64,000 bases of DNA, taken from Alloascoidea hylecoeti. Lineage: Eukaryota. A program made the translations under genes and the position numbers. The stretch covers positions 547,077-611,076 of the forward strand of contig BCKZ01000016.1 of the NCBI GenBank assembly GCA_001600815.1, given 5' to 3'. Shown in pieces: positions 1-64,000 of the stretch. Within the stretch, counting starts at the first letter, position 1, and every line of letters begins with the position of its first letter. The notes under the pieces were generated by a model. It saw only the letters and a list, made by a program, of their open reading frames with translations. It had not been told where the DNA came from and ran no database searches.

Positions 1-1492
1 AAATAGCTTTTGTACGTCGTAACATTATTGCTTTGAGAACAACATGCAGTCTCTGCATTGCAATATCTACCACTTTCTGGTTTCCACTCGTAATAGGAGT
101 TGCAATTTTAGACTTGAACGTGGAAAGGTCGTCAAACGGTGGTATTCTTAAAAATTGAAACAACGACTGTAGTTCCGTAATATTATTTTGAATAGGAGTT
201 CCTGTGAGACACCAACGGCGATCACCTTTAAGATTATATGTGGCAATTGTAGTCTTTGCTGTTCGATTTTTTATAGTATGAGCTTCATCGAGAATAATTC
301 TCCACCACTTAGGACCAAATATAGGATTTTCAGACTTAGGGATCCTACTAGATTTGGTGCTATAGGAATTATATTCAGACATCACGATCTGATATGTAGT
401 AATCACAACATCAAAATCTTTTAACTTTTGGTATGATTTAACCCTTGATGGGCCATGATGAACGGTGACCGTCAATGAAGGAGCTTTCTCATTTATCTCA
501 TCGCGCCATTGAGTAGCCAAAGCTAAAGGAGCAACGACTAAAGTAGTTTTAATTCTTTCAGAAATTCCCTCGCTTATTGAATCTTCACCTGAGCCCTCAT
601 CTAAATCTAGTGATTGTGACTTTAGATCTTTTACTTTGGCAGGATTTTTCAAAATTAATGATATTGATTGAATTGTTTTACCAAGCCCCATATCATCACA
701 GAGAAGACCACCTTTAGCTTCAACCTTTTTTTTTTCTCTTCTCCTGAGAAATTTTACACCCTTTACCTGGTGAGGTAATAATTTGACTTTAAGGCCTGGC
801 ACATATCTATCCTCTTGTTCTTGTTCTTTTTCTTTCTCTTCGTCTTCTTCTTCGTTATTGTTAAGAGCATCTAGTAGAGATTTCAAAGCTTTCGTTGTGT
901 CAATCTTTGTTCGATATGGTGAAGGAAATGCTTCGCCAGAGTCTGTAGATTTCGATTTTGGAGAACCAAAACGGTAACTATCCGAAACATATTGAACATT
1001 TCTTGATTCAGAGGCAAGAATCCGTCGTGCAGTCATAACAGGGCTTTCAATCCGTGTCACCGTTTGTGAGTGATCAGGCATTAATATTGGCTTTTTAGAC
1101 CAGCCAGGGTTCTTCGGCGTCATTGGAGTGAAAAACTCGTTTCTTTGATCATAAGACAAAGTAGATGTTTTATTGGGGGCATGCTTACTGGGGCGACTCA
1201 AGGATGAAAAGTTTTTCTTGGGAATGAAAAGAGGATTTCTTAAGGGAGAAGTCTTCCCAAATGATGCAGAAGTATGTGCTGGAAATTGTTTTGTTTTCTG
1301 AGGATCATTAACTCTTTGAAACAGACTTGATTTGTTTAAAGGTCTGGAAGGTCCAGTGTATTCAACAAAATCAGGAAGTGTTTCTTTCGATTTTCCAGTT
1401 GATTTCGACTGCGGTTTATTGACCGTAATATCTCTAAGCTTGTCAGATACTATCTGAAAATCATCAAAGGATTTATAATCATTTCTATTCAT
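1..1492 (-). CDS. SNF2-family ATP-dependent helicase, Rad5/Rad16/Uls1 type; N-terminal part, runs off the window start
   Basis: Manual minus-strand translation from ATG 1492 (MNRNDYKSFDDF). In frame: GGLLCDDMGLGKTIQ (motif I, ~670-712), LDEAHTIKN (motif II) and RRWCLTGTPIQN (motif III). Absent from the ORF track because there is no stop codon inside the window. Confidence 0.9.
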   Translation of the reverse strand, partial: MNRNDYKSFDDFQIVSDKLRDITVNKPQSKSTGKSKETLPDFVEYTGPSRPLNKSSLFQRVNDPQKTKQFPAHTSASFGKTSPLRNPLFIPKKNFSSLSRPSKHAPNKTSTLSYDQRNEFFTPMTPKNPGWSKKPILMPDHSQTVTRIESPVMTARRILASESRNVQYVSDSYRFGSPKSKSTDSGEAFPSPYRTKIDTTKALKSLLDALNNNEEEDEEKEKEQEQEDRYVPGLKVKLLPHQVKGVKFLRRREKKKVEAKGGLLCDDMGLGKTIQSISLILKNPAKVKDLKSQSLDLDEGSGEDSISEGISERIKTTLVVAPLALATQWRDEINEKAPSLTVTVHHGPSRVKSYQKLKDFDVVITTYQIVMSEYNSYSTKSSRIPKSENPIFGPKWWRIILDEAHTIKNRTAKTTIATYNLKGDRRWCLTGTPIQNNITELQSLFQFLRIPPFDDLSTFKSKIATPITSGNQKVVDIAMQRLHVVLKAIMLRRTKAI

Positions 1493-1534
1493 GATCGTGA
1501 ATATATGGTATAAGCCAAAGAAAGGCAAACAAAC

Positions 1535-1562
1535 AAGTAAGTAAGTAAGTAAGTAAGTAAGT
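1535..1562. repeat. (AAGT)7 microsatellite
   Basis: Seen directly, just upstream of the helicase ATG. Confidence 0.95.
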
Positions 1563-4500
1563 ATAAGTAATTTTGATTACCCTGCTAGATATCTAGAACC
1601 AGGGTACACTTATATAATAAGTAAAAGGTACAGTTTTGTATTATGTCATGCTGAGGTAAGCACACAATATTATCAAACATGCGCCTATTCACCACGGCAT
1701 AACTAATTAAGCTTTGGGTCAATATTATCAACACCGCTGGCAAAAATGTTACAGGAACCGAAAGGAAAACAGCAAGTGATCATCCGTAGTGCGAATTAAA
1801 CAATTTGATTAGACTGGATTTTTCCAATTGCAATATTCAACAAACGCGTCCAACAGCGTGTGAAATTTCTTACACCACCAAAGCTGAATATTAATGGAAC
1901 ACCAAATAATGCGATGATCCTAAAGGCGACCATATGAGCATAACAATATTACATGAATTATATATTCTTAAAGAATCTAATTGTATGTCTTATCCTTAAA
2001 ACGAATTATAGTTAGTATTAATTATTTCTATCTATTTGTTCATCCAGAGAAATCTACTGGCTTGAAAGTTTAGTTTAGACAATTGTCGGATATCATGGCT
2101 TATAAAAACACTTAAAGCTCATTAGCTTTTTCAGGATTATTTTCACTGTATGGATATACATGTAGCGGATTAGTAGCTTATAACCGGAGAATAACTTGTA
2201 ATATCTCCCACAGCAATAGCGATATTAGTGTCTATAGCTATACATATAATAAAATCATAAAGAACTGTTATTAGAATTGAATACCAAGGATAGACTACTA
2301 TAGACTATATATTTATAGAATAATGCATACATCTGTGTAGAACAAATTGTCTGAAAGGGAGCCAAACATAATTAGATATCAAACCGCCAATTTGTAAATA
2401 GATACATATAAACTTTACTTGTATTAAAGGGTTCAGCAAAGTATGTTTTAGATGAGCTTTAAAATTCTTAATTCGGAGACTCTTGCTGTTGAAAATGTGA
2501 TCCGTCGACTAAGATTAAAAAAATTATGATAAATGTGGTCAGGAATCCAATTCAATATATCATCTTCACGCTTGGAAAGTTATGAAGTGAATCTGAAACT
2601 TGCCAAAAAAAGGTGAATAAGGTATCATTTCATAAAATTTTCTACGAACTGTTTACAATGTTTCCGCGGCCATTTCCAGCCATCGCAACGCAGGATGTGA
2701 GTTTATTACTTTCTTCGGCGAAACCCTGAAACAATAAGTGTGTTAATTAACATTTTTCATCTATGAGATGCCTTTTGATCGTCTCAATTATAATGGTATA
2801 ACCTTCCGAAGATTTTAGAACGAGATCGATTAAATGTGTGAAGAAAAAAAACCCAACAAGGCAACGAAAGAGATGGTTTAATGATAGGAGCATCAAGTTA
2901 GAGTGAAATAATGAGAAAACCCACAGAAAATTGTGTACTTGGTACATGTACATTGACTACAATAGTTTACAACGTTTCTGCGATGAGTCGTTCTGTGGGG
3001 TTTCTGCTGGAAGTTAAAGGAGATATATATAGAAGCTGCTTTCAATCTTTGTAAACTATGGTATATTCTCAGGGCACTTACCATAGCAAGGAAGTTGAGA
3101 AATTTCTTAACGTGTACCTGGTATACCTTTCATGGTACCTCTATATTACAATAATTTGATATTTCTATGTTGGGGGTCCATATATCCTTTTTCAATGTAG
3201 TCTCGTCTCAGTTTTATACCACCCCAGTGAAAATAGAATTCTCAAAATTTCACAGGTCAGAAAAGCTGGTTCATTCGAAAATAGTATTAGATATAGGCAA
3301 AAATATGCTGGTATATAGAAAATTATGAGTGAATCTGCGATGTTCTTCTTTTTTCTCCCCTCCTAATGGAAAACAGAAACAACTTGTCCCTAATAAACAA
3401 TTGCAAGATTTTGGTACCATTATATTTGGAAAAATTTAGATAGAACTATGAAAAGTGGTTTGAAGTAGTTAAGTCTTATCACTCAGTAAGAAATTTCCAA
3501 AATGATTTCGAACTTTACCAATAGCCTATTATTTATAGATAATACAACACCAAAATCCTGGAATTTCGTTGAAAAACTTAATATATGCATCAATGAGTGA
3601 TATTCTACTATTTCTTTACCTGATAGAAGTACTGAATAAACTGAATAGATGGAGACCTATCCAACAACCGAAAGAAAGAAAGTCTACTCCAATAATGGCA
3701 TAAATAAAAAGCGAAAATCATTGCTATCTAGGTATGATAGGGTAGCTGGCTCTAAATACGATATTTATGCCTTTTGCTTTTGTTTTATCATCCCTAAGTT
3801 TGCTCTGCTATATAAAATTTTAACTGTAAGGTGGGCACTTTGAAATGGAGGCCAATTCTTCTGATAAAGTCCAGAGCCACGTTGTAAATCGCAATTCTTA
3901 TCCTGTTCGACTTAATGTATAATTAAAGAAGATAGCTGTATCTTACACAAACATAGTATACGTATATCTTATGTCAGAAGTTGTGTTTAAATCAATTTAA
4001 TAAAACTATACATGTGTGATTTTAAAGTCCCTATGCAGATAAAGCTTAAGCGATAAGTGACTATACCATTCTAACAACCTTTTAGTATAAATATAAAACA
4101 GAAGCAACGATACCGCTAAGGATATAGGTTTATAATTTTAATTACATATATTATACAAGTTTAATTACAAGAAAATAAAGGAATGGAATGGGAGCTTAAG
4201 GGATCTGCAGCTGATGTCGCACAGAAAAAATGTAGTCCTTGCAATTTCAATTATTATAAATAATCTAATTCAATAATATATATTTTTTAGGATCATACAA
4301 TTTGGTACACAACTATTTGAATTCAATAAGAAACTATATAATAATTAAATCTAATGTTTTATAATATTTCATGACCTTTCAAACTATACACGTAAATTCC
4401 GATTTTTTTATACGTGATAATTATAAGACTTAGGAATGTAATATGGTATTGGTAATATACACCATATTAATTTTAAAATAATCTCTTTTAAACTCAAAGT

Positions 4501-4638
4501 CCAGCAAGAAGAAAAGCGAATCATGAATTCTTATAATTAACTGTATCATTTATGCAGGGACAATTAGTACTGGTACACACACATAATAAGTTTTTGGTAA
4601 TAATCGTTAATTAAAATTATAAGTTATAGGTATACCAT

Positions 4639-4685
4639 AATAACAATAACAATAACAATAACAATAACAATAACAATAACAATAA
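4639..4685. repeat. (AATAAC)7+ microsatellite
   Basis: Seen directly. Confidence 0.95.
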
Positions 4686-5642
4686 TATTAATAATATTGA
4701 TTTTATGATATTAATAATAAAAATATATAACAATAATAAAAATCTATAACGGGTCAAATAAAATCATAGGAGCTAACTTGATGGGGTGATAATTATATTG
4801 TATCTATTTGTTTCATTAAATATCACATTCATTTTTAATTTGATCCTGATATTTTCTTGGCCAATATTAATGTAAATGAATATAATCTCAACAGCAATTA
4901 TACAACCCGTATATGGCTTTATATAAACTTTATACGGTGTAGCTATAGAATATACAAATATAATACCGTTGTAAAGTTTTGTAGATGTATTTACTGGACA
5001 TCATTTGCAACAACACCTTAAGTAACAACTCTATTGGAGCCGTAGCTGATTACTCAAAACAACTATATCGCGATAACTTTAGGCATCTCTATTCGTTTTC
5101 AGATGTATTTAAATTTATGGCCAAAAAATTTCATTAATATTGGTAATACAAATTAGTTATACTGAACAATAGCGGGTGGGGGTAAAAATTACAATTATAA
5201 GAAATTTTTTATATAAATTATATAATAGATAACTACAATATACCTGCTACATAATACTTTAAAAAATTAATCAACTTCCTCAAATTTACTCTATAATAAC
5301 GAGTCTCTACTAATATGATCTATTTAATTTCTAATTAAGTTGTGGCATTGCTGAGAAGAATGATTTAAAGTACATATATATTTATGATACAATTATAAGC
5401 TCATAAAACAATCAATATCACTTTAGAATTATATATAAATTATTTAGTCATATTCCTATATCAATGAGCATGATTTGCGGACTAATTATCAATTACATGA
5501 AAAAGTTCATGAATATATATAATATGATATATGGTATATATAATCCGGCCGCAATTGTGTAATATTATAATTGTGCTCGCTTGATAAAAAGCGAAAAAAC
5601 CTGATCATGATTATGAGTTTAAATTGATATTCTTATATATGC

Positions 5643-5735
5643 TGTTAAAGTTCAAAGTGCCTGTTCTACCAGTTGCGCCAAAAAGCCAATCGACTCTTTA
5701 GTGAACTGTTCTAAGAGTGTAATATATATCCAACA
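5643..5735 (-). repeat. 3' LTR of the TRIM
   Basis: 93-bp copy preceded on the minus strand by the PPT (5736-5747). Confidence 0.95.
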
Positions 5736-5905
5736 CACCCCCCAACCTTAGGCAGGTCACTTTACTAATCGCCATATCTGCTCACCCCCGTGATCTTGCG
5801 GGTTTCGGACTTCTTGCAGACTGACTCGGACATTTTACTTTCGGGCCATTTATGCGTTACCCTACTAAGCCTCAACTAGACTGATGTAAACTACCGTCCT
5901 ACGGC

Positions 5906-6031
5906 GGACTCGAACCTGATGCCTCTCGTGGCGGCGCCGCTACCATGTTAAAGTTCAAAGTGCCTGTTCTCCCAGTTGCGCCAAAAAGCCAATCGACTCT
6001 TTAGTGAACTGTTCTAAGGGTGTAATATATA
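5906..6031 (-). promoter_or_regulatory. Putative RNA polymerase III type-2 promoter within the TRIM (TATA + A box + B box)
   Basis: Minus strand: TATATATT 6031-6024, A box TGGCGCAACTGG 5983-5972, consensus B box GGTTCGAGTCC 5916-5906. The A-B gap is 55 nt. Confidence 0.75.
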
Positions 6032-6038
6032 TCCAACA
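5946..6038 (-). repeat. 5' LTR of the TRIM
   Basis: 93-bp copy beginning TGTTGGATATATATT on the minus strand, followed by the PBS at 5945-5938. Confidence 0.95.
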
Positions 6039-9000
6039 TATGCTACTATGATTATTCAAAGCCAATTGAAAGTAGTTACTCTATACGGAATCGAAGTTTA
6101 CAGTTACAACCCACATATTTGCCTATATAATATATCTATATAAATGTAGGGCGATATAATTCTGCTGCACTGGCTCTTAATTTAAAAAATATATCTTTTC
6201 AATTTGAAGGATAAATCTATAAATCTATAAACTTATATATCTAATATTTTAATATAATTATAAGTTTATCAATCGATTATACGGTATGTGTATTTACACT
6301 ATTTATTAAGTGTGTGGCCATGGGGTCGAGTTAGTAATTTTAATCATTCAATATTAATTAACATATAACATACTGGTAATCCATAAATACATGTATGTGT
6401 AACTACCTATAATTACATGTAACTTATATTTAAATATAGTTACAGCTACCGTTATATACAATTATAACTTCAATACGTCAGTAATTGACAGCTGCAGAAT
6501 ATCAAATACTATTCAGTGGAGTAAATATGATGTCCCATATTACTTAATTAATCGGAGATACAAATAAGGTTGCATTGGTTATATTCTTTAGATGTACCCA
6601 TAAAAATAATCAGTGAATACCTGAGGCGCGTTCATAAACGTTCAGGTACATACATTTTGCTACAACAGTTATATAAAAAATTATCCCCTTAACTTATAAT
6701 TTAATTAAGGTACCAAATTTCAATTTAAAGGAATATCATACACCTTTTCAAATGCATTTGATCATAGATCTTGATGTATTAAATGTCTGCATTCCACCGG
6801 AAGAAGTCCGACTCGAACTCCGGACGCCCCTATGCCCTCAGCATTGCAACGATGCCCCTACCAACAAGTCAGAAGTTCATCCGAGTTGTTAATATTTATC
6901 ACCAACTTGGACTAACATCTCATTCTAGCATATATAGCATTATACATTGTATACAATAGTTCAGTTGTTATGTACATCTTTGTTTCACTTAGAACGCCAT
7001 TTTAATATCAACCTCGAAATCTTGATAAACTTTATTTGAGAATATCATCGAAACCTCATTAAATTTAACCATTAGATATATAAGTGACTCGGCTTGATTA
7101 CAGATCCAAAGCAATATCTTGTCTACTTGGTCGGAGCAGGTTGTACCTAGCTATGTATAGTACTGCGTTTGGCTTCATTACAAAACCAATGTGATGACCT
7201 ACTGTATGTATCAATTAAATTTTAAAAAATCTGGGGAAGGAACAGTAACTCAACAGTGCTAGCACGAAAGGGTATCAAAGCATATGAAGCTGTATTACTT
7301 ACTCCTAAGCTTTTCTTATCTTCGAATTCTATTTATAAATATATAGAATAAAAAATAAAGACATGGCAGATCACTGTCGATAATTATACTAATGGTCCCA
7401 CACTATGACATTAATTATACATAACGACTGCAGTGAATTTAACGCCTGATACGTAACTGAGATGTCATCGGAATTGGTCAAGAATTTCTATTATTGGGTT
7501 TTGAGGAGACTCAATACCAATTTCAAGTTATTTTAAAGAAAATATATTGGAAAAGAAGAATGTCATGTTATCGTGCATGTTATGAAAGAGGTGTTATCAA
7601 AATCAATACCGGATTATTATTTTTACCTGTTTTGGGACAAGTTCACTTCGGATAAACCTTGTGATGAGGTGGAAAAAATTTAAAGCTACATTTACCGTTC
7701 TGATTTTCAAAACTTTGTTTCTAGTACCTGAATCAATTCAAATCTTAATTTTCATTTATTAATGTATAAATGTATAAGGATTAAATTTAAATGCTTTTTT
7801 TATTTCAAATACCTGTACTCATTCAAGAATCTCATTTAATCATAATTTTAAGCTTCCATTTCGTGTTGCTGTACGTATAATGTATTATATTATAATTCTT
7901 GGAATAATACTAGCGATTAATTAAGTGAAATTCCGCGCCATGGTCTGTGGAATTGTTTCTGCTTAGTTTTAAATTTTTCAGTGTGTGTCTCATACCTTTG
8001 AGAAGTATTTTTATGAAAAAGGAAATATATATCTGTTTATGAAAATTTTCACAGTTGGAAGGCTAAGGAAAATTCGTTTTAAGGAACAGAATATATATAT
8101 GTGGCATATGTTTCGGAGGATCCATATCTGTTTAACTCATCAACTTTAAATATCGATGTACATTTGATGCTCGGTTTACAGATTAGTAAAATACAAATAC
8201 GCATCCGTATTCAAGCAGATCTATATATGTAAAATTAGGTTATTCTTATATTTTTCTATTGAGTTATTTGGAATAGAAATAATTTTCCATTTAACTTCAA
8301 TATTATCTGACTATTTTTATAATTTGTGACATTCAGAAGCAAAATAACTGGATGTTTAAAGTAACATTTTAATCTATATTTAGCTCGATAAGACCCATAA
8401 TTGGAACGGCTTCCAAATGTACAGTGAATAGTAGATATCTCAACATTTTATTTATCTAATTTTACATTTTCATATATATTTTTATTTCTAAATTGTTTCA
8501 ATCGGCTTGTGATTACTAGTTTCAATTGATATATGCATTTCCTTTTCTCATATAATCGCAATTGCGAAAACTGTTTTTTTATAAAGACGATCTAAACTCG
8601 ATTCATATTTATTTATAAGAATGTTAACTCAATACGGCTTTGAGCCATTTATTGCTGCCTATCACCTTTAGATACGGGCAATTTTTAACACGTGCACAAA
8701 ACTTTTTATTCATCAAGCTTGAACAAAATTATATATATTATTCGTTGCAGGAAATTAATTAATCCAAACTTATTATGCTGGTGTCAACAAGGCTGACTTA
8801 GCTAATATAATTATGATCTAAATAATGGTATAATTAATAATAATATACTCAAATGAACCTGTATAGAAAATTTCCTAGACAGGTACCTGGTGTCTTATGT
8901 GCATATCTAATATTACCCTAGCTGGTAATGCATGGATAGTATATAGCCAATTGTAAGTGATAATATATATTATAACGTTGTAATTATCTATGATCAAAAA

Positions 9001-11391
9001 ATTCAGAACCGAATGACTATCAGGTGTCCTATACGGTATACAATTAAGGTGTTGTATATTACAATGTTATAGTTTCCTCCATACCCTTACAAGTTACGTA
9101 AATCTTTATTCAGTTTAGTCTTGCTATTGCGATTGTCATTCTAGGATTTATCTAGGATTATAGTTACTAAGCCATATATGCATATCAGATAAAGTGGGTC
9201 AATTGAACTTTTCAATGGATGCATATTATGGATCAATGTGTGTCCCATTAATATTTAGATCTGAGTATGAGGTCATTAATAACATATATCGATATTGATG
9301 GAGCTCGAGGAGACAATTGAAAATAGTTTTTTTATAAAAAGAATTCGAACAATTTATATGATTTGTAGTCTTAAAATAGTATAAATAATTTTATATATTA
9401 ATAACCTTAAGCTATAGATACATGTATATATAAGATCTTATAGGAGTTTTATTAGGATTCAGGAACCCTATCACTGAGACTTCGGCGGCCGTGAAATTAT
9501 GTTATCTAAAAATATACATGCAAAATTTGAGAGCAAGTACGTCTAGATCTGTATCTATCAAAATTTTTACATCTCTCAAAGCGACATTTAGGCGGCATAG
9601 TATAGTGCATAGTTATTCAAGGGCCAACATGCAAGGAGACAAACAACTGCAACTGCAGCACATAGTAGTATGTGCATGCCACTACATGATCATGATGAAC
9701 CTAAAGATACATTCATGACCATAATAAATTATCACGTTAACACTTAGGCCTGGCCTTTCAGTGTTGTTATTTTCAATATTATCCACTTTATCCGAACCGG
9801 ACAAATAGACCGGAATACAATTGATTAACAATATGCTTACTATCTAGAAGTCAATATAAGCTCAAATTAGTAATTAACTGCTAATATTAATATTAATAAA
9901 AATATAACTATTGTAGTTCTAGCTGTATACTTAAACAGTTTTTTAATTTAGTGAGATATATAGATATCCTATATACGAGTCATACGGTAAGATACGGAAT
10001 TCCAATTGCAATATTAATAATATCTATAGCTTGAGTAATAGCTAGCCATAGCTAGTCAAGGGACTCAAGGCTTAAGCTTGCATTCGATGTTTAATTTATA
10101 ATTGACTGCTTCTTGACACAGAAGTGACACAATTCAAAAATTACAATTGCAAGCTTTTACGATATCTCGATTCTCGAGCGCTAATATATATATACTAAAA
10201 GCGGCTATACTTTAAAAGTAATAGCAGAATCTAAGTTTAGTAAACGGATATGATTGTACATATATAGCTACATATTTCAGGAGTTTAGTTAAAGAATATG
10301 TCAAAAATCCATAAAACTTAAACTGGAGCTGAGGGCCAATGAGCTTTCTAAAACGTTCCTTGCCGACATTCTCAGTCGCATGACATGGAAAAGAAACACA
10401 GGGGCAATGATGGTGGGTGAATATTATTGGAAATCCGTAAGCGAATAGAGGGTGTTAGCGAAAAAGAAAGCCACAGTTAGGATAACGCATATGGATGGTT
10501 TACGCACAAGGTAGGAGCAAAGAAAAAAAAACAGAATATAATTGTCTTCATTTGGATGGTGAAAGTGCCTGTAAGATTCTCTGGTATGGAATAATTTTGA
10601 CAAGCCTGAGGGCATTTTCGAGACACAAAACCAGTTAGAAAATTGAAGGATATCGATACACTCGTACGACGAAGTGAAGCTTCAGGTATGCTATATGCAA
10701 GAGCAAAAAGTGTAGGTGCAACAGGCCGGATCCGGGCAGAGAGTTCAGCCGGTCAATCCAATCAACGTACCGGCATGGCAGGGGCGGGAGGAAAATAGAC
10801 GGACGCATGGGACGACGGGGATGGAAAAGGGAGTGCCTTGCAGGCGCAACATGTGCATACTGCAGAGTGTATGCGGCCGATATGCAACCTGCAGGTGGAT
10901 CTGATTGTGAGAAGCAAGATCCGGTCAGCCTTACATATGCGGTACTGCAGAGAAAGAACTCTGACTGTGGGAGGTTTGGGACAGCGACGACACGAGGGTT
11001 GGGACTCCACCCGACCGTGGGGGTACAGGAGACACGGGGGACCTAATTGGATCGTCAGCCTGCAGCAGCCCAGCAGCCTAGTGGCCCTCGGCCCGGGATC
11101 CAAGAGGCCGCAGACCTTGCACGACCCTTGGAGTAGGTGGATCTGTCATTTTTGCTGTCCTCCGCAGAAGTATCAGTTATCCTTGCAACCACTCTCGAAC
11201 CGATCGCCTTTCGTCCCGCAGAAGTTATTATATACCAGCTCAACACCCTGAACCGTCTGAACGACATTTATATACTTCGCAAAAACTTCCCTCTTTCCAT
11301 CACATCTTTCAGAAAAACAGCCCCTTACCACTCCTGACATAGAATAAGCTTTCTCTTCCAACCTCCTCTGGTATAAAAGCGACTACTGTCA

Positions 11392-13587
11392 ATGTCAAAC
11401 AGCTCCTTTCCGTCTCTTGCTGCTGAAAATACACTCTCGTCTGATATGTCTCTCTGGGGCCCGGCCAGTTCAACCACCACCACCGTTAACCCTTCAAAAG
11501 ATTCTACCACAATCCCTCTAATGGGCTCAGATTTAGGAAGCTTTATTGGAAACTCACAACACAACCACGACCTATCGGCTCGCTCTTTCATGTCCTCCCC
11601 CTCTTCCATCTCTTCAACCTCTCGTCCACCTCTCACTAGACCCCCAGTAACGGCCAGTGTGACAATCGGTGACCTCTATTCCGCTAACAGCGGGCCCAAA
11701 CACTATTCGTCAGGTTTCCCTTCAAATGTAATCGACAGCAGCATTAATCTCGCGGCTGCCTATCATACCGGCCTTTCGGATCATCTAAATCACTCCACCC
11801 AACCAGACGGCTCCCTGAAGTATTCTTCACTAAGTGCAGACCTTCAGCACTCAAGCGCTCAATTCTCTCATGATATTACCAACCCGTTGGTTGAACATCA
11901 TCATTATCCACCAGGAACACATCATGAGAAACCACATCAAAAGAGAAAACGTGCCAATTCCGATCAATTGAGAATCTTACAGCAAGAATTTGAGAAAAAT
12001 CAAAATCCGCCTACTTCAGTGCGGAAACAAATCAGTGAGGCGATAGGTATGCCAGAACGCTCTATTCAAATTTGGTTTCAAAATCAGAGAGCAAAAACTA
12101 AGAAAAAGAAGATATTAAAGTTGAGCAACATGAACGGTAATGGAGATCTCTCCAATTCAATGACTTCGTCTGCTTATGGACGCAAAAATAGTCAAAGTAG
12201 TGCGGGTTATGACGATGATCTCGAATTCGGTCATTTAAAAAGAGTGTCAAGTCTCCAAAACAGTTCTTCTCAAGCCTTCAGTGATTTGGGTTATCAAGAT
12301 CCTTTTTCTTACCCTCTTTCTCGCTCTCCGTCAGCAAATATAGCCCCTCCTTTTTCTAGGAATAGAAACTCTATTTCGAGCATAAAGCCACTGAGATCTT
12401 CTAGATCTAATAGTAGGATTAGTCCCATCACAAATTCTAATGTCTATTCAGCACTTCCTCTAGGTGATCCAATTCAGCTTTACCAACAAAATTATTATCC
12501 AGCAAGTATCCCCATGCGTCCAAGTATATCCGATAATGCTTCTTCCATGAATTCGGAGAGAGCATATGGTGGGTATAACTCTCAAATTTTGACTACGTCT
12601 CCGTTTTCATTGGAAATGCAACTAGAGTTGAAAAATAATCACCCGAAACAACTCGAATCTCCTTTACTATCAACCGGGTCTGTGCAAGCATCACACGGAT
12701 TTACCCGTTCTCCTTCTATAACTTCATACCCTTCTTCAGCTACCTCAAACTCCTTTAATGGAATTCTACCGGCTCCAAATCTCCAATCTTTAAGGAGACC
12801 CCAATTTTCATCATACTTGGATAATCTTGCTTCTTATTCTTCAGCACAGAAGTCAAATCAAATTAATTTGCCAGGCTATAATGGTAGCGTTGAGTCAATG
12901 CAAACAATGAAATCGAGCAATTTAATTCCGGTCGGAATAAATAGCCTATGTATAGGTTCATGGAGGCGTATCCGATCACCAGAAACTAAAGTTCTTACCA
13001 CTGTTTCTTCAAATGTCCTTGAAGATCCCACTGAAATTTTAAAGTTGATGACCACCAATAACCTGGTTATGCTAGTTTCTCTATATGACTCTACAATCGT
13101 TTATCTTTTCAAAGTTGAAGACAGTAATAATTCGAACAAATCCCCAAATATTAGTGATGTGTCTAACAAAATTATCAATGATGAAACTAGTTCAAGTTAC
13201 ACAGATCAAATGATATTTAAAATTTCGTATCTATTTGATCATGTTAGTTCAGTTAATGTCAAGTCTTCGATTCCAACGGACGGCTTAATGACCGGAGAAG
13301 AAACAATAGCTGATCTCAATATCACTTTAAATCAACCTCCTTCTTTTCATATTCACTACCCGGCTTCATCACAACACGATGAAGAAAATTTGGGCCTGGT
13401 TGGAGGGAATCAATTCTGGAGCCACGCAGATGATTTCTCAGAAGGAAGACAAGCTTCTGCTGCGTTTGAGCAAATTAATGGAGGATCTGGTGCTAGTCAT
13501 GTTATTTCAGGCACGAACTTATCAAACTTACAGTTAATATCTTCTGAGATTACGAACTATAGGCTGAAACAACGATCCCAGGCTTAG
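11392..13587 (+). CDS. Homeodomain transcription factor, Hoy1/Pah1/Phx1 type
   Basis: 731-aa ORF with homeodomain QKRKRANSDQLRILQQEF...RSIQIWFQNQRAK. C-terminal SLCIGSWRRI and DFSEGRQAS motifs resemble the Pah1/Hoy1 group. Confidence 0.85.
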   Translation: MSNSSFPSLAAENTLSSDMSLWGPASSTTTTVNPSKDSTTIPLMGSDLGSFIGNSQHNHDLSARSFMSSPSSISSTSRPPLTRPPVTASVTIGDLYSANSGPKHYSSGFPSNVIDSSINLAAAYHTGLSDHLNHSTQPDGSLKYSSLSADLQHSSAQFSHDITNPLVEHHHYPPGTHHEKPHQKRKRANSDQLRILQQEFEKNQNPPTSVRKQISEAIGMPERSIQIWFQNQRAKTKKKKILKLSNMNGNGDLSNSMTSSAYGRKNSQSSAGYDDDLEFGHLKRVSSLQNSSSQAFSDLGYQDPFSYPLSRSPSANIAPPFSRNRNSISSIKPLRSSRSNSRISPITNSNVYSALPLGDPIQLYQQNYYPASIPMRPSISDNASSMNSERAYGGYNSQILTTSPFSLEMQLELKNNHPKQLESPLLSTGSVQASHGFTRSPSITSYPSSATSNSFNGILPAPNLQSLRRPQFSSYLDNLASYSSAQKSNQINLPGYNGSVESMQTMKSSNLIPVGINSLCIGSWRRIRSPETKVLTTVSSNVLEDPTEILKLMTTNNLVMLVSLYDSTIVYLFKVEDSNNSNKSPNISDVSNKIINDETSSSYTDQMIFKISYLFDHVSSVNVKSSIPTDGLMTGEETIADLNITLNQPPSFHIHYPASSQHDEENLGLVGGNQFWSHADDFSEGRQASAAFEQINGGSGASHVISGTNLSNLQLISSEITNYRLKQRSQA

Positions 13588-14979
13588 AAGACGGTTATGA
13601 CATTTTTTTTTTTCTTTTTTTTTCTTTTTTTTTTCCTCTCAAAAATATATATCTGCACAGCTACTCTTGGGTTCCTTCTTTAACTGCAACTGCAAGGACT
13701 TTCTATATCATTTTTTCTTTGTCTAAAATTTATTCCCTGATTTTAATTTTTCGATCTTCAAGATGTTACTTGGGCAAAAATATTAATTTGCCATCATCAG
13801 ATATATGCGTCAGACTCAAGAATAGGTCTGATTACCTGATTCGGAATAGCTCCAGATCTTAACCCTCGGTGTTTAATTTGGCTTCTACTACTATGCATTT
13901 ACCACATAATTTAACTAACAATGGTGGGAGGTTGGTACCACGATGATTTGTAGGTTCGATTGAATAATGAATTTCATATAATATCCATCTTCAATAGTAG
14001 AATACATTTATAATGTAGATTTACTTCAATTTAAAAGACAAATATTCAGTACCAATTCTACAATTAAAAATGATGTATTATGCTTTTATTTAATCTTATT
14101 ATTCATATAGACATACTTTTTATCTTCATTTTAGCTTCTTTCTCTGGCATTTTTCATTTGCGATTTTCTACTTGATGTTTTCTAAAAACAGGACCATCAA
14201 AAAGTTTATGATATTATACTCTATTCATCTTCCTTTAATATTTTAAAATTTTGAGTTTCATTTGTGCCTTTCTACTTTTTTCATTCTCTTTTCCTTTATG
14301 TTATTATGTGATGACTTATTATTTTGTATATTTATGTATATCTCTTTGGGATAACAGTGCTTATCTCGTATTATCTAGCAAAAAGAAGTCGTATCTTAAC
14401 TAGTCACGGGTCTCATGAAATATATATAAACCACGCAAACATATTTTTATTGGTATTTTATATGTAATTACTTAAAACGCTTAAACTTTATATGCTTATT
14501 AATTTTCTATATATAATATATAGCTAATTGAATTGCAATTGATATTATAGATATCTATAAATGTAATGTTATATTGTAATGTTATATTATAAGTTAGCAC
14601 TATAATTTATGCGCACTTATATTGTTATATAACGTTAATTATATTAATTAGTGGTTTCAAATCTTTGTCAATTATGTTAACAATTTTAATAAATTGACTA
14701 ATACACTTTGCTAAATTGACCCGAATGACCCGAATGTATAGACATATAATTATAATAAAAATACTTGACTAGGTGTAATTGATTTTTCGATATATCCCGT
14801 GATTTATATCTTGTACTTCAAAGTGCAATATCTACTATACGTGTTAGCTAGCCACCGTTTGTTTATAAAAACTCCATTATATATATGTAGGTATAGCTTA
14901 TATATAGCGAGTCAATTGATTGACATAATTGTATTAAAGTTGTAGATATATGCTATTATAAGTTACCCGTAAATCAGGC

Positions 14980-15445
14980 TCAAGCTAACGCTGTGCATTC
15001 AATTTCAACACAGAATCCCTTCGGCAACTCTTTGACCCCAACACAAGATCGTGGTGGTTTGTGAATAGGGAAAAATTTATCATAAACCTCATTAAAATCA
15101 GCGTATAACTCCATACTCGTTAAAAATATATTCACTTTAACAACTTTCTCCAAACAAGATCCACCTGCTTCCAAAATATTCTTTAGGTTGGCCAGCGAGA
15201 TCTCAGTTTCTTGCTTGACATCACCTGTAACAACAGTCCCATCTGACTTGAGGCCAGCATGACCTGACACAAATACAAAACCAGCGGCTTTGTAACCCTG
15301 TGAATATGAAGCGAATGGCTTCGGTGCGTTCTCTGATTGTATCTATTTTTTTAAAGGTTAAAATTTAAACAATTGATTGACATTTTCAACTTAATTAATA
15401 ATGCTAAAAAGGACTTACGACTTCGATCCCTTCCGTGGCTGACAT
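14980..15445 (-). CDS. RidA/YjgF/UK114-family imine deaminase (Mmf1/Hmf1-like), 129 aa, one intron (15343-15418)
   Basis: Exon 1 15419-15445 (MSATEGIEV), intron GTAAGT...TAG, exon 2 IQSENAPKPFASYSQG...VVKVNIFL...PPRSCVGVKELPKGFCVEIECTA. Confidence 0.9.
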
Positions 15446-16328
15446 AACTGTGGTTATTTTTCAACTAAATGGAAACAGTTTGGTTTTATACTTCATTTGT
15501 TTTGGATTTCGGTCGGTGACCCCGAAAGTTGGCTCTCAGTGGGAATTGCGGGGGTTCCGATATATAAAAACGATAATATAACAGAGAGTATTGACTTTAT
15601 ACAAAAACTACCGTGAATCTGTCTTGCTTCGGGCAATAGTCCAATGTACCCGCACGGTACTTTAAACGGTGGTCAAGTTAATTGAAAGGTCGTTACCTGT
15701 GTTTACCCGATAAGAATACACAATGACCTGAGCGTACTGCACTGACTTAGTCTCGGGTACCTTGCTCAACCGAAACAGCAGATTGAGTTTCCTTGATCTA
15801 CCCATATTTTTCTTTTTTAGTTTAATTCCTTCACATCAAAAATTGTTGGATTCTTCACTTACAAAAAAAAACACGGTGATAAAAGGATTTGTCGGTTGAT
15901 TATTTATACTTGGGTTATTAGTTGCAACGTTAGGATCTTCACTTATTCTTGTAATCTCTGATTCGGAGTACGGGGGATATTCAAAGGGTGGGATTTTCAC
16001 AAGCTTTTATAATGGGCATATTGACAGTTTGTAGTTATGATTAGTATTGATGGAAATCGCAACATATAATTTATGCATATGCTAAAGTCGATAATAGTAG
16101 ATATAAGATATCTCATTAATACATTTCGAAGCTCTTTTAAATCAATCTAACAAAGTATCTAACAGATTTTGGTGAAAATAAAATATAGTAAGTAAATAAT
16201 CAAAAGCTAAAAAAATGAAATCTTGTAATAAATCCGAATACTAATTAATTCTAAAAACCAATAAAAATATAAAAAGAACAAAAAAACCCCACACATAGTA
16301 TCAGTATAAAAATAGTAAACATTGTTGT

Positions 16329-17900
16329 TTAAATGTCAGGAGTCGAAGATGTAGATTTGAAACTTTGGCTTTCAACACTGCCGCAAATTATTGAGCTAGC
16401 TACTTTCCTACTGGAATCTCTCGGAATATTTTGAATAGGTTCTGATGATTCTGGTTCTGTTGAAAGTTGTGTTATCATTGATGATAATGCATTTTCAGCA
16501 ATATAATTTTCCGATCCTGCCACACTATCCTCCTGACTATGCACGTCATTTACATTTTCTTCTCTATTTCCGTGGTCAATGTTATTGTTCTCATCTTCAT
16601 GCTCCGAATCTGTATTGATATCTGAAGTATAACTAGGGGGTGGTGAGTGAGATAGGTTACGAAGTAATGGCGTCCCGGCTGTTTCCTCATCATTTTCAAA
16701 ACGTAGACTTTCAACGCTTTGACCTCTTAGGCTGAGAAGAGTGATATCATCAATAATTGAGTTATCTGATGATATCACACGTCTAAAGGAAGGTGGTGGT
16801 GGTGAATACTGGGAAGAAAATTCATTATCGCTGAAATCATTTTCACGACTAGTTAAGTCGCTTGCAGAGGCAATTGATGAGGTACCAGATTCCAATAAAA
16901 CTGAATCACTTTCAACTCCATAAGGAGGAGGAGGGGCCAGTGATCCAGTTGCTGGAGCCAACCCCCATTTTTTTACGTTTGCCTCTATAAATACAAAGCC
17001 AGCTTGACCAAAATTGACGTGAACTTTACAAGGGCCGTCAGCGCCAATTGTTGGAAACAGATTCATTTTCATACCTCGAATTTGTTCATGAAATTTTTTC
17101 CCATTTCTTGTGAAGAAGATATCTCCACTTTGTGGTTTGTAACCGACACCAATAACATCACCCTGTTGTATAGGAGGGAAAAACGAAGGAGCACTAAATG
17201 GTTGATTTAATCTTCTCAGACCTAGAGAATCATATGCAACAGAATATTTATGATGTCCTGGGAGCCTAAATGTTGGATAAGGCTTTGTTGTCAATCCTAC
17301 AGATACTATTGTTTCACCCGGCTTTTCATACATCTTAGCCTCCCAATAATATGTTTCATTCTGATTAGGCAAAGGTAGGTTTGTCTGGACACAACAAGTA
17401 GCATCATAAAATTCTATTTCTGTTCTAGCTTGAACGAAACAATTTGCATGAGGAAAATCGACCATAAATTCCCATGCGGAAACACCCTTTTCCTGTATTG
17501 CCAAGAATTGTGATAAACTAATATCTGTATCTAAACTAAGCGGTGGATTTGCGTTTTGAAACTGTTTAGCTCGTAAATACAGCTGCCTCGAAAAGTCATC
17601 CATATGTTCTAATGCTTCTTCCTCTTGTTGTAACAAAGCTTCATCATCAAACTGACCCGGGATACCATGAGTTAAAGCAACTCTCCTCCGTCGATCAAAA
17701 AAGGCATAAATAGCGAAGATTATAAATAGTAGAAATAATGTACCCAAACCAGATGCTAGGCCAGCAATTAAAGGAACATTTATTGATGTATCATTGCCGT
17801 TGTTTTCGCCTGAGTGATCTCCAGGGCTTGTATCGGTATCTGATATAAAGTTATTATGAGTGATTTGCGTGGGAGTAGCCACTTCAAACGATTTGGGCAT
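16329..17900 (-). CDS. SSH4: Ssh4/Ear1-family SPRY-domain Rsp5 adaptor membrane protein
   Basis: N-terminal TM helix, SPRY domain (YYWEAKMYE, GDVIGVGY, FFTRNGKK, VHVNFGQAGFVFIEANVKKWG) and PY motifs PPPPY and PPPSY. SSH4 versus EAR1 orthology is not resolved. Confidence 0.85.
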   Translation of the reverse strand: MPKSFEVATPTQITHNNFISDTDTSPGDHSGENNGNDTSINVPLIAGLASGLGTLFLLFIIFAIYAFFDRRRRVALTHGIPGQFDDEALLQQEEEALEHMDDFSRQLYLRAKQFQNANPPLSLDTDISLSQFLAIQEKGVSAWEFMVDFPHANCFVQARTEIEFYDATCCVQTNLPLPNQNETYYWEAKMYEKPGETIVSVGLTTKPYPTFRLPGHHKYSVAYDSLGLRRLNQPFSAPSFFPPIQQGDVIGVGYKPQSGDIFFTRNGKKFHEQIRGMKMNLFPTIGADGPCKVHVNFGQAGFVFIEANVKKWGLAPATGSLAPPPPYGVESDSVLLESGTSSIASASDLTSRENDFSDNEFSSQYSPPPPSFRRVISSDNSIIDDITLLSLRGQSVESLRFENDEETAGTPLLRNLSHSPPPSYTSDINTDSEHEDENNNIDHGNREENVNDVHSQEDSVAGSENYIAENALSSMITQLSTEPESSEPIQNIPRDSSRKVASSIICGSVESQSFKSTSSTPDI

Positions 17901-18043
17901 TTGGAATCTGAAGAATGCTTTATAGAAGCCTGAAGGTAAGAGAAAGGGAAGGGAAAAAAAGGAAGTGGAGTGAGATTGGGTGTTTGGGTGTTACTGTCTT
18001 CATCCGTGATTTTCCAGAATTATTCATATACTTTCCCTGAAAA

Positions 18044-19015
18044 ATGTTAAGTCGTCTCGCTCTTATACAAAATCACACGCTGTATAAATGCTTGTTTCCT
18101 GGTGTTCACCATTTATCAACGTTATCTTCTTCAACTCCTGAAAGTTCTTCATCATCTTTGAAAGCAAGGCATGTTGCTGAGCCAAACACCTTAGATTACA
18201 AAGTTTACTTGGAATCCGAAGGGAAAGTGTCTTCATTCTGGCATGATATACCTTTAATCAATACCCATTTTTCTACCCCGGAAAATGGAAATGTCTTCAA
18301 TATGGTTGTTGAGATCCCTCGTTTTTCCAATGCAAAACTAGAAATTTCAAAAGAGTTGAAGTTCAATCCTATAGTTCAGGACACAAAGAAGGGGAAACTA
18401 CGTTTTGTAAAGAATTTGTTCCCTTACCATGGCTACCTTCACAACTATGGTGCTTTGCCCCAAACTTGGGAAAATCCCTACAAATTAAACTCCTACACGA
18501 ATTTAAAGGGCGATAATGATCCTTTGGATGTATGCGAAATAGGGAGCATTGTTGGTACTGTGGGGGAAATAAAGGCCGTTAAGCTCTTAGGTACCATTGC
18601 ATTAATCGATGAAGGAGAGACAGATTGGAAACTAATTGCCATTGATATAAACGATCCTATTGCTTCTAATGTCAACAATTTAGACGACGTAGAATCACAC
18701 TTTCCAGGTTTACTAGATGCAACAAGGATTTGGTTCCGAGATTATAAGAAACCAGACGGAAAGCCTGCAAATGAATTTGCATTCGATGCCAAATACTTGG
18801 GGAAAGATGATGCTCATAAAATCGTGGAAGAATGTTATGAGAGTTGGAAAACCTTGTTTGGAGAAGACATGCAAGAAGGCATAGAGCTAAGTAATTCGAC
18901 ACTGGATAAAACGAATGAGCACATAAAGGATAATTTTGAGGTTGGTAAATTTGTATATAGTCCATCTTCTGGAGCAAAAATCGATAGATCGGTTGATAAA
19001 TGGCACTTTGTGTAA
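18044..19015 (+). CDS. PPA2: Inorganic pyrophosphatase, mitochondrial type
   Basis: Motifs NMVVEIPR, NYGALPQTWENP, GDNDPLDVCEIG and DEGETDWK, plus a presequence-like N-terminus. Confidence 0.9.
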   Translation: MLSRLALIQNHTLYKCLFPGVHHLSTLSSSTPESSSSSLKARHVAEPNTLDYKVYLESEGKVSSFWHDIPLINTHFSTPENGNVFNMVVEIPRFSNAKLEISKELKFNPIVQDTKKGKLRFVKNLFPYHGYLHNYGALPQTWENPYKLNSYTNLKGDNDPLDVCEIGSIVGTVGEIKAVKLLGTIALIDEGETDWKLIAIDINDPIASNVNNLDDVESHFPGLLDATRIWFRDYKKPDGKPANEFAFDAKYLGKDDAHKIVEECYESWKTLFGEDMQEGIELSNSTLDKTNEHIKDNFEVGKFVYSPSSGAKIDRSVDKWHFV

Positions 19016-19479
19016 ATGGGACTTACACTTAAGCTTGGGTAAGTAATACCTTTGTATATAATTATAATTAACTAAGTGAATTTTTCAAATCTCACTCTTT
19101 GATTAATATAGCATAGGCCAAGACCCATGAATGGTTGTTTCAAGTGCAAACCTTCCAATTATATACGGCTAAGCTGTCACATCCGGGTGCACCTGTGTCT
19201 AAACCGATTACGGACAAGAGCTGTGCCAATCGACCAAAGAGGGGTGGTTATTGGCGCAGCGTCAACTTCAGGTTTCCACTGTTCCACTTCTTCTCATGTA
19301 AGGAAGCCGAAAACAGGAATAATATTTACGTAGAAATAGTGTGATTTTGATTCCTGATGCCCAATCGCAAGTATTTTATTATATATACTCTCTTCATCCC
19401 CTATCTCTTTTGACTCATTCCATATATTTGTTTTCTTCCAATTGCAAGTTATTCATTCTCATCCAGACATCTTAATTAA

Positions 19480-21105
19480 ATGAGAGAACGAGTCAATCGT
19501 CTCAACAATCGCAAAACATCTTCCAATAATAAACTGCCACTATTATCTATCCCAACCGAGCTTCTGTTGAAAATTGGTAAGGATATCCCATTCAAGGATT
19601 TCGTTAAACTCACCTCAACTTGCAAGTCTCTATACATCCTAACTGACGATCAATATGCTGGATACCTGATAAGACAAAAGCTCCCCTTTCTCGCCCGCAT
19701 GGAAGATGAGTCCTGGATAAAAGCTGCTAAGAGATACTACTTGGCTTTTGCAAACATTGATCAAAATTATAAAACCTACACCCATATATTTGATGTCGCG
19801 AAAGGTTTGGCTTCTACTAATAGATTTAAAGTTAAAGTCAATGAGTTTCCCCAAACCCCAACAGATCCTTTGTATGTCCCTACAGGTTTCAAGGAAAACT
19901 CCAATCATTCCATCAATCCCACAAAAAAGCATGAGCTGGTAGTACAAATATCAAGCCAAGTGACCCAGGAAATGACCCTTACTTCTGGCTCCACGTTTTT
20001 TGCAAATTCAAATAATATTCTCCAGCGTCTTATGGGGGCCAATATTCATCGCTCAAAATTAAAGGTCGATCTTCACAATGGAACATATTCTGTATATGCA
20101 GATACCCTTTTAGATGGAGCATCCTCTGCTCATATTAATGATAGTTCTTCTCCAAAGAGGAGAAGTGTGGCACGTATTTTTTCACATAGCCTCGCTTATG
20201 ATAATATGGAATACTGTGTTTTCAGACCTATGCTATCTGCAAGAGAAAACATCTGGATGATACGATGTGGGGAGAAAAGCATCTATCCGCATCAAGGAAC
20301 CTTAGGCTTCTCTAAGACTCATTGGGAAACTGCATTGACACTTCCTTCGGGTGGTTCTATTGATAAATTGTTTATTCAACAGGATTATATATTTGTGTTT
20401 TGGTGCTCATATAATATATCATATGATGATTTCAACTTTCATTTGTTAGTTTTATTGAGAAAAAATGGTAAAAAACTTGGTGAGCTAAATAATTTAATTA
20501 ATTTAGAAGGTAGATATAATGGTGATATATCAATCTGTTCTAGTTCAACTCATTTTTTTATCACTCATGAACATGAAATTAAATTTTTACCATTCGAAGA
20601 GCTATTTGCTAAAATGAATAGTGATTCTATCCATTGCTGGAATAAAGCGTATATTCCTTTGCCTAATAATCATGATATTCAAGGGTGGAAATTATTTCAC
20701 AAAACTAACCCGATTGAAACAGAGAATGATATGAATATAAAGTTTTGGCATAAGCTTTTATCAACTAACTCTAGACCTTTGGATTTAATATTTAGTAAGA
20801 ATGAAAAGTACATTTGGATTACGACTGACTCATTTGAATATTTACCTGAAAAATCAATCTATTATTTACTTGATTTAAAAAAAAGAGAATTACATGAATT
20901 TTTAATTAATAGAGAAGATTCGAGATTTGAGGAAAACTATGAAAGTTTTGAAGAACGTTGGTTTATTGATGAAAATTTAACTGTTTATTTATTTAATTCT
21001 GCCTTTTTAAATGATTTATGGAATAAAGTTGATCAAAATGGTATTGAAGTATCTAACTCAAATTCACGGTCTAAATTGTTATTTTTTGACAAAGCAAAGT
21101 TTTGA
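19480..21105 (+). CDS. F-box protein of unknown function
   Basis: 541-aa ORF with an N-terminal F-box-like segment LLSIPTELLLKIGKDIPFKDFVKLTSTCKSLY. Confidence 0.75.
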   Translation: MRERVNRLNNRKTSSNNKLPLLSIPTELLLKIGKDIPFKDFVKLTSTCKSLYILTDDQYAGYLIRQKLPFLARMEDESWIKAAKRYYLAFANIDQNYKTYTHIFDVAKGLASTNRFKVKVNEFPQTPTDPLYVPTGFKENSNHSINPTKKHELVVQISSQVTQEMTLTSGSTFFANSNNILQRLMGANIHRSKLKVDLHNGTYSVYADTLLDGASSAHINDSSSPKRRSVARIFSHSLAYDNMEYCVFRPMLSARENIWMIRCGEKSIYPHQGTLGFSKTHWETALTLPSGGSIDKLFIQQDYIFVFWCSYNISYDDFNFHLLVLLRKNGKKLGELNNLINLEGRYNGDISICSSSTHFFITHEHEIKFLPFEELFAKMNSDSIHCWNKAYIPLPNNHDIQGWKLFHKTNPIETENDMNIKFWHKLLSTNSRPLDLIFSKNEKYIWITTDSFEYLPEKSIYYLLDLKKRELHEFLINREDSRFEENYESFEERWFIDENLTVYLFNSAFLNDLWNKVDQNGIEVSNSNSRSKLLFFDKAKF

Positions 21106-24100
21106 AGAAACCCTTTTAAGGAATTCTTTTCTCCTTTGTGTTTTTTCCATTTAGGAAAATCACTATTATTTATTATTATTTATTGATGGACCCTATCATC
21201 ACATTATTTATTTCTTATAGATATATTTAGGAAATTGAAAACTTTCCCTTTATAATCAATATTATCATTAATATTGGTGAAATTTTTATATTTCCTTTTA
21301 ATTGGAAATAGTTCTAATTATGAACAATTATATAATTAAAGATATATAGCTATAAATATATACAGTTTTCCTTCCTACCTATCTGTATTTGTCACGGTGG
21401 TATTTTTAGGAAGTTTTTGAAAAAACTATTGAGAAACGATTAGTGCTTTTGCGGGAGTTAAATGGCTGTCACCGATGGTTTAATATTGTTAATACCGCAT
21501 ACCGGTAGCACCTCTCATTAATAATATTTCACAAAACAACTAGAGAAATATTTTTTAGGGAAAAAAGAAGGGTTCAAATCTTCTCTCTCTGATTATATCA
21601 TTTGCTCTTCTACTCAATTGGATATTCGCGGGTCTATCGACCCTATGGTTACCACCATTTTTCAATGGTTCATTCAGCACCTTTGATATTCGAGATACAG
21701 AATTTTACTATCATATGGTATCGAGTGACCTTCTAGTGTATTTCTGGATTCGATCCATATATCCATCGATGTCTTTGCTACAGATCCGGACCATATGCAG
21801 GTCACTCCATCTTCAATTCCCTATTCAAATCACAACACGTTAATACCGGTACCAGTTTTGTAAAGAAGAGCGTTATCTTGTATGAAGATTACATTGTCTC
21901 TACGGGAGTCGTATCTGTAACTTATAAACTTTTCGGCATCGTGTCTGGGAACTGTTACACGGAAGTTTGTTTCGCGATGTCCGCCAACGGCTAAGTACGG
22001 CTAAGTACGGCCATAAAGTGCCAAGTCTGCCAAGCGCCCAAAGGTATTGGTATTCGGAATAGAGAGAATTATACCTATCAATCGCTTGAAGAATATGCAG
22101 TGTGGTATAATTTTTCCGAAATCTCGCGATTGGTGATCCCAAAACCGTTTCTCACCCTTTACATTCGCGATCTTCCTATCTTATCGGCTTCAGTGAATTG
22201 CCTTGGTTAATGTTCCTATCAGAAATCTTTTTACTGTTAAATGTTTGAGTTAATATGTAGAATTATAACTTTTTGCAAGTGTAAATTGAAAGAGGGATAT
22301 GGATGTTGAAATTTAACGCTATTCCTGATTGTATCATACATGAAATATATCATATATTTTTTCTCATCTCTAGGTTGCAAAATTTATCTACAGATAACGT
22401 TGGAGGTAAATCTATAGCGCTATCATATATAAACTTTATAATATTTAATCTTTTAATTAATATTATAACTGAATAGTTAGTCTAATTTTATTCTAATCCG
22501 CATCGAAAGAATCATTACCATCTCAAATTGGTATATAATAGATATCACTTCAAACTACATAATATAATTATGAAAGGTGATACCACTTCTTCTATAACAA
22601 TATAAGCCTTACATATATACAATTATCGTAGAAAAATTATGTAAACCCCTTGTTTTCTCGTGGAACAAAAAGAGCTCCAGTTAAGCAGCATCTCCAACAC
22701 CAGTTACCCCCTAGTTATTCCGCTGCTCGTGTTCTCTCCTGTTCCCAATTTTTGAAATCATTTGTTAGTATAGATATTATATTTCTCAAAATTAGGAATG
22801 AGTTTAATCAATTTTCAAACTAAATATAGTCATAAAGAAATAATATTATAATTATCGGCCATGCATCGCAATTGATCACAGTTTTGATCAGATAATTGAT
22901 CATATATGATCATGACATATGGTATAACATTTCACTCGTAGTTTAAAGAAATTAAATACAATAGCGTAACGACTGCTATTTTAGGAATATGTGATACCTT
23001 GTCAGTACTTCTTAATTATAGTAGTTAAAATCTAAACGATTTATTTTTATTTATTGGCTTTTAATTGTGAATGGTATTTTTCCGTTATTTGATTTGAAAT
23101 TTTGAAATGATATACCATCGAATAGAATATTATATTTGTTAACTATTATCACAAGTACGTAAACTTTTATAGTTGGGATGATTAAGCGTATTTTCAACAT
23201 ACATGTAGTACCATCGATATCAAAGTTAAATGTGAAGAAAAGAACCCAAGCACAAATAGTGAGGAGTCTTACAGATTGCAACTTCATTGTGATGGCAGCG
23301 CTGGAGCTATAAACTATTACTAGCATAAGATCTTGAACATTCCATTATTGGTACACCTTGTTATATCAGTTTATAAATTATTAATATACCTAAATATTCT
23401 TTTTAATAAAATCAACTTTGAAATATCAAGTTCAATATTTCTCTTCCGTATACCCAGAGATAATTTATAAGAAGTTTGAATCTTCCTATTTAACTTTATT
23501 AGACATTCAAATATCATACAGTTAACTATTTCATAGTTGTTATCTTGAATTATATATATGGTAACCCATATATTTTCTTTAATATCATTTAACGTACAGT
23601 AAATTCAGCTTCAAGAAAATGTTTTTAGAATAATCATACAAAATATATTGGTCTATATTGCGCTATATAACTTATAACCTTACATGAATATACACTACAT
23701 ATTACACATACGTAAAAAGATGCTATACTATATAGTATATAGCTTTTGCTGAATTAGGAAATTTAGTGCTAGTATGGTGAAGATTTGTTTACCTGATCTT
23801 TCAATCCTTCACCAAATTTTGAGAACAACATTTTATTTTCATACGGGTGATATTCATCAAAGGCCTCTCTTCAACCTCTTGCCATTCTGAGAAGTTCCCG
23901 GTAATACAATGTACTTTCTCTGTCTCAGTAATGATGGGTAAATCATTAGAATCGAATCCAACAATTACAAGCCTGGGAGATCTAGATCTGGGTTTAACAA
24001 AAGTGACAACTGATATTGATAATAACATGATAACATCCATTTTTACCTAAAATTATATTTCTTTTGTATAATTATATAAGGTCCTTATAACTAGCTAGCA

Positions 24101-25055
24101 AGCTACTTCCTTTCCCTTTGTACCTGTATAATATCTTATATTTATAAGAAAACATATGGAATATAAGTTATAAACCTTAATTATGGCTTTCGTCTTTCAA
24201 TTGTAAATTGAAATACTTTACAACTACTACAACACTAGAAAGTTAGTACCAAATTCGAATAAAGTTATAATATAATTAATCACAGCCTTTCACAGGGTAT
24301 AGCTAATAGCTATAACAGAATATTGTTTGAGAAACGCTTTATTAAGATAAAGTGACCATACAAAGGGTGATCCCTGTTTTCATATTCGGAATTGTTACCT
24401 ATTATTAGTTAATATTAATAACTTATAAGGTTGTGCATATTAAATACACAAAATATTAAAAAACAATATTATCAATTTATCATGCATATATTGTAATAAT
24501 AATAAAAAGGAATATGTATAATTATAAGATTATTAAACTTGGAAAATTAAATAGATAACACTACTAGTGCTAGTACTTAACAAATATGAAGTTAATGTTT
24601 ATAAACACAGGTCTAAAACTATATATTAACCTTAGCTGGCGACTAGATTCAGCAATATATTCAAAGAAACCTGCTTCCTGATCAGATTTATCCAACAAAA
24701 ACTGAATTTTTTTCATGCATATAGGTATTATAGATTTTCTTGATGATGGTTCGGGGTTATCCCCACAACAACCTCAAATATCCATATACAAATCTAAAGC
24801 CCATAGCCACTCATTCTTCAAATCCCAACATCGTATACATGTATATTTATCCTTGTGGTGGGTCTGAAGGAGCGATTAGGTTTATTCAATGACAAGCCTA
24901 GCTCAAACTTAAAGGAGAGATGAGAAGAATTTACGTATTTATAAATATATTTGTAATTTATGATCATCCAATTGCAAGCTTGAGCTATTCGATTCATAGA
25001 CATAAGTTCATAATTAAGGGTTTATAAGGGATCGATATTTTTAGAAACTTCTAGC

Positions 25056-25546
25056 TGCCAAGCTGGTGAGATACAATAAGTATGTTTGTGGTCCTTTTAG
25101 AGTGTCGGACTACTTGCAATTGCTAATCTTCTTTACGGTTGGGTGGCTGGTGTTGCGAAAGGCCCAATTGTGAGGAATGCAATAATGACAGGGCTTGGTG
25201 GGGTAGTGGGGTAGTGGGGTATTCCAATTTGGGTGAATAAAAAAACGCCTTCTCCTCCATGGCTGCATGCCAAGATAAGAACCGATGCCAAGTCACATAA
25301 ATAAGCTCTACAAGCGTCATAAAATCCGGGTAATAGTGTAGATCTTTGAGACCTCTTCTGCTGACTGGCCGGATCAATGTCCGACAAGCGGTAATTTTTC
25401 ATAAATTAGTTTTATATAAGCACAATTACTAATTATAACATTTAATTTTTCCTGGATTACTCGTGAAAATTTAAATATATACATTTTTGCGTTCATATAA
25501 GTCTGATTTTAGCGATCGTATTACTTATTAGGATTTTTATATATAA
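25056..25546 (+). promoter_or_regulatory. JEN promoter with Rim101/PacC-, Mig1- and CSRE-like sites and a TATA box
   Basis: TGCCAAG at 25056, 25268 and 25286; (GTGGGGTA)3 at 25198-25221; CGGATCAATGT at 25370-25380; TATATAAA at 25539-25546. Confidence 0.55.
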
Positions 25547-25611
25547 AGGCTGAAAACCCCCGTCTTCTTTGTCTTTTTTAACTTGTTTTTCATCATTATC
25601 TTTGGAAAATT

Positions 25612-27189
25612 ATGACTCCTGAATTGGAAAATAAAGAAACATCCTCTTTTGATGAGGATGTTCGCAAACATATGCCTACAGAAGAACCGTTACAAGAAAA
25701 TGAAAAAGGAGTTGACCTTAGTTGGCCTACTGTTAAACGATATATTATAACAAGATTCACCGAATTGTTACCACCAAAAGGGAGTTTCTCTCAAAACAAA
25801 CATTTATTAAATCCATTTCCTTCCTTATTATTAATAAATACTAAACAATGGTTATTTTTTTTGATCGCTCTAGCTGGTTGGACTTGGGATGCTTTTGACT
25901 ATTTCTCGGTCAGTTTAAACGCTACCACTTTAGCTGAAGATTTTGATGTCACGGTGAAAGATATTACCTGGGGTATCACAGTAGTACTTATGCTGAGAAC
26001 TGTTGGTGCCGTCATTTTCGGGTCATTAGGTGATAAATATGGTCGTAAATGGCCTTTTATCATCAATTTACTCATGATGTGTGTTCTAGAGATTGGTACT
26101 GGCTTCATCACTACTTACCAACAGTTTCTAGGAATCAGGGCTCTATTTGGTATTATTATGGGGGGTATTTATGGTAATGCAGCTGCTACTGCTCTTGATG
26201 ATTGTCCTCCCGAGGCAAGAGGTATCGTCTCAGGTATGATGCAACAGGGTTATGCTTTGGGATATTTGTTAGCCGTTGTATTTACAAGAGCCATTGCTGA
26301 CACTACTTCCAAAAGTTGGAGAGCTTTGTTCTGGTTTGGTGCTGGCGTTTGTTTTGTATGGTGCTGTCTTAGAGCTTTGCTTCCAGAAACTGACGCATTC
26401 ATTAATTCTCAAGCCATTAAGAAGGAGCAACACGATATGCGACAACAATTAGGAATTGAGGAAGAAAAGAAAACATTTTGGCAATCGGCTAAAATTGCAA
26501 TGAGGCATTATTGGTTGATATTAGTTTACCTTGTCCTGTTGATGGCTGGTTTTAATTTCATGTCACACGGGTCTCAAGATTTGTTCCCCACTTACATCAG
26601 CAAACAGTTACAATTTAGTGCTGATCGTTCAACAGTCACCAATTGTGTAGCCAATTTAGGAGCAATTTTGGGTGGTGTTTGTGTTGGTCATTTTTCAAAC
26701 TTTTTTGGTCGACGTCTATCTATTATTGTCATGTGCATCATCGGGGGAGCTTTAATATATCCATGGGCTTTCATCCATAACAATGGGATTAATGCTTCTG
26801 TTTTTTTCCTTCAATTCTGTGTCCAGGGTGCTTGGGGTGTTATCCCAGTTCATTTATCCGAATTATCTCCCCCAAGTTCTAGAGCCTTTATTGTTGGGGT
26901 TTCTTACCAACTAGGGAATCTCGCTTCTTCGGCTTCTTCGACGATAGAAACAACTATCGGTGAAAGATTTCCTTTGTCCATCCCTGGTGAAACGGATGTT
27001 TTTGACTACGGTAAAGTTATGGCTATATTCATGGGCTGTGTTTTTGGTTATGTCTTACTGATTACAATTTTTGGTCCAGAAAAGAGAGGTGCTGATTTAA
27101 ATGCTGATACAGCGGCAGAGACGAAAAAGCTTCAACAGATGGCACATGATAATGATTTATATGCTACTAGCATCGATAAACAAGTATAA
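25612..27189 (+). CDS. JEN2: Jen-family carboxylate/H+ symporter (MFS), Jen2-like
   Basis: Family signature NFMSHGSQDLFPT. TM1 GWTWDAFDYFSVSLN resembles Jen2 rather than Jen1. Confidence 0.85.
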   Translation: MTPELENKETSSFDEDVRKHMPTEEPLQENEKGVDLSWPTVKRYIITRFTELLPPKGSFSQNKHLLNPFPSLLLINTKQWLFFLIALAGWTWDAFDYFSVSLNATTLAEDFDVTVKDITWGITVVLMLRTVGAVIFGSLGDKYGRKWPFIINLLMMCVLEIGTGFITTYQQFLGIRALFGIIMGGIYGNAAATALDDCPPEARGIVSGMMQQGYALGYLLAVVFTRAIADTTSKSWRALFWFGAGVCFVWCCLRALLPETDAFINSQAIKKEQHDMRQQLGIEEEKKTFWQSAKIAMRHYWLILVYLVLLMAGFNFMSHGSQDLFPTYISKQLQFSADRSTVTNCVANLGAILGGVCVGHFSNFFGRRLSIIVMCIIGGALIYPWAFIHNNGINASVFFLQFCVQGAWGVIPVHLSELSPPSSRAFIVGVSYQLGNLASSASSTIETTIGERFPLSIPGETDVFDYGKVMAIFMGCVFGYVLLITIFGPEKRGADLNADTAAETKKLQQMAHDNDLYATSIDKQV

Positions 27190-28075
27190 ATGAAAAGGGT
27201 TGCTTTGTTGTTTTGTAAATGGTTATAATTATATTCAGATAAATAGCAGATGCGTATATATTATATAAAGATGTTTTTCTTGGTTTATATTTTGTCTTTT
27301 AATGAAATATATTTATGGTTCAAACTTTTTTTGAGTTCGGAAATGTAAACAAGACGCTTAAAAGGATTGTGTTCCTGGTTAATCCTTCCTAATAACGTAA
27401 TGGGTCAGATTAACCATAGAACTTATGGATTTTGCTGATAATTTGTTTGAAAGATATTGATCTAGATGTTGCAATTATAATTCGCCGATAAATTACTGAA
27501 ACGTAAATTATACATTCACCTATATGATTTACAGCACTTAGCTATTCAATTTTTTTTCAACTAATCTCGAAGTATTATTTTCCCATTACTTACTGTTTAC
27601 ACCTTTGTGACACCACTGGCTAACTAACAGTAAACGAATTGCACAGCATTATATTACTAAAATAAGTTATATTTAAATTTTTGCCTTACATGACTATTTT
27701 GTATTATGCAGGCATATCGCATATTATAAATGACAAAAAAACTACTTCTGTAATATTAATAACATATTTAAAGAATACTCCTAAGCTTGTATGATAGACT
27801 AGAACTTTCAGCAATAAGTTTTAACCAATATTAACTACTAGGTTTATAGAATCATCTATACCTACGGCTGCCATAAAATCCAAAATAAATAATAATATTT
27901 TATACTAGCTAAGTCTTTATGATAGATACTGGTTGATTTTTGGTCAAACCATCCCCTTCAATCATGTATACCTATATGAATAAAATATTATTATTAGTAC
28001 TACCACTTAGTCTTCGAAACATTAATAAAGACTGGAGTGTAACAAAGATTTTAAATAAATAAGAGACCCATTTAT

Positions 28076-28858
28076 TTAGCTTAATAAAGCCAAGACAATA
28101 ACTAAAACAACCACGCTAAGCACAATCAAGATAACGCACTGAACTTTTCTCTTCTTTTGCAAATACCTATCGGCCTTGACCAATTCAGCAGCGGCATTTC
28201 TATTTGTTATGGCAACATTCCCGATATTGTCTTCAACGTTATCCAACTGCTGTCCCTGCTGTTGAATCAAGGTGCCTAAATCCTTAAATATAGCGTTTAC
28301 CTCTTGGACACCATGATGTATTTGCGCGATTTCAGTAGAACGATCTTCAACCTGAGACGTGTGGAAATCCATATCTTCTTGTAAAAGTAGTGCCTGTTCT
28401 TGTATTTGCTGCTGCTGCTGCTGCTGCTGTTGCTGTTGCTGTTGGTATTCATGATTACCCGTATTCTTAGTTGTGTAAGATGTTGAACGTGTGTTAGACC
28501 CCAATAGAGGCGCTGTTTCAGTGGAGCCATTATTGATAGACTTTGTTTTTATTTCCTGCCATTTTCTTTTAATTTCATCCATCTCCTTCTTCAAAGATTC
28601 ATATTCCTTTCGTAATTTTTGTTCCATAAACTTGGCTTCCTTTGTATATGTACCATTTTCACTTGTCTGCAGTTTATTCATGGATGATTCTAGCTGAATA
28701 GTTGTTTCTTCCGCACGTAATAATTGATTAGTTATCTTATCCCGGAGAGAGGGAGCATCCCTTCGGGTGCCTACTAAGGTAATCAGCTTAGAAGACGAAG
28801 CAAGATGTATGCTCAGCTGAGAGAGGAGAGTGCCTGTTTGTTCAAGAGGTTCAGCCAT
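28076..28858 (-). CDS. Vam3/Pep12-type syntaxin (Qa-SNARE) with a polyQ linker
   Basis: Habc region, SNARE motif EVNAIFKDLGTLIQQQGQQLDNVEDNI and a C-terminal TM anchor. First ATG is at 28858. Confidence 0.85.
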   Translation of the reverse strand: MAEPLEQTGTLLSQLSIHLASSSKLITLVGTRRDAPSLRDKITNQLLRAEETTIQLESSMNKLQTSENGTYTKEAKFMEQKLRKEYESLKKEMDEIKRKWQEIKTKSINNGSTETAPLLGSNTRSTSYTTKNTGNHEYQQQQQQQQQQQQQIQEQALLLQEDMDFHTSQVEDRSTEIAQIHHGVQEVNAIFKDLGTLIQQQGQQLDNVEDNIGNVAITNRNAAAELVKADRYLQKKRKVQCVILIVLSVVVLVIVLALLS

Positions 28859-28994
28859 TTTCACCAAACAGTTTATTCCATAAGTTTACTTCTTGCTTCT
28901 TGGTGTTTTGGGTGTTTTGGTTATGGAGAGAGTACGGATGTTACAGAAACACAAACAACTTCATTCTGATTGTTACACCTTTTGACATTCAAAA

Positions 28995-30227
28995 ATGCTG
29001 TTCCGCCCGATATTCGACATCTTGGGATTTTTGGCTGTGGGAGTCACACTAGCATACGCAGTTGGTGACCATGAACACACTAACAACTGGGCTGTTCTTG
29101 TTTCCACGTCTAGATTCTGGTTCAATTACAGACACATGGCCAATGCTCTTTCCATGTATCGCACAGTTAAAAGACTAGGCATACCAGACTCTCAGATAAT
29201 TTTAATGCTTTCTGATGATGTCGCATGCAACCCTAGAAACTCATTTCCAGGAGTGGTTTATAACAACAAAGATAGAGCCTTGGATCTATATGGTGATAAT
29301 ATCGAGGTTGATTATAGAGGTTATGAAGTCACAGTCGAAAACTTCATAAGACTATTAACAGATCGATGGGATGAGGATCAGCCACGTTCAAAGAGATTAT
29401 TAACGGATTCAAAATCAAATATTTTTATATATATGACTGGGCATGGTGGTAACGAGTTCTTAAAATTCCAAGATGCTGAAGAGATTAGCTCATATGATAT
29501 TGCCGATGCCTTCCAACAGATGCATGAGAAAAAACGTTATAATGAGATTTTATTCATGATTGATACATGTCAAGCCAATACAATGTACAGCAAATTTTAC
29601 TCTCCTAACATATTGGCCATCGGTAGTTCGGAGATTGACGAATCAAGTTATTCCCATCATGCAGATATGGATGTCGGAGTTGCTTTGATCGATAGGTTTA
29701 CATACTTCAATCTCGAATTTTTAGAACATATTGATAAAAGGAGTCGAGAAACTGTGCAAGATTTGGTAGATTCTTATACTTTTGAAAAAATGCATTCTAA
29801 TGCAGGTGTCAGAACCGATTTATTCCAAAGGGATATGAAAGATGTTCTCTTAACCGATTTCTTTGGAAATGTTCAAAATGTCGTTGTTGATAATGTTGAA
29901 GAAGACATTGATGTTTTAGAAATTTTGAGGACTCGTGAATTATTTGAAGAGAACAAGAAAATTGCCTCCTTAGAAACATTAGATAGTGAGAAACTTGGGA
30001 TATCGAAGGAATCGAAGCAATCAAATGATGACCTATATCTTAAGACTGCAATCGAAAATGAGAACGTTGAACAAGTCATAGAATTCAGACAAATTGAAGG
30101 CGACGGAATTAACATGAATTCAACCACGAAGAAAGAATCCACTTTGGAAAATTCACAGAACTATAGCTTTATATTATTTGGTGCTATTTTATTAGTCTGG
30201 GTTCTAACGATATTTGAAAAGAAATAA
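28995..30227 (+). CDS. GPI8: GPI transamidase catalytic subunit
   Basis: HTNNWAVLVSTSRFWFNYRH, catalytic TGHGG and IDTCQA, signal peptide and C-terminal TM. Confidence 0.97.
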   Translation: MLFRPIFDILGFLAVGVTLAYAVGDHEHTNNWAVLVSTSRFWFNYRHMANALSMYRTVKRLGIPDSQIILMLSDDVACNPRNSFPGVVYNNKDRALDLYGDNIEVDYRGYEVTVENFIRLLTDRWDEDQPRSKRLLTDSKSNIFIYMTGHGGNEFLKFQDAEEISSYDIADAFQQMHEKKRYNEILFMIDTCQANTMYSKFYSPNILAIGSSEIDESSYSHHADMDVGVALIDRFTYFNLEFLEHIDKRSRETVQDLVDSYTFEKMHSNAGVRTDLFQRDMKDVLLTDFFGNVQNVVVDNVEEDIDVLEILRTRELFEENKKIASLETLDSEKLGISKESKQSNDDLYLKTAIENENVEQVIEFRQIEGDGINMNSTTKKESTLENSQNYSFILFGAILLVWVLTIFEKK

Positions 30228-31485
30228 ATTATGTGCTGCACTTATATTTACATATGAATAATAAAACTGATGGTATTATGGTTAAGGAAATCTAATAACT
30301 ACAAGTTATATATGAATTACCGACGTTTATAAGATTTACGCTACAATTATACTGTCCTTGATTCTCAGGCTTCCTTATATTTTATGAACCAAACTTTATT
30401 TGGATTTCGAATAAATTATAGTAAATTTGAAAGACTTCTCTATTATGGTATAAGCTTACAGCCGAGAATGAGTTTCATAGTGTAATCTAAGATATTTTAT
30501 TAAGCTTACTACAGCTATACTTACTGATAAATTATAACTTCTTAATATGTTCTTATTCATGAGTATTAATGTGTTTAGGTGAACTTTTAGCTTTTATCTA
30601 ATTATACCCGAGGTCATATTTTGATAGCTATAGCCAACCAAGATTGTTCTATACCGTAAGAGTTAATAGTAATAATACTTATGTTTATTCACAAAAGTTC
30701 GGATAAAGTCATATACGCCTAAGCTTGCTTAAATAAAATATATACCGTATTGCACACATTGATTGTGCAAATGGTATATGCATAGTATACTGTAGGTATA
30801 TCTATCCATAATTATATTATTATAACTCATATTTAAGTCTCGTTTAAGATATCCAATTTATACAATGACTGAAGAATCTTCATCAAATAATACATTCAAA
30901 TTCACATATAACTTATCAGAATCAAAAACAAAATCGAATACTAACCATAGCACTATTAATATAAATAAAATAGCAATTGCAAACAAAACAAAATGAATAA
31001 AAATCGGAATATCAAAAAAATATTATATACACATTTCCAATTGCAAGCTCTAAGAAAGAAGATAATTCAAAGGGAAGGAGGAATACAAATCAAAGAAAAG
31101 GAAAAAGAAAAGAAATAATGAAGTAATAAAAAAAACTAGCAAACTATATAATATAAAGAAACTACCCTTCGACCAAAATCAATTTAGTATTATTTTTTAT
31201 CTACTTAGAGCAGCGGGGAAAAAACAAAAATTATTGATTTTATACACCAATTTCATTGTTTTTTGTTATTAGTTTGCAACAGATTAACAGATTGTCAATT
31301 AAATTGACGTCAAAAATGTATAATTCAAAAAAAAACAGAATTCAAATGAGTATATTCGAATAAAATGTCAAAATGAAAGGAACTGAGATAAAACATCAAA
31401 GCGAATGATAATATAAATATAAGACAAGAGATTTAAACTTTCAAATAATATAAATAAATGATTAGTATATTGATTCTCATCCTCT

Positions 31486-33618
31486 CTAATAACCATAATA
31501 ACCTTCATCATAACCGTAGTAACCATCATCATATTCATATCCATCATACGGATTACCATACATTGTAGGACCAGCACTACCGGGAACGACCCCCATTCCC
31601 ATATTTATTCCTGGTCCAATAGGACCAGCCGAATTTGGGATTCCAGGTCCTCCTTGTGCAGACGTATAAGGGTCTATTCCTTGTGTTGACATATATGATT
31701 GTTCAAAATCATCGGCATCTTCATAAAATTCATCGGGATATTGTTGATATAATTGTTGTGGTGGAGCTAAATATTGACCCGATGGATGGATATTTGGATG
31801 AGGTTGTTGAAATGGAATAGGTGGGTGTCGAGAGCGAGTTGAAGATGTTATACGGCGGCGCATTGGAGGTTGGGTCATGTTTTGCTTGGAGGATGCATAT
31901 GAAGGATTACCATTGGGCCCATAATTGTTTGAAGAAGTCGTGGTCGCTTGGTCGGCTGGAATAGGGCGATAGTCTAGTGGTCGCTTGGGAGAAGATGCAG
32001 GGAGAACCGGGGCCTGAATATCGGTATATAACGATGTGTCATATTGATCAACTCCAGACTCTGGTGTCGGCAAATAATATTTGGAATTTGAAGTTGAGTT
32101 TGTTGTAGAATTAGATGATGTAATAGGAACTATTGGATTTGTATCATTTACATTAGATGCTTGTGACCTTTCAGGGACACGTGTAGACGGTTGTTGTTTA
32201 TCTTGTGGTGTTGAGGCACTATGAACAGAGGCTGTATCAGGCTCCGTCTTAATTTCTTTATTTTGTTGATTATTTGGCATAACTTCTAATTCATTTTCCG
32301 ACTTCTGGACAGCTGCCGATGCGGCTGAGACTTTTGAAGCTGCTGATATTCTGGCTCTTTGATTAACACCTCCCATATTATTTGGTTTACTAACCTTATA
32401 AGGATGCTGAAATCTCCATGATCTCATGGATCCTTGAGACATTCTCCCAAAATGGCCGTATTGAGTTGGATTTAAGTATGGATTACGTCTCATTATTGGT
32501 TTTTTCATGGGCATTTGCATCGACCGTGTTATAGGGAACCTTTTCAGTTTTGCAGAGGTCGGGGTCACTGCGTTCTGTTGAGGATATCTTAATGAGTGAG
32601 GGCGCATTTGGTTCATTGGATACATTGGTCTTCGGTAAGGAGGTTGATAATAAGATTCATAATATGGATCTTCATACTGAGCCGAAATTGCAAGATCCTC
32701 CTCCTCCTCCTCTATTGCAGCCGGATTGATGAATTGTGCAGAAGGTTCATCATATTGGGTTGGGAAAGGATCATAAAACGGTAGAAACTCCTCCGATTCC
32801 TGGGTATTAAATTCAACACTTTGTTCCTGTGTATTTGAGTGAACATTTAAAGTTGAAGGAGGATCTTCGAGAGCAATTTCTTCATTTAATACATTTGGAA
32901 GTAGGAAATCATCATTTGCCGTAGGATTGATAGATTTTGACTTATCATTTAAATAGTTTACTAGCTGATCATATAGATTGGTGGATTCGTCCCATTTAAA
33001 GCTCTTTGCTGGCTCTCTTTCAGCAGTCGTTGAAGATTGCTGAGTTTTTGAAGATTCCCTTTTCAGATCTCTCTCCAGGGCATCGGCAAAAAGCTTATCA
33101 TGGTTAACACTAAACCAAAAAAACACCTTTTGTTTTTTCTGCGTCCTCAGACAATTGTTTTTGTATAGGAATTCCAAGAACTCTGATTTAGGATTTTCCA
33201 GAATGGCATCCTGGTTACATTTCAAGTTACGCAAGTCTGAAAAAACGCCTTCTTCAAACTTTTTTCTGTCAATGATGACCCTGCCAAACATTTCAAAGCG
33301 GTATACCATACAGCGAACAATATCAGTACCCGTGATGAAATAGAGGTTTTTCCAGTAGACACAAGAAACGAAACCCTCGTCATGGTTCAAGTAGTATCTG
33401 CGAATTATTTGGTTTTCTTGCCAGTTTGCAGGGGCAGTAGCCAAGAAAAACTTGAGGTCGTCTATGAGCCTGAGGGACTCCTGTAATTGGGATTCTGTGG
33501 CTGGGTCCTGGTGCAGGGTTGTGGTGGCCGGGTCCGATGGGGCGGCGGGGGCGGGGGCGGTCGCGGTCGCGGAGGGCAGTTGGAGCAAAGTGTCTTGTTG
33601 CGAGGGAGGCCCGTCCAT
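31486..33618 (-). CDS. STE12: Ste12/Cph1 transcription factor
   Basis: STE domain DDLKFFLATAPANW...ITGTDIVR...RTQKKQKVFFWFSVNHDKLFADALERDLKRE. No C2H2 fingers (yeast type). Likely start is MDGPP at 33618; the ORF is open to 33726. Confidence 0.95.
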   Translation of the reverse strand: MDGPPSQQDTLLQLPSATATAPAPAAPSDPATTTLHQDPATESQLQESLRLIDDLKFFLATAPANWQENQIIRRYYLNHDEGFVSCVYWKNLYFITGTDIVRCMVYRFEMFGRVIIDRKKFEEGVFSDLRNLKCNQDAILENPKSEFLEFLYKNNCLRTQKKQKVFFWFSVNHDKLFADALERDLKRESSKTQQSSTTAEREPAKSFKWDESTNLYDQLVNYLNDKSKSINPTANDDFLLPNVLNEEIALEDPPSTLNVHSNTQEQSVEFNTQESEEFLPFYDPFPTQYDEPSAQFINPAAIEEEEEDLAISAQYEDPYYESYYQPPYRRPMYPMNQMRPHSLRYPQQNAVTPTSAKLKRFPITRSMQMPMKKPIMRRNPYLNPTQYGHFGRMSQGSMRSWRFQHPYKVSKPNNMGGVNQRARISAASKVSAASAAVQKSENELEVMPNNQQNKEIKTEPDTASVHSASTPQDKQQPSTRVPERSQASNVNDTNPIVPITSSNSTTNSTSNSKYYLPTPESGVDQYDTSLYTDIQAPVLPASSPKRPLDYRPIPADQATTTSSNNYGPNGNPSYASSKQNMTQPPMRRRITSSTRSRHPPIPFQQPHPNIHPSGQYLAPPQQLYQQYPDEFYEDADDFEQSYMSTQGIDPYTSAQGGPGIPNSAGPIGPGINMGMGVVPGSAGPTMYGNPYDGYEYDDGYYGYDEGYYGY

Positions 33619-33761
33619 GTTGCAATTAAAAGTATTGAAGAGAACAGGACACCTCCAGGTACTTATAAATTCAAAACACCTTCGAAATCTGAAACTCATC
33701 TGAAACCGAATGTCAATGGCAGTCACGTGTTGTGTATTCTCTACGCTATTATACTATACGC

Positions 33762-36521
33762 TTACTTAACCTCCACGTTGATCACGCTGTTCGGAAGCCC
33801 GGCCTCCTCGATCGTCCGCCCCCGCGCCACCTCCTGTAACAGCCCTCGTCGCAGCGTGCTCCTCAGCTCGAAGTATCTGTCGGGCTGCACCTGCTTCACC
33901 CGGCTCTTGACAATCTCATACACGGCTCGCACCTCGTCGTCCAACCTCATCCGTAGTACCATCTTGCTCCCGTCCCCCATTCGTAGCTGAATCCGCGTCG
34001 TCCTGCTCATGCCAGCTTCAGGCTCAACGTGGCCAATCGCTTTGATACTGCGAAATAATTCCCTCTCGGTCATTCGTGTAGTTGTGGGTATAGATTTATT
34101 CGTGACTGAGCTCTCCTTAACAGTAGGAAGTATACGAAGAGAATGCCTTTTTTCGGAAGCTCGGGGCTCTTTCAATTGAGAATGAGAGTGAATACTTATT
34201 GAAAATGGCCTTGATCGAGAACTTTGTGACTTTAATGATTCTGATTGACGGTCATAAACAGATGTAGAACGCCGATGAGATCGCGACTGCAACAAATCTG
34301 CATTATCCTTGATGAGATTTTCAACAACTTTTGGGGACCGTGAAGTCTTTGAAGCTGTATCCTCTGGGAGATACGGTTCTGTTTGTTGTGTATGGGGTCC
34401 CAGAAAATCAAACATCCATGAAAAAGCAGAGAAAACACTGGGCGCGACACTAGGTGCAACACTTGGTGCAACTGATCGAATAGATTGGGCTCTGCTGGGT
34501 GTTCTGGGTAATCTGTTGGTTGCTCTGCTAGGTGTTCTACTGGGTACAATGAATGGCACTCTACTATAGCTAGGTGCAATAGAAGGAGCAATGGATGAAG
34601 AAAATATGCTTTCAACATCTAACATTTTATTTGGGTCAGTTTCTTCGTCTTCATCAAGAGTAAAACGATGTTTTCGGTGTCTTCTACCGGCTGTTGATTT
34701 CTCCTTTTCCTTTGATTTGCGAGTTTCATCCTGTACCTTTTTGATCTCCTCTGATCTACCATTAGCCTCTGCAAGCGGAACGTCTTTCTTTGCTTCTTCT
34801 TGCCTAATTACCGATTTAACCGCCAATTTGTTCGATGGAGTAACCTCGATTGGCTCCTCCATGACACGGTCAATAATATGTTGCACTGATATATCGTAAT
34901 TATCCTGAGGGTCCTTAGTTCTCTTTGGTTCTTTTGACTTCATTACAGTTTTCTTTTTCAGTTTTGAAGATTCTTTCTTTTGATCTTTTGACGGAATATC
35001 TAGAATATCATTAATATCAATTATCTTAGTATTTGCAAGATTTTTATCCTTTTCAAGTATTGTACTCGTTTTAAAAGGATTTGCTGGCGATTTCGATCTC
35101 ATTATAGAATTTGTAGGTGATTTCGATCTAACTATATGATTTGTTGGTGATTTAGATTTAGCTATTGAGTCTTCTGGTGATTTAGCTAAAGAATCTTGCT
35201 CAAATTTTCTCTCGAAACTGTTATCAACTTTTTTATTTGCTATTACCGCGTTATCATCAGGTTTGATGTTCGGTTCATGATCATTACCTCTAACAGGTAA
35301 TTCTACAGTCTCGCCCATAGACTGTCTCAACGCAAGCTCGATTAGCTTATCATCACTTAACCCTTGAGGGTTATATTTAAATAAGTCACTCTCTGGCTTA
35401 TCTGGTGGTTTAGAAGATTTGACAGGTTTTGGAGTAGTTTCCGGATTATTCTTATTATCAATTTGTTTTACCTTTTTATGTTTATTATCATCAGTATTTC
35501 GATCTTTTTTTGTATATAAAAAATTTGTAATGCTTCGAACCCAATCTTCAATCTTTGGAACCTTTTCCCATGTTTTTAATCTTTCTGCAGTTTTTGGTTC
35601 TAAAATTGCAATATGTGGATATTTACCCACAGGATAAAAATTTGCATAATTAACAGCTTCTTTTGATGTTTTTTCATGTTGTAACAATATGAAATGCTCT
35701 TTAATCATCATTTTAACTTCTAGATCAGACCAAAAATCTTTATTAAGTAGCTGGCAATCAATAGTCGTTGAGTCTTGGATGTTGACTATAATCCATTTTC
35801 CTTCCTCTAATGCTAATTTTCTGGCACTTTGTAAATCAGTATGAGTTAAAATATCTGAGGGTGGTTTTGAATCAGATGGTAGATTTCCTATAGCCTCTAT
35901 TCCATCTAAATCTAGCATTAATTCTTTAGAATTATATTCGTTGTAACTGTCTATTACCGACTTAGGTGCATCTATTTTTGTGGGTTGTGGGATAGGTTCT
36001 TTTTTATGATCAGGATTAAGCTTATCTTTGGAGGATTTACGTTGTTTATTTTCATTATCTGGGTTTTTAGGTATAGGATCGCCAAGTTTATCAAGTTTCT
36101 TTTTCTTTCCATGTTTTGATTTTCGATGGTAAGCATCATCAAACTCTTTTTGAAGTTGTTTGGCAAGTTTCTCATCCTCTTGCATGGCTTTGCTCATTCT
36201 TAATCTTTGTGTCATCTGACTGTTTACCAACAAAATGGTATCATCATCAAGTAAGCTAGGACTAATAGACCTCGAAGATTGATATATTAATGGTGCTAGA
36301 GATTTACTTTGAGAAGAAGCAGCAGCAGGTTTATAATTATTGCTATAGTCCTCGGTGGATGCAGGATGGTCATTGTTATTATTTTCTAAGGAACCCCCTT
36401 TTTCAAAATACAGGGTGATTGCAGATTCCAAATCGTCATATGCTATACTCAAAAATTGTTGTGCGATTTTAACATCTTTTGTATCAGTGATATCTAAAAA
36501 CTGCTGTATTATTGTGCTCAT
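33762..36521 (-). CDS. UBX5: UBA-UAS-UIM-UBX Cdc48 cofactor (Ubx5/UBXN7-like) with a long low-complexity insertion
   Basis: N-terminal UBA-like QQFLDIT...DLESAITLYF, UAS domain KWIIVNIQD...CQLLNKDFWS...YPHIAILEP, UIM-like IELALRQSM and C-terminal UBX TTRIQLRMGDGSK...TIEEAGL. Lies close to GPI8, as UBX5 does in S. cerevisiae. Confidence 0.8.
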   Translation of the reverse strand: MSTIIQQFLDITDTKDVKIAQQFLSIAYDDLESAITLYFEKGGSLENNNNDHPASTEDYSNNYKPAAASSQSKSLAPLIYQSSRSISPSLLDDDTILLVNSQMTQRLRMSKAMQEDEKLAKQLQKEFDDAYHRKSKHGKKKKLDKLGDPIPKNPDNENKQRKSSKDKLNPDHKKEPIPQPTKIDAPKSVIDSYNEYNSKELMLDLDGIEAIGNLPSDSKPPSDILTHTDLQSARKLALEEGKWIIVNIQDSTTIDCQLLNKDFWSDLEVKMMIKEHFILLQHEKTSKEAVNYANFYPVGKYPHIAILEPKTAERLKTWEKVPKIEDWVRSITNFLYTKKDRNTDDNKHKKVKQIDNKNNPETTPKPVKSSKPPDKPESDLFKYNPQGLSDDKLIELALRQSMGETVELPVRGNDHEPNIKPDDNAVIANKKVDNSFERKFEQDSLAKSPEDSIAKSKSPTNHIVRSKSPTNSIMRSKSPANPFKTSTILEKDKNLANTKIIDINDILDIPSKDQKKESSKLKKKTVMKSKEPKRTKDPQDNYDISVQHIIDRVMEEPIEVTPSNKLAVKSVIRQEEAKKDVPLAEANGRSEEIKKVQDETRKSKEKEKSTAGRRHRKHRFTLDEDEETDPNKMLDVESIFSSSIAPSIAPSYSRVPFIVPSRTPSRATNRLPRTPSRAQSIRSVAPSVAPSVAPSVFSAFSWMFDFLGPHTQQTEPYLPEDTASKTSRSPKVVENLIKDNADLLQSRSHRRSTSVYDRQSESLKSQSSRSRPFSISIHSHSQLKEPRASEKRHSLRILPTVKESSVTNKSIPTTTRMTERELFRSIKAIGHVEPEAGMSRTTRIQLRMGDGSKMVLRMRLDDEVRAVYEIVKSRVKQVQPDRYFELRSTLRRGLLQEVARGRTIEEAGLPNSVINVEVK

Positions 36522-37002
36522 GATTATGACAGAGCCAATATTTATGTTGAAATGAAGTTAAATTTAAAGGGGTGCTTTCAGTTGGTTGAGGAGAGGAACA
36601 GGGGGATACGGGTCCGGTATTGTAATTATAAAACTGTTGACAGATTAGAATATTTGAAGATCCTAATTCATTGAAACGACAATGATAATTAATATTAAAA
36701 TTCACGTGTATTCTAAGTATGTATACAAGATGTGTATATAAACGTCTGGTGGTAGCAAATAGCTAGATACGGCCTGTGGATCCATCGATATTAATATTAG
36801 CATTGTTGTGAAGGAGGTTTCTGATCACAATGCAATATAGCCATACTATAGTACCATACTAAAAGTCAAGTCTAATCCATCTCACGCGGTGCGTGGCTGC
36901 AGCTTTTGCTCTTCAACCATAACTCCGAAAACCTCGATCCAAGAACTTCTTCTTCTCGTTTCTCCCCTTCACCATTAATCCTATTCTGGAGATCTCATTA
37001 GA

Positions 37003-39724
37003 ATGTCCGACAGTCCTCAAAGACCAACTAAAAAGTCTCGGAACAGAACAGCCATCTCTTGTACGATATGCCGCAAACGAAAAGTCAAGGTATGCTACAA
37101 ATGTTAATAAATTAGTGAAATCTATAATAATTATAAATATAATATATTTACTAATATGATATCATCGACTTTAGTGTGACCGTGGGAGACCGTCATGCTC
37201 AGCATGTGCCAAAGCTGGAATCACCTCGCTGTGTCGGTACGAAGAGCCGGTGTGGATCAAACTTCACCAGCAAGAAGAGAAGAAGACTACTGAAGTAGAA
37301 AGTGCTCTTCTGGAAGAAGTAAAGTTCCTGAAGGAAAGAATAAAAAGACTTGAGAAATCTTCCAGTTCAGTCCCCTCACCTGCTATCCCAATGACACCAG
37401 TAGCTACACATTTGCATTTGCCTAGCCCTACACCTTTTGTGGTTCCACCATCGTCGGTGCCGGTATCGGTTGCCTCTCAACAGTTCTCTTTACCTCCTAT
37501 CAGACCCTTCTTGAATGAATCACTGAATGTAAAAGGTTCTCAAACTACAAATAATCACAACTTAGATCTTTATGGACTTTATAGAAATCAACAACCTCTA
37601 GATGTAATAGCAAGTAATGAAAGGATGAATAGAGCCGAATTTAATCCTGAAATTTCTATTGCAAAAGAATTCTCAAGGCTTATTAGAAGAGGAAATAACT
37701 ACCGTACAAAATATTGTGATCCGCTGAGTTATATGGGCACAATTACAAACGATAAAGTGTTAGATGCTGCTTTCGTGAGGCTTATTCACAAGTTTCAATT
37801 CGTACAAAAAGGAAAACTCCAAGAACGCTTTAGATCACATCTTGAACGAGAATTTGAAAGAAAACACGTTAAATTATCCTTTGTTTTGAATGTACAGAAC
37901 AGGGATGAAACTGATCTAGTAAAGCAAGTTGAAAAACTTCTGCCATCGAGAAAAATCATAGATTTATACTTGGAACGTTATGCCGATTGTCTCTATTACA
38001 ATTATCCTATAATTGATATGGTATTATTCAAAGAAAAATTGGATATTATCTTGGGTACAGAAGATCAGGTTAAAATTGAAATCCCTTCAAATAATGTTAA
38101 TCTTGATTTATGTGCAATTCTGGCGAACCTTCTTATTATAATGCGTATATCATATATGACTATCCCTCCTAAAGATGATATTTCTTCATCTTCATCTAAA
38201 CAAGCAGTGTCAGAAGCAGATGACCCAGATACTCTTGATTCCCTTCGTGAACAAGCTATAGGTTCTACCTATGTTGAACTAGCAAGAGAATGTCTTTCAA
38301 ATTATAAGTTTAGGAGAACATCACTGGATGTTATTCAAAGTTTAACATTCCTAAGGATATATGTTATGCTTGCACCAGAAGATGGAGATGGTTGTGACGG
38401 ATCTGATAGTCAGACATTAATGGGTGTAATCACAAGAATGGCAGTTGGATATGGACTTCACCGGGATCCTGATAATTTCCAATATATTAAATCTGAAAGG
38501 ATAAAACATATTAGAAGAAAACTTTGGCATCAAATAATCTTTTTTGATGCTCTCCAAGCAATAAGACTTGGTAGTTTACTGTGCTTTGAAACCGAAGATT
38601 ATTGTGATACTTGCTTGCCGAAATTGTCCCCACCTTATGTAAATGATAACTCGGAAATTTTTGTTTTGAAATCCTATAATATGAGATATGAATACTATGA
38701 AATTCTTCGGGAGACTGCCCGTGTTTTACTTAGAATGAAGAATCCCCCTACAAAAACTGACATTGAAGCTCAATTGGGAAAATTGAAAAGATTTCATGAT
38801 TGCTACATTCACTTTCATGGTGCCCTTTATGATTTCAAAGAGAATGATTCAACATGTACACTTGGCCGTAAAGCCGGAGAGTTAATTTCTTCATTGACAA
38901 TTAAAACATTGATTGCCTCTGTTCATTATTTGGTATTTTTAAACAGTGAAAAGAACTTAAAGGATTATGATATTAAACATTTTCAGGATGCTCTAACTTT
39001 ATCCTTAGAGATTTCAGAAATTGTCAACACCAATTTAAAGAATGAGAATGGTTATATTCCTCATTTTATTGAATTTTTGATAATTCCTACATTATTAATA
39101 TCGGCACATCGTGTCCTATTGTTTTTTGCCACACTAATTATGAGATATCTTACCAAGACTGGCCCTTTTGTACCACTACAAAGAGAAGGGTGTATTGGAA
39201 ATGGTTCCTTTTTGGAGCTTGATATTAATGAATATAATTTGATTTGTGAACATTATAGAGAATTGGTTGGAACGATCAAAACTATATCATCTAAATATGT
39301 CCATGCTTGGAAATTGATTGTATCATTTGAGTCTATGATAACTGAAATTAATGATAACGCTAAGGATGCTGGAATGCCTCCAATCATGACATTACCTTCT
39401 ACCCATTGGACTCTGACCGAACCTAACAATGCTCAGTGTTGTAAAAAACTCAATAAAATTGCAGATTTTACATCAGATAAAAATGAAAATGATAATGATG
39501 TTCACCAATTAAGTCCAGAACCAATAACAGGAAATGCAATCAGTGATTCTTCATATGTATCAGTTCATAATCATGATGAATTGTATCCTTTTAATTTTGG
39601 AAATAATGGGGGTTCCTTATGGTTAGATCCATTTAATTATGATGTTAATATCTATGATGATTCGAAGGAATTTGGGCTCGACGAAGGAATCGGGACTTTT
39701 ATTTCCCAACAACAAAGTTGGTAG
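37003..39724 (+). CDS. Zn2Cys6 transcription factor, Mrr1/Hap1-like (copy A), intron 37090-37174
   Basis: Exon 1 MSDSPQ...SCTICRKRKVK, intron GTATGC...TACTAAT...TAG, exon 2 CDRGRPSCSACAKAGITSLCRY in frame with the 824-aa ORF. Middle homology region LAPEDGDGCDGSDSQ...GLHRDP. Confidence 0.9.
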
Positions 39725-40810
39725 TTTATTTAAATTTGTTACAATATAAGAAAATATATATGGTTGATGTATTAAAGAGATTGACACTTTAGAACTTTGA
39801 TTTTATTTACTCGTACTATAATATAACAATAATTTATTGTAGAAAAGGATAACATTATATGGGGTAAATGCCGAAATTGGTTTATGAATGGTTAAATCGA
39901 TGAAATGAGTTTGTCTTAAACAACCAGATACATTTTGTAACTGATAGAAATGACGGATAAATTATTTAGAACTTACAAAAGACGTTTATCGGATTGCATA
40001 TAGGATATCCTCATCATATGCGATAAAAATTCAAAACGTATGAATATATTTTGTTTATTTTGTACACCAATACTTGCATTTAACATTATACCGCGCGTAA
40101 ATGGCTCTCCAATGTGGCGAATTCAGAGTGGAAAAACTATATAAAAATGATAAATGGTGCTATTAAGCATATTTCATAATCAACAACATCTATTCCAAAT
40201 GCATAATCGATAATATCAGTTTGGAGCATCTCTGAACACCATACGTAATATCATGATTCATGACTATCTTTCGCAAGCAATCTCCCGAATGAATACCTTT
40301 ATTCTAAAGATTTTCAAAAACGTCTTTTCAGAGTACTAGTTGCCACATAGGGTCGACACAAGACTTACATTTTCACCCAATCTATTTCAAACCAAATTCA
40401 AAGGCATTTTTTGTCCATCTTCTAATCATGCGGTAATGAATTTAAATATCTCATTATACCATGATTATAGGCGAGTTAATGTATAGTATTATTAATTGTA
40501 TCAACTTGCAATTGGCTATCATAGAATTTTTCATCTATCATGATCATTATTACTTGTTTGTAAAATATCGATATTATAGATCACAGTACATGATTAGGCA
40601 ACATAACATCATCAATGGAATTCATAACTTATCGAATATTACCCGGTTTAACCTTAATTAGACCATAAAAGACCACAAAAAGTTTCTGCGGAAACATCGG
40701 TTGACCATATTTATGTAAGTTAGTAAGATTTATAATTAATACGCTCAAGTTTATTTTTGATAATTTCTAAAAATTTAAAACCAACCTGTCCACAATTGCA
40801 AAATTAAAGG

Positions 40811-43252
40811 ATGGCAAAAACTCATGTTCTTCCTAAATCCTGTTCCATCTGCAGGAGGAGACGAGTCAAGGTACGTTATGTATACGAAATATAATTATAA
40901 TTAGTAGTAAATCATATTAATCATCCTATTTAGTGTGATAGAAAATGTCCGTCTTGTACCAACTGTTTAAGACTAGGCTTTTCACACGTTTGTAAATATT
41001 ACGAACAAGAGAGAGAGGAAGATAGGCTTAAGGCGGAGAATATAGAATTTACCAAAAAGATAGAACAACTAGAGTTGATATTAGAAGAACAAAAAAAATA
41101 CAAGATAAAACAAGAACAAAATGCATCAGAAGCAAATGATCCTGCTTTGATGATTTCAAATTTTCAGACACTACAAGTGGGAGATGGAACAGCTGTTCAT
41201 TATGGAGCAACTTGCAGCTACACATTTTTAACTAAAGATCCAGTTCTTATTGAAGTTTACAACGCATTTATGAAAGCCAAGTTCAATATTGAAAGAACCC
41301 GTGGAGTTGAAATTACTCCAGTGAAACCTTCAATGTTTTATACGTTAGGGTACTCTTCGAAAGCAGGACAAGATATCCGGAAAGAAATTCTTAATAAAGT
41401 CGAAACTATGTTGCCTGATAAGCCCATGTGTGATTTAATAATGAAAAATTTCTTGAGCATTTCCTCTGGGATGTGGCCTTTTCTTGATATCTCATATATC
41501 ACTTCAGATTTTAGAAATATCACTGATATTACTCCAGATAATAGATACAAATTTAGACTTGATGACGATTCATCATGTATAATATTCTGTATATTCTTGG
41601 TGGTTTTAAGATTGGGATATGTGACGCTTCCATTCTTTTATGGAGAAGGGAGCAAAATTCTTTCAAATCCCCAATATTCAATTTATAAACCATTGATGGA
41701 TAATAATGTGAAATTAAGTCCGGAAATCGTTCAAGTAGCTGAAATGATGTTTTCATCCGTTTCAAATAATCAAGCAGATTCTGCATCTTTTCAATTCTTA
41801 TTGTGTTTAATAATATATCGAATTGGATTCTCGGGTGATCATTATAGAATGTCCAACTCCTATAATAGCAGAATGCTACTAGCAAGAATCATACAAACTG
41901 CAATTATTATGGGATACCATAGAGATCCAGATATTATTATGCCAAATGCGCCTGCTGAAATTAAGAACATGAGAAGAATCTACTGGACCTTTTTGATTTT
42001 CATGGATAGTCAACAATCATTTTTATATGGGAAGCCATTGATTGTAAATAAGCGTATGACCGATACAAAAAAACCGGTAATGTACCCTGAATATCAGCAA
42101 TCTCAATCAAAAGCTAAATGGATTGAATATTATCAGCTTCTACATGAAATGACACCATGCTTTCAAGATGGAACTGAATTAATTTTGGGACTAAAGAATC
42201 GACTACATAATTCAGATTTAGAAAACCTCTCAGATAGAATATTGAAATTAATCAATTCCCAGCTTACTCCTGCGGCCGAGATTGTCAATCGATTAACAAA
42301 TGGTGATTATTCTCTGAAATCAAGTGATATTAGACAGCTTTTATGTCGAACAGTATTAACTTCACAATATCATGCTTGTTATTATATCATGTATATGAAT
42401 TGTAGTGAAGATGAAAGAGAACTTCAACATCATTATTTGAAGCGCGGATTATGCGCTGCTGTGGTGAACCTTAGGCTTTCGGCAATTATTCTACAAACTT
42501 GTCAACAAACCTATTCATATGCTATGCTTCCTTATTTATGTTCTATACTTTTATTGAACATGAATAGAGCTTTGTTATTCATTATATCTATTTTCATAAG
42601 GTCACAAAAGGAGGAGTATAGGTTTTCTATACATCCCATGAAACCATTATATCAACCAATTGATATTGTGGATCTTGGACTTGATACTGAAGTGGAACCA
42701 TATGAAAAGTCACTATTATATTATCCAAAGTTGCTTTATGAACTATTACATACGTTTTATGGAAAGAATACCATAACATTCGCATATTCAACAGTCATTT
42801 GGGTTCTTATTGGTGTCGCTGAAAGAGGAATACATCAAAAGGACTTAGAATGGGAATTAGGCCCACTAATTAACGGTCTTATGAATCAAAGTTTGGGAGA
42901 TGAGAAGCGGGAAATTAACAAGCAGTATCCAGAGGTGATAGAAACTCAAAGACATTCGTATACCAATCCTACTATCAATACTAATAATAATTTTATAAAA
43001 ACCGAGAATAATAATAATAATAATTATAAGGAATTTACCTATGCTTCGAATAATCCATATACGCATGCTCCAATCGTTGATTCACTACCTACAGACTCTC
43101 AGTATTGGGAAGGATTATACTACGATGATGAATATGTTGACATGATTGATTACAACTCAACGAGACCTCTCGTTTCTGATCTCTTTGCTCAACCAGATGT
43201 TTTGGGCTCTTTCTTGTACCAAGGAGATGATGGGCCTCCCCAGCATTTATAG
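40811..43252 (+). CDS. Zn2Cys6 transcription factor, Mrr1/Hap1-like (copy B), intron 40871-40933
   Basis: Exon 1 MAKTHVLPKSCSICRRRRVK, intron GTACGT...TATTAAT...TAG, exon 2 CDRKCPSCTNCLRLGFSHVCKY in frame with the 725-aa ORF. Contains the GYHRDP motif. Confidence 0.9.
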
Positions 43253-43459
43253 ACATTATATATTTTAGGGTAGTTGTATTATATTTTGCATTTTTTGATA
43301 ATTAATACTTTTTAGTATGTATCTGCAGCAATCAAAAAAGGCGATTTCCAGTTGCCACTTACCATTACCCTACCTTTTTCTCTGAAATAAGACATATACA
43401 CTTAAATAACAGTTCGCTCGATTATATCAGAAGCCTGTACTTCTTCTCTCTACTTTACC

Positions 43460-46078
43460 ATGGTCAACAAACCCAAAGCCCGCAAAAGAACTCCCGTGTC
43501 TTGTCACGTTTGCCGTAAGAGAAAGGTCAAATGCGATAAAGGAAAGCCTACTTGCTCCAATTGTGAAAGGCTTGGGGTTAGTAATCTTTGCAAGTATGAT
43601 GAACCCACTTGGGCTGTTGGGCCTTCACCAGAAGACCAGCTTAAAGAGGAAAATGTTAAACTACGAGATAGACTACAACAGCTGGAGACAGAGCTAAAAT
43701 CGGAACTCACTTCAGATCCCTCCACATCTTCTGTGTCTGCTTCTATGACTGCTTCTGTATCCTCTGGAAGTGCGAGATCTTTGACCGGCACCGAACCTCA
43801 ATCCACACCCACATACAATGATGATAAAAATGATCCGGTAATCGACTTGACTACAAAATTCCAGGCTCTGAATGTCAAGAAAGAGTTCACAACTCATTTT
43901 GGTGCAACAAGTAGGCTTTCATTAATTCTTAATGATCCAGTTCTAACACAAGTTTACCAAGTGCTGGCGGATGTTAAGAGTACTTCAAACACTAAAAGCC
44001 TTAACTCTCAAAGGAATGAGGGTTATATTGCAAGAGGAACTGATGTATATAAGCCTCGCGGCGTTGCTGACTTATTTATTGTAAGAAATGCTACAAATCT
44101 TATTGCTAGAGTTGAATCATCAATCCCCACAAAGTACATATGCGATATTTTATTTGATCACTTCTGGGGTTACGTACACACTATTTGGCCTGTGGTGGAT
44201 AAAAACACTTTCTTGAGTGATTTCGATCAAATCATAACAATGGACAACAGCGGCCGGTATAGACTTAATATGAAAGGCAAAATGACCTCTTACGTTACCC
44301 TTGCCATATTTCTAATTATTTTACGTCTTTCTTATGTCACATTACCATATATTGGCTATAATGCACAGGAGGTAGTATCTGAGCCAAGATATCGAATGTA
44401 TCAACCATTGGTTGAGATGAATATTCAGATTGGCCCAGAATTTGTTGATCTTTCAAAGGAATCGCTTTCAAATACAAGGGTTTTGCGAAAGGGGACTTTT
44501 CCGACACTACAATATCTAATATATCTAAGAATATATCATCTGTTAGCCCCTGAGGATGAAGATGGAGTTGATGTAGAGGATAGTACTATTCTTCTTGGTT
44601 GTATATCACAAATGGCTATAACGTTAGGATGTCACAGGGATCCAGATATGTTTCCACAAATCAAAAACGAGCGTTTCAAATTTATATGGCGATCATTGTG
44701 GCATATGATTTTAGTTGGTGATGCATTTCAATCTACAAATTTGGGTAGACCACTGGTTGTGAATAGTATTTTTTATGACACAAAACCGCCATGTTTGTTC
44801 CCAGGTGTTGAGAATAATCCTGTGTATGTGTCCGAGGTTGAATACTTTAAACTGCATTATGAAATTACACTACTGATCCGGGAAGGAGCTGAGCTTTTGA
44901 TGAATCTCAAAGTACTTCCAAGACGTTCAAAACTTGAAAATCATGCACGTAAAATGGTTCAATTTACGATTGACAATTCTCTTAAGTTTGAGGATTTGCT
45001 AGTTTATACTCCTCCTGATCAAAAAACCCTTAGATCTAGAAGAATCCGTTTCATGCAAATGAAATTATTTCTTCTCAACCAAATTTATTTTACCTATTAC
45101 ATATTATACCTCAATTGTGGACCTGATGAACTTGAGTTGAGTCACAGTTACTTGAGACATGCTACAAGTGCAGCGTTGATTATATTTAGTGGGTCAATTG
45201 GTTTCTTGGAGAAGGGGGAAGAATACTTTGGGAACGAAACTGTATCGTTGATTGTCCCTATGGTGTTGAGGATAACACAGAGAGCATCACAGCTTGTAAT
45301 TTCCATCCTAATACGGAGTAGATCTGAAAAATACCGAGCAACAGTTCCTAATCTAGATTTTCTATATAAAAGATCATATTTCATGGATCAATTACCAGTT
45401 TCAGATGAAGCTATAAAAGCTGCTGAAACCCCGTTGATGTATTATGTTAGGCAATTCTATGATGCTTCCAAAATTTTTTCTCAAACATTTTCTCATTCAT
45501 GGAAGATGACTCATGTTCTATGGATATTGATTGGTATTGTTGAAAAGGGGTTGGAAAAGGAGAAACTTAGGCGTTCGTCAGAAACTTCAATACAAGTATA
45601 TCAACCTCAACAAATGCAACAACAGAGTCAGAGCTCTATAATGCCCCAACCATTCTTTTCTAGCTCGAGTCAATTATCGCAAGCTGTTCCTTCAACCTCC
45701 CGTTCTATTTATTTGTCTGATGTAAGCAATATTCAAATGGACTGGAGGCAACAACAACAAAGTCTAATACCACAACAATCTTACCAATCACAACTACAAC
45801 CAAGCTCTTCTATGATCCCAATAATGGGGACAGACAACCCACAGTCTATTGTATCAAATGAACAGCAGCAATTGGATTTCAATACATTTTTTGGGGATGA
45901 TTCGGCCTTTTGGGGGGATATACAAACTGAGCTTCAACTTTCGACGCTTTTATCACCGTCTGGCACGGGGACTGTTACAGATTTACTTAATGAACCATCA
46001 ATGAATAGTGCTCAATTGTTTCCAGATCAGACCGATTTGAGGTTTTTTGGTGATAAACTAAATAGTAACACGTTCTAA
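43460..46078 (+). CDS. Zn2Cys6 transcription factor, Mrr1/Hap1-like (copy C), intronless
   Basis: SCHVCRKRKVKCDKGKPTCSNCERLGVSNLCKY and LAPEDEDGVDVEDS...GCHRDP. Confidence 0.92.
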   Translation: MVNKPKARKRTPVSCHVCRKRKVKCDKGKPTCSNCERLGVSNLCKYDEPTWAVGPSPEDQLKEENVKLRDRLQQLETELKSELTSDPSTSSVSASMTASVSSGSARSLTGTEPQSTPTYNDDKNDPVIDLTTKFQALNVKKEFTTHFGATSRLSLILNDPVLTQVYQVLADVKSTSNTKSLNSQRNEGYIARGTDVYKPRGVADLFIVRNATNLIARVESSIPTKYICDILFDHFWGYVHTIWPVVDKNTFLSDFDQIITMDNSGRYRLNMKGKMTSYVTLAIFLIILRLSYVTLPYIGYNAQEVVSEPRYRMYQPLVEMNIQIGPEFVDLSKESLSNTRVLRKGTFPTLQYLIYLRIYHLLAPEDEDGVDVEDSTILLGCISQMAITLGCHRDPDMFPQIKNERFKFIWRSLWHMILVGDAFQSTNLGRPLVVNSIFYDTKPPCLFPGVENNPVYVSEVEYFKLHYEITLLIREGAELLMNLKVLPRRSKLENHARKMVQFTIDNSLKFEDLLVYTPPDQKTLRSRRIRFMQMKLFLLNQIYFTYYILYLNCGPDELELSHSYLRHATSAALIIFSGSIGFLEKGEEYFGNETVSLIVPMVLRITQRASQLVISILIRSRSEKYRATVPNLDFLYKRSYFMDQLPVSDEAIKAAETPLMYYVRQFYDASKIFSQTFSHSWKMTHVLWILIGIVEKGLEKEKLRRSSETSIQVYQPQQMQQQSQSSIMPQPFFSSSSQLSQAVPSTSRSIYLSDVSNIQMDWRQQQQSLIPQQSYQSQLQPSSSMIPIMGTDNPQSIVSNEQQQLDFNTFFGDDSAFWGDIQTELQLSTLLSPSGTGTVTDLLNEPSMNSAQLFPDQTDLRFFGDKLNSNTF

Positions 46079-46268
46079 AGTGATACATAATAAATGAATT
46101 TGAATATTCTACTCCTAATTATATTAGACATTATAAGTATACACACAATATATTCTAAAATGAATCTGTAAACGTAGAAATAATTTCAATCATATACATT
46201 TACAGAGAATAAGTTATAAACTCATAATTTAGCTAGTATAATCAACGAAACTTATAAAACAAAAATGT

Positions 46269-46898
46269 TTACAATTCGTCCTTGACAGCTTCAGTCTCGA
46301 CCTTAATCTCACCAGAATCGGCAATGACAATATTAACCTTTGGTTTATCGCCATATCCAGTCTTCGTGTTCTCAATTTTCTGAACAACATCATAGCCTTC
46401 AATGACTTGACCAAAAACAACGTGCTTTCCATCTAACCATGAAGTAAGAGAAGTAGTGAGAAAAAATTGAGAGCCATTGGTGTCTTTACCAGCATTAGCC
46501 ATGCTTAATCTTCCAAGTCTATCGTGCTTCAAAATGAAATTCTCATCAGGAAATTTACCACCCCCATAGATAGATTTTCCACCACGACCATTACCAAGAG
46601 TGAAATCACCTCCCTGAATCATAAAGTTTTTAATGACTCTATGGAAACTAGATCCTTTATAACCATTTTTTGGCTCATGATTAAGGGTCAATTGATAGAA
46701 GTTCTCGACAGTTTTGGGGACAACGGTGCCAAACAGACCAATAACAATACGGCCTAAATCCTCATCACCTTGCTTGATGTCAAAGTAAACTTTATGAGTG
46801 ATTGGGGGATCTGCTGGCAATTCTGCAGCAGAAGTATTACGGAAATATAATGAAAAGGCTAAAACAAGGGAAAAAATCAGTGAAAAGAGCTTCATCAT
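46269..46898 (-). CDS. CPR5: ER cyclophilin B (peptidyl-prolyl isomerase)
   Basis: Signal peptide, [40 protein letters not shown] and C-terminal KDEL. Confidence 0.93.
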
Positions 46899-47049
46899 TG
46901 AGTTTTCAGAATGGTGTTGTGTTCTTAGAAACTTCTTACACGTATAAATTCATGAAATCAAAGGAAACTGAAAAATGTCCGGGTAATATTTCGCTTAGAA
47001 TTTTCTCCGAATAGCAAACAGCAACAGTTTATTGTATCTTCGCAATAAA

Positions 47050-47542
47050 ATGTCTTTCCTGGCTAGGCGTTCCCTAACCTTCGGTTATATACGGAGTATA
47101 CCTCTTTTATTCCATAACACTACTCCTGCAAGCTTTCAATGCCGAAATCTACATCAGAATCTTAAAGTGGTTCCAGATCCAACAACTGAAGTTCCTGATG
47201 TCCCAACATTCCTGGAAAAGATTGGAAGGGGTTGTAAAGGACATGCCGATGTCTTTGAAAACTGGGAAAGCCTTTTTACGTTAAGTTCAGCTGAATTGAA
47301 GGAAAAGGGAATAGAAACACACATGAGAAGGTAAGAATATATTCAGACATGGCCTAGGTTTTATATTAACTTTTATATTATCATTATGCAGATATATTTT
47401 GAATTGGAGAAATAAATTTAGACATGGAGAAAATCTAATAGAAATCAAACAAGGCAAAAAATCGTACTTTGGCACTGAAAGAAGGCGAAGAGAAACAAAG
47501 GCAAAGATGAGATATGATGCTTATAAAGCCAGTCAAAATTAA
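47050..47542 (+). CDS. FYV4: Mitochondrial ribosomal protein mS41, intron 47331-47391
   Basis: IGR-motif domain VPDVPTFLEKIGRGC...LSSAELKEKGI. A GTAAGA...TATTAAC...CAG intron joins RR to YILNWRNKFR...GKKSYFGTERRR. Confidence 0.9.
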
Positions 47543-47706
47543 ATAAAATCGAATAAAACAAAATAGTGCTATGCAATCTTACAATGTATATATTATAGCG
47601 CCAATAAAAGATCTTGAAAGGATACGAAATTTTATGATCATATAATTATAAATAAACATTGTAGACATCTATGGATTTACAGAAGTAATCGTCAATTACA
47701 AATAGT

Positions 47707-48297
47707 TTAAACATTGGCTTTTCCAAAGTACTCTAATGAATCTTTTGGGGTCGCTTTAATTGTGTTTGACCCTTTCTGCCAATTAGCAGGGCAAACCTCT
47801 CCATATTTCTCAGTAAATTGAAAAGCTTCAACCAAACGAAGTGACTCTTCAACATTTCTTCCAACAGGCAAATCATTAACAGTAATCTGTCTTAAAACTC
47901 CGTTTGGATCGATTAAAAATATACCCCTAAGAGCAATTCCTTCTTCTTCAATCAGCACGCCATAATCTCTTGAAAGCGAGTGATTGGTATCAGCAACAAG
48001 AGGAATATTGATCTTTCCTAAACCTCCTTGTGCCCTCTCAATGTTGGTCCAGGCTAATAAGGAATATTCGGAGTCTGTAGAAGCAAATAATACTTCAGTA
48101 TCAATATCCTTAAACTTCTTGACAGCATCAGAATAAGCAATGATTTCAGTTGGACAAACAAAGGTAAAAGCTAAAGGAATAAAAGCCAAGAGGAGCCATT
48201 TGCCTTTGTAACTATCTAAAGATACTTCTTCAAATAGCCCATCAATGACGGCAGTTTTCTTAAAAGCAGGAGCGGGTTTTTGGATTATGGCTACCAT
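47707..48297 (-). CDS. TSA1: 2-Cys peroxiredoxin
   Basis: [10 protein letters not shown] and GEVCPANW. Start [10 protein letters not shown] at 48297. Confidence 0.96.
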
Positions 48298-48503
48298 TGT
48301 ATATTTTTGAAGATATACTTGTAAGTAATCAGATCTGAGGAGATGGAATTTGCTCACTTTTTATAGTTATTCCTTACATGTGGCTAACACTAGATTGCTA
48401 CTGCTCAAATATGTTTACAAGCGTGGATTATCAAATTTGAGTTTGTTACTATTATTGACTTTTCATTTTCCGGTAACAGTTACCAATTAATTATGTATCT
48501 TGT

Positions 48504-50291
48504 TTAATTCATTCGCCGTTGCACTTCCATTCTACGAGCAAGTTCCTGTTTATAATCATCATAGTATCCAGGAACCATGGTGGCGAAAAATAAAAATGCA
48601 TCTCTTCCCAAAGTTTTCCACAAACTTTCTTCTATTTGTTCATCTCCTTGAACTGGTTCATTGTTATCAGTTGGAGCGCCCCCATTTATTTCCTCACTTT
48701 GATCCAGATTCCGATCTATTTCATTGTAGTTGTCTTGGTTCCCAATTCCTACCTCGTTTTCTTCGTTTTCATTTTCATTTTCATTTCCGTTTTCTTGAAT
48801 CTCAGCTACATTATCTTCCACTTCACGAGGTTGAAATCTAGGTCCTATTCCAAATGCGACAAGAAAATTAGCAATTCTAATAGATGAAGTTCTAATATAA
48901 TCAGTTAATTCCATATAATGCCTCATAAAACCAAGTCTTCCTCTCTCATTCCCTGCGATGTTAGCTCTTATTCTCGCCTCAAGGAAAGTGAAAATATTCA
49001 GTTGCCATAGACCAATTACAATTATTGAAGTGATAATTCCAAAATATTGAGTATAACCCATTGATCTTGGATCTAATTCCAATGATAGGAATAGAATCAA
49101 CGTAGATATTCTAAATAAGCCCCAAATTAACCCACCTTGTCTTCCAAACCATTCTCTTAGTTCACGTTGTCTTGCAATTAGATTATCCCAATTTATAACT
49201 CTATTATTTTGTGGTGGTTGATTATTATTAGTTTGAGGAGGCACTTGTAGGAAGTTCTGTTGATTAAGAAATGGATGGTTCCCAATTCGGTAAAGACGTC
49301 GTAATACAACCTCAGTATTTCGAGGAAGTGAACTACCGTTACCATTATTTCCGATAATATCTATTGGCCCATTAGTGGCTCGGCTTTCATGTACAAGATT
49401 TGATGGTTGAACATTTACTCCATTTTGTTTTAAAGCCGCAATACCGGAAGGAGATAGCAGCACAATTGGTTTAGAAGGACCATTTTTATAAAAATGGATT
49501 TGACTTGATGATAGAATAATCGTTTTATGTTTTATTTCATCGTTATCATCTGACTCTTTGATAGGAAGTTTAATATGGATAGTACGAGTGCCCAATTTGT
49601 TTTGTTTAACAAGAAACTTTTGACCATCAATTTCAACCAGATCATAAGAAACACCTAAATGTGTAACAATTTCATCTTTAGACTTTATATCAAAAGGAAC
49701 ATTACTGTTAGTAAGGAGTTGAGGGATAGTATGCACTGGACGGTTGTCATCTGGTATTGGTATTTCTAATGGGGTAGTTGCGTTTGGATCCAGCTCATGA
49801 TGGGCTGGCAGACTTGTATCATGAACTATCTCATCGTTCGTTTCATCAGTTGCCTGCATTGGTTCGGTCACAACATGGGAGTTTGATCGATTGAAAAAGG
49901 ACCTAAAGCTTGTAGACTGCTGAGCTTGAGGAGATTCTTTATAATCAATGGGTTTGATAACAACAATAAATGATATTACATAATTCGGTAGCGTATCGGT
50001 TTTTAACACCTGTTTTAACGTGTCCTCATCTTCAAGTTGTTGACCACTATAAATAATTCTTTGACGATCCAAAGAAGGGGCATTCTGTTTACATCTAAAC
50101 CTATCTCTAACAGTCTCTTTGATTTGCCTTATCGTTGTATCGAAATTAACGTTTAGTATATTAGAGTCGATATCCAATGGGACAGGTGATTGTAGTCTTA
50201 GTTCAAAGTGCGAGGGAACGTCTTCTGGGACTTCAAGAGGAGGAGGTGAATCAATTTGAGGATCAGCCTGAGGATCAACAGAGTCCGACAT
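48504..50291 (-). CDS. USA1: Usa1-like ERAD scaffold (ubiquitin-like domain plus TM segments)
   Basis: UBL TTIRQIKETV...RQRIIYSGQQLED, two TM helices, C-terminal DAFLFFATMVPG. Adjacent to TSA1, as in S. cerevisiae. Confidence 0.75.
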   Translation of the reverse strand: MSDSVDPQADPQIDSPPPLEVPEDVPSHFELRLQSPVPLDIDSNILNVNFDTTIRQIKETVRDRFRCKQNAPSLDRQRIIYSGQQLEDEDTLKQVLKTDTLPNYVISFIVVIKPIDYKESPQAQQSTSFRSFFNRSNSHVVTEPMQATDETNDEIVHDTSLPAHHELDPNATTPLEIPIPDDNRPVHTIPQLLTNSNVPFDIKSKDEIVTHLGVSYDLVEIDGQKFLVKQNKLGTRTIHIKLPIKESDDNDEIKHKTIILSSSQIHFYKNGPSKPIVLLSPSGIAALKQNGVNVQPSNLVHESRATNGPIDIIGNNGNGSSLPRNTEVVLRRLYRIGNHPFLNQQNFLQVPPQTNNNQPPQNNRVINWDNLIARQRELREWFGRQGGLIWGLFRISTLILFLSLELDPRSMGYTQYFGIITSIIVIGLWQLNIFTFLEARIRANIAGNERGRLGFMRHYMELTDYIRTSSIRIANFLVAFGIGPRFQPREVEDNVAEIQENGNENENENEENEVGIGNQDNYNEIDRNLDQSEEINGGAPTDNNEPVQGDEQIEESLWKTLGRDAFLFFATMVPGYYDDYKQELARRMEVQRRMN

Positions 50292-50545
50292 TTTTATCCA
50301 AAAACAAACCAAAAAGTATATAAATGATGAAGAAAGGATTCCGGGATAAGCCTCAATGTAACAATACGTTGATATGCCCATGCTCAGATTTACTGCGGAC
50401 CTCTTATACCCATTTCACAATTAATTTTCGACTTTATTTGCTAGACAAACTCGAAGAAAAAGGGCTATTTTCCTTTGTTTGATTGTACTGTTTATAACAA
50501 CCGTTTATAAAGGGAAGTAAAGTGCAAATTAAGTCTGCCCTTATC

Positions 50546-51883
50546 ATGATATCGACAGGTTTAACCACTCGTTTGTTGTCATTAAGGATTGGGTCTGGTT
50601 CTAAACTTTTAGCATCATGCCATCATCATGATTGTTTAAAATTTAAAACCAGGAGTACCAATGGAATGATTCAAAAACGACAGATCATGGGGTTTATCAG
50701 AAATACTTTGGGGTTAGATCCACCATCTTCGCCTGATGATCCAACACCGGAAAACCGATTTCATCCTTGGGACACATCTCCATCACAAGATTTAAGGACT
50801 CGTGCTGCTTTTATTAAAGCAAAAGCTAAATGTCCTGTTACTGGGAAAGAAATTAACTATACCTGCCCATTATCTGGTATTCCAACACATCATTCAAGAG
50901 AAGCGTGGGAAGCAGATGAAAACTATCATAAGAATAAAGTATGGGAAAAATTGAAAAAAGTTAATATTTATGAACATGATTTGAGAAGTGGTAGACCGTT
51001 TCCTGAATTTGATTTCCCTGCTGATCAGGATAGTGATCGAGTACTTAATTTTACGAACTGGGATACATTTTTATATACAAGACTGTTTTATAGTATGGAC
51101 ACTGAATTTCAATTGGCGGCAGTTACTAAAATGCTAAGTTATCCAATTACAATTGGTAGTGTTTTGCATGACTTTTCACCATATCGTTTAAAACCTCGTG
51201 GTCCAATTACCTTAGAAGGACTTAAGTCTCTTGCAGCATTGAGATATACTTTATATCCAAATGAAAAGGGTACAATTTTTCAAGAAAGACCAATTAGAAT
51301 TTTTATACTAGGAGCACGATCAGAATCATTATTACCGTCACATGTCTGGAAACAATTGGGATATCTATTTCCTAAATCTAATTTCCAAATTCATTTTATC
51401 GGCCCAGAATGTTTATATGATCAAGAAAAGGGACAATATACTTATAATAGCGGTCAATTGATTAGAAGGGTTGATAGCAGAATGTCATTTGTTTATCACA
51501 CGGAATATTTCCATGTTCTTCACGAATCTCAAGATTTCTTCCCGTATGATCCATATTTAGATGTTTTCTTTTTATTCCACCCAGGTTTAGGAGCTCCAGA
51601 AGCGATGGATCAATGGGAAAAGACAATGCCGGGATTATTAGATAGTAAATGTGGTATATTTGTTACCGGATTACACGAATCAGATAACAAAAGGGACTGG
51701 GACTGGTTAATGAATAAGTATGAAGATAAACTCGATGTTTTGTTTGAAAGAAGCCCAAATAAGTTTGGGAGTTTGAAATGGGAGTTGAATGATTTCAACC
51801 CAAGCGAGGTTTTCCAGACCAATCAACAAATCTTTGGATTCAGAGGAAAGAGATATCATGCGGTTCACCAAGGAGACGCATAG
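50546..51883 (+). CDS. MSS51: COX1 translational activator / assembly factor
   Basis: PTPENRFHPWDTSP, CPVTG, CPLSGIPTHHS, YEHDLRSGRPFPEFDFP. Confidence 0.96.
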   Translation: MISTGLTTRLLSLRIGSGSKLLASCHHHDCLKFKTRSTNGMIQKRQIMGFIRNTLGLDPPSSPDDPTPENRFHPWDTSPSQDLRTRAAFIKAKAKCPVTGKEINYTCPLSGIPTHHSREAWEADENYHKNKVWEKLKKVNIYEHDLRSGRPFPEFDFPADQDSDRVLNFTNWDTFLYTRLFYSMDTEFQLAAVTKMLSYPITIGSVLHDFSPYRLKPRGPITLEGLKSLAALRYTLYPNEKGTIFQERPIRIFILGARSESLLPSHVWKQLGYLFPKSNFQIHFIGPECLYDQEKGQYTYNSGQLIRRVDSRMSFVYHTEYFHVLHESQDFFPYDPYLDVFFLFHPGLGAPEAMDQWEKTMPGLLDSKCGIFVTGLHESDNKRDWDWLMNKYEDKLDVLFERSPNKFGSLKWELNDFNPSEVFQTNQQIFGFRGKRYHAVHQGDA

Positions 51884-52158
51884 AATTGGATTCTTTTACT
51901 TACTCACCCCAGATTACTGTAATTAGTTGCTACGTGGAAGAATACAAATTAAGTTAGAAATTCAATTTCTGTTCCTGTGCACATGACCTTGCACGTGAGC
52001 GAGGATCTGCTGTCACGCAGCGATGTACATTGCATGCGCATATGCACCGAACACATGCACGTCTGCATATATAGAAATTCTTTTGGTTTCGGTCTGCTAG
52101 CTAAAATTTATTAATATTCTGTGTTTCTTCCGTCTCCTTCAGCAAATCCCCAATTTTC

Positions 52159-54280
52159 ATGTCCAAGGCCACCCACCAGTCCACCCCGAACCCCGCCCAG
52201 CACCCACAGCTACCCTCGCCAGCCCGGAGTGCCCTCCACACCGAGCCTGACGCTCCAAAACTGGCCAAGCCAGCGAATCTCGCCAAATTAGTCCCCATGG
52301 CCACGGGCCCGGGTGGTCTCAAAAGCAGTAACACGGTTTTTATACACAAACTATACAAGTATGTTTGTTATCTTGAGAACGTTATCGATACACTTTCATT
52401 CGCTGACACGTTTTTAGCATGCTGGAGGACTCCTCCATTTCACATCTTATATGGTGGACGGAATCTCAAGACTCCTTTGCAATCAGTCCAGGTGAAGAAT
52501 TTTCCAAAGTATTAAGGTGAGCAAGCGGTATACAGACAAATAACCACTTTCAATTCTTGGAGCGAGTTTGAAGCAAATTTTGAAAACGAAGCTAACTGAT
52601 ATATATAGTCAATACTTCAAACACACGAATGTCGCCTCGTTTGTGCGCCAACTAAACATGTATGGGTTCCATAAAGTCAATGATACCGCTTATTACCCAA
52701 ATCCCACATCCTCAACAGAAAACAACACTCAGTGGGAGTTTCGACATAGTCAAGGCACTTTCAAAAGAGGAGATATTGAGTCTTTAAAAACAATAAGAAG
52801 ACGTTCTTCTAAAAATTGTCAGAAACATGAAAATTTGAGATCTTCAGTTCCAACCGAATACACTACTCCATACCATATTCCACAAGATATTGAAGAACAA
52901 CAAACACATGGAATTTACGACCCTCCGTATAGATATGATCCCCGAATGGATCCTCGCATGGATCCTCGCATGGACCCTCGCACGGACCCTCGCATGGACC
53001 CTCGCATTTCACAGGATTTTGGAGACTTTGATCTCAGATTATCAGCACTTGGACAGAATCTAATGGGCCTCAGGGAAGATTACGTTCGTTTACAAATGAA
53101 ATACGACGCGGCAGTGGAGGAGTTGAAGAGCACAAACCTTGACATGGCGCAGCTGCTGGAAATTACTCAACGAATGGCGCAGTACTCCCAACATCAATCT
53201 CAGGTACCTCAGGTTTCTCAGGCCCCTCAACCGATTTCTAGATCCTCAACGCCCGTGGCCACACCCGCACCCGCAGTGCACGAGACTCGACAGGTTTTGG
53301 AAGGAGAACTAGTCAAAATCAAAAACAGAATTCTTCAAAGAACACTTCGTAAGGAACCAATAGAATCGACGGTTAGCAGTTTACCGTTTTATGCTGCAAC
53401 GCAAAACGGTGTTACCCCAACGTTCCCCGGCCCCGATCCGGGCTCCGGAGGCCCCGACCCGGGGATGAATCCAATGCGCTCACCAGGGATGTCAGGGATG
53501 CCAATAATCGCTCCCAATTCAAACCCTCCCTCAAATGTCGCCAATCACTTCAAACTCAAGTTCGGGTCCACTTCTTCCAAAGGTCGGGCATATTCTGTTC
53601 TATGCGATCCGTTGGCTCCAGGTCCCAATTCTGGTCCTAACCCTACTTCTAATCCTACTTCCAACCCTGGTCTACAGCAATTCCCTCCCGGAGCTTTATC
53701 AACTCCCGCATCGTCGGCCAATTCAAGTGCTAGAAATAGTATCATGTCATCGTTTTCTTCAAATCCTGGTTCAATTTCGGGTCCCGATCCTTCACAATTT
53801 TACCTTCCCCAATTTACGTTTGGGTCTCAACCATCATCTAATCCTTTTGCATCTCCTTATCCAACGTCAAATCCAATGACAGCTTCTACTTCAAATATGA
53901 ATAAACAAACAATACCTTTACCTTATCAACAGAATTCGCGGGCTTTGAGACCTAATTCGTTACCTATGGGCTCTTTAACTCCAGATACATCAACTTTACA
54001 GAGAGTACGTAATGGTAGTTTTGCCCAGGAAGATAGATCATTAGCAACTATGAATAAAAGACGTCATACTTCAAATGATGTTTTACAACAACAACAATAT
54101 GAATCTTCATTAAGAAATGGGGGAACATATAATATTAGACATCAAATTAAATCAGAATCATTTTCTGGAGGTACATCAAGTTTAATTAAAAGAACTAATT
54201 CAAATACAAGTATAAGGAGTGATATGAGTTCAAATTCTCAAGTTGGTAGTGTTCAAGCTTTATTAAACCCTTCTGATTAA
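52159..54280 (+). CDS. SFL1: HSF-domain transcription factor, introns 52359-52417 and 52517-52608
   Basis: Splicing restores FIHKLYNMLED...HLIWW...[31 protein letters not shown]. The order SFL1-ARP8-LSC1 matches S. cerevisiae YOR140W-YOR141C-YOR142W. Confidence 0.85.
52936..53006 (+). repeat. 12-bp coding minisatellite encoding (DPRM/T)n in SFL1
   Basis: About six GA(T/C)CC(T/C)CG(C/A)A(T/C)G units. Confidence 0.9.
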
Positions 54281-55451
54281 TAATTGTTTATTAGATTTTA
54301 TCTTCAAATCTTCATATCTTATTTATATTATATCATATCTTATTATCTGCATTATCTTGTTTAACTAGTATGTTTATTGAACTTTCTATGTTTTGAAGAC
54401 TCGTCATTATTCTGTTAACCTATTTTGCACGTTATGAACACCATTTCAGTTCTTTTTTCGTTCTTCTATTCTATTCCTCTTTTGTTCGAGGCAGATGTTT
54501 AAATGAAGATGACATTAATCATTTTACTTTTTGTATACACCAGAGCACAAAAAAAAAAAAAAAACACAAACTTATATATATCATTATTCATTATTACCAT
54601 TTATCTTATATAAACTCTTTCATGATATATAATCCACTCATTCAAGATTCATTGAAATTCTTTCAAAATCATTTGTTTATTCTTTAGCATCTATTAGTTT
54701 TTTAATATTTATTATACTCTTTCTTTTTCGTGGATTAGAATATTAATACTTGGAATGTTTAGCTAATATTTGGATGATTGCATGATATAGAGTTGTAGAT
54801 CAATTATCTCTATTTATATTGAAATGATCATCCTTTCATATCCAAATTTAAAGGTTTTGATCGATCACGATTCACGATGGTTGCCTATCAAATCTTATTT
54901 CAGCGTGATAAGTGTGTGATTGAATGGATTAATCCAATTTTATATAATATTTTCATTTTTCCAAATTAGGTTTAAGGTAAGCCTGGAATTTAATTTCTTC
55001 GGATGCAGATGTTCGGTCATGTGAAGATCAGCAGATTGAAAACGGCCCGCGTCTTCGCTTCTCACTATTTGTGTCAAATTCAAATTTATAGTATTGTTTG
55101 TGCCTTATATTATAATTTCCATTTCTACTATACTACGACTGTATGGCATCGTTAAGAAACTTTAACCAATAAGCGTAAACTACAAGTAGCATGCCTACAA
55201 ATGGTTAACAAAATATTTAAATTCTGGAGCCATAGTTGTATTTATGCGTAGTAGCTATATGACATGTACCGATTTGGTCAAAATAGGACTATTATTAAAT
55301 TATATTATATAAACGCTATTAGGTTCTTTGCAATATGAAATTTGTAGAATTATACCGTATATTACAATTTCAAGTGTGTGATTGTGATTGCCAAATTAAA
55401 TCAAATCAAATTAAATTAAATTAAATTAAATTCAAGTTTTAATTTTATTTC

Positions 55452-58030
55452 TTAAAAAGAGAAAATGGTTTTGTATTGTAAACCTCTACTGCCAAGTAAA
55501 TCCCAATCATTAGGTGATATCCATAATTCATTCATAATTTTTAATTTTGAAAAAACTGATCCACCCTTCCAAGTAATTTCTTGTGGATCCATTTCTCTTG
55601 GTGATGACATTATTGAAATTGGAATACTAATCATTGATGAACGAGGAATACTTGGTGTATTAATAACATTATTACTAACATTTGTATTTGTATTTGTATT
55701 TGTATTTGTATTTGCATTTGTATTACCATTAATATTCGAATTTGAATCTTCTGTTGATGGAGTTGGAGTTTGTCTTGCACTATTATTTACAATAGGTTTT
55801 ATAGAATTTAAATTTGATTGAACAATATCAGCCAAAGCAGTTGAAGTTAATATTTCTGGTCTCCAAATACCAATTCTATCAGATAAAATTAAATCAAAAC
55901 TTGGAATTTTTGCAGCACCACCACCAACTATCAAAATATTTTCATAAAATTTTTTAGATTTTGTTAAATCTGTTCTTGTTGCTTGTGTAATACTTTCAAT
56001 AATTGCATAATCTAATGGAGCAACAGGAGTTATAATTTTATTTGATGAAGAATTTGTATTTGTTTTAATTAATGATGATGGAATTGAATCTTCAGGAGTT
56101 GGAGTATCTTTTCTTGAAGAACAAGTAACATCAATATTAATTGATCTTGCATTATTATTAATATTTGTTAAAGTTGTTGAATTTAAACCTGTTATATAAT
56201 TAATTAATTTTGTTTCATCCATTTGAACAACTAAATTATTATTTATAACATTTAATTGAGCTTCAGAAATTGGATCATTAAAACTATCATCATAAATATC
56301 AATTGATTTTGGAAATAAAGAATTTTTAAATTTCATTCTTTGATTAAATTTTAAAATTTTTGATTCAACTGGATCTGATTCATCTAAATAATCACCATTA
56401 CTATTTGGATTATTATCACCTGGTATCATAAATAAATCAGGATAAAATAATCCCATTGGTGCTAACATAACTTCATCAAAAATTTTAAATTGATATTTTA
56501 AAGTTTTTGTAAAAAAATCTCTTTTATAAAAATTATATAATTGAATTGCAATATCAGCATCATTAAAAGTAATAAAGTTTGATTTTAAGTCATTAATTAA
56601 ATTTAAATCATTAAATTTTTTTAAATCAATCGATTTATAAGGAAAATTTGATTGTAATAATAATTTTATAAAAACATTTGTTATATCATCACCACCAAAT
56701 TTTAAATTGATTCTTGAATCAGGTATACACATACCTTCTTCAACACAACAAATACTTGTTTTTTGAGAACCAATATCAACTACACAAGCATTTGAAACAC
56801 CAGCACCAAAAGTAGCAGCTATTGATTCTTGTAATATACCAACATTTGCAAAACCCATTTGTAAAAGTAAAGAAATGAAATTTGTAACATAAGATTTATC
56901 ATATAAATCAGGAACAATTAATAAAGTATTAAAATTTTTATAATTTGAAGAATTAATTGATAATTCAGATTCTAAATTTTGAGATAATATAATTTGTAAA
57001 TCACCTAAAACTTCATGAGAAGAATTATAAAGTTCTAAAGATTCATTAAAACAACCATTTTGAATTGGCCATCTAATTTTATAATGATTTGAAATTGGAG
57101 GAGGGATTTGTAAAGCAGCATTACCAGTTATAAATTTTTTTTGTTGATTTTGTTTTAAAGAAGAAGTTTGATTCCAATAATCGATTTTTTCAGGATCATT
57201 ATGATCAGGGATTTCTTCAGGTTGAGAACGTTTATTAAAATTAATTACCATTTCATGAGAATTTGGTAATATTCTTCGTTTATAATAACGCATTCTTTCA
57301 CGAAAGTCCTTTGATACATAATGTTTTGCGGTTGCAAAGCTTTTACCTAACCATACGGAACCATCAGGTTTATTTATACGATTAGGTAATTTATTTAATT
57401 CATTATCATTATCATTATCATTATCATTATCATTATCATTTTGATTTTGATTTTGATTTTCGTTTTCATTACTGGTATTGTTTTGTATATTATTTTGTCT
57501 GATTGCAATAACATTTGGTACAGTTTTAGGGACAAGACTTGAAGCCAAACCAATTCTTAAGTTTGTTGAGCCTGGATGAATTACTATTGTTTTTGAACCA
57601 ATTAAATCATGTTCATCATCGGAAGTATTTTCTTCGTCATCATCATTGGAAACTTTTTGGTGAAGTTGTTGCTGTTCTTTTTGTTTTTTTGCTAATTCTT
57701 GAGCCTGACGATAAAAAGTGATTTGGTCATCACGTTTTAAGAAATCACTATGGAAAGGAAGGTTAAAAATTCATACTATGAAAGTAAACTGAAGGTAAAA
57801 GGAAAAACTTACGTGTAATAATTTTTCTGGTTTATCATTGTCGTTGGTACGAAAAGCGAAGGTTTTAAATTGGACTCGACCTTGGCAATTCCACTAAATT
57901 TGAGTATTGGTTTGGAGCCACCTCTTTTCTTTGAAGGAGTAGCATTTTGGGTTTGGACGGATGCAGAAGAGGAGTTTGAAGGAGCCTTTCTCTTTAGCTT
58001 TTTTTTCTGTTCAGTAGGGGGGCTGCTCAT
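55452..58030 (-). CDS. ARP8: INO80 complex actin-related protein, intron 57748-57812
   Basis: Exon 1 ...INQKNYYT spliced (GTAAGT...TTTTAAC...TAG) to DFLKRDDQ...TIVIHPGSTNLRIG. Also contains QESIAATFGAG and SPREMDPQEITWKGGSV. Confidence 0.95.
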
Positions 58031-58316
58031 TGATTGAAGATATGAAAATATGGAGATGGTTGGAGGAGGTTGGTGGAAGGAGTAACCTCCGGACTACTTA
58101 AAATTAATGTTGGAGAGGAACTACGAAAACAGAGAGAGCCGGACTCAAGAGATTTTTTCATCTGTATCAGCGAAATAATATTAATGTAATTGGATATATG
58201 GATAATACGGGACGAGAGAAGGTGATATGAGGTTATAGAAAGTAGAAAAAGAAGGTTGTCTCCCCAAGGTTGTAGGTTGCTCAACGTGTTTCACTCGCGT
58301 GGGAGATGATACAGAA

Positions 58317-58814
58317 TTAATCATCTCTTGCTTTCAATTTTAGATCGTATTTTGCCTGGTAATATCCAGCCCAGTACCATGCCAGGAGCAGCTGCTTGAG
58401 CTCGTCGGTCGCGGGGGGCAGCCCGGGGGGTAGCCCGGGAGATGGTGGCGCCGGTGGTGGCACGGACCCAAGAGGTGCTTGCTCCAGTTCCTGTGCCGGT
58501 TCCTGTGCCGGTTCCTGTGCCGGTTCCTGTGCCGGCTCCTGTTTTGGACCCCGTTGTGGACCCCGTTGTGGACCCCGTTGTGGACCCCGTTCCACTGGTT
58601 TCTGCTGTTTCTGCTGTTTCTGCTCCGTTATTTCCTTTTTGTGTTCCTAAGTCACATGTCAGTCAGCTTTGGCCCCGCAACAGCCCCTCACGCACACCCA
58701 CGCACACCCACCCACATGCACCCACATGCGCCCCGCACAGACACTTACTCGGTACAGATCCACGGCTGCGTCCCACGCGTCGACCATTTGCCGATCATCC
58801 CACTGTTCGCTCAT
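58317..58814 (-). CDS. SMN1: Survival motor neuron (SMN/Smn1) homolog, 131 aa, intron 58647-58748
   Basis: Exon 1 MSEQWDDRQMVDAWDAAVDLYR (Gemin2-binding motif), intron GTAAGT...GCTGAC...TAG, in-frame exon 2 with a proline-rich region and a YG-box-like end DELKQLLLAWYWAGYYQAKY. Confidence 0.85.
58488..58590 (-). repeat. Two adjacent 12-bp coding minisatellites encoding (RGPQ)n and (QEPA)n in SMN
   Basis: Plus strand: about 4 copies of TTCCTGTGCCGG followed by about 3 copies of GGACCCCGTTGT. Confidence 0.9.
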
Positions 58815-58910
58815 AGTAACGTATAATGAATGTGATGTGCTCCCAGCCGAGAAGTTATGTATAAATACAACACATCCCTCCACCTTCTTTCTCCAGATCT
58901 TATAATTACC

Positions 58911-59780
58911 ATGTCACAACCCAAGAAGTCTGCCCTCGTCACCGGCGCATCCTCAGGAATTGGCAAGGCCCTGGCCAAAGAACTCCATGCCCGTGGCTTC
59001 AAGGTCTTCGCGGCTGCGAGAAATGTCGCCAGAATGGAGGATCTGGTCGATCTCGGCATCTACACCCTCAGGCTGGATGTATCATCCCTTGAAAGCGTTA
59101 TTGAAGTGAAGGACAAAATTTCACAGTTAACCGGTGGTAACCTTGACTACTTGTTCAACAATGCCGGCCAATCTTGCGGATTCCCTGCCATGGAAGTCTC
59201 AGATGAGCAAATCTTACAGTGCTATCAGGTCAACGTTTTTGGTGTTATGAGAATGTCCAGAGAATTCTTACCTTTATTGGTAAACTCAAAGGGCAAAATC
59301 ATTATCACTGGCTCAATTTCGGCCCATGGTCCTTTCCCTTGGGGTTCTGTCTATGCTTCCTCAAAAATGGCCATTGAACACTACGCCAGTATCTTAAGAG
59401 TTGAATTGAAACCTTTTGATGTCGATGTTTCCGTAGTAGTAACTGGCGGTGTTGCAACTGAAATTGAAGAAACAAGACCAATCTCTGAAAATTCCTTCTT
59501 CAATACTCCTGAAGGTTTACTTACTTTGCAAGAAAGAAGATCAATGTCCGCTAATTCAAAACCAATGTCTCCTGAAACTTATGCTAAAAATGTATGTAAT
59601 GATGTTATCAAATCTTCTACTATCCGTTTTGATTTTTGGAGAGGTACTTATGCTTCAAGGTTTTGGTTCTTCTCCACTTTTATCCCAAGAAGTATTTTGG
59701 AGCATGCTTTGATGATTAGATTTAAGGTCTATGATTTCATTAGAATTACCAAACAAAAACAATTGAAGAAATCAAATTAA
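58911..59780 (+). CDS. AYR1: Short-chain dehydrogenase, 1-acyl-DHAP reductase
   Basis: ALVTGASSGIG, LDYLFNNAGQSC, YASSK, LRVELKPFDV. Confidence 0.88.
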   Translation: MSQPKKSALVTGASSGIGKALAKELHARGFKVFAAARNVARMEDLVDLGIYTLRLDVSSLESVIEVKDKISQLTGGNLDYLFNNAGQSCGFPAMEVSDEQILQCYQVNVFGVMRMSREFLPLLVNSKGKIIITGSISAHGPFPWGSVYASSKMAIEHYASILRVELKPFDVDVSVVVTGGVATEIEETRPISENSFFNTPEGLLTLQERRSMSANSKPMSPETYAKNVCNDVIKSSTIRFDFWRGTYASRFWFFSTFIPRSILEHALMIRFKVYDFIRITKQKQLKKSN

Positions 59781-60329
59781 AAAAAAAAATGGAATTGATT
59801 TATATATATATTCAATATAATCTTAAATTACTCTATTTATAAGCTAAACCTTATTTTGCCTTCAATTTTCAATTATGATACATATATTATTATTGTATAA
59901 TTATAGCTATTATTTTATGTATTATAAAATTATGTAGGCATGCGACCTCCAATATGAGCATGATGTAACTCGTGTGGTTGAGGATACATGTACAGCGCTT
60001 GAGACGAAACAGGGAGCGTAACTGGTTTTCTGCTCTTCTGGAAGCTCTTTCCGCTCTCTGGTTATCGTTTGTTTGGTTCATCTATAACCAAGTAAGAAAA
60101 GCCAGATTATTAGTTAGCGACACAGAAAATGGCTATAAAAAGATGATTCTTACGTCAAATATTTCAATTTGATGGATAGCACAAATGCAATGCGGAGTAA
60201 GTCAACTTATGCATAGTAAAACTTGGGCACGTGCTTGAGAAATCCACATTCTTTTTTTATTTCCTTCCTTTTTCATTAAGTTTTTTTTCTTTCCTTGTTC
60301 CCTTTTCCATTTTCCCTTTTTTCAAAAAA

Positions 60330-61340
60330 ATGGCTTATTTCCGTTCGGTTTCATTGGCTTCTTTGGCCGCAAGATCCACAAAAAACATTAGATCTTTCAC
60401 TTCCTCGGCCAGTAGGGCCTCATACAGTGACACCATTAAAAACTTGGCTATCAATTCAGATACAAAGGTTATTTATCAAGGATTCACTGGAAAGCAAGCC
60501 ACTTTCCATGCTACACAGGCCCTTGAATATGGAACCAAAGTCGTTGGTGGTACAAATCCAAAGAAAGCCGGTCAGTACCATTTAGATTTACCAATCTTCG
60601 CTTCCGTTTCTGATGCTGTTAAAGAAACTGGTGCCACGGCTACTGGTATCTTTGTTCCTCCTTCTCTTGCTGCAAAGGCAATTGAAGAAGCCGTTGAAGC
60701 TGAAATTCCTTTAGCTGTTTGTATCACTGAAGGCATTCCTCAACATGATATGCTCCGTGTTGTGGATATTTTGAAATCTCAATCCAAAACAAGATTAGTT
60801 GGTCCCAATTGTCCAGGAATTATCGCTCCAGAACAATGTAAAATTGGTATTATGCCTTCTAGTATTCATCAAAAGGGTAGAATCGGTATTGTTTCAAGAT
60901 CTGGTACTTTAACTTATGAAGCCGTTAATCAAACAACAAATGTTGGTTTGGGTCAGAGTTTAGTTATTGGAATTGGTGGTGATCCATTCCCAGGAACTAA
61001 TTTCATTGATGCTCTAACCTTGTTCTTACAAGATGATGCTACGGAAGGTATCATAATGATTGGCGAAATTGGTGGTACTGCTGAAGAAGATGCTGCTGAA
61101 TTTTTGAAAAGTTATAACTTAACAAGAGCAGTTCCAAAACCAGTATGTTCTTTTATTGCTGGAATTTCCGCTCCACCTGGTAGAAGAATGGGTCACGCTG
61201 GTGCTATTGTTGCTGGTGGTAAAGGTGATGCCAAATCAAAAATTACTGCTTTAGAATCTGCTGGTGTTATTGTTGAAAGATCTCCTGCTAGACTTGGTAA
61301 TGCCTTATACTCAGAATTTATTAGACGAAGTTTATTGTAA
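60330..61340 (+). CDS. LSC1: Succinyl-CoA ligase alpha subunit, mitochondrial
   Basis: [39 protein letters not shown]. Start ATG at 60330. Confidence 0.97.
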
Positions 61341-61430
61341 TATAAACTTGTTAAATCATATCATTATGATTAATTTTTTTTGATTTTTAATTATTAATCT
61401 TCAAGTATTATTGTTACTGCTATTGTTATT

Positions 61431-61503
61431 ATTATTTATTATTTATTATTTATTATTTATTATTTACTATTTACTATTTACTATTTACTATATACTATTT
61501 ATT
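61431..61503. repeat. Heptamer tandem repeat (TTTATTA/TTTACTA)n
   Basis: Seen directly, downstream of LSC1. Edges are approximate. Confidence 0.85.
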
Positions 61504-61694
61504 ACTGCTACTACTATTATAAAGATATAGAATTAAAGATTAATATTGATCATTGAAAATTGAAATTGAATTTTTACGATGCGTCTCGTAAATCTTTAAA
61601 AATTCACACATTCACGTGATTCACTTACCTCCAGAAACCTTACTTATCTCTCTCTTAATTATTCAACTATAAACTATTAAATATTAACCAAAAA

Positions 61695-62731
61695 ATGTCA
61701 AAATCACCTGAAAAATATCGGTATCGGATGGAAATACAGCAAATGATGTTTGTCACAGGAGAGACAAATGATCCACCTGTCAAAACAACTGCTTTAATCG
61801 AAGATATTGTACGATCACAGGTTATTGAACTTGTAAGTATTGGCTATTTCAATTCCATTTTTCATTTTTATACCATTACTAATTTAATCTTCTATAGTTA
61901 TTACAAGCCTCTAGGCAAGCTGCAAAGAGAAACTCTAAAACAATGACAACTGAAGATTTAATATTTCTTATAAGACATGATAAGGCAAAAGTTAATCGTC
62001 TTCGAACTTATCTTTCTTGGAAAGATGTTCGAAAGAACGCAAGAGATACACAAGATGGGGCTGCTGCAGAAGGTGCTGATCTATTAGATGATGCTGGTTT
62101 AGCAAGTGGAGGTCCAGGAGGTGCTTCTGGTAATGATGCTTCAAAAGCTTTGAAAGTTCAAAAAAGTGCCAAAATTAGACTTCCTTGGGAAATACAATTC
62201 ATGTTTAGTGAACAACCATTAGAAGCAAATGAAGATGAGGAAGATGAAGAAGAAATAGAAGCCGTTTATGCTTCTATTCAAAGATTGAAAACTGCTGATG
62301 AAAGAACTAGAGATATGACAAGAGAAGAATATGTTCATTGGTCTGAATGCCGTCAAGCATCTTTTACTTTTAGAAAAGCAAAACGTTTTAGAGAATGGGC
62401 TGGTATATCCCAATTAATCGAAACAAAACCACATGATGATATTGTGGATACATTAGGGTTCCTCACTTTTGAACTTGTTTGTAGCTTAACTGAAGAAGCT
62501 TTAAAAGTAAAGGAATTAGAAGAAATGATGGGTGATAGTGGTACAAAACATGTTGCTAAAAAGAGGAAACGAGATAATGGTTTATTTGATGGACCAGATG
62601 ATGATCAAAGACCTATAATGCCCCGACATATAGAAGAAGCATACCGACGTTTACAGGTTGTATCTCCAATGAGAAAGACCATTAGAAATTATACTGGTGG
62701 ATTGATAAAATCCAATATGCAATTAATTTAA
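61695..62731 (+). CDS. SPT3: SAGA subunit Spt3, intron 61833-61897
   Basis: [19 protein letters not shown]...[11 protein letters not shown] spliced to LLQA...[28 protein letters not shown]. Also contains [17 protein letters not shown]. Confidence 0.96.
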
Positions 62732-63139
62732 ACATCAATTGTATTATACAGCATAAATTTATATTTACTAGTATAAACTAATTATATTTATAAAGAATTG
62801 ACTGTTCTGTTTACTGTTCATATTTTCAGTTTAGCGATCATGCTGTAAAGATTTAATGAAAAAAGTTATAAATAAAAAATATTTAATATAATTTTTAGGA
62901 CAAACGGTACTCATATACCTATAATATGTAACTAGATTTGTGTACCTCTCTATAGCAAGTTTCACGTAATTTTCACGCAATTGTAACAAAACACCTAGAA
63001 CTAAATAACAAAAACATTAATCGATAAAATGAAATAAAATGAAAGACAAAGTTTGGAAAATTAAAAACAATCCCTTTATTCATCTTTAAAAGTCAATAGT
63101 TTGTTGCTAGATATTCTCAAGATTCATATCTATCATTAT

Positions 63140-64000
63140 TTATGCTACTGGAATCCTCTCCATTTCAAGATTATTCTGTTCTTTAGCCATATCCTCCAAG
63201 TCACGAAGCTCAGTTTTTTCTGCATTAGCAGCTACAAGTTCTGCTATTCTTTTAATAGTAGGAACGTGTAACCAAGATGGAACATATGCTTCAATTTTTG
63301 AAAATTGTCTAACTTCGACATTCTCGAATGGGTCACCAGGATCTGATGCATTAACATCTTCAAATAATTTGTCGTCTCCTTGACCTGAGGCTGAACTCTC
63401 TCTAACCTTTTGAGCAATGGCTTGCAAAATATCTTGACTAATTGGTGGTTCATAATCTGCAACATAGTATTGTGTTAACAACTTTTGAATTTGGGATGGT
63501 TTCAGGGCATAACAAATATCATAAATAATTTCTATATCCTCATTACTAGCCTTCTTTAATTGTAATAGTTTAGCAACCTGGAATAAATGAACTAAAAGGA
63601 ATGAACCTTGATCAAGTCCATGTGATTTACACCATTCCTCGAGTCTTGTAACATTGTAATTAAGTTGTAAACCACGCTTCCATGACAAAAAGTTTCTTCT
63701 CATCAATAGATCATTGAAACAAAGAACATCAATATAACGTAAAAGTTCTAGTATAGCGCCATTCATTACCTCCGGTTCTAAACAGTATGCTAGTTGAGCC
63801 TGTTCAAGAGAGTTGAAGAATGTCAAAACATCATCCATATTATATAGTGGTGCAGATGAGAACATCTTAGATAAAAATGGAGAAGCATCGTTGGTTATAA
63901 ATCCAGGTAATGATTGAGAAACAACAACAGCAGGAACAGCAATCTTGTCTAAAGCTTTCTTCATCTTCTTTAACCAAGTATGATAAATATTATACCCTAA
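63140..64000 (-). CDS. MYO2: Class V myosin, C-terminal cargo-binding (DIL) domain; partial
   Basis: SQSLPGF and CFNDLLMRRNFLSWKRGLQLNYNVTRLEEWCKSH. Continues beyond the window end. Confidence 0.95.
   Translation of the reverse strand, partial: LGYNIYHTWLKKMKKALDKIAVPAVVVSQSLPGFITNDASPFLSKMFSSAPLYNMDDVLTFFNSLEQAQLAYCLEPEVMNGAILELLRYIDVLCFNDLLMRRNFLSWKRGLQLNYNVTRLEEWCKSHGLDQGSFLLVHLFQVAKLLQLKKASNEDIEIIYDICYALKPSQIQKLLTQYYVADYEPPISQDILQAIAQKVRESSASGQGDDKLFEDVNASDPGDPFENVEVRQFSKIEAYVPSWLHVPTIKRIAELVAANAEKTELRDLEDMAKEQNNLEMERIPVA

What the first reader, a model, noticed from the sequence alone, without database searches (positions are those of the whole stretch)
5680..6031. TRIM carries a split tRNA-type Pol III promoter: A box in the LTR, B box beyond the PBS, T5 terminator in the LTR
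Seen on the minus strand: TATATATT (6031-6024); a pyrimidine-A step at 6003/6002, 29 nt further on; A box TGGCGCAACTGG (5983-5972) starting 19 nt after that A; and a perfect B box GGTTCGAGTCC (5916-5906) 55 nt past the A box. The 3' LTR copy reads TGGCGCAACTGGTAG, like a tRNA D-arm. The only run of four or more T on this strand of the element is one T5 per LTR (5987-5983 and 5684-5680). Known: TATA near -30, A box near +20 and A-B spacing of 30-60 nt is the geometry of yeast tRNA-type promoters. As I recall, Pol III TRIMs such as Cassandra (5S-derived) and Helenus (tRNA-like) keep the promoter inside the LTR. Inference: only the 5' LTR has a B box downstream, so only it should fire. That predicts a ~320-nt RNA from ~6002 to the 3' LTR T5, with a 15-20 nt R region for strand transfer, while solo and 3' LTRs stay silent. 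This would be a SINE-like promoter built into an LTR element. Caveat: the polymerase must read through the promoter-proximal T5.
Basis: partly seen in the sequence, partly recalled or inferred. Interest (0 to 1): 0.92.

Follow-up and report, generated by a model that had tools for sequence, protein, structure and literature searches.

The report
Miniature yeast retrotransposon with tRNA-type promoter motifs
A real 396-base miniature LTR retrotransposon in a budding-yeast genome carries motifs arranged like a tRNA-gene promoter split between its repeat and its interior, which could mean it is copied by RNA polymerase III, but nothing beyond the motifs shows this yet.

Summary
Window 5643-6038 (minus strand) is a complete TRIM. 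It has 93-bp LTRs (91/93 identical), TG..CA ends, a 5-bp duplication GCATA, PBS TGGTAGCG, a purine tract and no ORF.

Contigs of three studies show the family is repeated and recently active. The interior appears as an exact high-depth contig, and the LTR at far higher summed depth.

Statistics are mixed. The perfect B box is rare by chance (41 of 200,000 shuffles). The A-box match is loose (6 in the window against 7.2 expected). The lack of T runs is not significant. No tRNA-like fold or Rfam match exists, so this is motif geometry, not a tRNA-derived module as in Helenus.

No RNA data, genome or sequence of other copies could be obtained.

Verdict: Pol III transcription from a split promoter is the single most likely reading (about 0.4) but untested. 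An ordinary Pol II TRIM is nearly as likely. If true, it is a new variant of the known TRIMp3 kind (Cassandra, Helenus, Ajax) and the first in Ascomycota among the papers I read.

The parts
6039..6043 (-). target-site duplication GCATA, upstream copy
   Evidence: the same 5 nt directly flank both LTR ends
5946..6038 (-). 5' LTR, 93 nt, TG..CA ends
   Evidence: repeat family D1, 98% identity
6024..6031 (-). TATATATT. Candidate TFIIIB/TATA element 22-29 nt before the proposed start. Equally a Pol II TATA box or a yeast 3'-end efficiency element.
   Evidence: Function inferred. TA-repeat length varies among copies (indels at 6022-6026).
5983..6002 (-). Proposed R region (20 nt), from the proposed start to the end of the T5. 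It can fold as an 8-bp hairpin AAAGAGUC-GAUU-GGCUUUUU.
   Evidence: Hairpin seen in the folds. The start site is inferred, not shown. Copies vary at 5999-6011.
5983..5987 (-). T5 run in the 5' LTR; it must be read through under the Pol III model
5972..5983 (-). A-box-like TGGCGCAACTGG
   Evidence: The loose pattern occurs at chance frequency in the window (6 found, 7.17 expected).
5938..5945 (-). primer-binding site TGGTAGCG, directly after the 5' LTR
   Evidence: Its match to the 3' end of initiator tRNA-Met is recalled and was not tested with this organism's tRNA.
5931..5940 (-). Perfect 10-nt palindrome GCGGCGCCGC overlapping the PBS; possible dimerisation or stem element
   Evidence: Read. 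One diverged copy changes 5931 and 5933.
5906..5916 (-). perfect B-box consensus GGTTCGAGTCC, 55 nt after the A box, with no flanking T-stem
   Evidence: only perfect match in the window. (41 of 200,000 shuffles). No variant listed at 5895-5922.
5736..5747 (-). polypurine tract GGTTGGGGGGTG, abutting the 3' LTR
5643..5735 (-). 3' LTR, 93 nt
5680..5684 (-). T5 run in the 3' LTR; proposed Pol III stop
   Evidence: Function inferred. The next T runs (T6, then T5) lie 44 and 53 nt past the element.
5638..5642 (-). target-site duplication GCATA, downstream copy

Best explanation
Window 5643-6038 (minus strand) is a complete, non-coding, recently amplified terminal-repeat retrotransposon in miniature (TRIM) of a budding yeast. 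It must be copied in trans by an LTR retrotransposon whose reverse transcriptase starts from a tRNA annealed at TGGTAGCG.

- TFIIIC binds the perfect B box in the interior and the A-box-like site in the 5' LTR.
- TFIIIC places TFIIIB over the TATATATT stretch.
- Pol III starts near 6002.
- Part of the polymerases pass the weak T5 at 5987-5983. They stop either at the same T5 in the 3' LTR (a ~320-nt RNA with a 20-nt terminal repeat) or, my amendment, at the first T run in the flank, which gives a longer R.
- Because the B box lies beyond the PBS, solo LTRs and 3' LTRs would lack a full promoter.

Shown: the element's anatomy, the motifs and their geometry, and the family's repetition. Inferred: every step that involves TFIIIC, TFIIIB, Pol III, the start site and the stop site.
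For: - TRIM anatomy. No frame of 50 aa or more overlaps the element.
- Perfect 11/11 B box on the sense strand: 41 of 200,000 shuffles. It is the only perfect match in 64 kb.
- A-box-like motif in the 30-60-nt window upstream: 149 of 20,000 shuffled LTRs.
- A TATA-like stretch 22-29 nt before, and the A box 19 nt after, a pyrimidine-A step. This matches the recalled geometry of yeast tRNA genes.
- U3 would be only 36 nt, which suits a promoter that lies inside the transcript (inference).
- Precedent: TRIMs with Pol III promoters exist. Cassandra is reported to start in the 5' LTR and end in the 3' LTR with an 18-bp terminal duplication. Lengths run from 311 to 1263 bp (PMC10886601; PMC7215508).
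- The family is active. In run X1 an exact 156-nt contig of the interior (5805-5960) has depth 1537.7, against 56-62 for the low-depth contigs I take as single-copy. The same pattern holds in X2 (142.7 against 5.8-11.9) and X3 (184.6 against 8-17.5).
- No variant is listed inside either box of the 5' half (5972-5983, 5906-5916). One diverged copy (record 4, 11 other letters and 17 gaps over 5771-5978) shows no listed variant within the B box.
Against: - No RNA evidence of any kind could be obtained.
- ARAGORN finds no tRNA. Rfam finds nothing, even at E<=10 over 5500-6200.
- By eye the B box has only 2 of 5 T-stem pairs and the A box no D-stem. So there is no sign of descent from a Pol III gene, unlike Helenus, Ajax and Cassandra.
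- The A-box pattern is loose: 6 in the window against 7.17 expected.
- Absence of other T runs is uninformative: 11,432 of 20,000 shuffles also lack one.
- The same T5 must be passed at about +16 to +20 and yet used 303 nt later.
- The near-identity of the copies means that box conservation carries almost no weight. With 11 substitutions in 208 nt, one diverged copy sparing an 11-nt box is expected about half the time.
- One single-copy contig in X2 carries a change inside the 3'-LTR A box (5678).
- LTR pieces reach 30-90 times the summed depth of the interior. Most LTRs are therefore solo or belong to other elements. If a long autonomous element shares this LTR, the LTR must also work with Pol II.
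- TATATATT, an A-rich stretch, the T5 and a CA step also read as a yeast Pol II TATA box and 3'-end signal (recalled knowledge).
Confidence: 0.4

Rival explanations
1. Ordinary Pol II TRIM. The LTR's TATATATT is a Pol II TATA box in the 5' LTR and an efficiency element for 3'-end formation in the 3' LTR. The A-rich stretch, the T5 and the following CA are the positioning, U-rich and cleavage elements. The A and B boxes are chance, or a relic of a captured tRNA fragment, with no present role.
For: - Most TRIMs are thought to use Pol II ('TRIMp2' in PMC10886601).
- The A-box pattern is at chance frequency.
- No tRNA-like structure.
- T-run depletion is not significant.
- The LTR is far more abundant than the interior, as expected if it is shared with, or derived from, Pol II-driven elements.
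- The reading of the yeast polyadenylation signal rests on recalled knowledge, not on a call.
Against: - A perfect B box at tRNA-like distance from an A-box match has a joint chance near 1.5e-6 for one element (41/200,000 times 149/20,000).
- A 93-nt LTR leaves at most about 50 nt for all upstream Pol II control.
- A strong TFIIIC site about 87 nt into a Pol II unit would be expected to hinder it (inference).
Confidence: 0.33
2. The tRNA-like motifs serve reverse-transcription priming rather than transcription. As in Ty1 (Box 0, 1 and 2.1 within 6-58 nt of the PBS) and Ty3 (bipartite PBS), sequences near the PBS and in the LTR pair with further parts of the initiator tRNA or help package it.
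For: - Ty1 and Ty3 use extended tRNA-iMet contacts with the T and D hairpins (PMC5454406 passages; PMC5371799 passages).
- The B box starts 21 nt after the 8-nt PBS, and a perfect 10-nt palindrome overlaps the PBS.
- By hand, against the S. cerevisiae initiator tRNA as I recall it, the 22 nt up to and including the B box run colinear with the reverse complement of its variable-loop and anticodon-arm part. They share one exact 7-mer and about 65% identity with three gaps. This comparison was run through no tool.
Against: - The B box is in the tRNA's own sense, not its complement.
- By hand it gives at most 5 contiguous pairs with the recalled initiator T arm, which is no better than chance.
- The organism's own tRNA-iMet is not in the window, so nothing could be tested.
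Confidence: 0.1
3. The B box is a TFIIIC-only site (like yeast ETC sites) carried by the element. It binds TFIIIC without productive Pol III transcription and acts as a chromatin boundary, or attracts insertions of a Pol III-targeting partner. The element's RNA is made by Pol II.
For: - A perfect B box without a T-stem fits a DNA-level rather than an RNA-level motif (the stem check was done by eye).
- ETC sites and Pol III-directed targeting of Ty elements are recalled knowledge.
Against: - It does not explain the A-box match and the TATA spacing.
- No tRNA gene lies in the 64-kb window, so this copy at least did not land next to a Pol III gene.
Confidence: 0.1

Closest known systems
Cassandra (plant TRIM with a 5S rRNA-derived Pol III promoter and terminator in the LTR)
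   Same: Short non-coding LTR element with PBS and PPT. Transcript proposed to start in the 5' LTR and stop in the 3' LTR, leaving a very short terminal repeat: 18 bp reported, 20 nt predicted here (PMC10886601; PMC7215508).
   Different: Cassandra's promoter is type 1 (box A and box C of 5S) and lies wholly inside each LTR, with clear 5S homology. It is 565-860 bp long and found in plants. Here the motifs are tRNA-type, split across the LTR/PBS boundary, without homology to any RNA gene. The element is 396 bp, in a budding yeast.
Helenus (TRIMs with a tRNA-like sequence in the LTR; 'TRIMp3')
   Same: A and B boxes of tRNA type in a TRIM; 5-bp duplications in fungi; 311-1263 bp long; function only inferred from sequence (PMC10886601).
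   Different: In Helenus both boxes sit in the LTR within a recognisable tRNA-derived stretch. Fungal Helenus is reported only from Pucciniales and a few Agaricomycetes, and mostly uses anticodon-loop PBSs. Here only the A box is in the LTR, the B box lies after a 3'-end-type PBS, ARAGORN and Rfam see no tRNA, and the host is an ascomycete yeast.
Ajax (nemertean TRIM with a partial 5S promoter in the LTR)
   Same: It keeps only the promoter part of a small-RNA gene, about 420-430 bp long, with many more LTRs than interiors (1114 against 151) (PMC10886601).
   Different: 5S type, promoter inside the LTR, in animals.
Ty1/Ty3 of S. cerevisiae (tRNA-iMet-primed LTR elements with extended or bipartite PBS)
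   Same: A PBS that begins like theirs (recalled), a 5-bp duplication, TG..CA ends, and G:C-rich palindromes implicated in dimerisation of the primer complex (PMC5371799; PMC5454406).
   Different: Those are 5-6 kb, coding and Pol II-transcribed, with LTRs of more than 300 bp. No gag or pol is here.
SMART (292-bp grass LTR element, reported as the smallest)
   Same: Extreme miniaturisation of an LTR element (PMC3281118, abstract in the search listing only; mentioned in PMC10886601).
   Different: No Pol III motifs are claimed for it; plant host.

Membership tests
TRIM (terminal-repeat retrotransposon in miniature) | Two direct terminal repeats with TG..CA ends flanked by a target-site duplication | tested here: met
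   93-nt LTRs, 91/93 identical. GCATA on both sides.
TRIM (terminal-repeat retrotransposon in miniature) | PBS after the 5' LTR and polypurine tract before the 3' LTR | tested here: met
   TGGTAGCG at 5945-5938 and GGTTGGGGGGTG at 5747-5736. The tRNA assignment is recalled.
TRIM (terminal-repeat retrotransposon in miniature) | Under about 1 kb and no coding capacity | tested here: met
   396 nt. No stop-to-stop frame of 50 aa or more overlaps it.
TRIM (terminal-repeat retrotransposon in miniature) | Multiple dispersed copies | tested here: met
   238, 213 and 176 contig pieces were laid in X1-X3. There are many different loose flanks, and an exact interior contig at about 10-25 times the depth of contigs I take as single-copy. 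Depth is not a strict copy number. Only one copy lies in the window.
TRIMp3 (Cassandra / Helenus / Ajax) | [quoted passage not shown] | tested here: not met
   No tRNA by ARAGORN. No Rfam match at gathering score or at E<=10. No D-stem or T-stem by eye.
TRIMp3 (Cassandra / Helenus / Ajax) | Complete Pol III promoter inside each LTR | tested here: not met
   The LTR holds only the A-box-like motif. The B box is at 5916-5906, beyond the PBS.
TRIMp3 (Cassandra / Helenus / Ajax) | Transcription by RNA polymerase III | not testable with these tools
   No RNA run was listed. Needs RNA mapping, ChIP or mutants.
tRNA gene or tRNA-derived SINE | Cloverleaf or a recognisable tRNA-related head | tested here: not met
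   By eye the would-be acceptor stem pairs 3 Watson-Crick and 2 G-U of 7.
Type 2 (tRNA-type) Pol III promoter | B box GGTTCGANTCC and A box TRGCNNA..GG 30-60 nt apart, start about 20 nt before the A box | tested here: met
   Motifs and spacing. This is a sequence match only. The consensus patterns are recalled.
Type 2 (tRNA-type) Pol III promoter | No terminator between the start and the intended end | tested here: not met
   A T5 lies at about +16 to +20 of the proposed transcript. How strongly a T5 stops Pol III in this yeast is unknown.
Ty1-type extended PBS | Short boxes after the PBS complementary to the T and D hairpins of the primer tRNA | not testable with these tools
   The family feature comes from PMC5454406. 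The organism's tRNA-iMet is not available.

The most novel reading that the evidence does not exclude
This is the first Pol III-driven LTR element of an ascomycete yeast. It is also the first in which the tRNA-type promoter is split, with the A box in the LTR and the B box beyond the PBS. Reverse transcription rebuilds a working promoter only at the 5' end of a full element. The hundreds of solo and 3' LTRs stay promoter-dead: a SINE-like promoter that is self-limiting by design, assembled from motifs rather than captured from a tRNA gene.
Probability: 0.35. Interest if true: 0.78.

Novelty: new variant of a known kind. Interest (0 to 1): 0.58.

Why it matters
If the split promoter works, three things follow.
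- LTR elements could acquire Pol III expression without capturing a whole small-RNA gene.
- The TRIMp3 class would extend from plants, basidiomycetes and animals to budding yeasts.
- It would offer a 396-bp system, testable with conserved yeast Pol III machinery, for two questions. One is how an LTR element deals with a terminator that sits in both LTRs. The other is how TFIIIC sites spread through a compact genome.

If it does not work, the element is still a clean, recently active TRIM, among the shortest described, in a yeast lineage with few close sequenced relatives.

Tried and rejected
- **Whole genome.** None is held for this window, so no genome-wide copy census was possible.
- **Earlier notes of the scan.** Nothing by sequence, place, relatives or words.
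- **Sequencing runs.** No RNA holder was listed. This says nothing about expression.
- **Read laying.** The flanks 5540-5623 and 6044-6140 had no cover in any of the 4 runs, although the runs hold about 0.9 of the sampled words. No conclusion was drawn. Neither the empty site nor an insertion polymorphism could be examined.
- **Metagenome contigs.** The U5-end 24-mer gave 0 matches. The 21-mer of the LTR core gave 2 loci (L001, L002). Both match only those 21 nt in 48-49% GC contigs, so they are chance hits.
- **Viral contigs.** 0 matches for an interior pattern and for an LTR pattern.
- **tRNA and RNA-family searches.** ARAGORN found 0. Rfam found 0 at gathering score over the window and 0 at E<=10 over 5500-6200.
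- **Folding.** The proposed 323-nt RNA has z = -1.13 and its first 123 nt z = +0.49, so there is no significant structure.
- **T-run depletion.** Not significant.
- **Bacterial-type promoter and terminator scan.** Irrelevant and at chance.
- **Taxonomy.** A search with the pyrophosphatase ORF gave only coarse placement. Apart from the window's own protein, the best hit is 63% identical and unnamed. Named hits are 52-56% identical and mostly various budding yeasts, with some other fungi.
- **Literature.** Friant 1996 (PMC145666) is not held. I therefore could not obtain a tool-given tRNA-iMet sequence and ran no test of complementarity.
- **Cloverleaf by eye.** Rejected: T-stem 2 of 5 pairs, D-stem 2 of 4, acceptor stem 3 Watson-Crick plus 2 G-U of 7.
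- **Primer read-through.** I considered that the B box is the trace of plus-strand read-through into the primer tRNA. I rejected this because that would leave the reverse complement, not the sense motif.

Full report
**1. What is there**

Read on the minus strand, window 6038-5643 is a textbook miniature LTR element.
- Two 93-nt direct repeats, 5946-6038 and 5643-5735, differ at two positions.
- Each repeat begins TG and ends CA.
- The pentamer GCATA flanks both ends, at 6043-6039 and 5642-5638.
- TGGTAGCG follows the 5' LTR at once (5945-5938). As I recall, this is the start of the primer-binding site used by Ty1 and Ty3 for the 3' end of initiator tRNA-Met. I could not test this with the organism's own tRNA.
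- A purine tract, GGTTGGGGGGTG (5747-5736), abuts the 3' LTR.
- The 210-nt interior holds no stop-to-stop frame of 50 aa or more.

The element sits in a 10-kb ORF-free, AT-rich gap. The gap lies between a partial ORF at 2-1576 and a homeodomain gene at 11392-13587. The genome's gene content is that of a budding yeast. No tRNA gene lies anywhere in the 64 kb. There is no second copy in the window.

**2.

Every coordinate is right:
- TATATATT at 6031-6024.
- TA at 6003/6002.
- T5 at 5987-5983 and at 5684-5680.
- TGGCGCAACTGG at 5983-5972 and at 5680-5669.
- GGTTCGAGTCC at 5916-5906.
- 55 nt between the boxes.

The two T5 are the only T4+ runs on the sense strand.

**3. Is it more than chance?**

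The B box is.
- A perfect match on the sense strand arose in 41 of 200,000 dinucleotide shuffles of the 303-nt unique part.
- It is the only perfect match in the window. With one mismatch allowed there are 3 matches against 1.81 expected.

The A box is weak evidence on its own.
- The loose pattern occurs 6 times in the window against 7.17 expected.
- Placed 30-60 nt before the B box, it arose in 149 of 20,000 shuffled LTRs.

The lack of T runs carries no weight.
- 11,432 of 20,000 composition-matched shuffles of the 298-nt body also lack a T4.
- About 11% of all 298-nt windows of this sequence lack one as well.

The joint chance of the two boxes for one given element is about 1.5e-6. Even after allowing for the many elements and motif types a scan looks at, this is not easily dismissed.

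**4. It is not a tRNA-derived module**

- ARAGORN finds nothing.
- Rfam finds nothing at gathering score, or at E<=10 with lax filters over 5500-6200.
- By eye, the bases around the B box form 2 of 5 T-stem pairs.
- By eye, those after the A box form 2 of 4 D-stem pairs.
- By eye, a would-be acceptor stem pairs poorly.
- The folds of the proposed RNA are no more stable than shuffles (z = -1.13 and +0.49).

One local feature stands out. The proposed 20-nt R (6002-5983) folds as an 8-bp hairpin in which the U run pairs with the leading AAAGAG. A perfect 10-nt palindrome, GCGGCGCCGC, overlaps the PBS.

**5. The family**

No genome is held. I therefore laid Logan contigs of four DNA runs from three studies on 5540-6140 at 80% likeness.

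The interior:
- In X1 it is present as an exact 156-nt contig (5805-5960, 0 differences) of depth 1537.7. The low-depth contigs that I take as single-copy have depth 56-62.
- In X2 the figures are 142.7 against 5.8-11.9.
- In X3 they are 184.6 against 8-17.5.
- This suggests on the order of 10-25 near-identical copies. The tool warns that depth is not a copy number.

The LTRs:
- LTR pieces sum to 46,699-149,778 in X1, which is 30-90 times the interior.
- 138 of the 238 pieces laid in X1 are 99% or more alike.
- Loose ends next to the LTR have low agreement (0.5-0.6), meaning many different AT-rich flanks.
- So most LTRs are solo or belong to other elements.

Variants:
- Listed variants cluster at 5999-6011 and 6022-6026 in the LTR, around the proposed start and in the TA repeat. 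They are also scattered through 5786-5933 of the interior.
- None is listed in 5972-5983 or 5895-5922.
- This has little force, because the copies are nearly identical and few diverged contigs cross the B box. Record 4 of X1 crosses it in full, with 11 other letters and 17 gaps over 5771-5978. Record 13 of X2 covers it only in part.
- One single-copy contig in X2 has a change inside the 3'-LTR A box (5678).

The two differences between this copy's LTRs look like private changes, one in each LTR.
- Depth favours the 5' LTR form at the A-box-adjacent site: 149,778 against 2,965 in X1.
- Depth favours the 3' LTR form at the U3 site: 78,143 against 8,631 in X1.

**6. What could not be obtained**

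- No RNA run was listed.
- Two metagenome scans gave nothing usable.
- Two viral-contig scans gave nothing.
- The scan's earlier notes gave nothing.

As a result, three things remain unknown: conservation across diverged subfamilies, the autonomous partner, and expression.

**7. Mechanism**

The Pol III reading is internally coherent.
- All promoter parts would be rebuilt by LTR-type replication. The TATA stretch comes from U3 of the 3' LTR. The A box is in U5. The B box is in the leader.
- Only a 5' LTR followed by the interior would have both boxes.
- The 36-nt U3 suits a promoter that lies within the transcript.
- The predicted 20-nt R matches what PMC10886601 reports for Cassandra: an 18-bp terminal duplication, with the start in the 5' LTR and the stop in the 3' LTR.

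Its weak point is the T5 at about +16 to +20, which must be passed once and used once. As I recall, a T5 is a leaky stop for budding-yeast Pol III. If so, part of the transcripts would pass. Those that also pass the 3' T5 would end at the T6 or T5 that lie 44 and 53 nt beyond this copy. Such transcripts could still be used for strand transfer, with a longer R.

The main rival is an ordinary Pol II TRIM. In that reading TATATATT, the A-rich stretch, the T5 and a CA step act as TATA box and as yeast 3'-end signal, and the boxes are chance or relic. Two smaller rivals treat the tRNA-like motifs differently:
- as primer contacts of the Ty1/Ty3 kind;
- as a TFIIIC-only site.

I put the Pol III model at about 0.4, Pol II with inert boxes at about 0.33, and the two others at about 0.1 each.

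**8. Comparison with what is known**

TRIMs with Pol III promoters are in print.
- Cassandra: 5S-derived and validated.
- Helenus: tRNA-like sequence in the LTR. In fungi it is reported only from Pucciniales and a few Agaricomycetes.
- Ajax: a partial 5S promoter.
- Together these are called TRIMp3 (PMC10886601: abstract, sections 3 and 4, and passages read; PMC7215508: passages).

All three keep the whole promoter, with recognisable homology to an RNA gene, inside the LTR. The present element fails those two membership features. It may nevertheless work like them.

On whether this is in print:
- A search for TRIM, yeast and RNA polymerase III found 11 papers. By their listed titles and abstract beginnings, none appears to describe such an element in a budding yeast.
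- A search for non-autonomous LTR elements in Saccharomycotina listed 12 of 139 papers. Among those 12, none does so by title or abstract beginning.
- The one I opened, on Scheffersomyces stipitis (passages only), mentions LARDs only.
- These searches cover only the held library, so I cannot say the element is undescribed.

**9. Verdict**

- The element is a real and recently active TRIM.
- The Pol III interpretation is plausible and specific, but rests on motif geometry alone.
- If true, it is a new variant of a known kind.
I score interest at 0.58.

Noticed in passing
window 1577-11376: About 10 kb without any ORF of 150 aa or more, at about 30-35% GC. It lies between a partial ORF (2-1576, minus) and a homeodomain gene (11392-13587). 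This is unusually long for the otherwise compact gene spacing of the window.
   Followed up: partly
window 10750-11250: A GC-rich island (56-58% GC against about 34% elsewhere), with long overlapping open frames on both strands, just upstream of the homeodomain ORF. No Rfam family matches it.
   Followed up: no
window 4639-4702: A short tandem array of AATAAC units about 1 kb from the element.
   Followed up: no
window 5728-5893 (contigs of runs X1, X2): A relative at about three times the depth of contigs I take as single-copy fits only the PPT-side 166 nt (17-18 other letters, 9 gaps). Its contigs then run on for 47-86 nt that do not fit the B-box/PBS side. It may be a longer element, possibly the partner, that shares the 3' interior (records 3 and 11).
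   Followed up: no
window 5735 joined to 5941/5945 (contigs of X1, X2, X3): Contigs at the depth of contigs I take as single-copy join one LTR to the next with only 1-5 nt between them: an LTR-LTR junction with almost no interior. The shorter side is only 26-27 letters (table 5).
   Followed up: no
window 5967 onward (loose ends in X1, X3): A second LTR subfamily shares the core from 5967 on (A box and T5 side) but has a different U5 end. 4-5 contigs show this, with agreement 0.81-0.82 (table 7).
   Followed up: no
window 5540-5623 and 6044-6140: The unique flanks had no contig cover in any of the four runs, although the runs hold about 0.9 of the sampled words of 5400-6300. Unexplained; possibly a filter.
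   Followed up: no
window 37391-46078: Three neighbouring genes on the + strand with the fungal-specific transcription factor domain. One also has a Zn2Cys6 cluster domain.
   Followed up: no

Follow-up and report, generated by a model that had tools for sequence, protein, structure and literature searches.

A 396-bp element on the minus strand of the 64,000-nucleotide stretch of Alloascoidea hylecoeti DNA analysed here (the window) almost certainly belongs to a real family of miniature LTR retrotransposons (TRIM). Judging from its sequence motifs, its genomic RNA is probably made by RNA polymerase III (Pol III) from a promoter split between the LTR and the interior. A fuller account is offered more tentatively, and taken whole it stands a little short of even: only an intact 5′ LTR with its leader would fire, the family would be parentless and ride in the particles of several distant copia families, and the insertion of a Ty3-type element would mark the start of transcription in vivo.

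The preliminary description of this DNA had reported 93-bp LTRs with two differences, an exact TATGC target site duplication (TSD), a 210-bp non-coding interior and a G-rich plus-strand primer tract (PPT) adjoining the 3′ LTR, and all of these were found (Table 1). The LTRs are direct repeats with TG..CA tips, 98% identical over 93 nt each, with 2 substitutions and no gaps. The primer binding site (PBS) abuts the 5′ LTR as described and its complement is found at the 3′ end of the initiator tRNA (tRNA-iMet) of the host itself, for which three genes were found by a pattern search of its genome; its length is 12 nt, not the 8 nt quoted earlier. The PPT is G-rich but not purely purine. No ATG-started ORF of at least 60 aa overlaps the element, gag-pol is absent between the LTRs, as would be present in an autonomous Ty1/copia element, and beyond the PBS the interior matched none of the autonomous-element interiors examined. 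With a size below 1 kb, every structural test therefore gave the TRIM architecture that had been proposed. The predicted fold of the whole TRIM RNA was not unusual (z -1.13).

Table 1. Features of the TRIM and its flanks, in the sense direction of the element (positions in the window)
Feature	Position	Strand	Basis or remark
TSD, 5′ side, 5 bp TATGC	6039..6043	.	sequence
5′ LTR, 93 bp, TG..CA	5946..6038	-	repeat comparison
TATA-like run, LTR 8-15, about 29 nt before predicted start	6024..6031	-	sequence; putative role
Predicted Pol III start region, LTR 36-40	5999..6003	-	site duplicated by Ty3-type LTR insertion in L172/L164
Self-complementary 24-nt stretch over predicted R, G-U pairs included	5981..6004	-	11 of 20,000 shuffles reach it; no covariation support
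T5 run in 5′ LTR, possible premature Pol III stop	5983..5987	-	
tRNA-type A box, LTR 56-67, 15.7 bits	5972..5983	-	weight matrix
PBS, 12 nt against 3′ end of host tRNA-iMet, abuts LTR	5934..5945	-	
Two 7-nt stretches (5927-5933, 5915-5921) complementary to tRNA-iMet nt 6-12 and 39-45, like Ty1 Box 0/1	5915..5933	-	by likeness to boxes given in PMC5454406
tRNA-type B box in interior, 18.4 bits, starts 67 nt after A box	5906..5916	-	weight matrix
Non-coding interior, 210 bp	5736..5945	-	
G-rich PPT with some T's, abuts 3′ LTR	5736..5747	-	unlike purine tracts of copia families B and D
3′ LTR, 93 bp	5643..5735	-	A box present, no B box behind
T5 run in 3′ LTR, predicted site of Pol III termination and of the RNA 3′ end	5680..5684	-	sequence; putative role
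TSD, 3′ side, 5 bp TATGC	5638..5642	.	sequence

The family was searched for in the assembly of its own genome (24.8 Mb in 136 contigs, a draft with gaps). A search with the whole element gave at least 46 matches (40 of 173 candidates scored), and exact genome-wide searches with two 20-mers of the LTR gave 154 and 155 matches, while the reversed controls gave none. There are about 155 LTR copies of the family in this genome. All seven assembled two-LTR copies (322-396 bp) are flanked by exact and mutually different 5-bp TSDs, and three of them have fully identical LTR pairs. Solo-type LTRs were found with an exact TSD (51 of 66), with one mismatch (7) or with none (8). The dispersed copies and solo LTRs by which mobility was to be checked are therefore present, and they show that the family was dispersed by an integrase making 5-bp TSDs. 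These TSDs are AT-rich. A tRNA gene lies within about 1 kb at only 2 of 60 TRIM loci, and because of this, targeting to tRNA genes as by Ty1 was rejected for the TRIM.

In total, 139 distinct LTR matches, the 66 solo-type ones among them, were examined, at loci drawn from exact-match lists and hence biased to young copies. At LTR position 20, 103 of 106 near-full copies carry the alternative base, so the variant looks private to the copy at 5643-6038; at position 68 the variant of this copy was found in 1 of 106. Since both LTR differences look private, this copy is not among the youngest. Older LTR variants with 77-88% identity (L036, L042, L204, L240 and L160) kept the T5 run in four of five cases and a recognisable, often damaged, A box in all five, and therefore the family predates its young burst. 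The insertion at 5643-6038 is also present in X2 (a wood-decay metagenome, study P2) and in X4 (study P3), a second run of the same organism which may be of the same strain as the assembly; X5 and X6 lack flank coverage. The empty site that had been suggested as a check was not found, as the contigs covering the flanks in X2 and X4 both enter LTRs and none connects one flank straight to the other. In metagenome contigs, a set from which records like the own genome may be left out, an exact LTR pattern had no match, and no look-alike window was found in the other genomes compared.

To assess the promoter motifs, weight matrices for both boxes were built from 18 A/B pairs of host tRNA genes. The A box starting at LTR position 56 scores at the top of the host tRNA range (11.2-15.7 bits), and the B box at element position 123 lies near the top of its own (9.6-18.9 bits). 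In 2000 dinucleotide shuffles their summed score of 34.1 was never reached, and the 56 PBS sites that lack a TRIM interior scored 14.0 at most. The element thus carries Pol III promoter motifs of the kind that define the TRIMp3 class. The distance of 67 nt between the boxes is inside the host tRNA range (42-85), and the LTR alone contains no B box (best score -2.0 bits). The B box is intact in 14 of 16 distinct interior contexts, among them a variant that has lost part of a tRNA-complementary 7-mer, and damaged in the other two, one of which is a TSD-flanked full copy. Outside the boxes, likeness to tRNA is at chance level: the best alignment to 26 host tRNA sequences scored 33, against a null 95th percentile of 35, so that the evidence for a tRNA origin of the LTR was not significant. 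Neither an ARAGORN tRNA call nor an Rfam match was obtained on the element (window 1-12000, E up to 5).

These motifs could also be read in another way. The TRIM may be an ordinary Pol II element, transcribed from the TATA-like run at LTR 8-15 or by read-through from neighbouring sequence, its B-box 11-mer being a box for pairing with the primer tRNA (the T loop is nearly palindromic) and its A box a relic or a chance match. The 7-nt tRNA-complementary stretches do abut the B box, as Box 0/1 are placed in Ty1 (PMC5454406), and purifying selection on the A box was looked for among 106 copies with no signal: variation was not reduced, with 8 distinct alleles over 12 positions, compared with 10 over 17 in U5 and 12 over 17 in U3. 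The early T5 is also awkward for Pol III. However, the B box is identical to the one on the sense strand in 4 of 18 host tRNA types and needs two bulges to pair with the primer, and a top-scoring A box accompanies it at a distance like that in tRNA genes. We consider a Pol II origin of the RNA unlikely, though it deserves to be weighed, and prefer transcription by Pol III from the two boxes.

The predicted Pol III start was placed near LTR positions 37-39 because initiation is assumed to lie about 10 nt before the mature tRNA end, as given for Pol III in PMC5911963. The sense strand of the TRIM has just two runs of at least four T, namely the T5 at positions 52-56 of each LTR. Downstream of host tRNA genes, the first T run is most often a T5 (22 of 54); within the leader or gene, a T5 occurs in only 1 of 54. 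In yeast, Pol III often reads through weak T5 signals. The T5 of the 5′ LTR should nevertheless stop some or most Pol III transcripts. For the palindrome over the predicted R, 9 alleles keep and 12 break the pairing, which leaves selection unsupported. An attempt to bound the RNA start by 5′-truncation points was dropped, as fold-backs made after the first strand transfer also contain U3.

The early T5 is central to a further alternative, in which the boxes recruit TFIIIC and TFIIIB but Pol III stops at the first T5, the bound complex serves to insulate or to clear nucleosomes, and the full RNA comes from Pol II. The T5 of the 5′ LTR is 16-20 nt downstream of the predicted start and has the length commonest among host tRNA terminators, which favours this reading. 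On the other hand, the RNA of an LTR retrotransposon must begin and end inside the LTR, and a transcript from about position 37 to the T5 would have a short R like that of Cassandra, for which 18 nt is given (PMC10886601); in addition, the interior is free of T runs of four or more. We regard such a role as decidedly unlikely, and a full-length Pol III transcript remains the preferred reading.

An indirect sign of factor loading came from an insertion in the LTR itself. In L172 and L164, a solo TRIM LTR with its own TSD holds an LTR of family G (about 346 bp) at LTR positions 36-40. The two represent one insertion event, both places being within a 3561-bp identical duplication. This identical stretch (G000:C51:40-3600 and G000:C34:112464-116024) reflects either assembly redundancy or a very recent duplication, and part of C51 is found again in contigs C111 and C113. 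Family G is Ty3-type; its interior gave a weak Ty3 capsid match (E 0.0046) and a sister element a strong one (3.8e-25). Searching with the family-G LTR gave 30 matches, two for the event in the TRIM and 28 in 24 other loci. At 22 of these 24 loci a tRNA A box begins 18-21 nt after the LTR tip, the gap being 20 nt in 12 cases, and no tRNA was seen in the stretches taken for the remaining two. The 22 comprise 21 loci from a scan with tip patterns that were tuned after inspecting sequences, and one at 19 nt that was read separately. In L172 the tip is 20 nt before the TRIM A box, and random placement at such a position would be expected about 6 times in 10,000. The TSD of this insertion matches at 4 of 5 positions. 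No second Ty3-type insertion in a TRIM LTR was found in the loci examined, which are among the LTR 20-mer matches listed (about 55 of each list lie outside).

Ty3 is reported to insert within 1-4 nt of Pol III starts, to need TFIIIB and intact A and B boxes, and to avoid sites bound by TFIIIC only (PMC5911963). By analogy, the family-G insertion suggests, as an indirect sign from one event, that TFIIIB was loaded in vivo at the TRIM A box, and this single footprint is the best evidence that the TRIM boxes may work. A Ty3-type insertion exactly at tRNA-gene spacing also argues against the Pol II reading. It shows factor loading only, which would suit the insulator reading as well, since Ty3 still targets promoters with reduced transcription (PMC5911963). 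The host LTR in L172 is now solo and is not followed by a B box, as would be expected if the two LTRs recombined once the insertion had taken place; the alternative is TFIIIB loading directed by the TATA-like run. Separately, the insert at L249:527-635 is short and palindromic and has a family-G-like 5′ tip at either end, and therefore fold-back products also occur in Ty3-type elements.

The preliminary description had inferred mobilisation by an autonomous copia-type element. A census of PBS sites was made by exact genome search, and the 76 sites were classed by the preceding LTR and the following interior. At 14 of them a TRIM LTR precedes a TRIM interior. Copia families B, C, D, E, H and I each have an LTR of their own, with a U5 ATG in frame across the PBS into gag-like frames, while the TRIM LTR has a stop codon in frame where copia LTRs supply the gag ATG. 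The gag assignment rests on Pfam copia gag for C, D and, weakly, E, on similarity to those for B, and on short frames only for H and I. The Gag proteins of B, C, D and E are 21-35% identical. Two other families, F (10 PBS sites) and G (6), are Ty3-type.

The census revealed nine LTR/interior hybrids and two head-to-head joins between the TRIM and copia families. For the most part, TRIM and copia DNA meet at the PBS that both have. The TRIM interior was found behind a foreign LTR at six sites (B 3, C 2, D 1), the TRIM LTR before a foreign interior at three (C 2, E 1), and head-to-head PBS joins once with B and once with D. None was found among the 16 PBS sites of the Ty3-type families F and G. 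Outside the census, hybrids with C, D and H were seen. The commonest hybrid runs from an inverted partner U5 tip through partner U5, PBS and TRIM interior to a TRIM LTR. Exact TSDs flank 10 of 13 hybrids checked (L105, L106, L108, L110, L015, L032, L040, L182, L039 and L030) and are lacking in L107, L109 and L031; L133, L221 and L160 are outside this count. Four copia families take part in the TSD-flanked hybrids. Hybrids between copia families also occur in the census, and therefore mixing is general in this genome and no single helper is singled out.

As many of the hybrids are palindromic, two contain assembly gaps or unresolved bases, and N runs stand mid-structure in L007, L030 and L215, the hybrids and fold-backs could be artefacts of short-read scaffolding. 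In our judgement this is very improbable, because 10 of 13 have exact 5-bp TSDs on both sides, the joints fall exactly at the PBS and every end is an LTR tip. We therefore treat the hybrids as real. Those with B, C, D, E and H imply contact with copia elements during reverse transcription, in keeping with the copia-type mobilisation proposed earlier. The search for a compatible autonomous element, suggested earlier as a check, gave none: no full-length copia element with the same LTR tips and PPT, and no autonomous element with the TRIM LTR, was found in the assembly, a draft from which autonomous elements may be missing, and the PPT and tips differ from those of B, C and D.

The TRIM could instead have arisen by internal deletion from a single dedicated copia parent that shares its LTR and is missing from, or collapsed in, the assembly, with the hybrids being incidental. 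The TRIM LTR does precede the gag-pol of C at two places and that of E and D at one each, and the assembly is a draft with gaps in which many reverse transcriptase fragments lie at contig ends. However, each such interior also occurs with its native LTR, whose ATG is in frame across the PBS at the point where the TRIM LTR has a stop. The places with a TRIM LTR and gag are accordingly hybrids, because that gag natively belongs to the LTR supplying its start codon; for the same reason the gag-pol behind the TRIM LTR in L030, once considered as the parent, was rejected after the census. The lack of any interior match beyond the PBS, and a PPT and LTR tips unlike those of B, C and D, also weigh against a dedicated parent, which we hold to be quite improbable. 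A TRIM with an LTR of its own, whose RNA would enter copia particles, is preferred.

Several further structures were seen among these loci. At L170 (G000:C47:40.4-42.3 kb), L018, L200 and L007, TRIM DNA is joined in fold-back form to poly(A) or to about 0.5 kb of foreign sequence, which looks like template switching onto cellular RNA. Family B LTRs (L106, L032) start with TA and end with AA rather than TG..CA, and B-ended hybrids still have exact 5-bp TSDs. Family F (L157, L159, L168, L174 and L175) is of the Ty3/gypsy type; its pol frames are long and open, its LTR-PBS junction lacks the CA end, and its 10 PBS sites are clustered on few, mostly small contigs. The family E interior lies behind foreign sequence or a foreign LTR at L180 (G000:C35:36468), L162 and L151, in hybrids without TRIM. 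A nest at L238:3014-3405 consists of an inverted family D LTR in a TRIM solo LTR, apparently within a family H LTR, with a 5-bp TSD for each. At L079, tRNA-Ala and tRNA-Phe genes are separated by about 13 nt with only T4 between them, and are likely a dicistronic pair.

Combining these observations, we propose the following mechanism. TFIIIC would bind the A box in the LTR and the B box in the interior and load TFIIIB over the TATA-like U3. Pol III would start near LTR 37-39, sometimes pass the first T5 and stop at the T5 of the 3′ LTR, giving an RNA of about 320 nt with a terminal repeat R of about 20 nt. Solo and 3′ LTRs, having no B box, would be weak or silent. The RNA would enter particles of copia elements primed by tRNA-iMet, be reverse-transcribed there and be integrated without targeting to tRNA genes. 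Hybrids would be accidents of reverse transcription, arising when DNAs from different families paired at the PBS they share and were then integrated; such annealing of TRIM and copia DNAs may take place outside particles. The partner minus strand would fold back and copy the tRNA end, its PBS overhang would pair with the TRIM minus strand as in second strand transfer, and the fold-back product with two LTR tips would be integrated whole. Within families, it is established that co-packaged RNAs recombine (PMC6894440); nothing specific on fold-back cDNAs across families was found in the literature covered.

The preliminary description had placed the host among budding yeasts, in agreement with the named best matches of the succinyl-CoA ligase alpha encoded in the window, which are almost all from Saccharomycotina, at about 75-81% identity and none close. 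Judged by this protein, the host is a budding-yeast lineage far from the named succinyl-CoA ligase alpha sequences. The TRIM itself lies within window positions 1-10870, 10.8 kb with no ATG ORF of at least 100 aa, which is unusual for a yeast and may represent spliced genes or regulatory DNA. At 6780-6870 (minus strand), 750 bp from the TRIM, there is a GC-rich island that contains a motif resembling a B box and begins somewhat like the PBS; it is single copy in the genome and gave no tRNA or Rfam call. Three adjacent long ORFs are located at 37391-46078, and by their motifs these are candidate fungal zinc-cluster transcription factors.

That TRIMs are not well described in Saccharomycotina, as stated earlier, held for the literature covered, which included the available parts of PMC3248453, PMC13570524, PMC13728883, PMC4316626 and bioRxiv 10.1101/2025.06.16.659975, with most subscription journals, Repbase and Dfam outside this coverage, and in which no report was found. 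If the proposed mechanism is true, the split promoter explains how an element with identical LTRs keeps its 3′ and solo copies quiet, and the Ty3-type insertion is a natural read-out of TFIIIB loading of a kind lacking in sequence surveys. Kojima (PMC10886601) states the dependence of TRIMs on a helper as an open question, and the hybrids suggest that a common primer and PBS may suffice for it. An element of 396 bp with canonical yeast Pol III signals is also directly testable in S. cerevisiae extracts and cells.

Compared with the yeast Ty1/copia elements described in PMC5454406 and PMC6894440, the TRIM shares priming from the tRNA-iMet 3′ end at the LTR edge, additional tRNA-complementary boxes, a palindromic sequence in R (Ty1 PAL, PMC5454406) and a parallel to the recombination of co-packaged RNAs (PMC6894440). 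It differs in being non-coding, in its 93-bp LTR, in the lack of tRNA-gene targeting and in hybrids that span families only 21-35% identical in Gag. SMART/FRetro129 of grasses, as described in PMC3281118, is of a similar size class (292 bp, with 85-bp LTRs) and likewise has a 5-bp TSD, solo LTRs and a copia helper with dissimilar LTRs. The SMART interior matches part of the SMART helper at 96% identity, whereas the TRIM showed no helper similarity beyond the PBS, and the term 'polymerase III' is absent from the SMART paper.

Among elements with Pol III promoters, Cassandra and Ajax, the 5S-derived TRIMp3 (PMC10886601, PMC7215508), are alike in having a Pol III-type internal promoter, a start and a stop in the LTR and a very short R; they differ in that their LTR is derived from 5S, while the TRIM described here gave no 5S Rfam match, has type-2 tRNA boxes and does not contain its promoter within the LTR. 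Helenus, the TRIMp3 described by Kojima in 2024 (PMC10886601), has a tRNA-like sequence with both boxes inside the LTR, an arrangement not found here, where the B box follows the PBS. The 5-bp TSD and copia-type PBS of fungal Helenus were both found in the TRIM. Table 1 of that paper gives fungal Helenus only from Basidiomycota, one file of its supplement had no match for yeast terms, and Helenus promoter function is described there from sequence, without validation. What appears to be new relative to known TRIMs with Pol III promoters is the splitting of the boxes across the LTR/PBS boundary, in a budding yeast. By its motifs, the TRIM would work like a TRIMp3 but is no Helenus.
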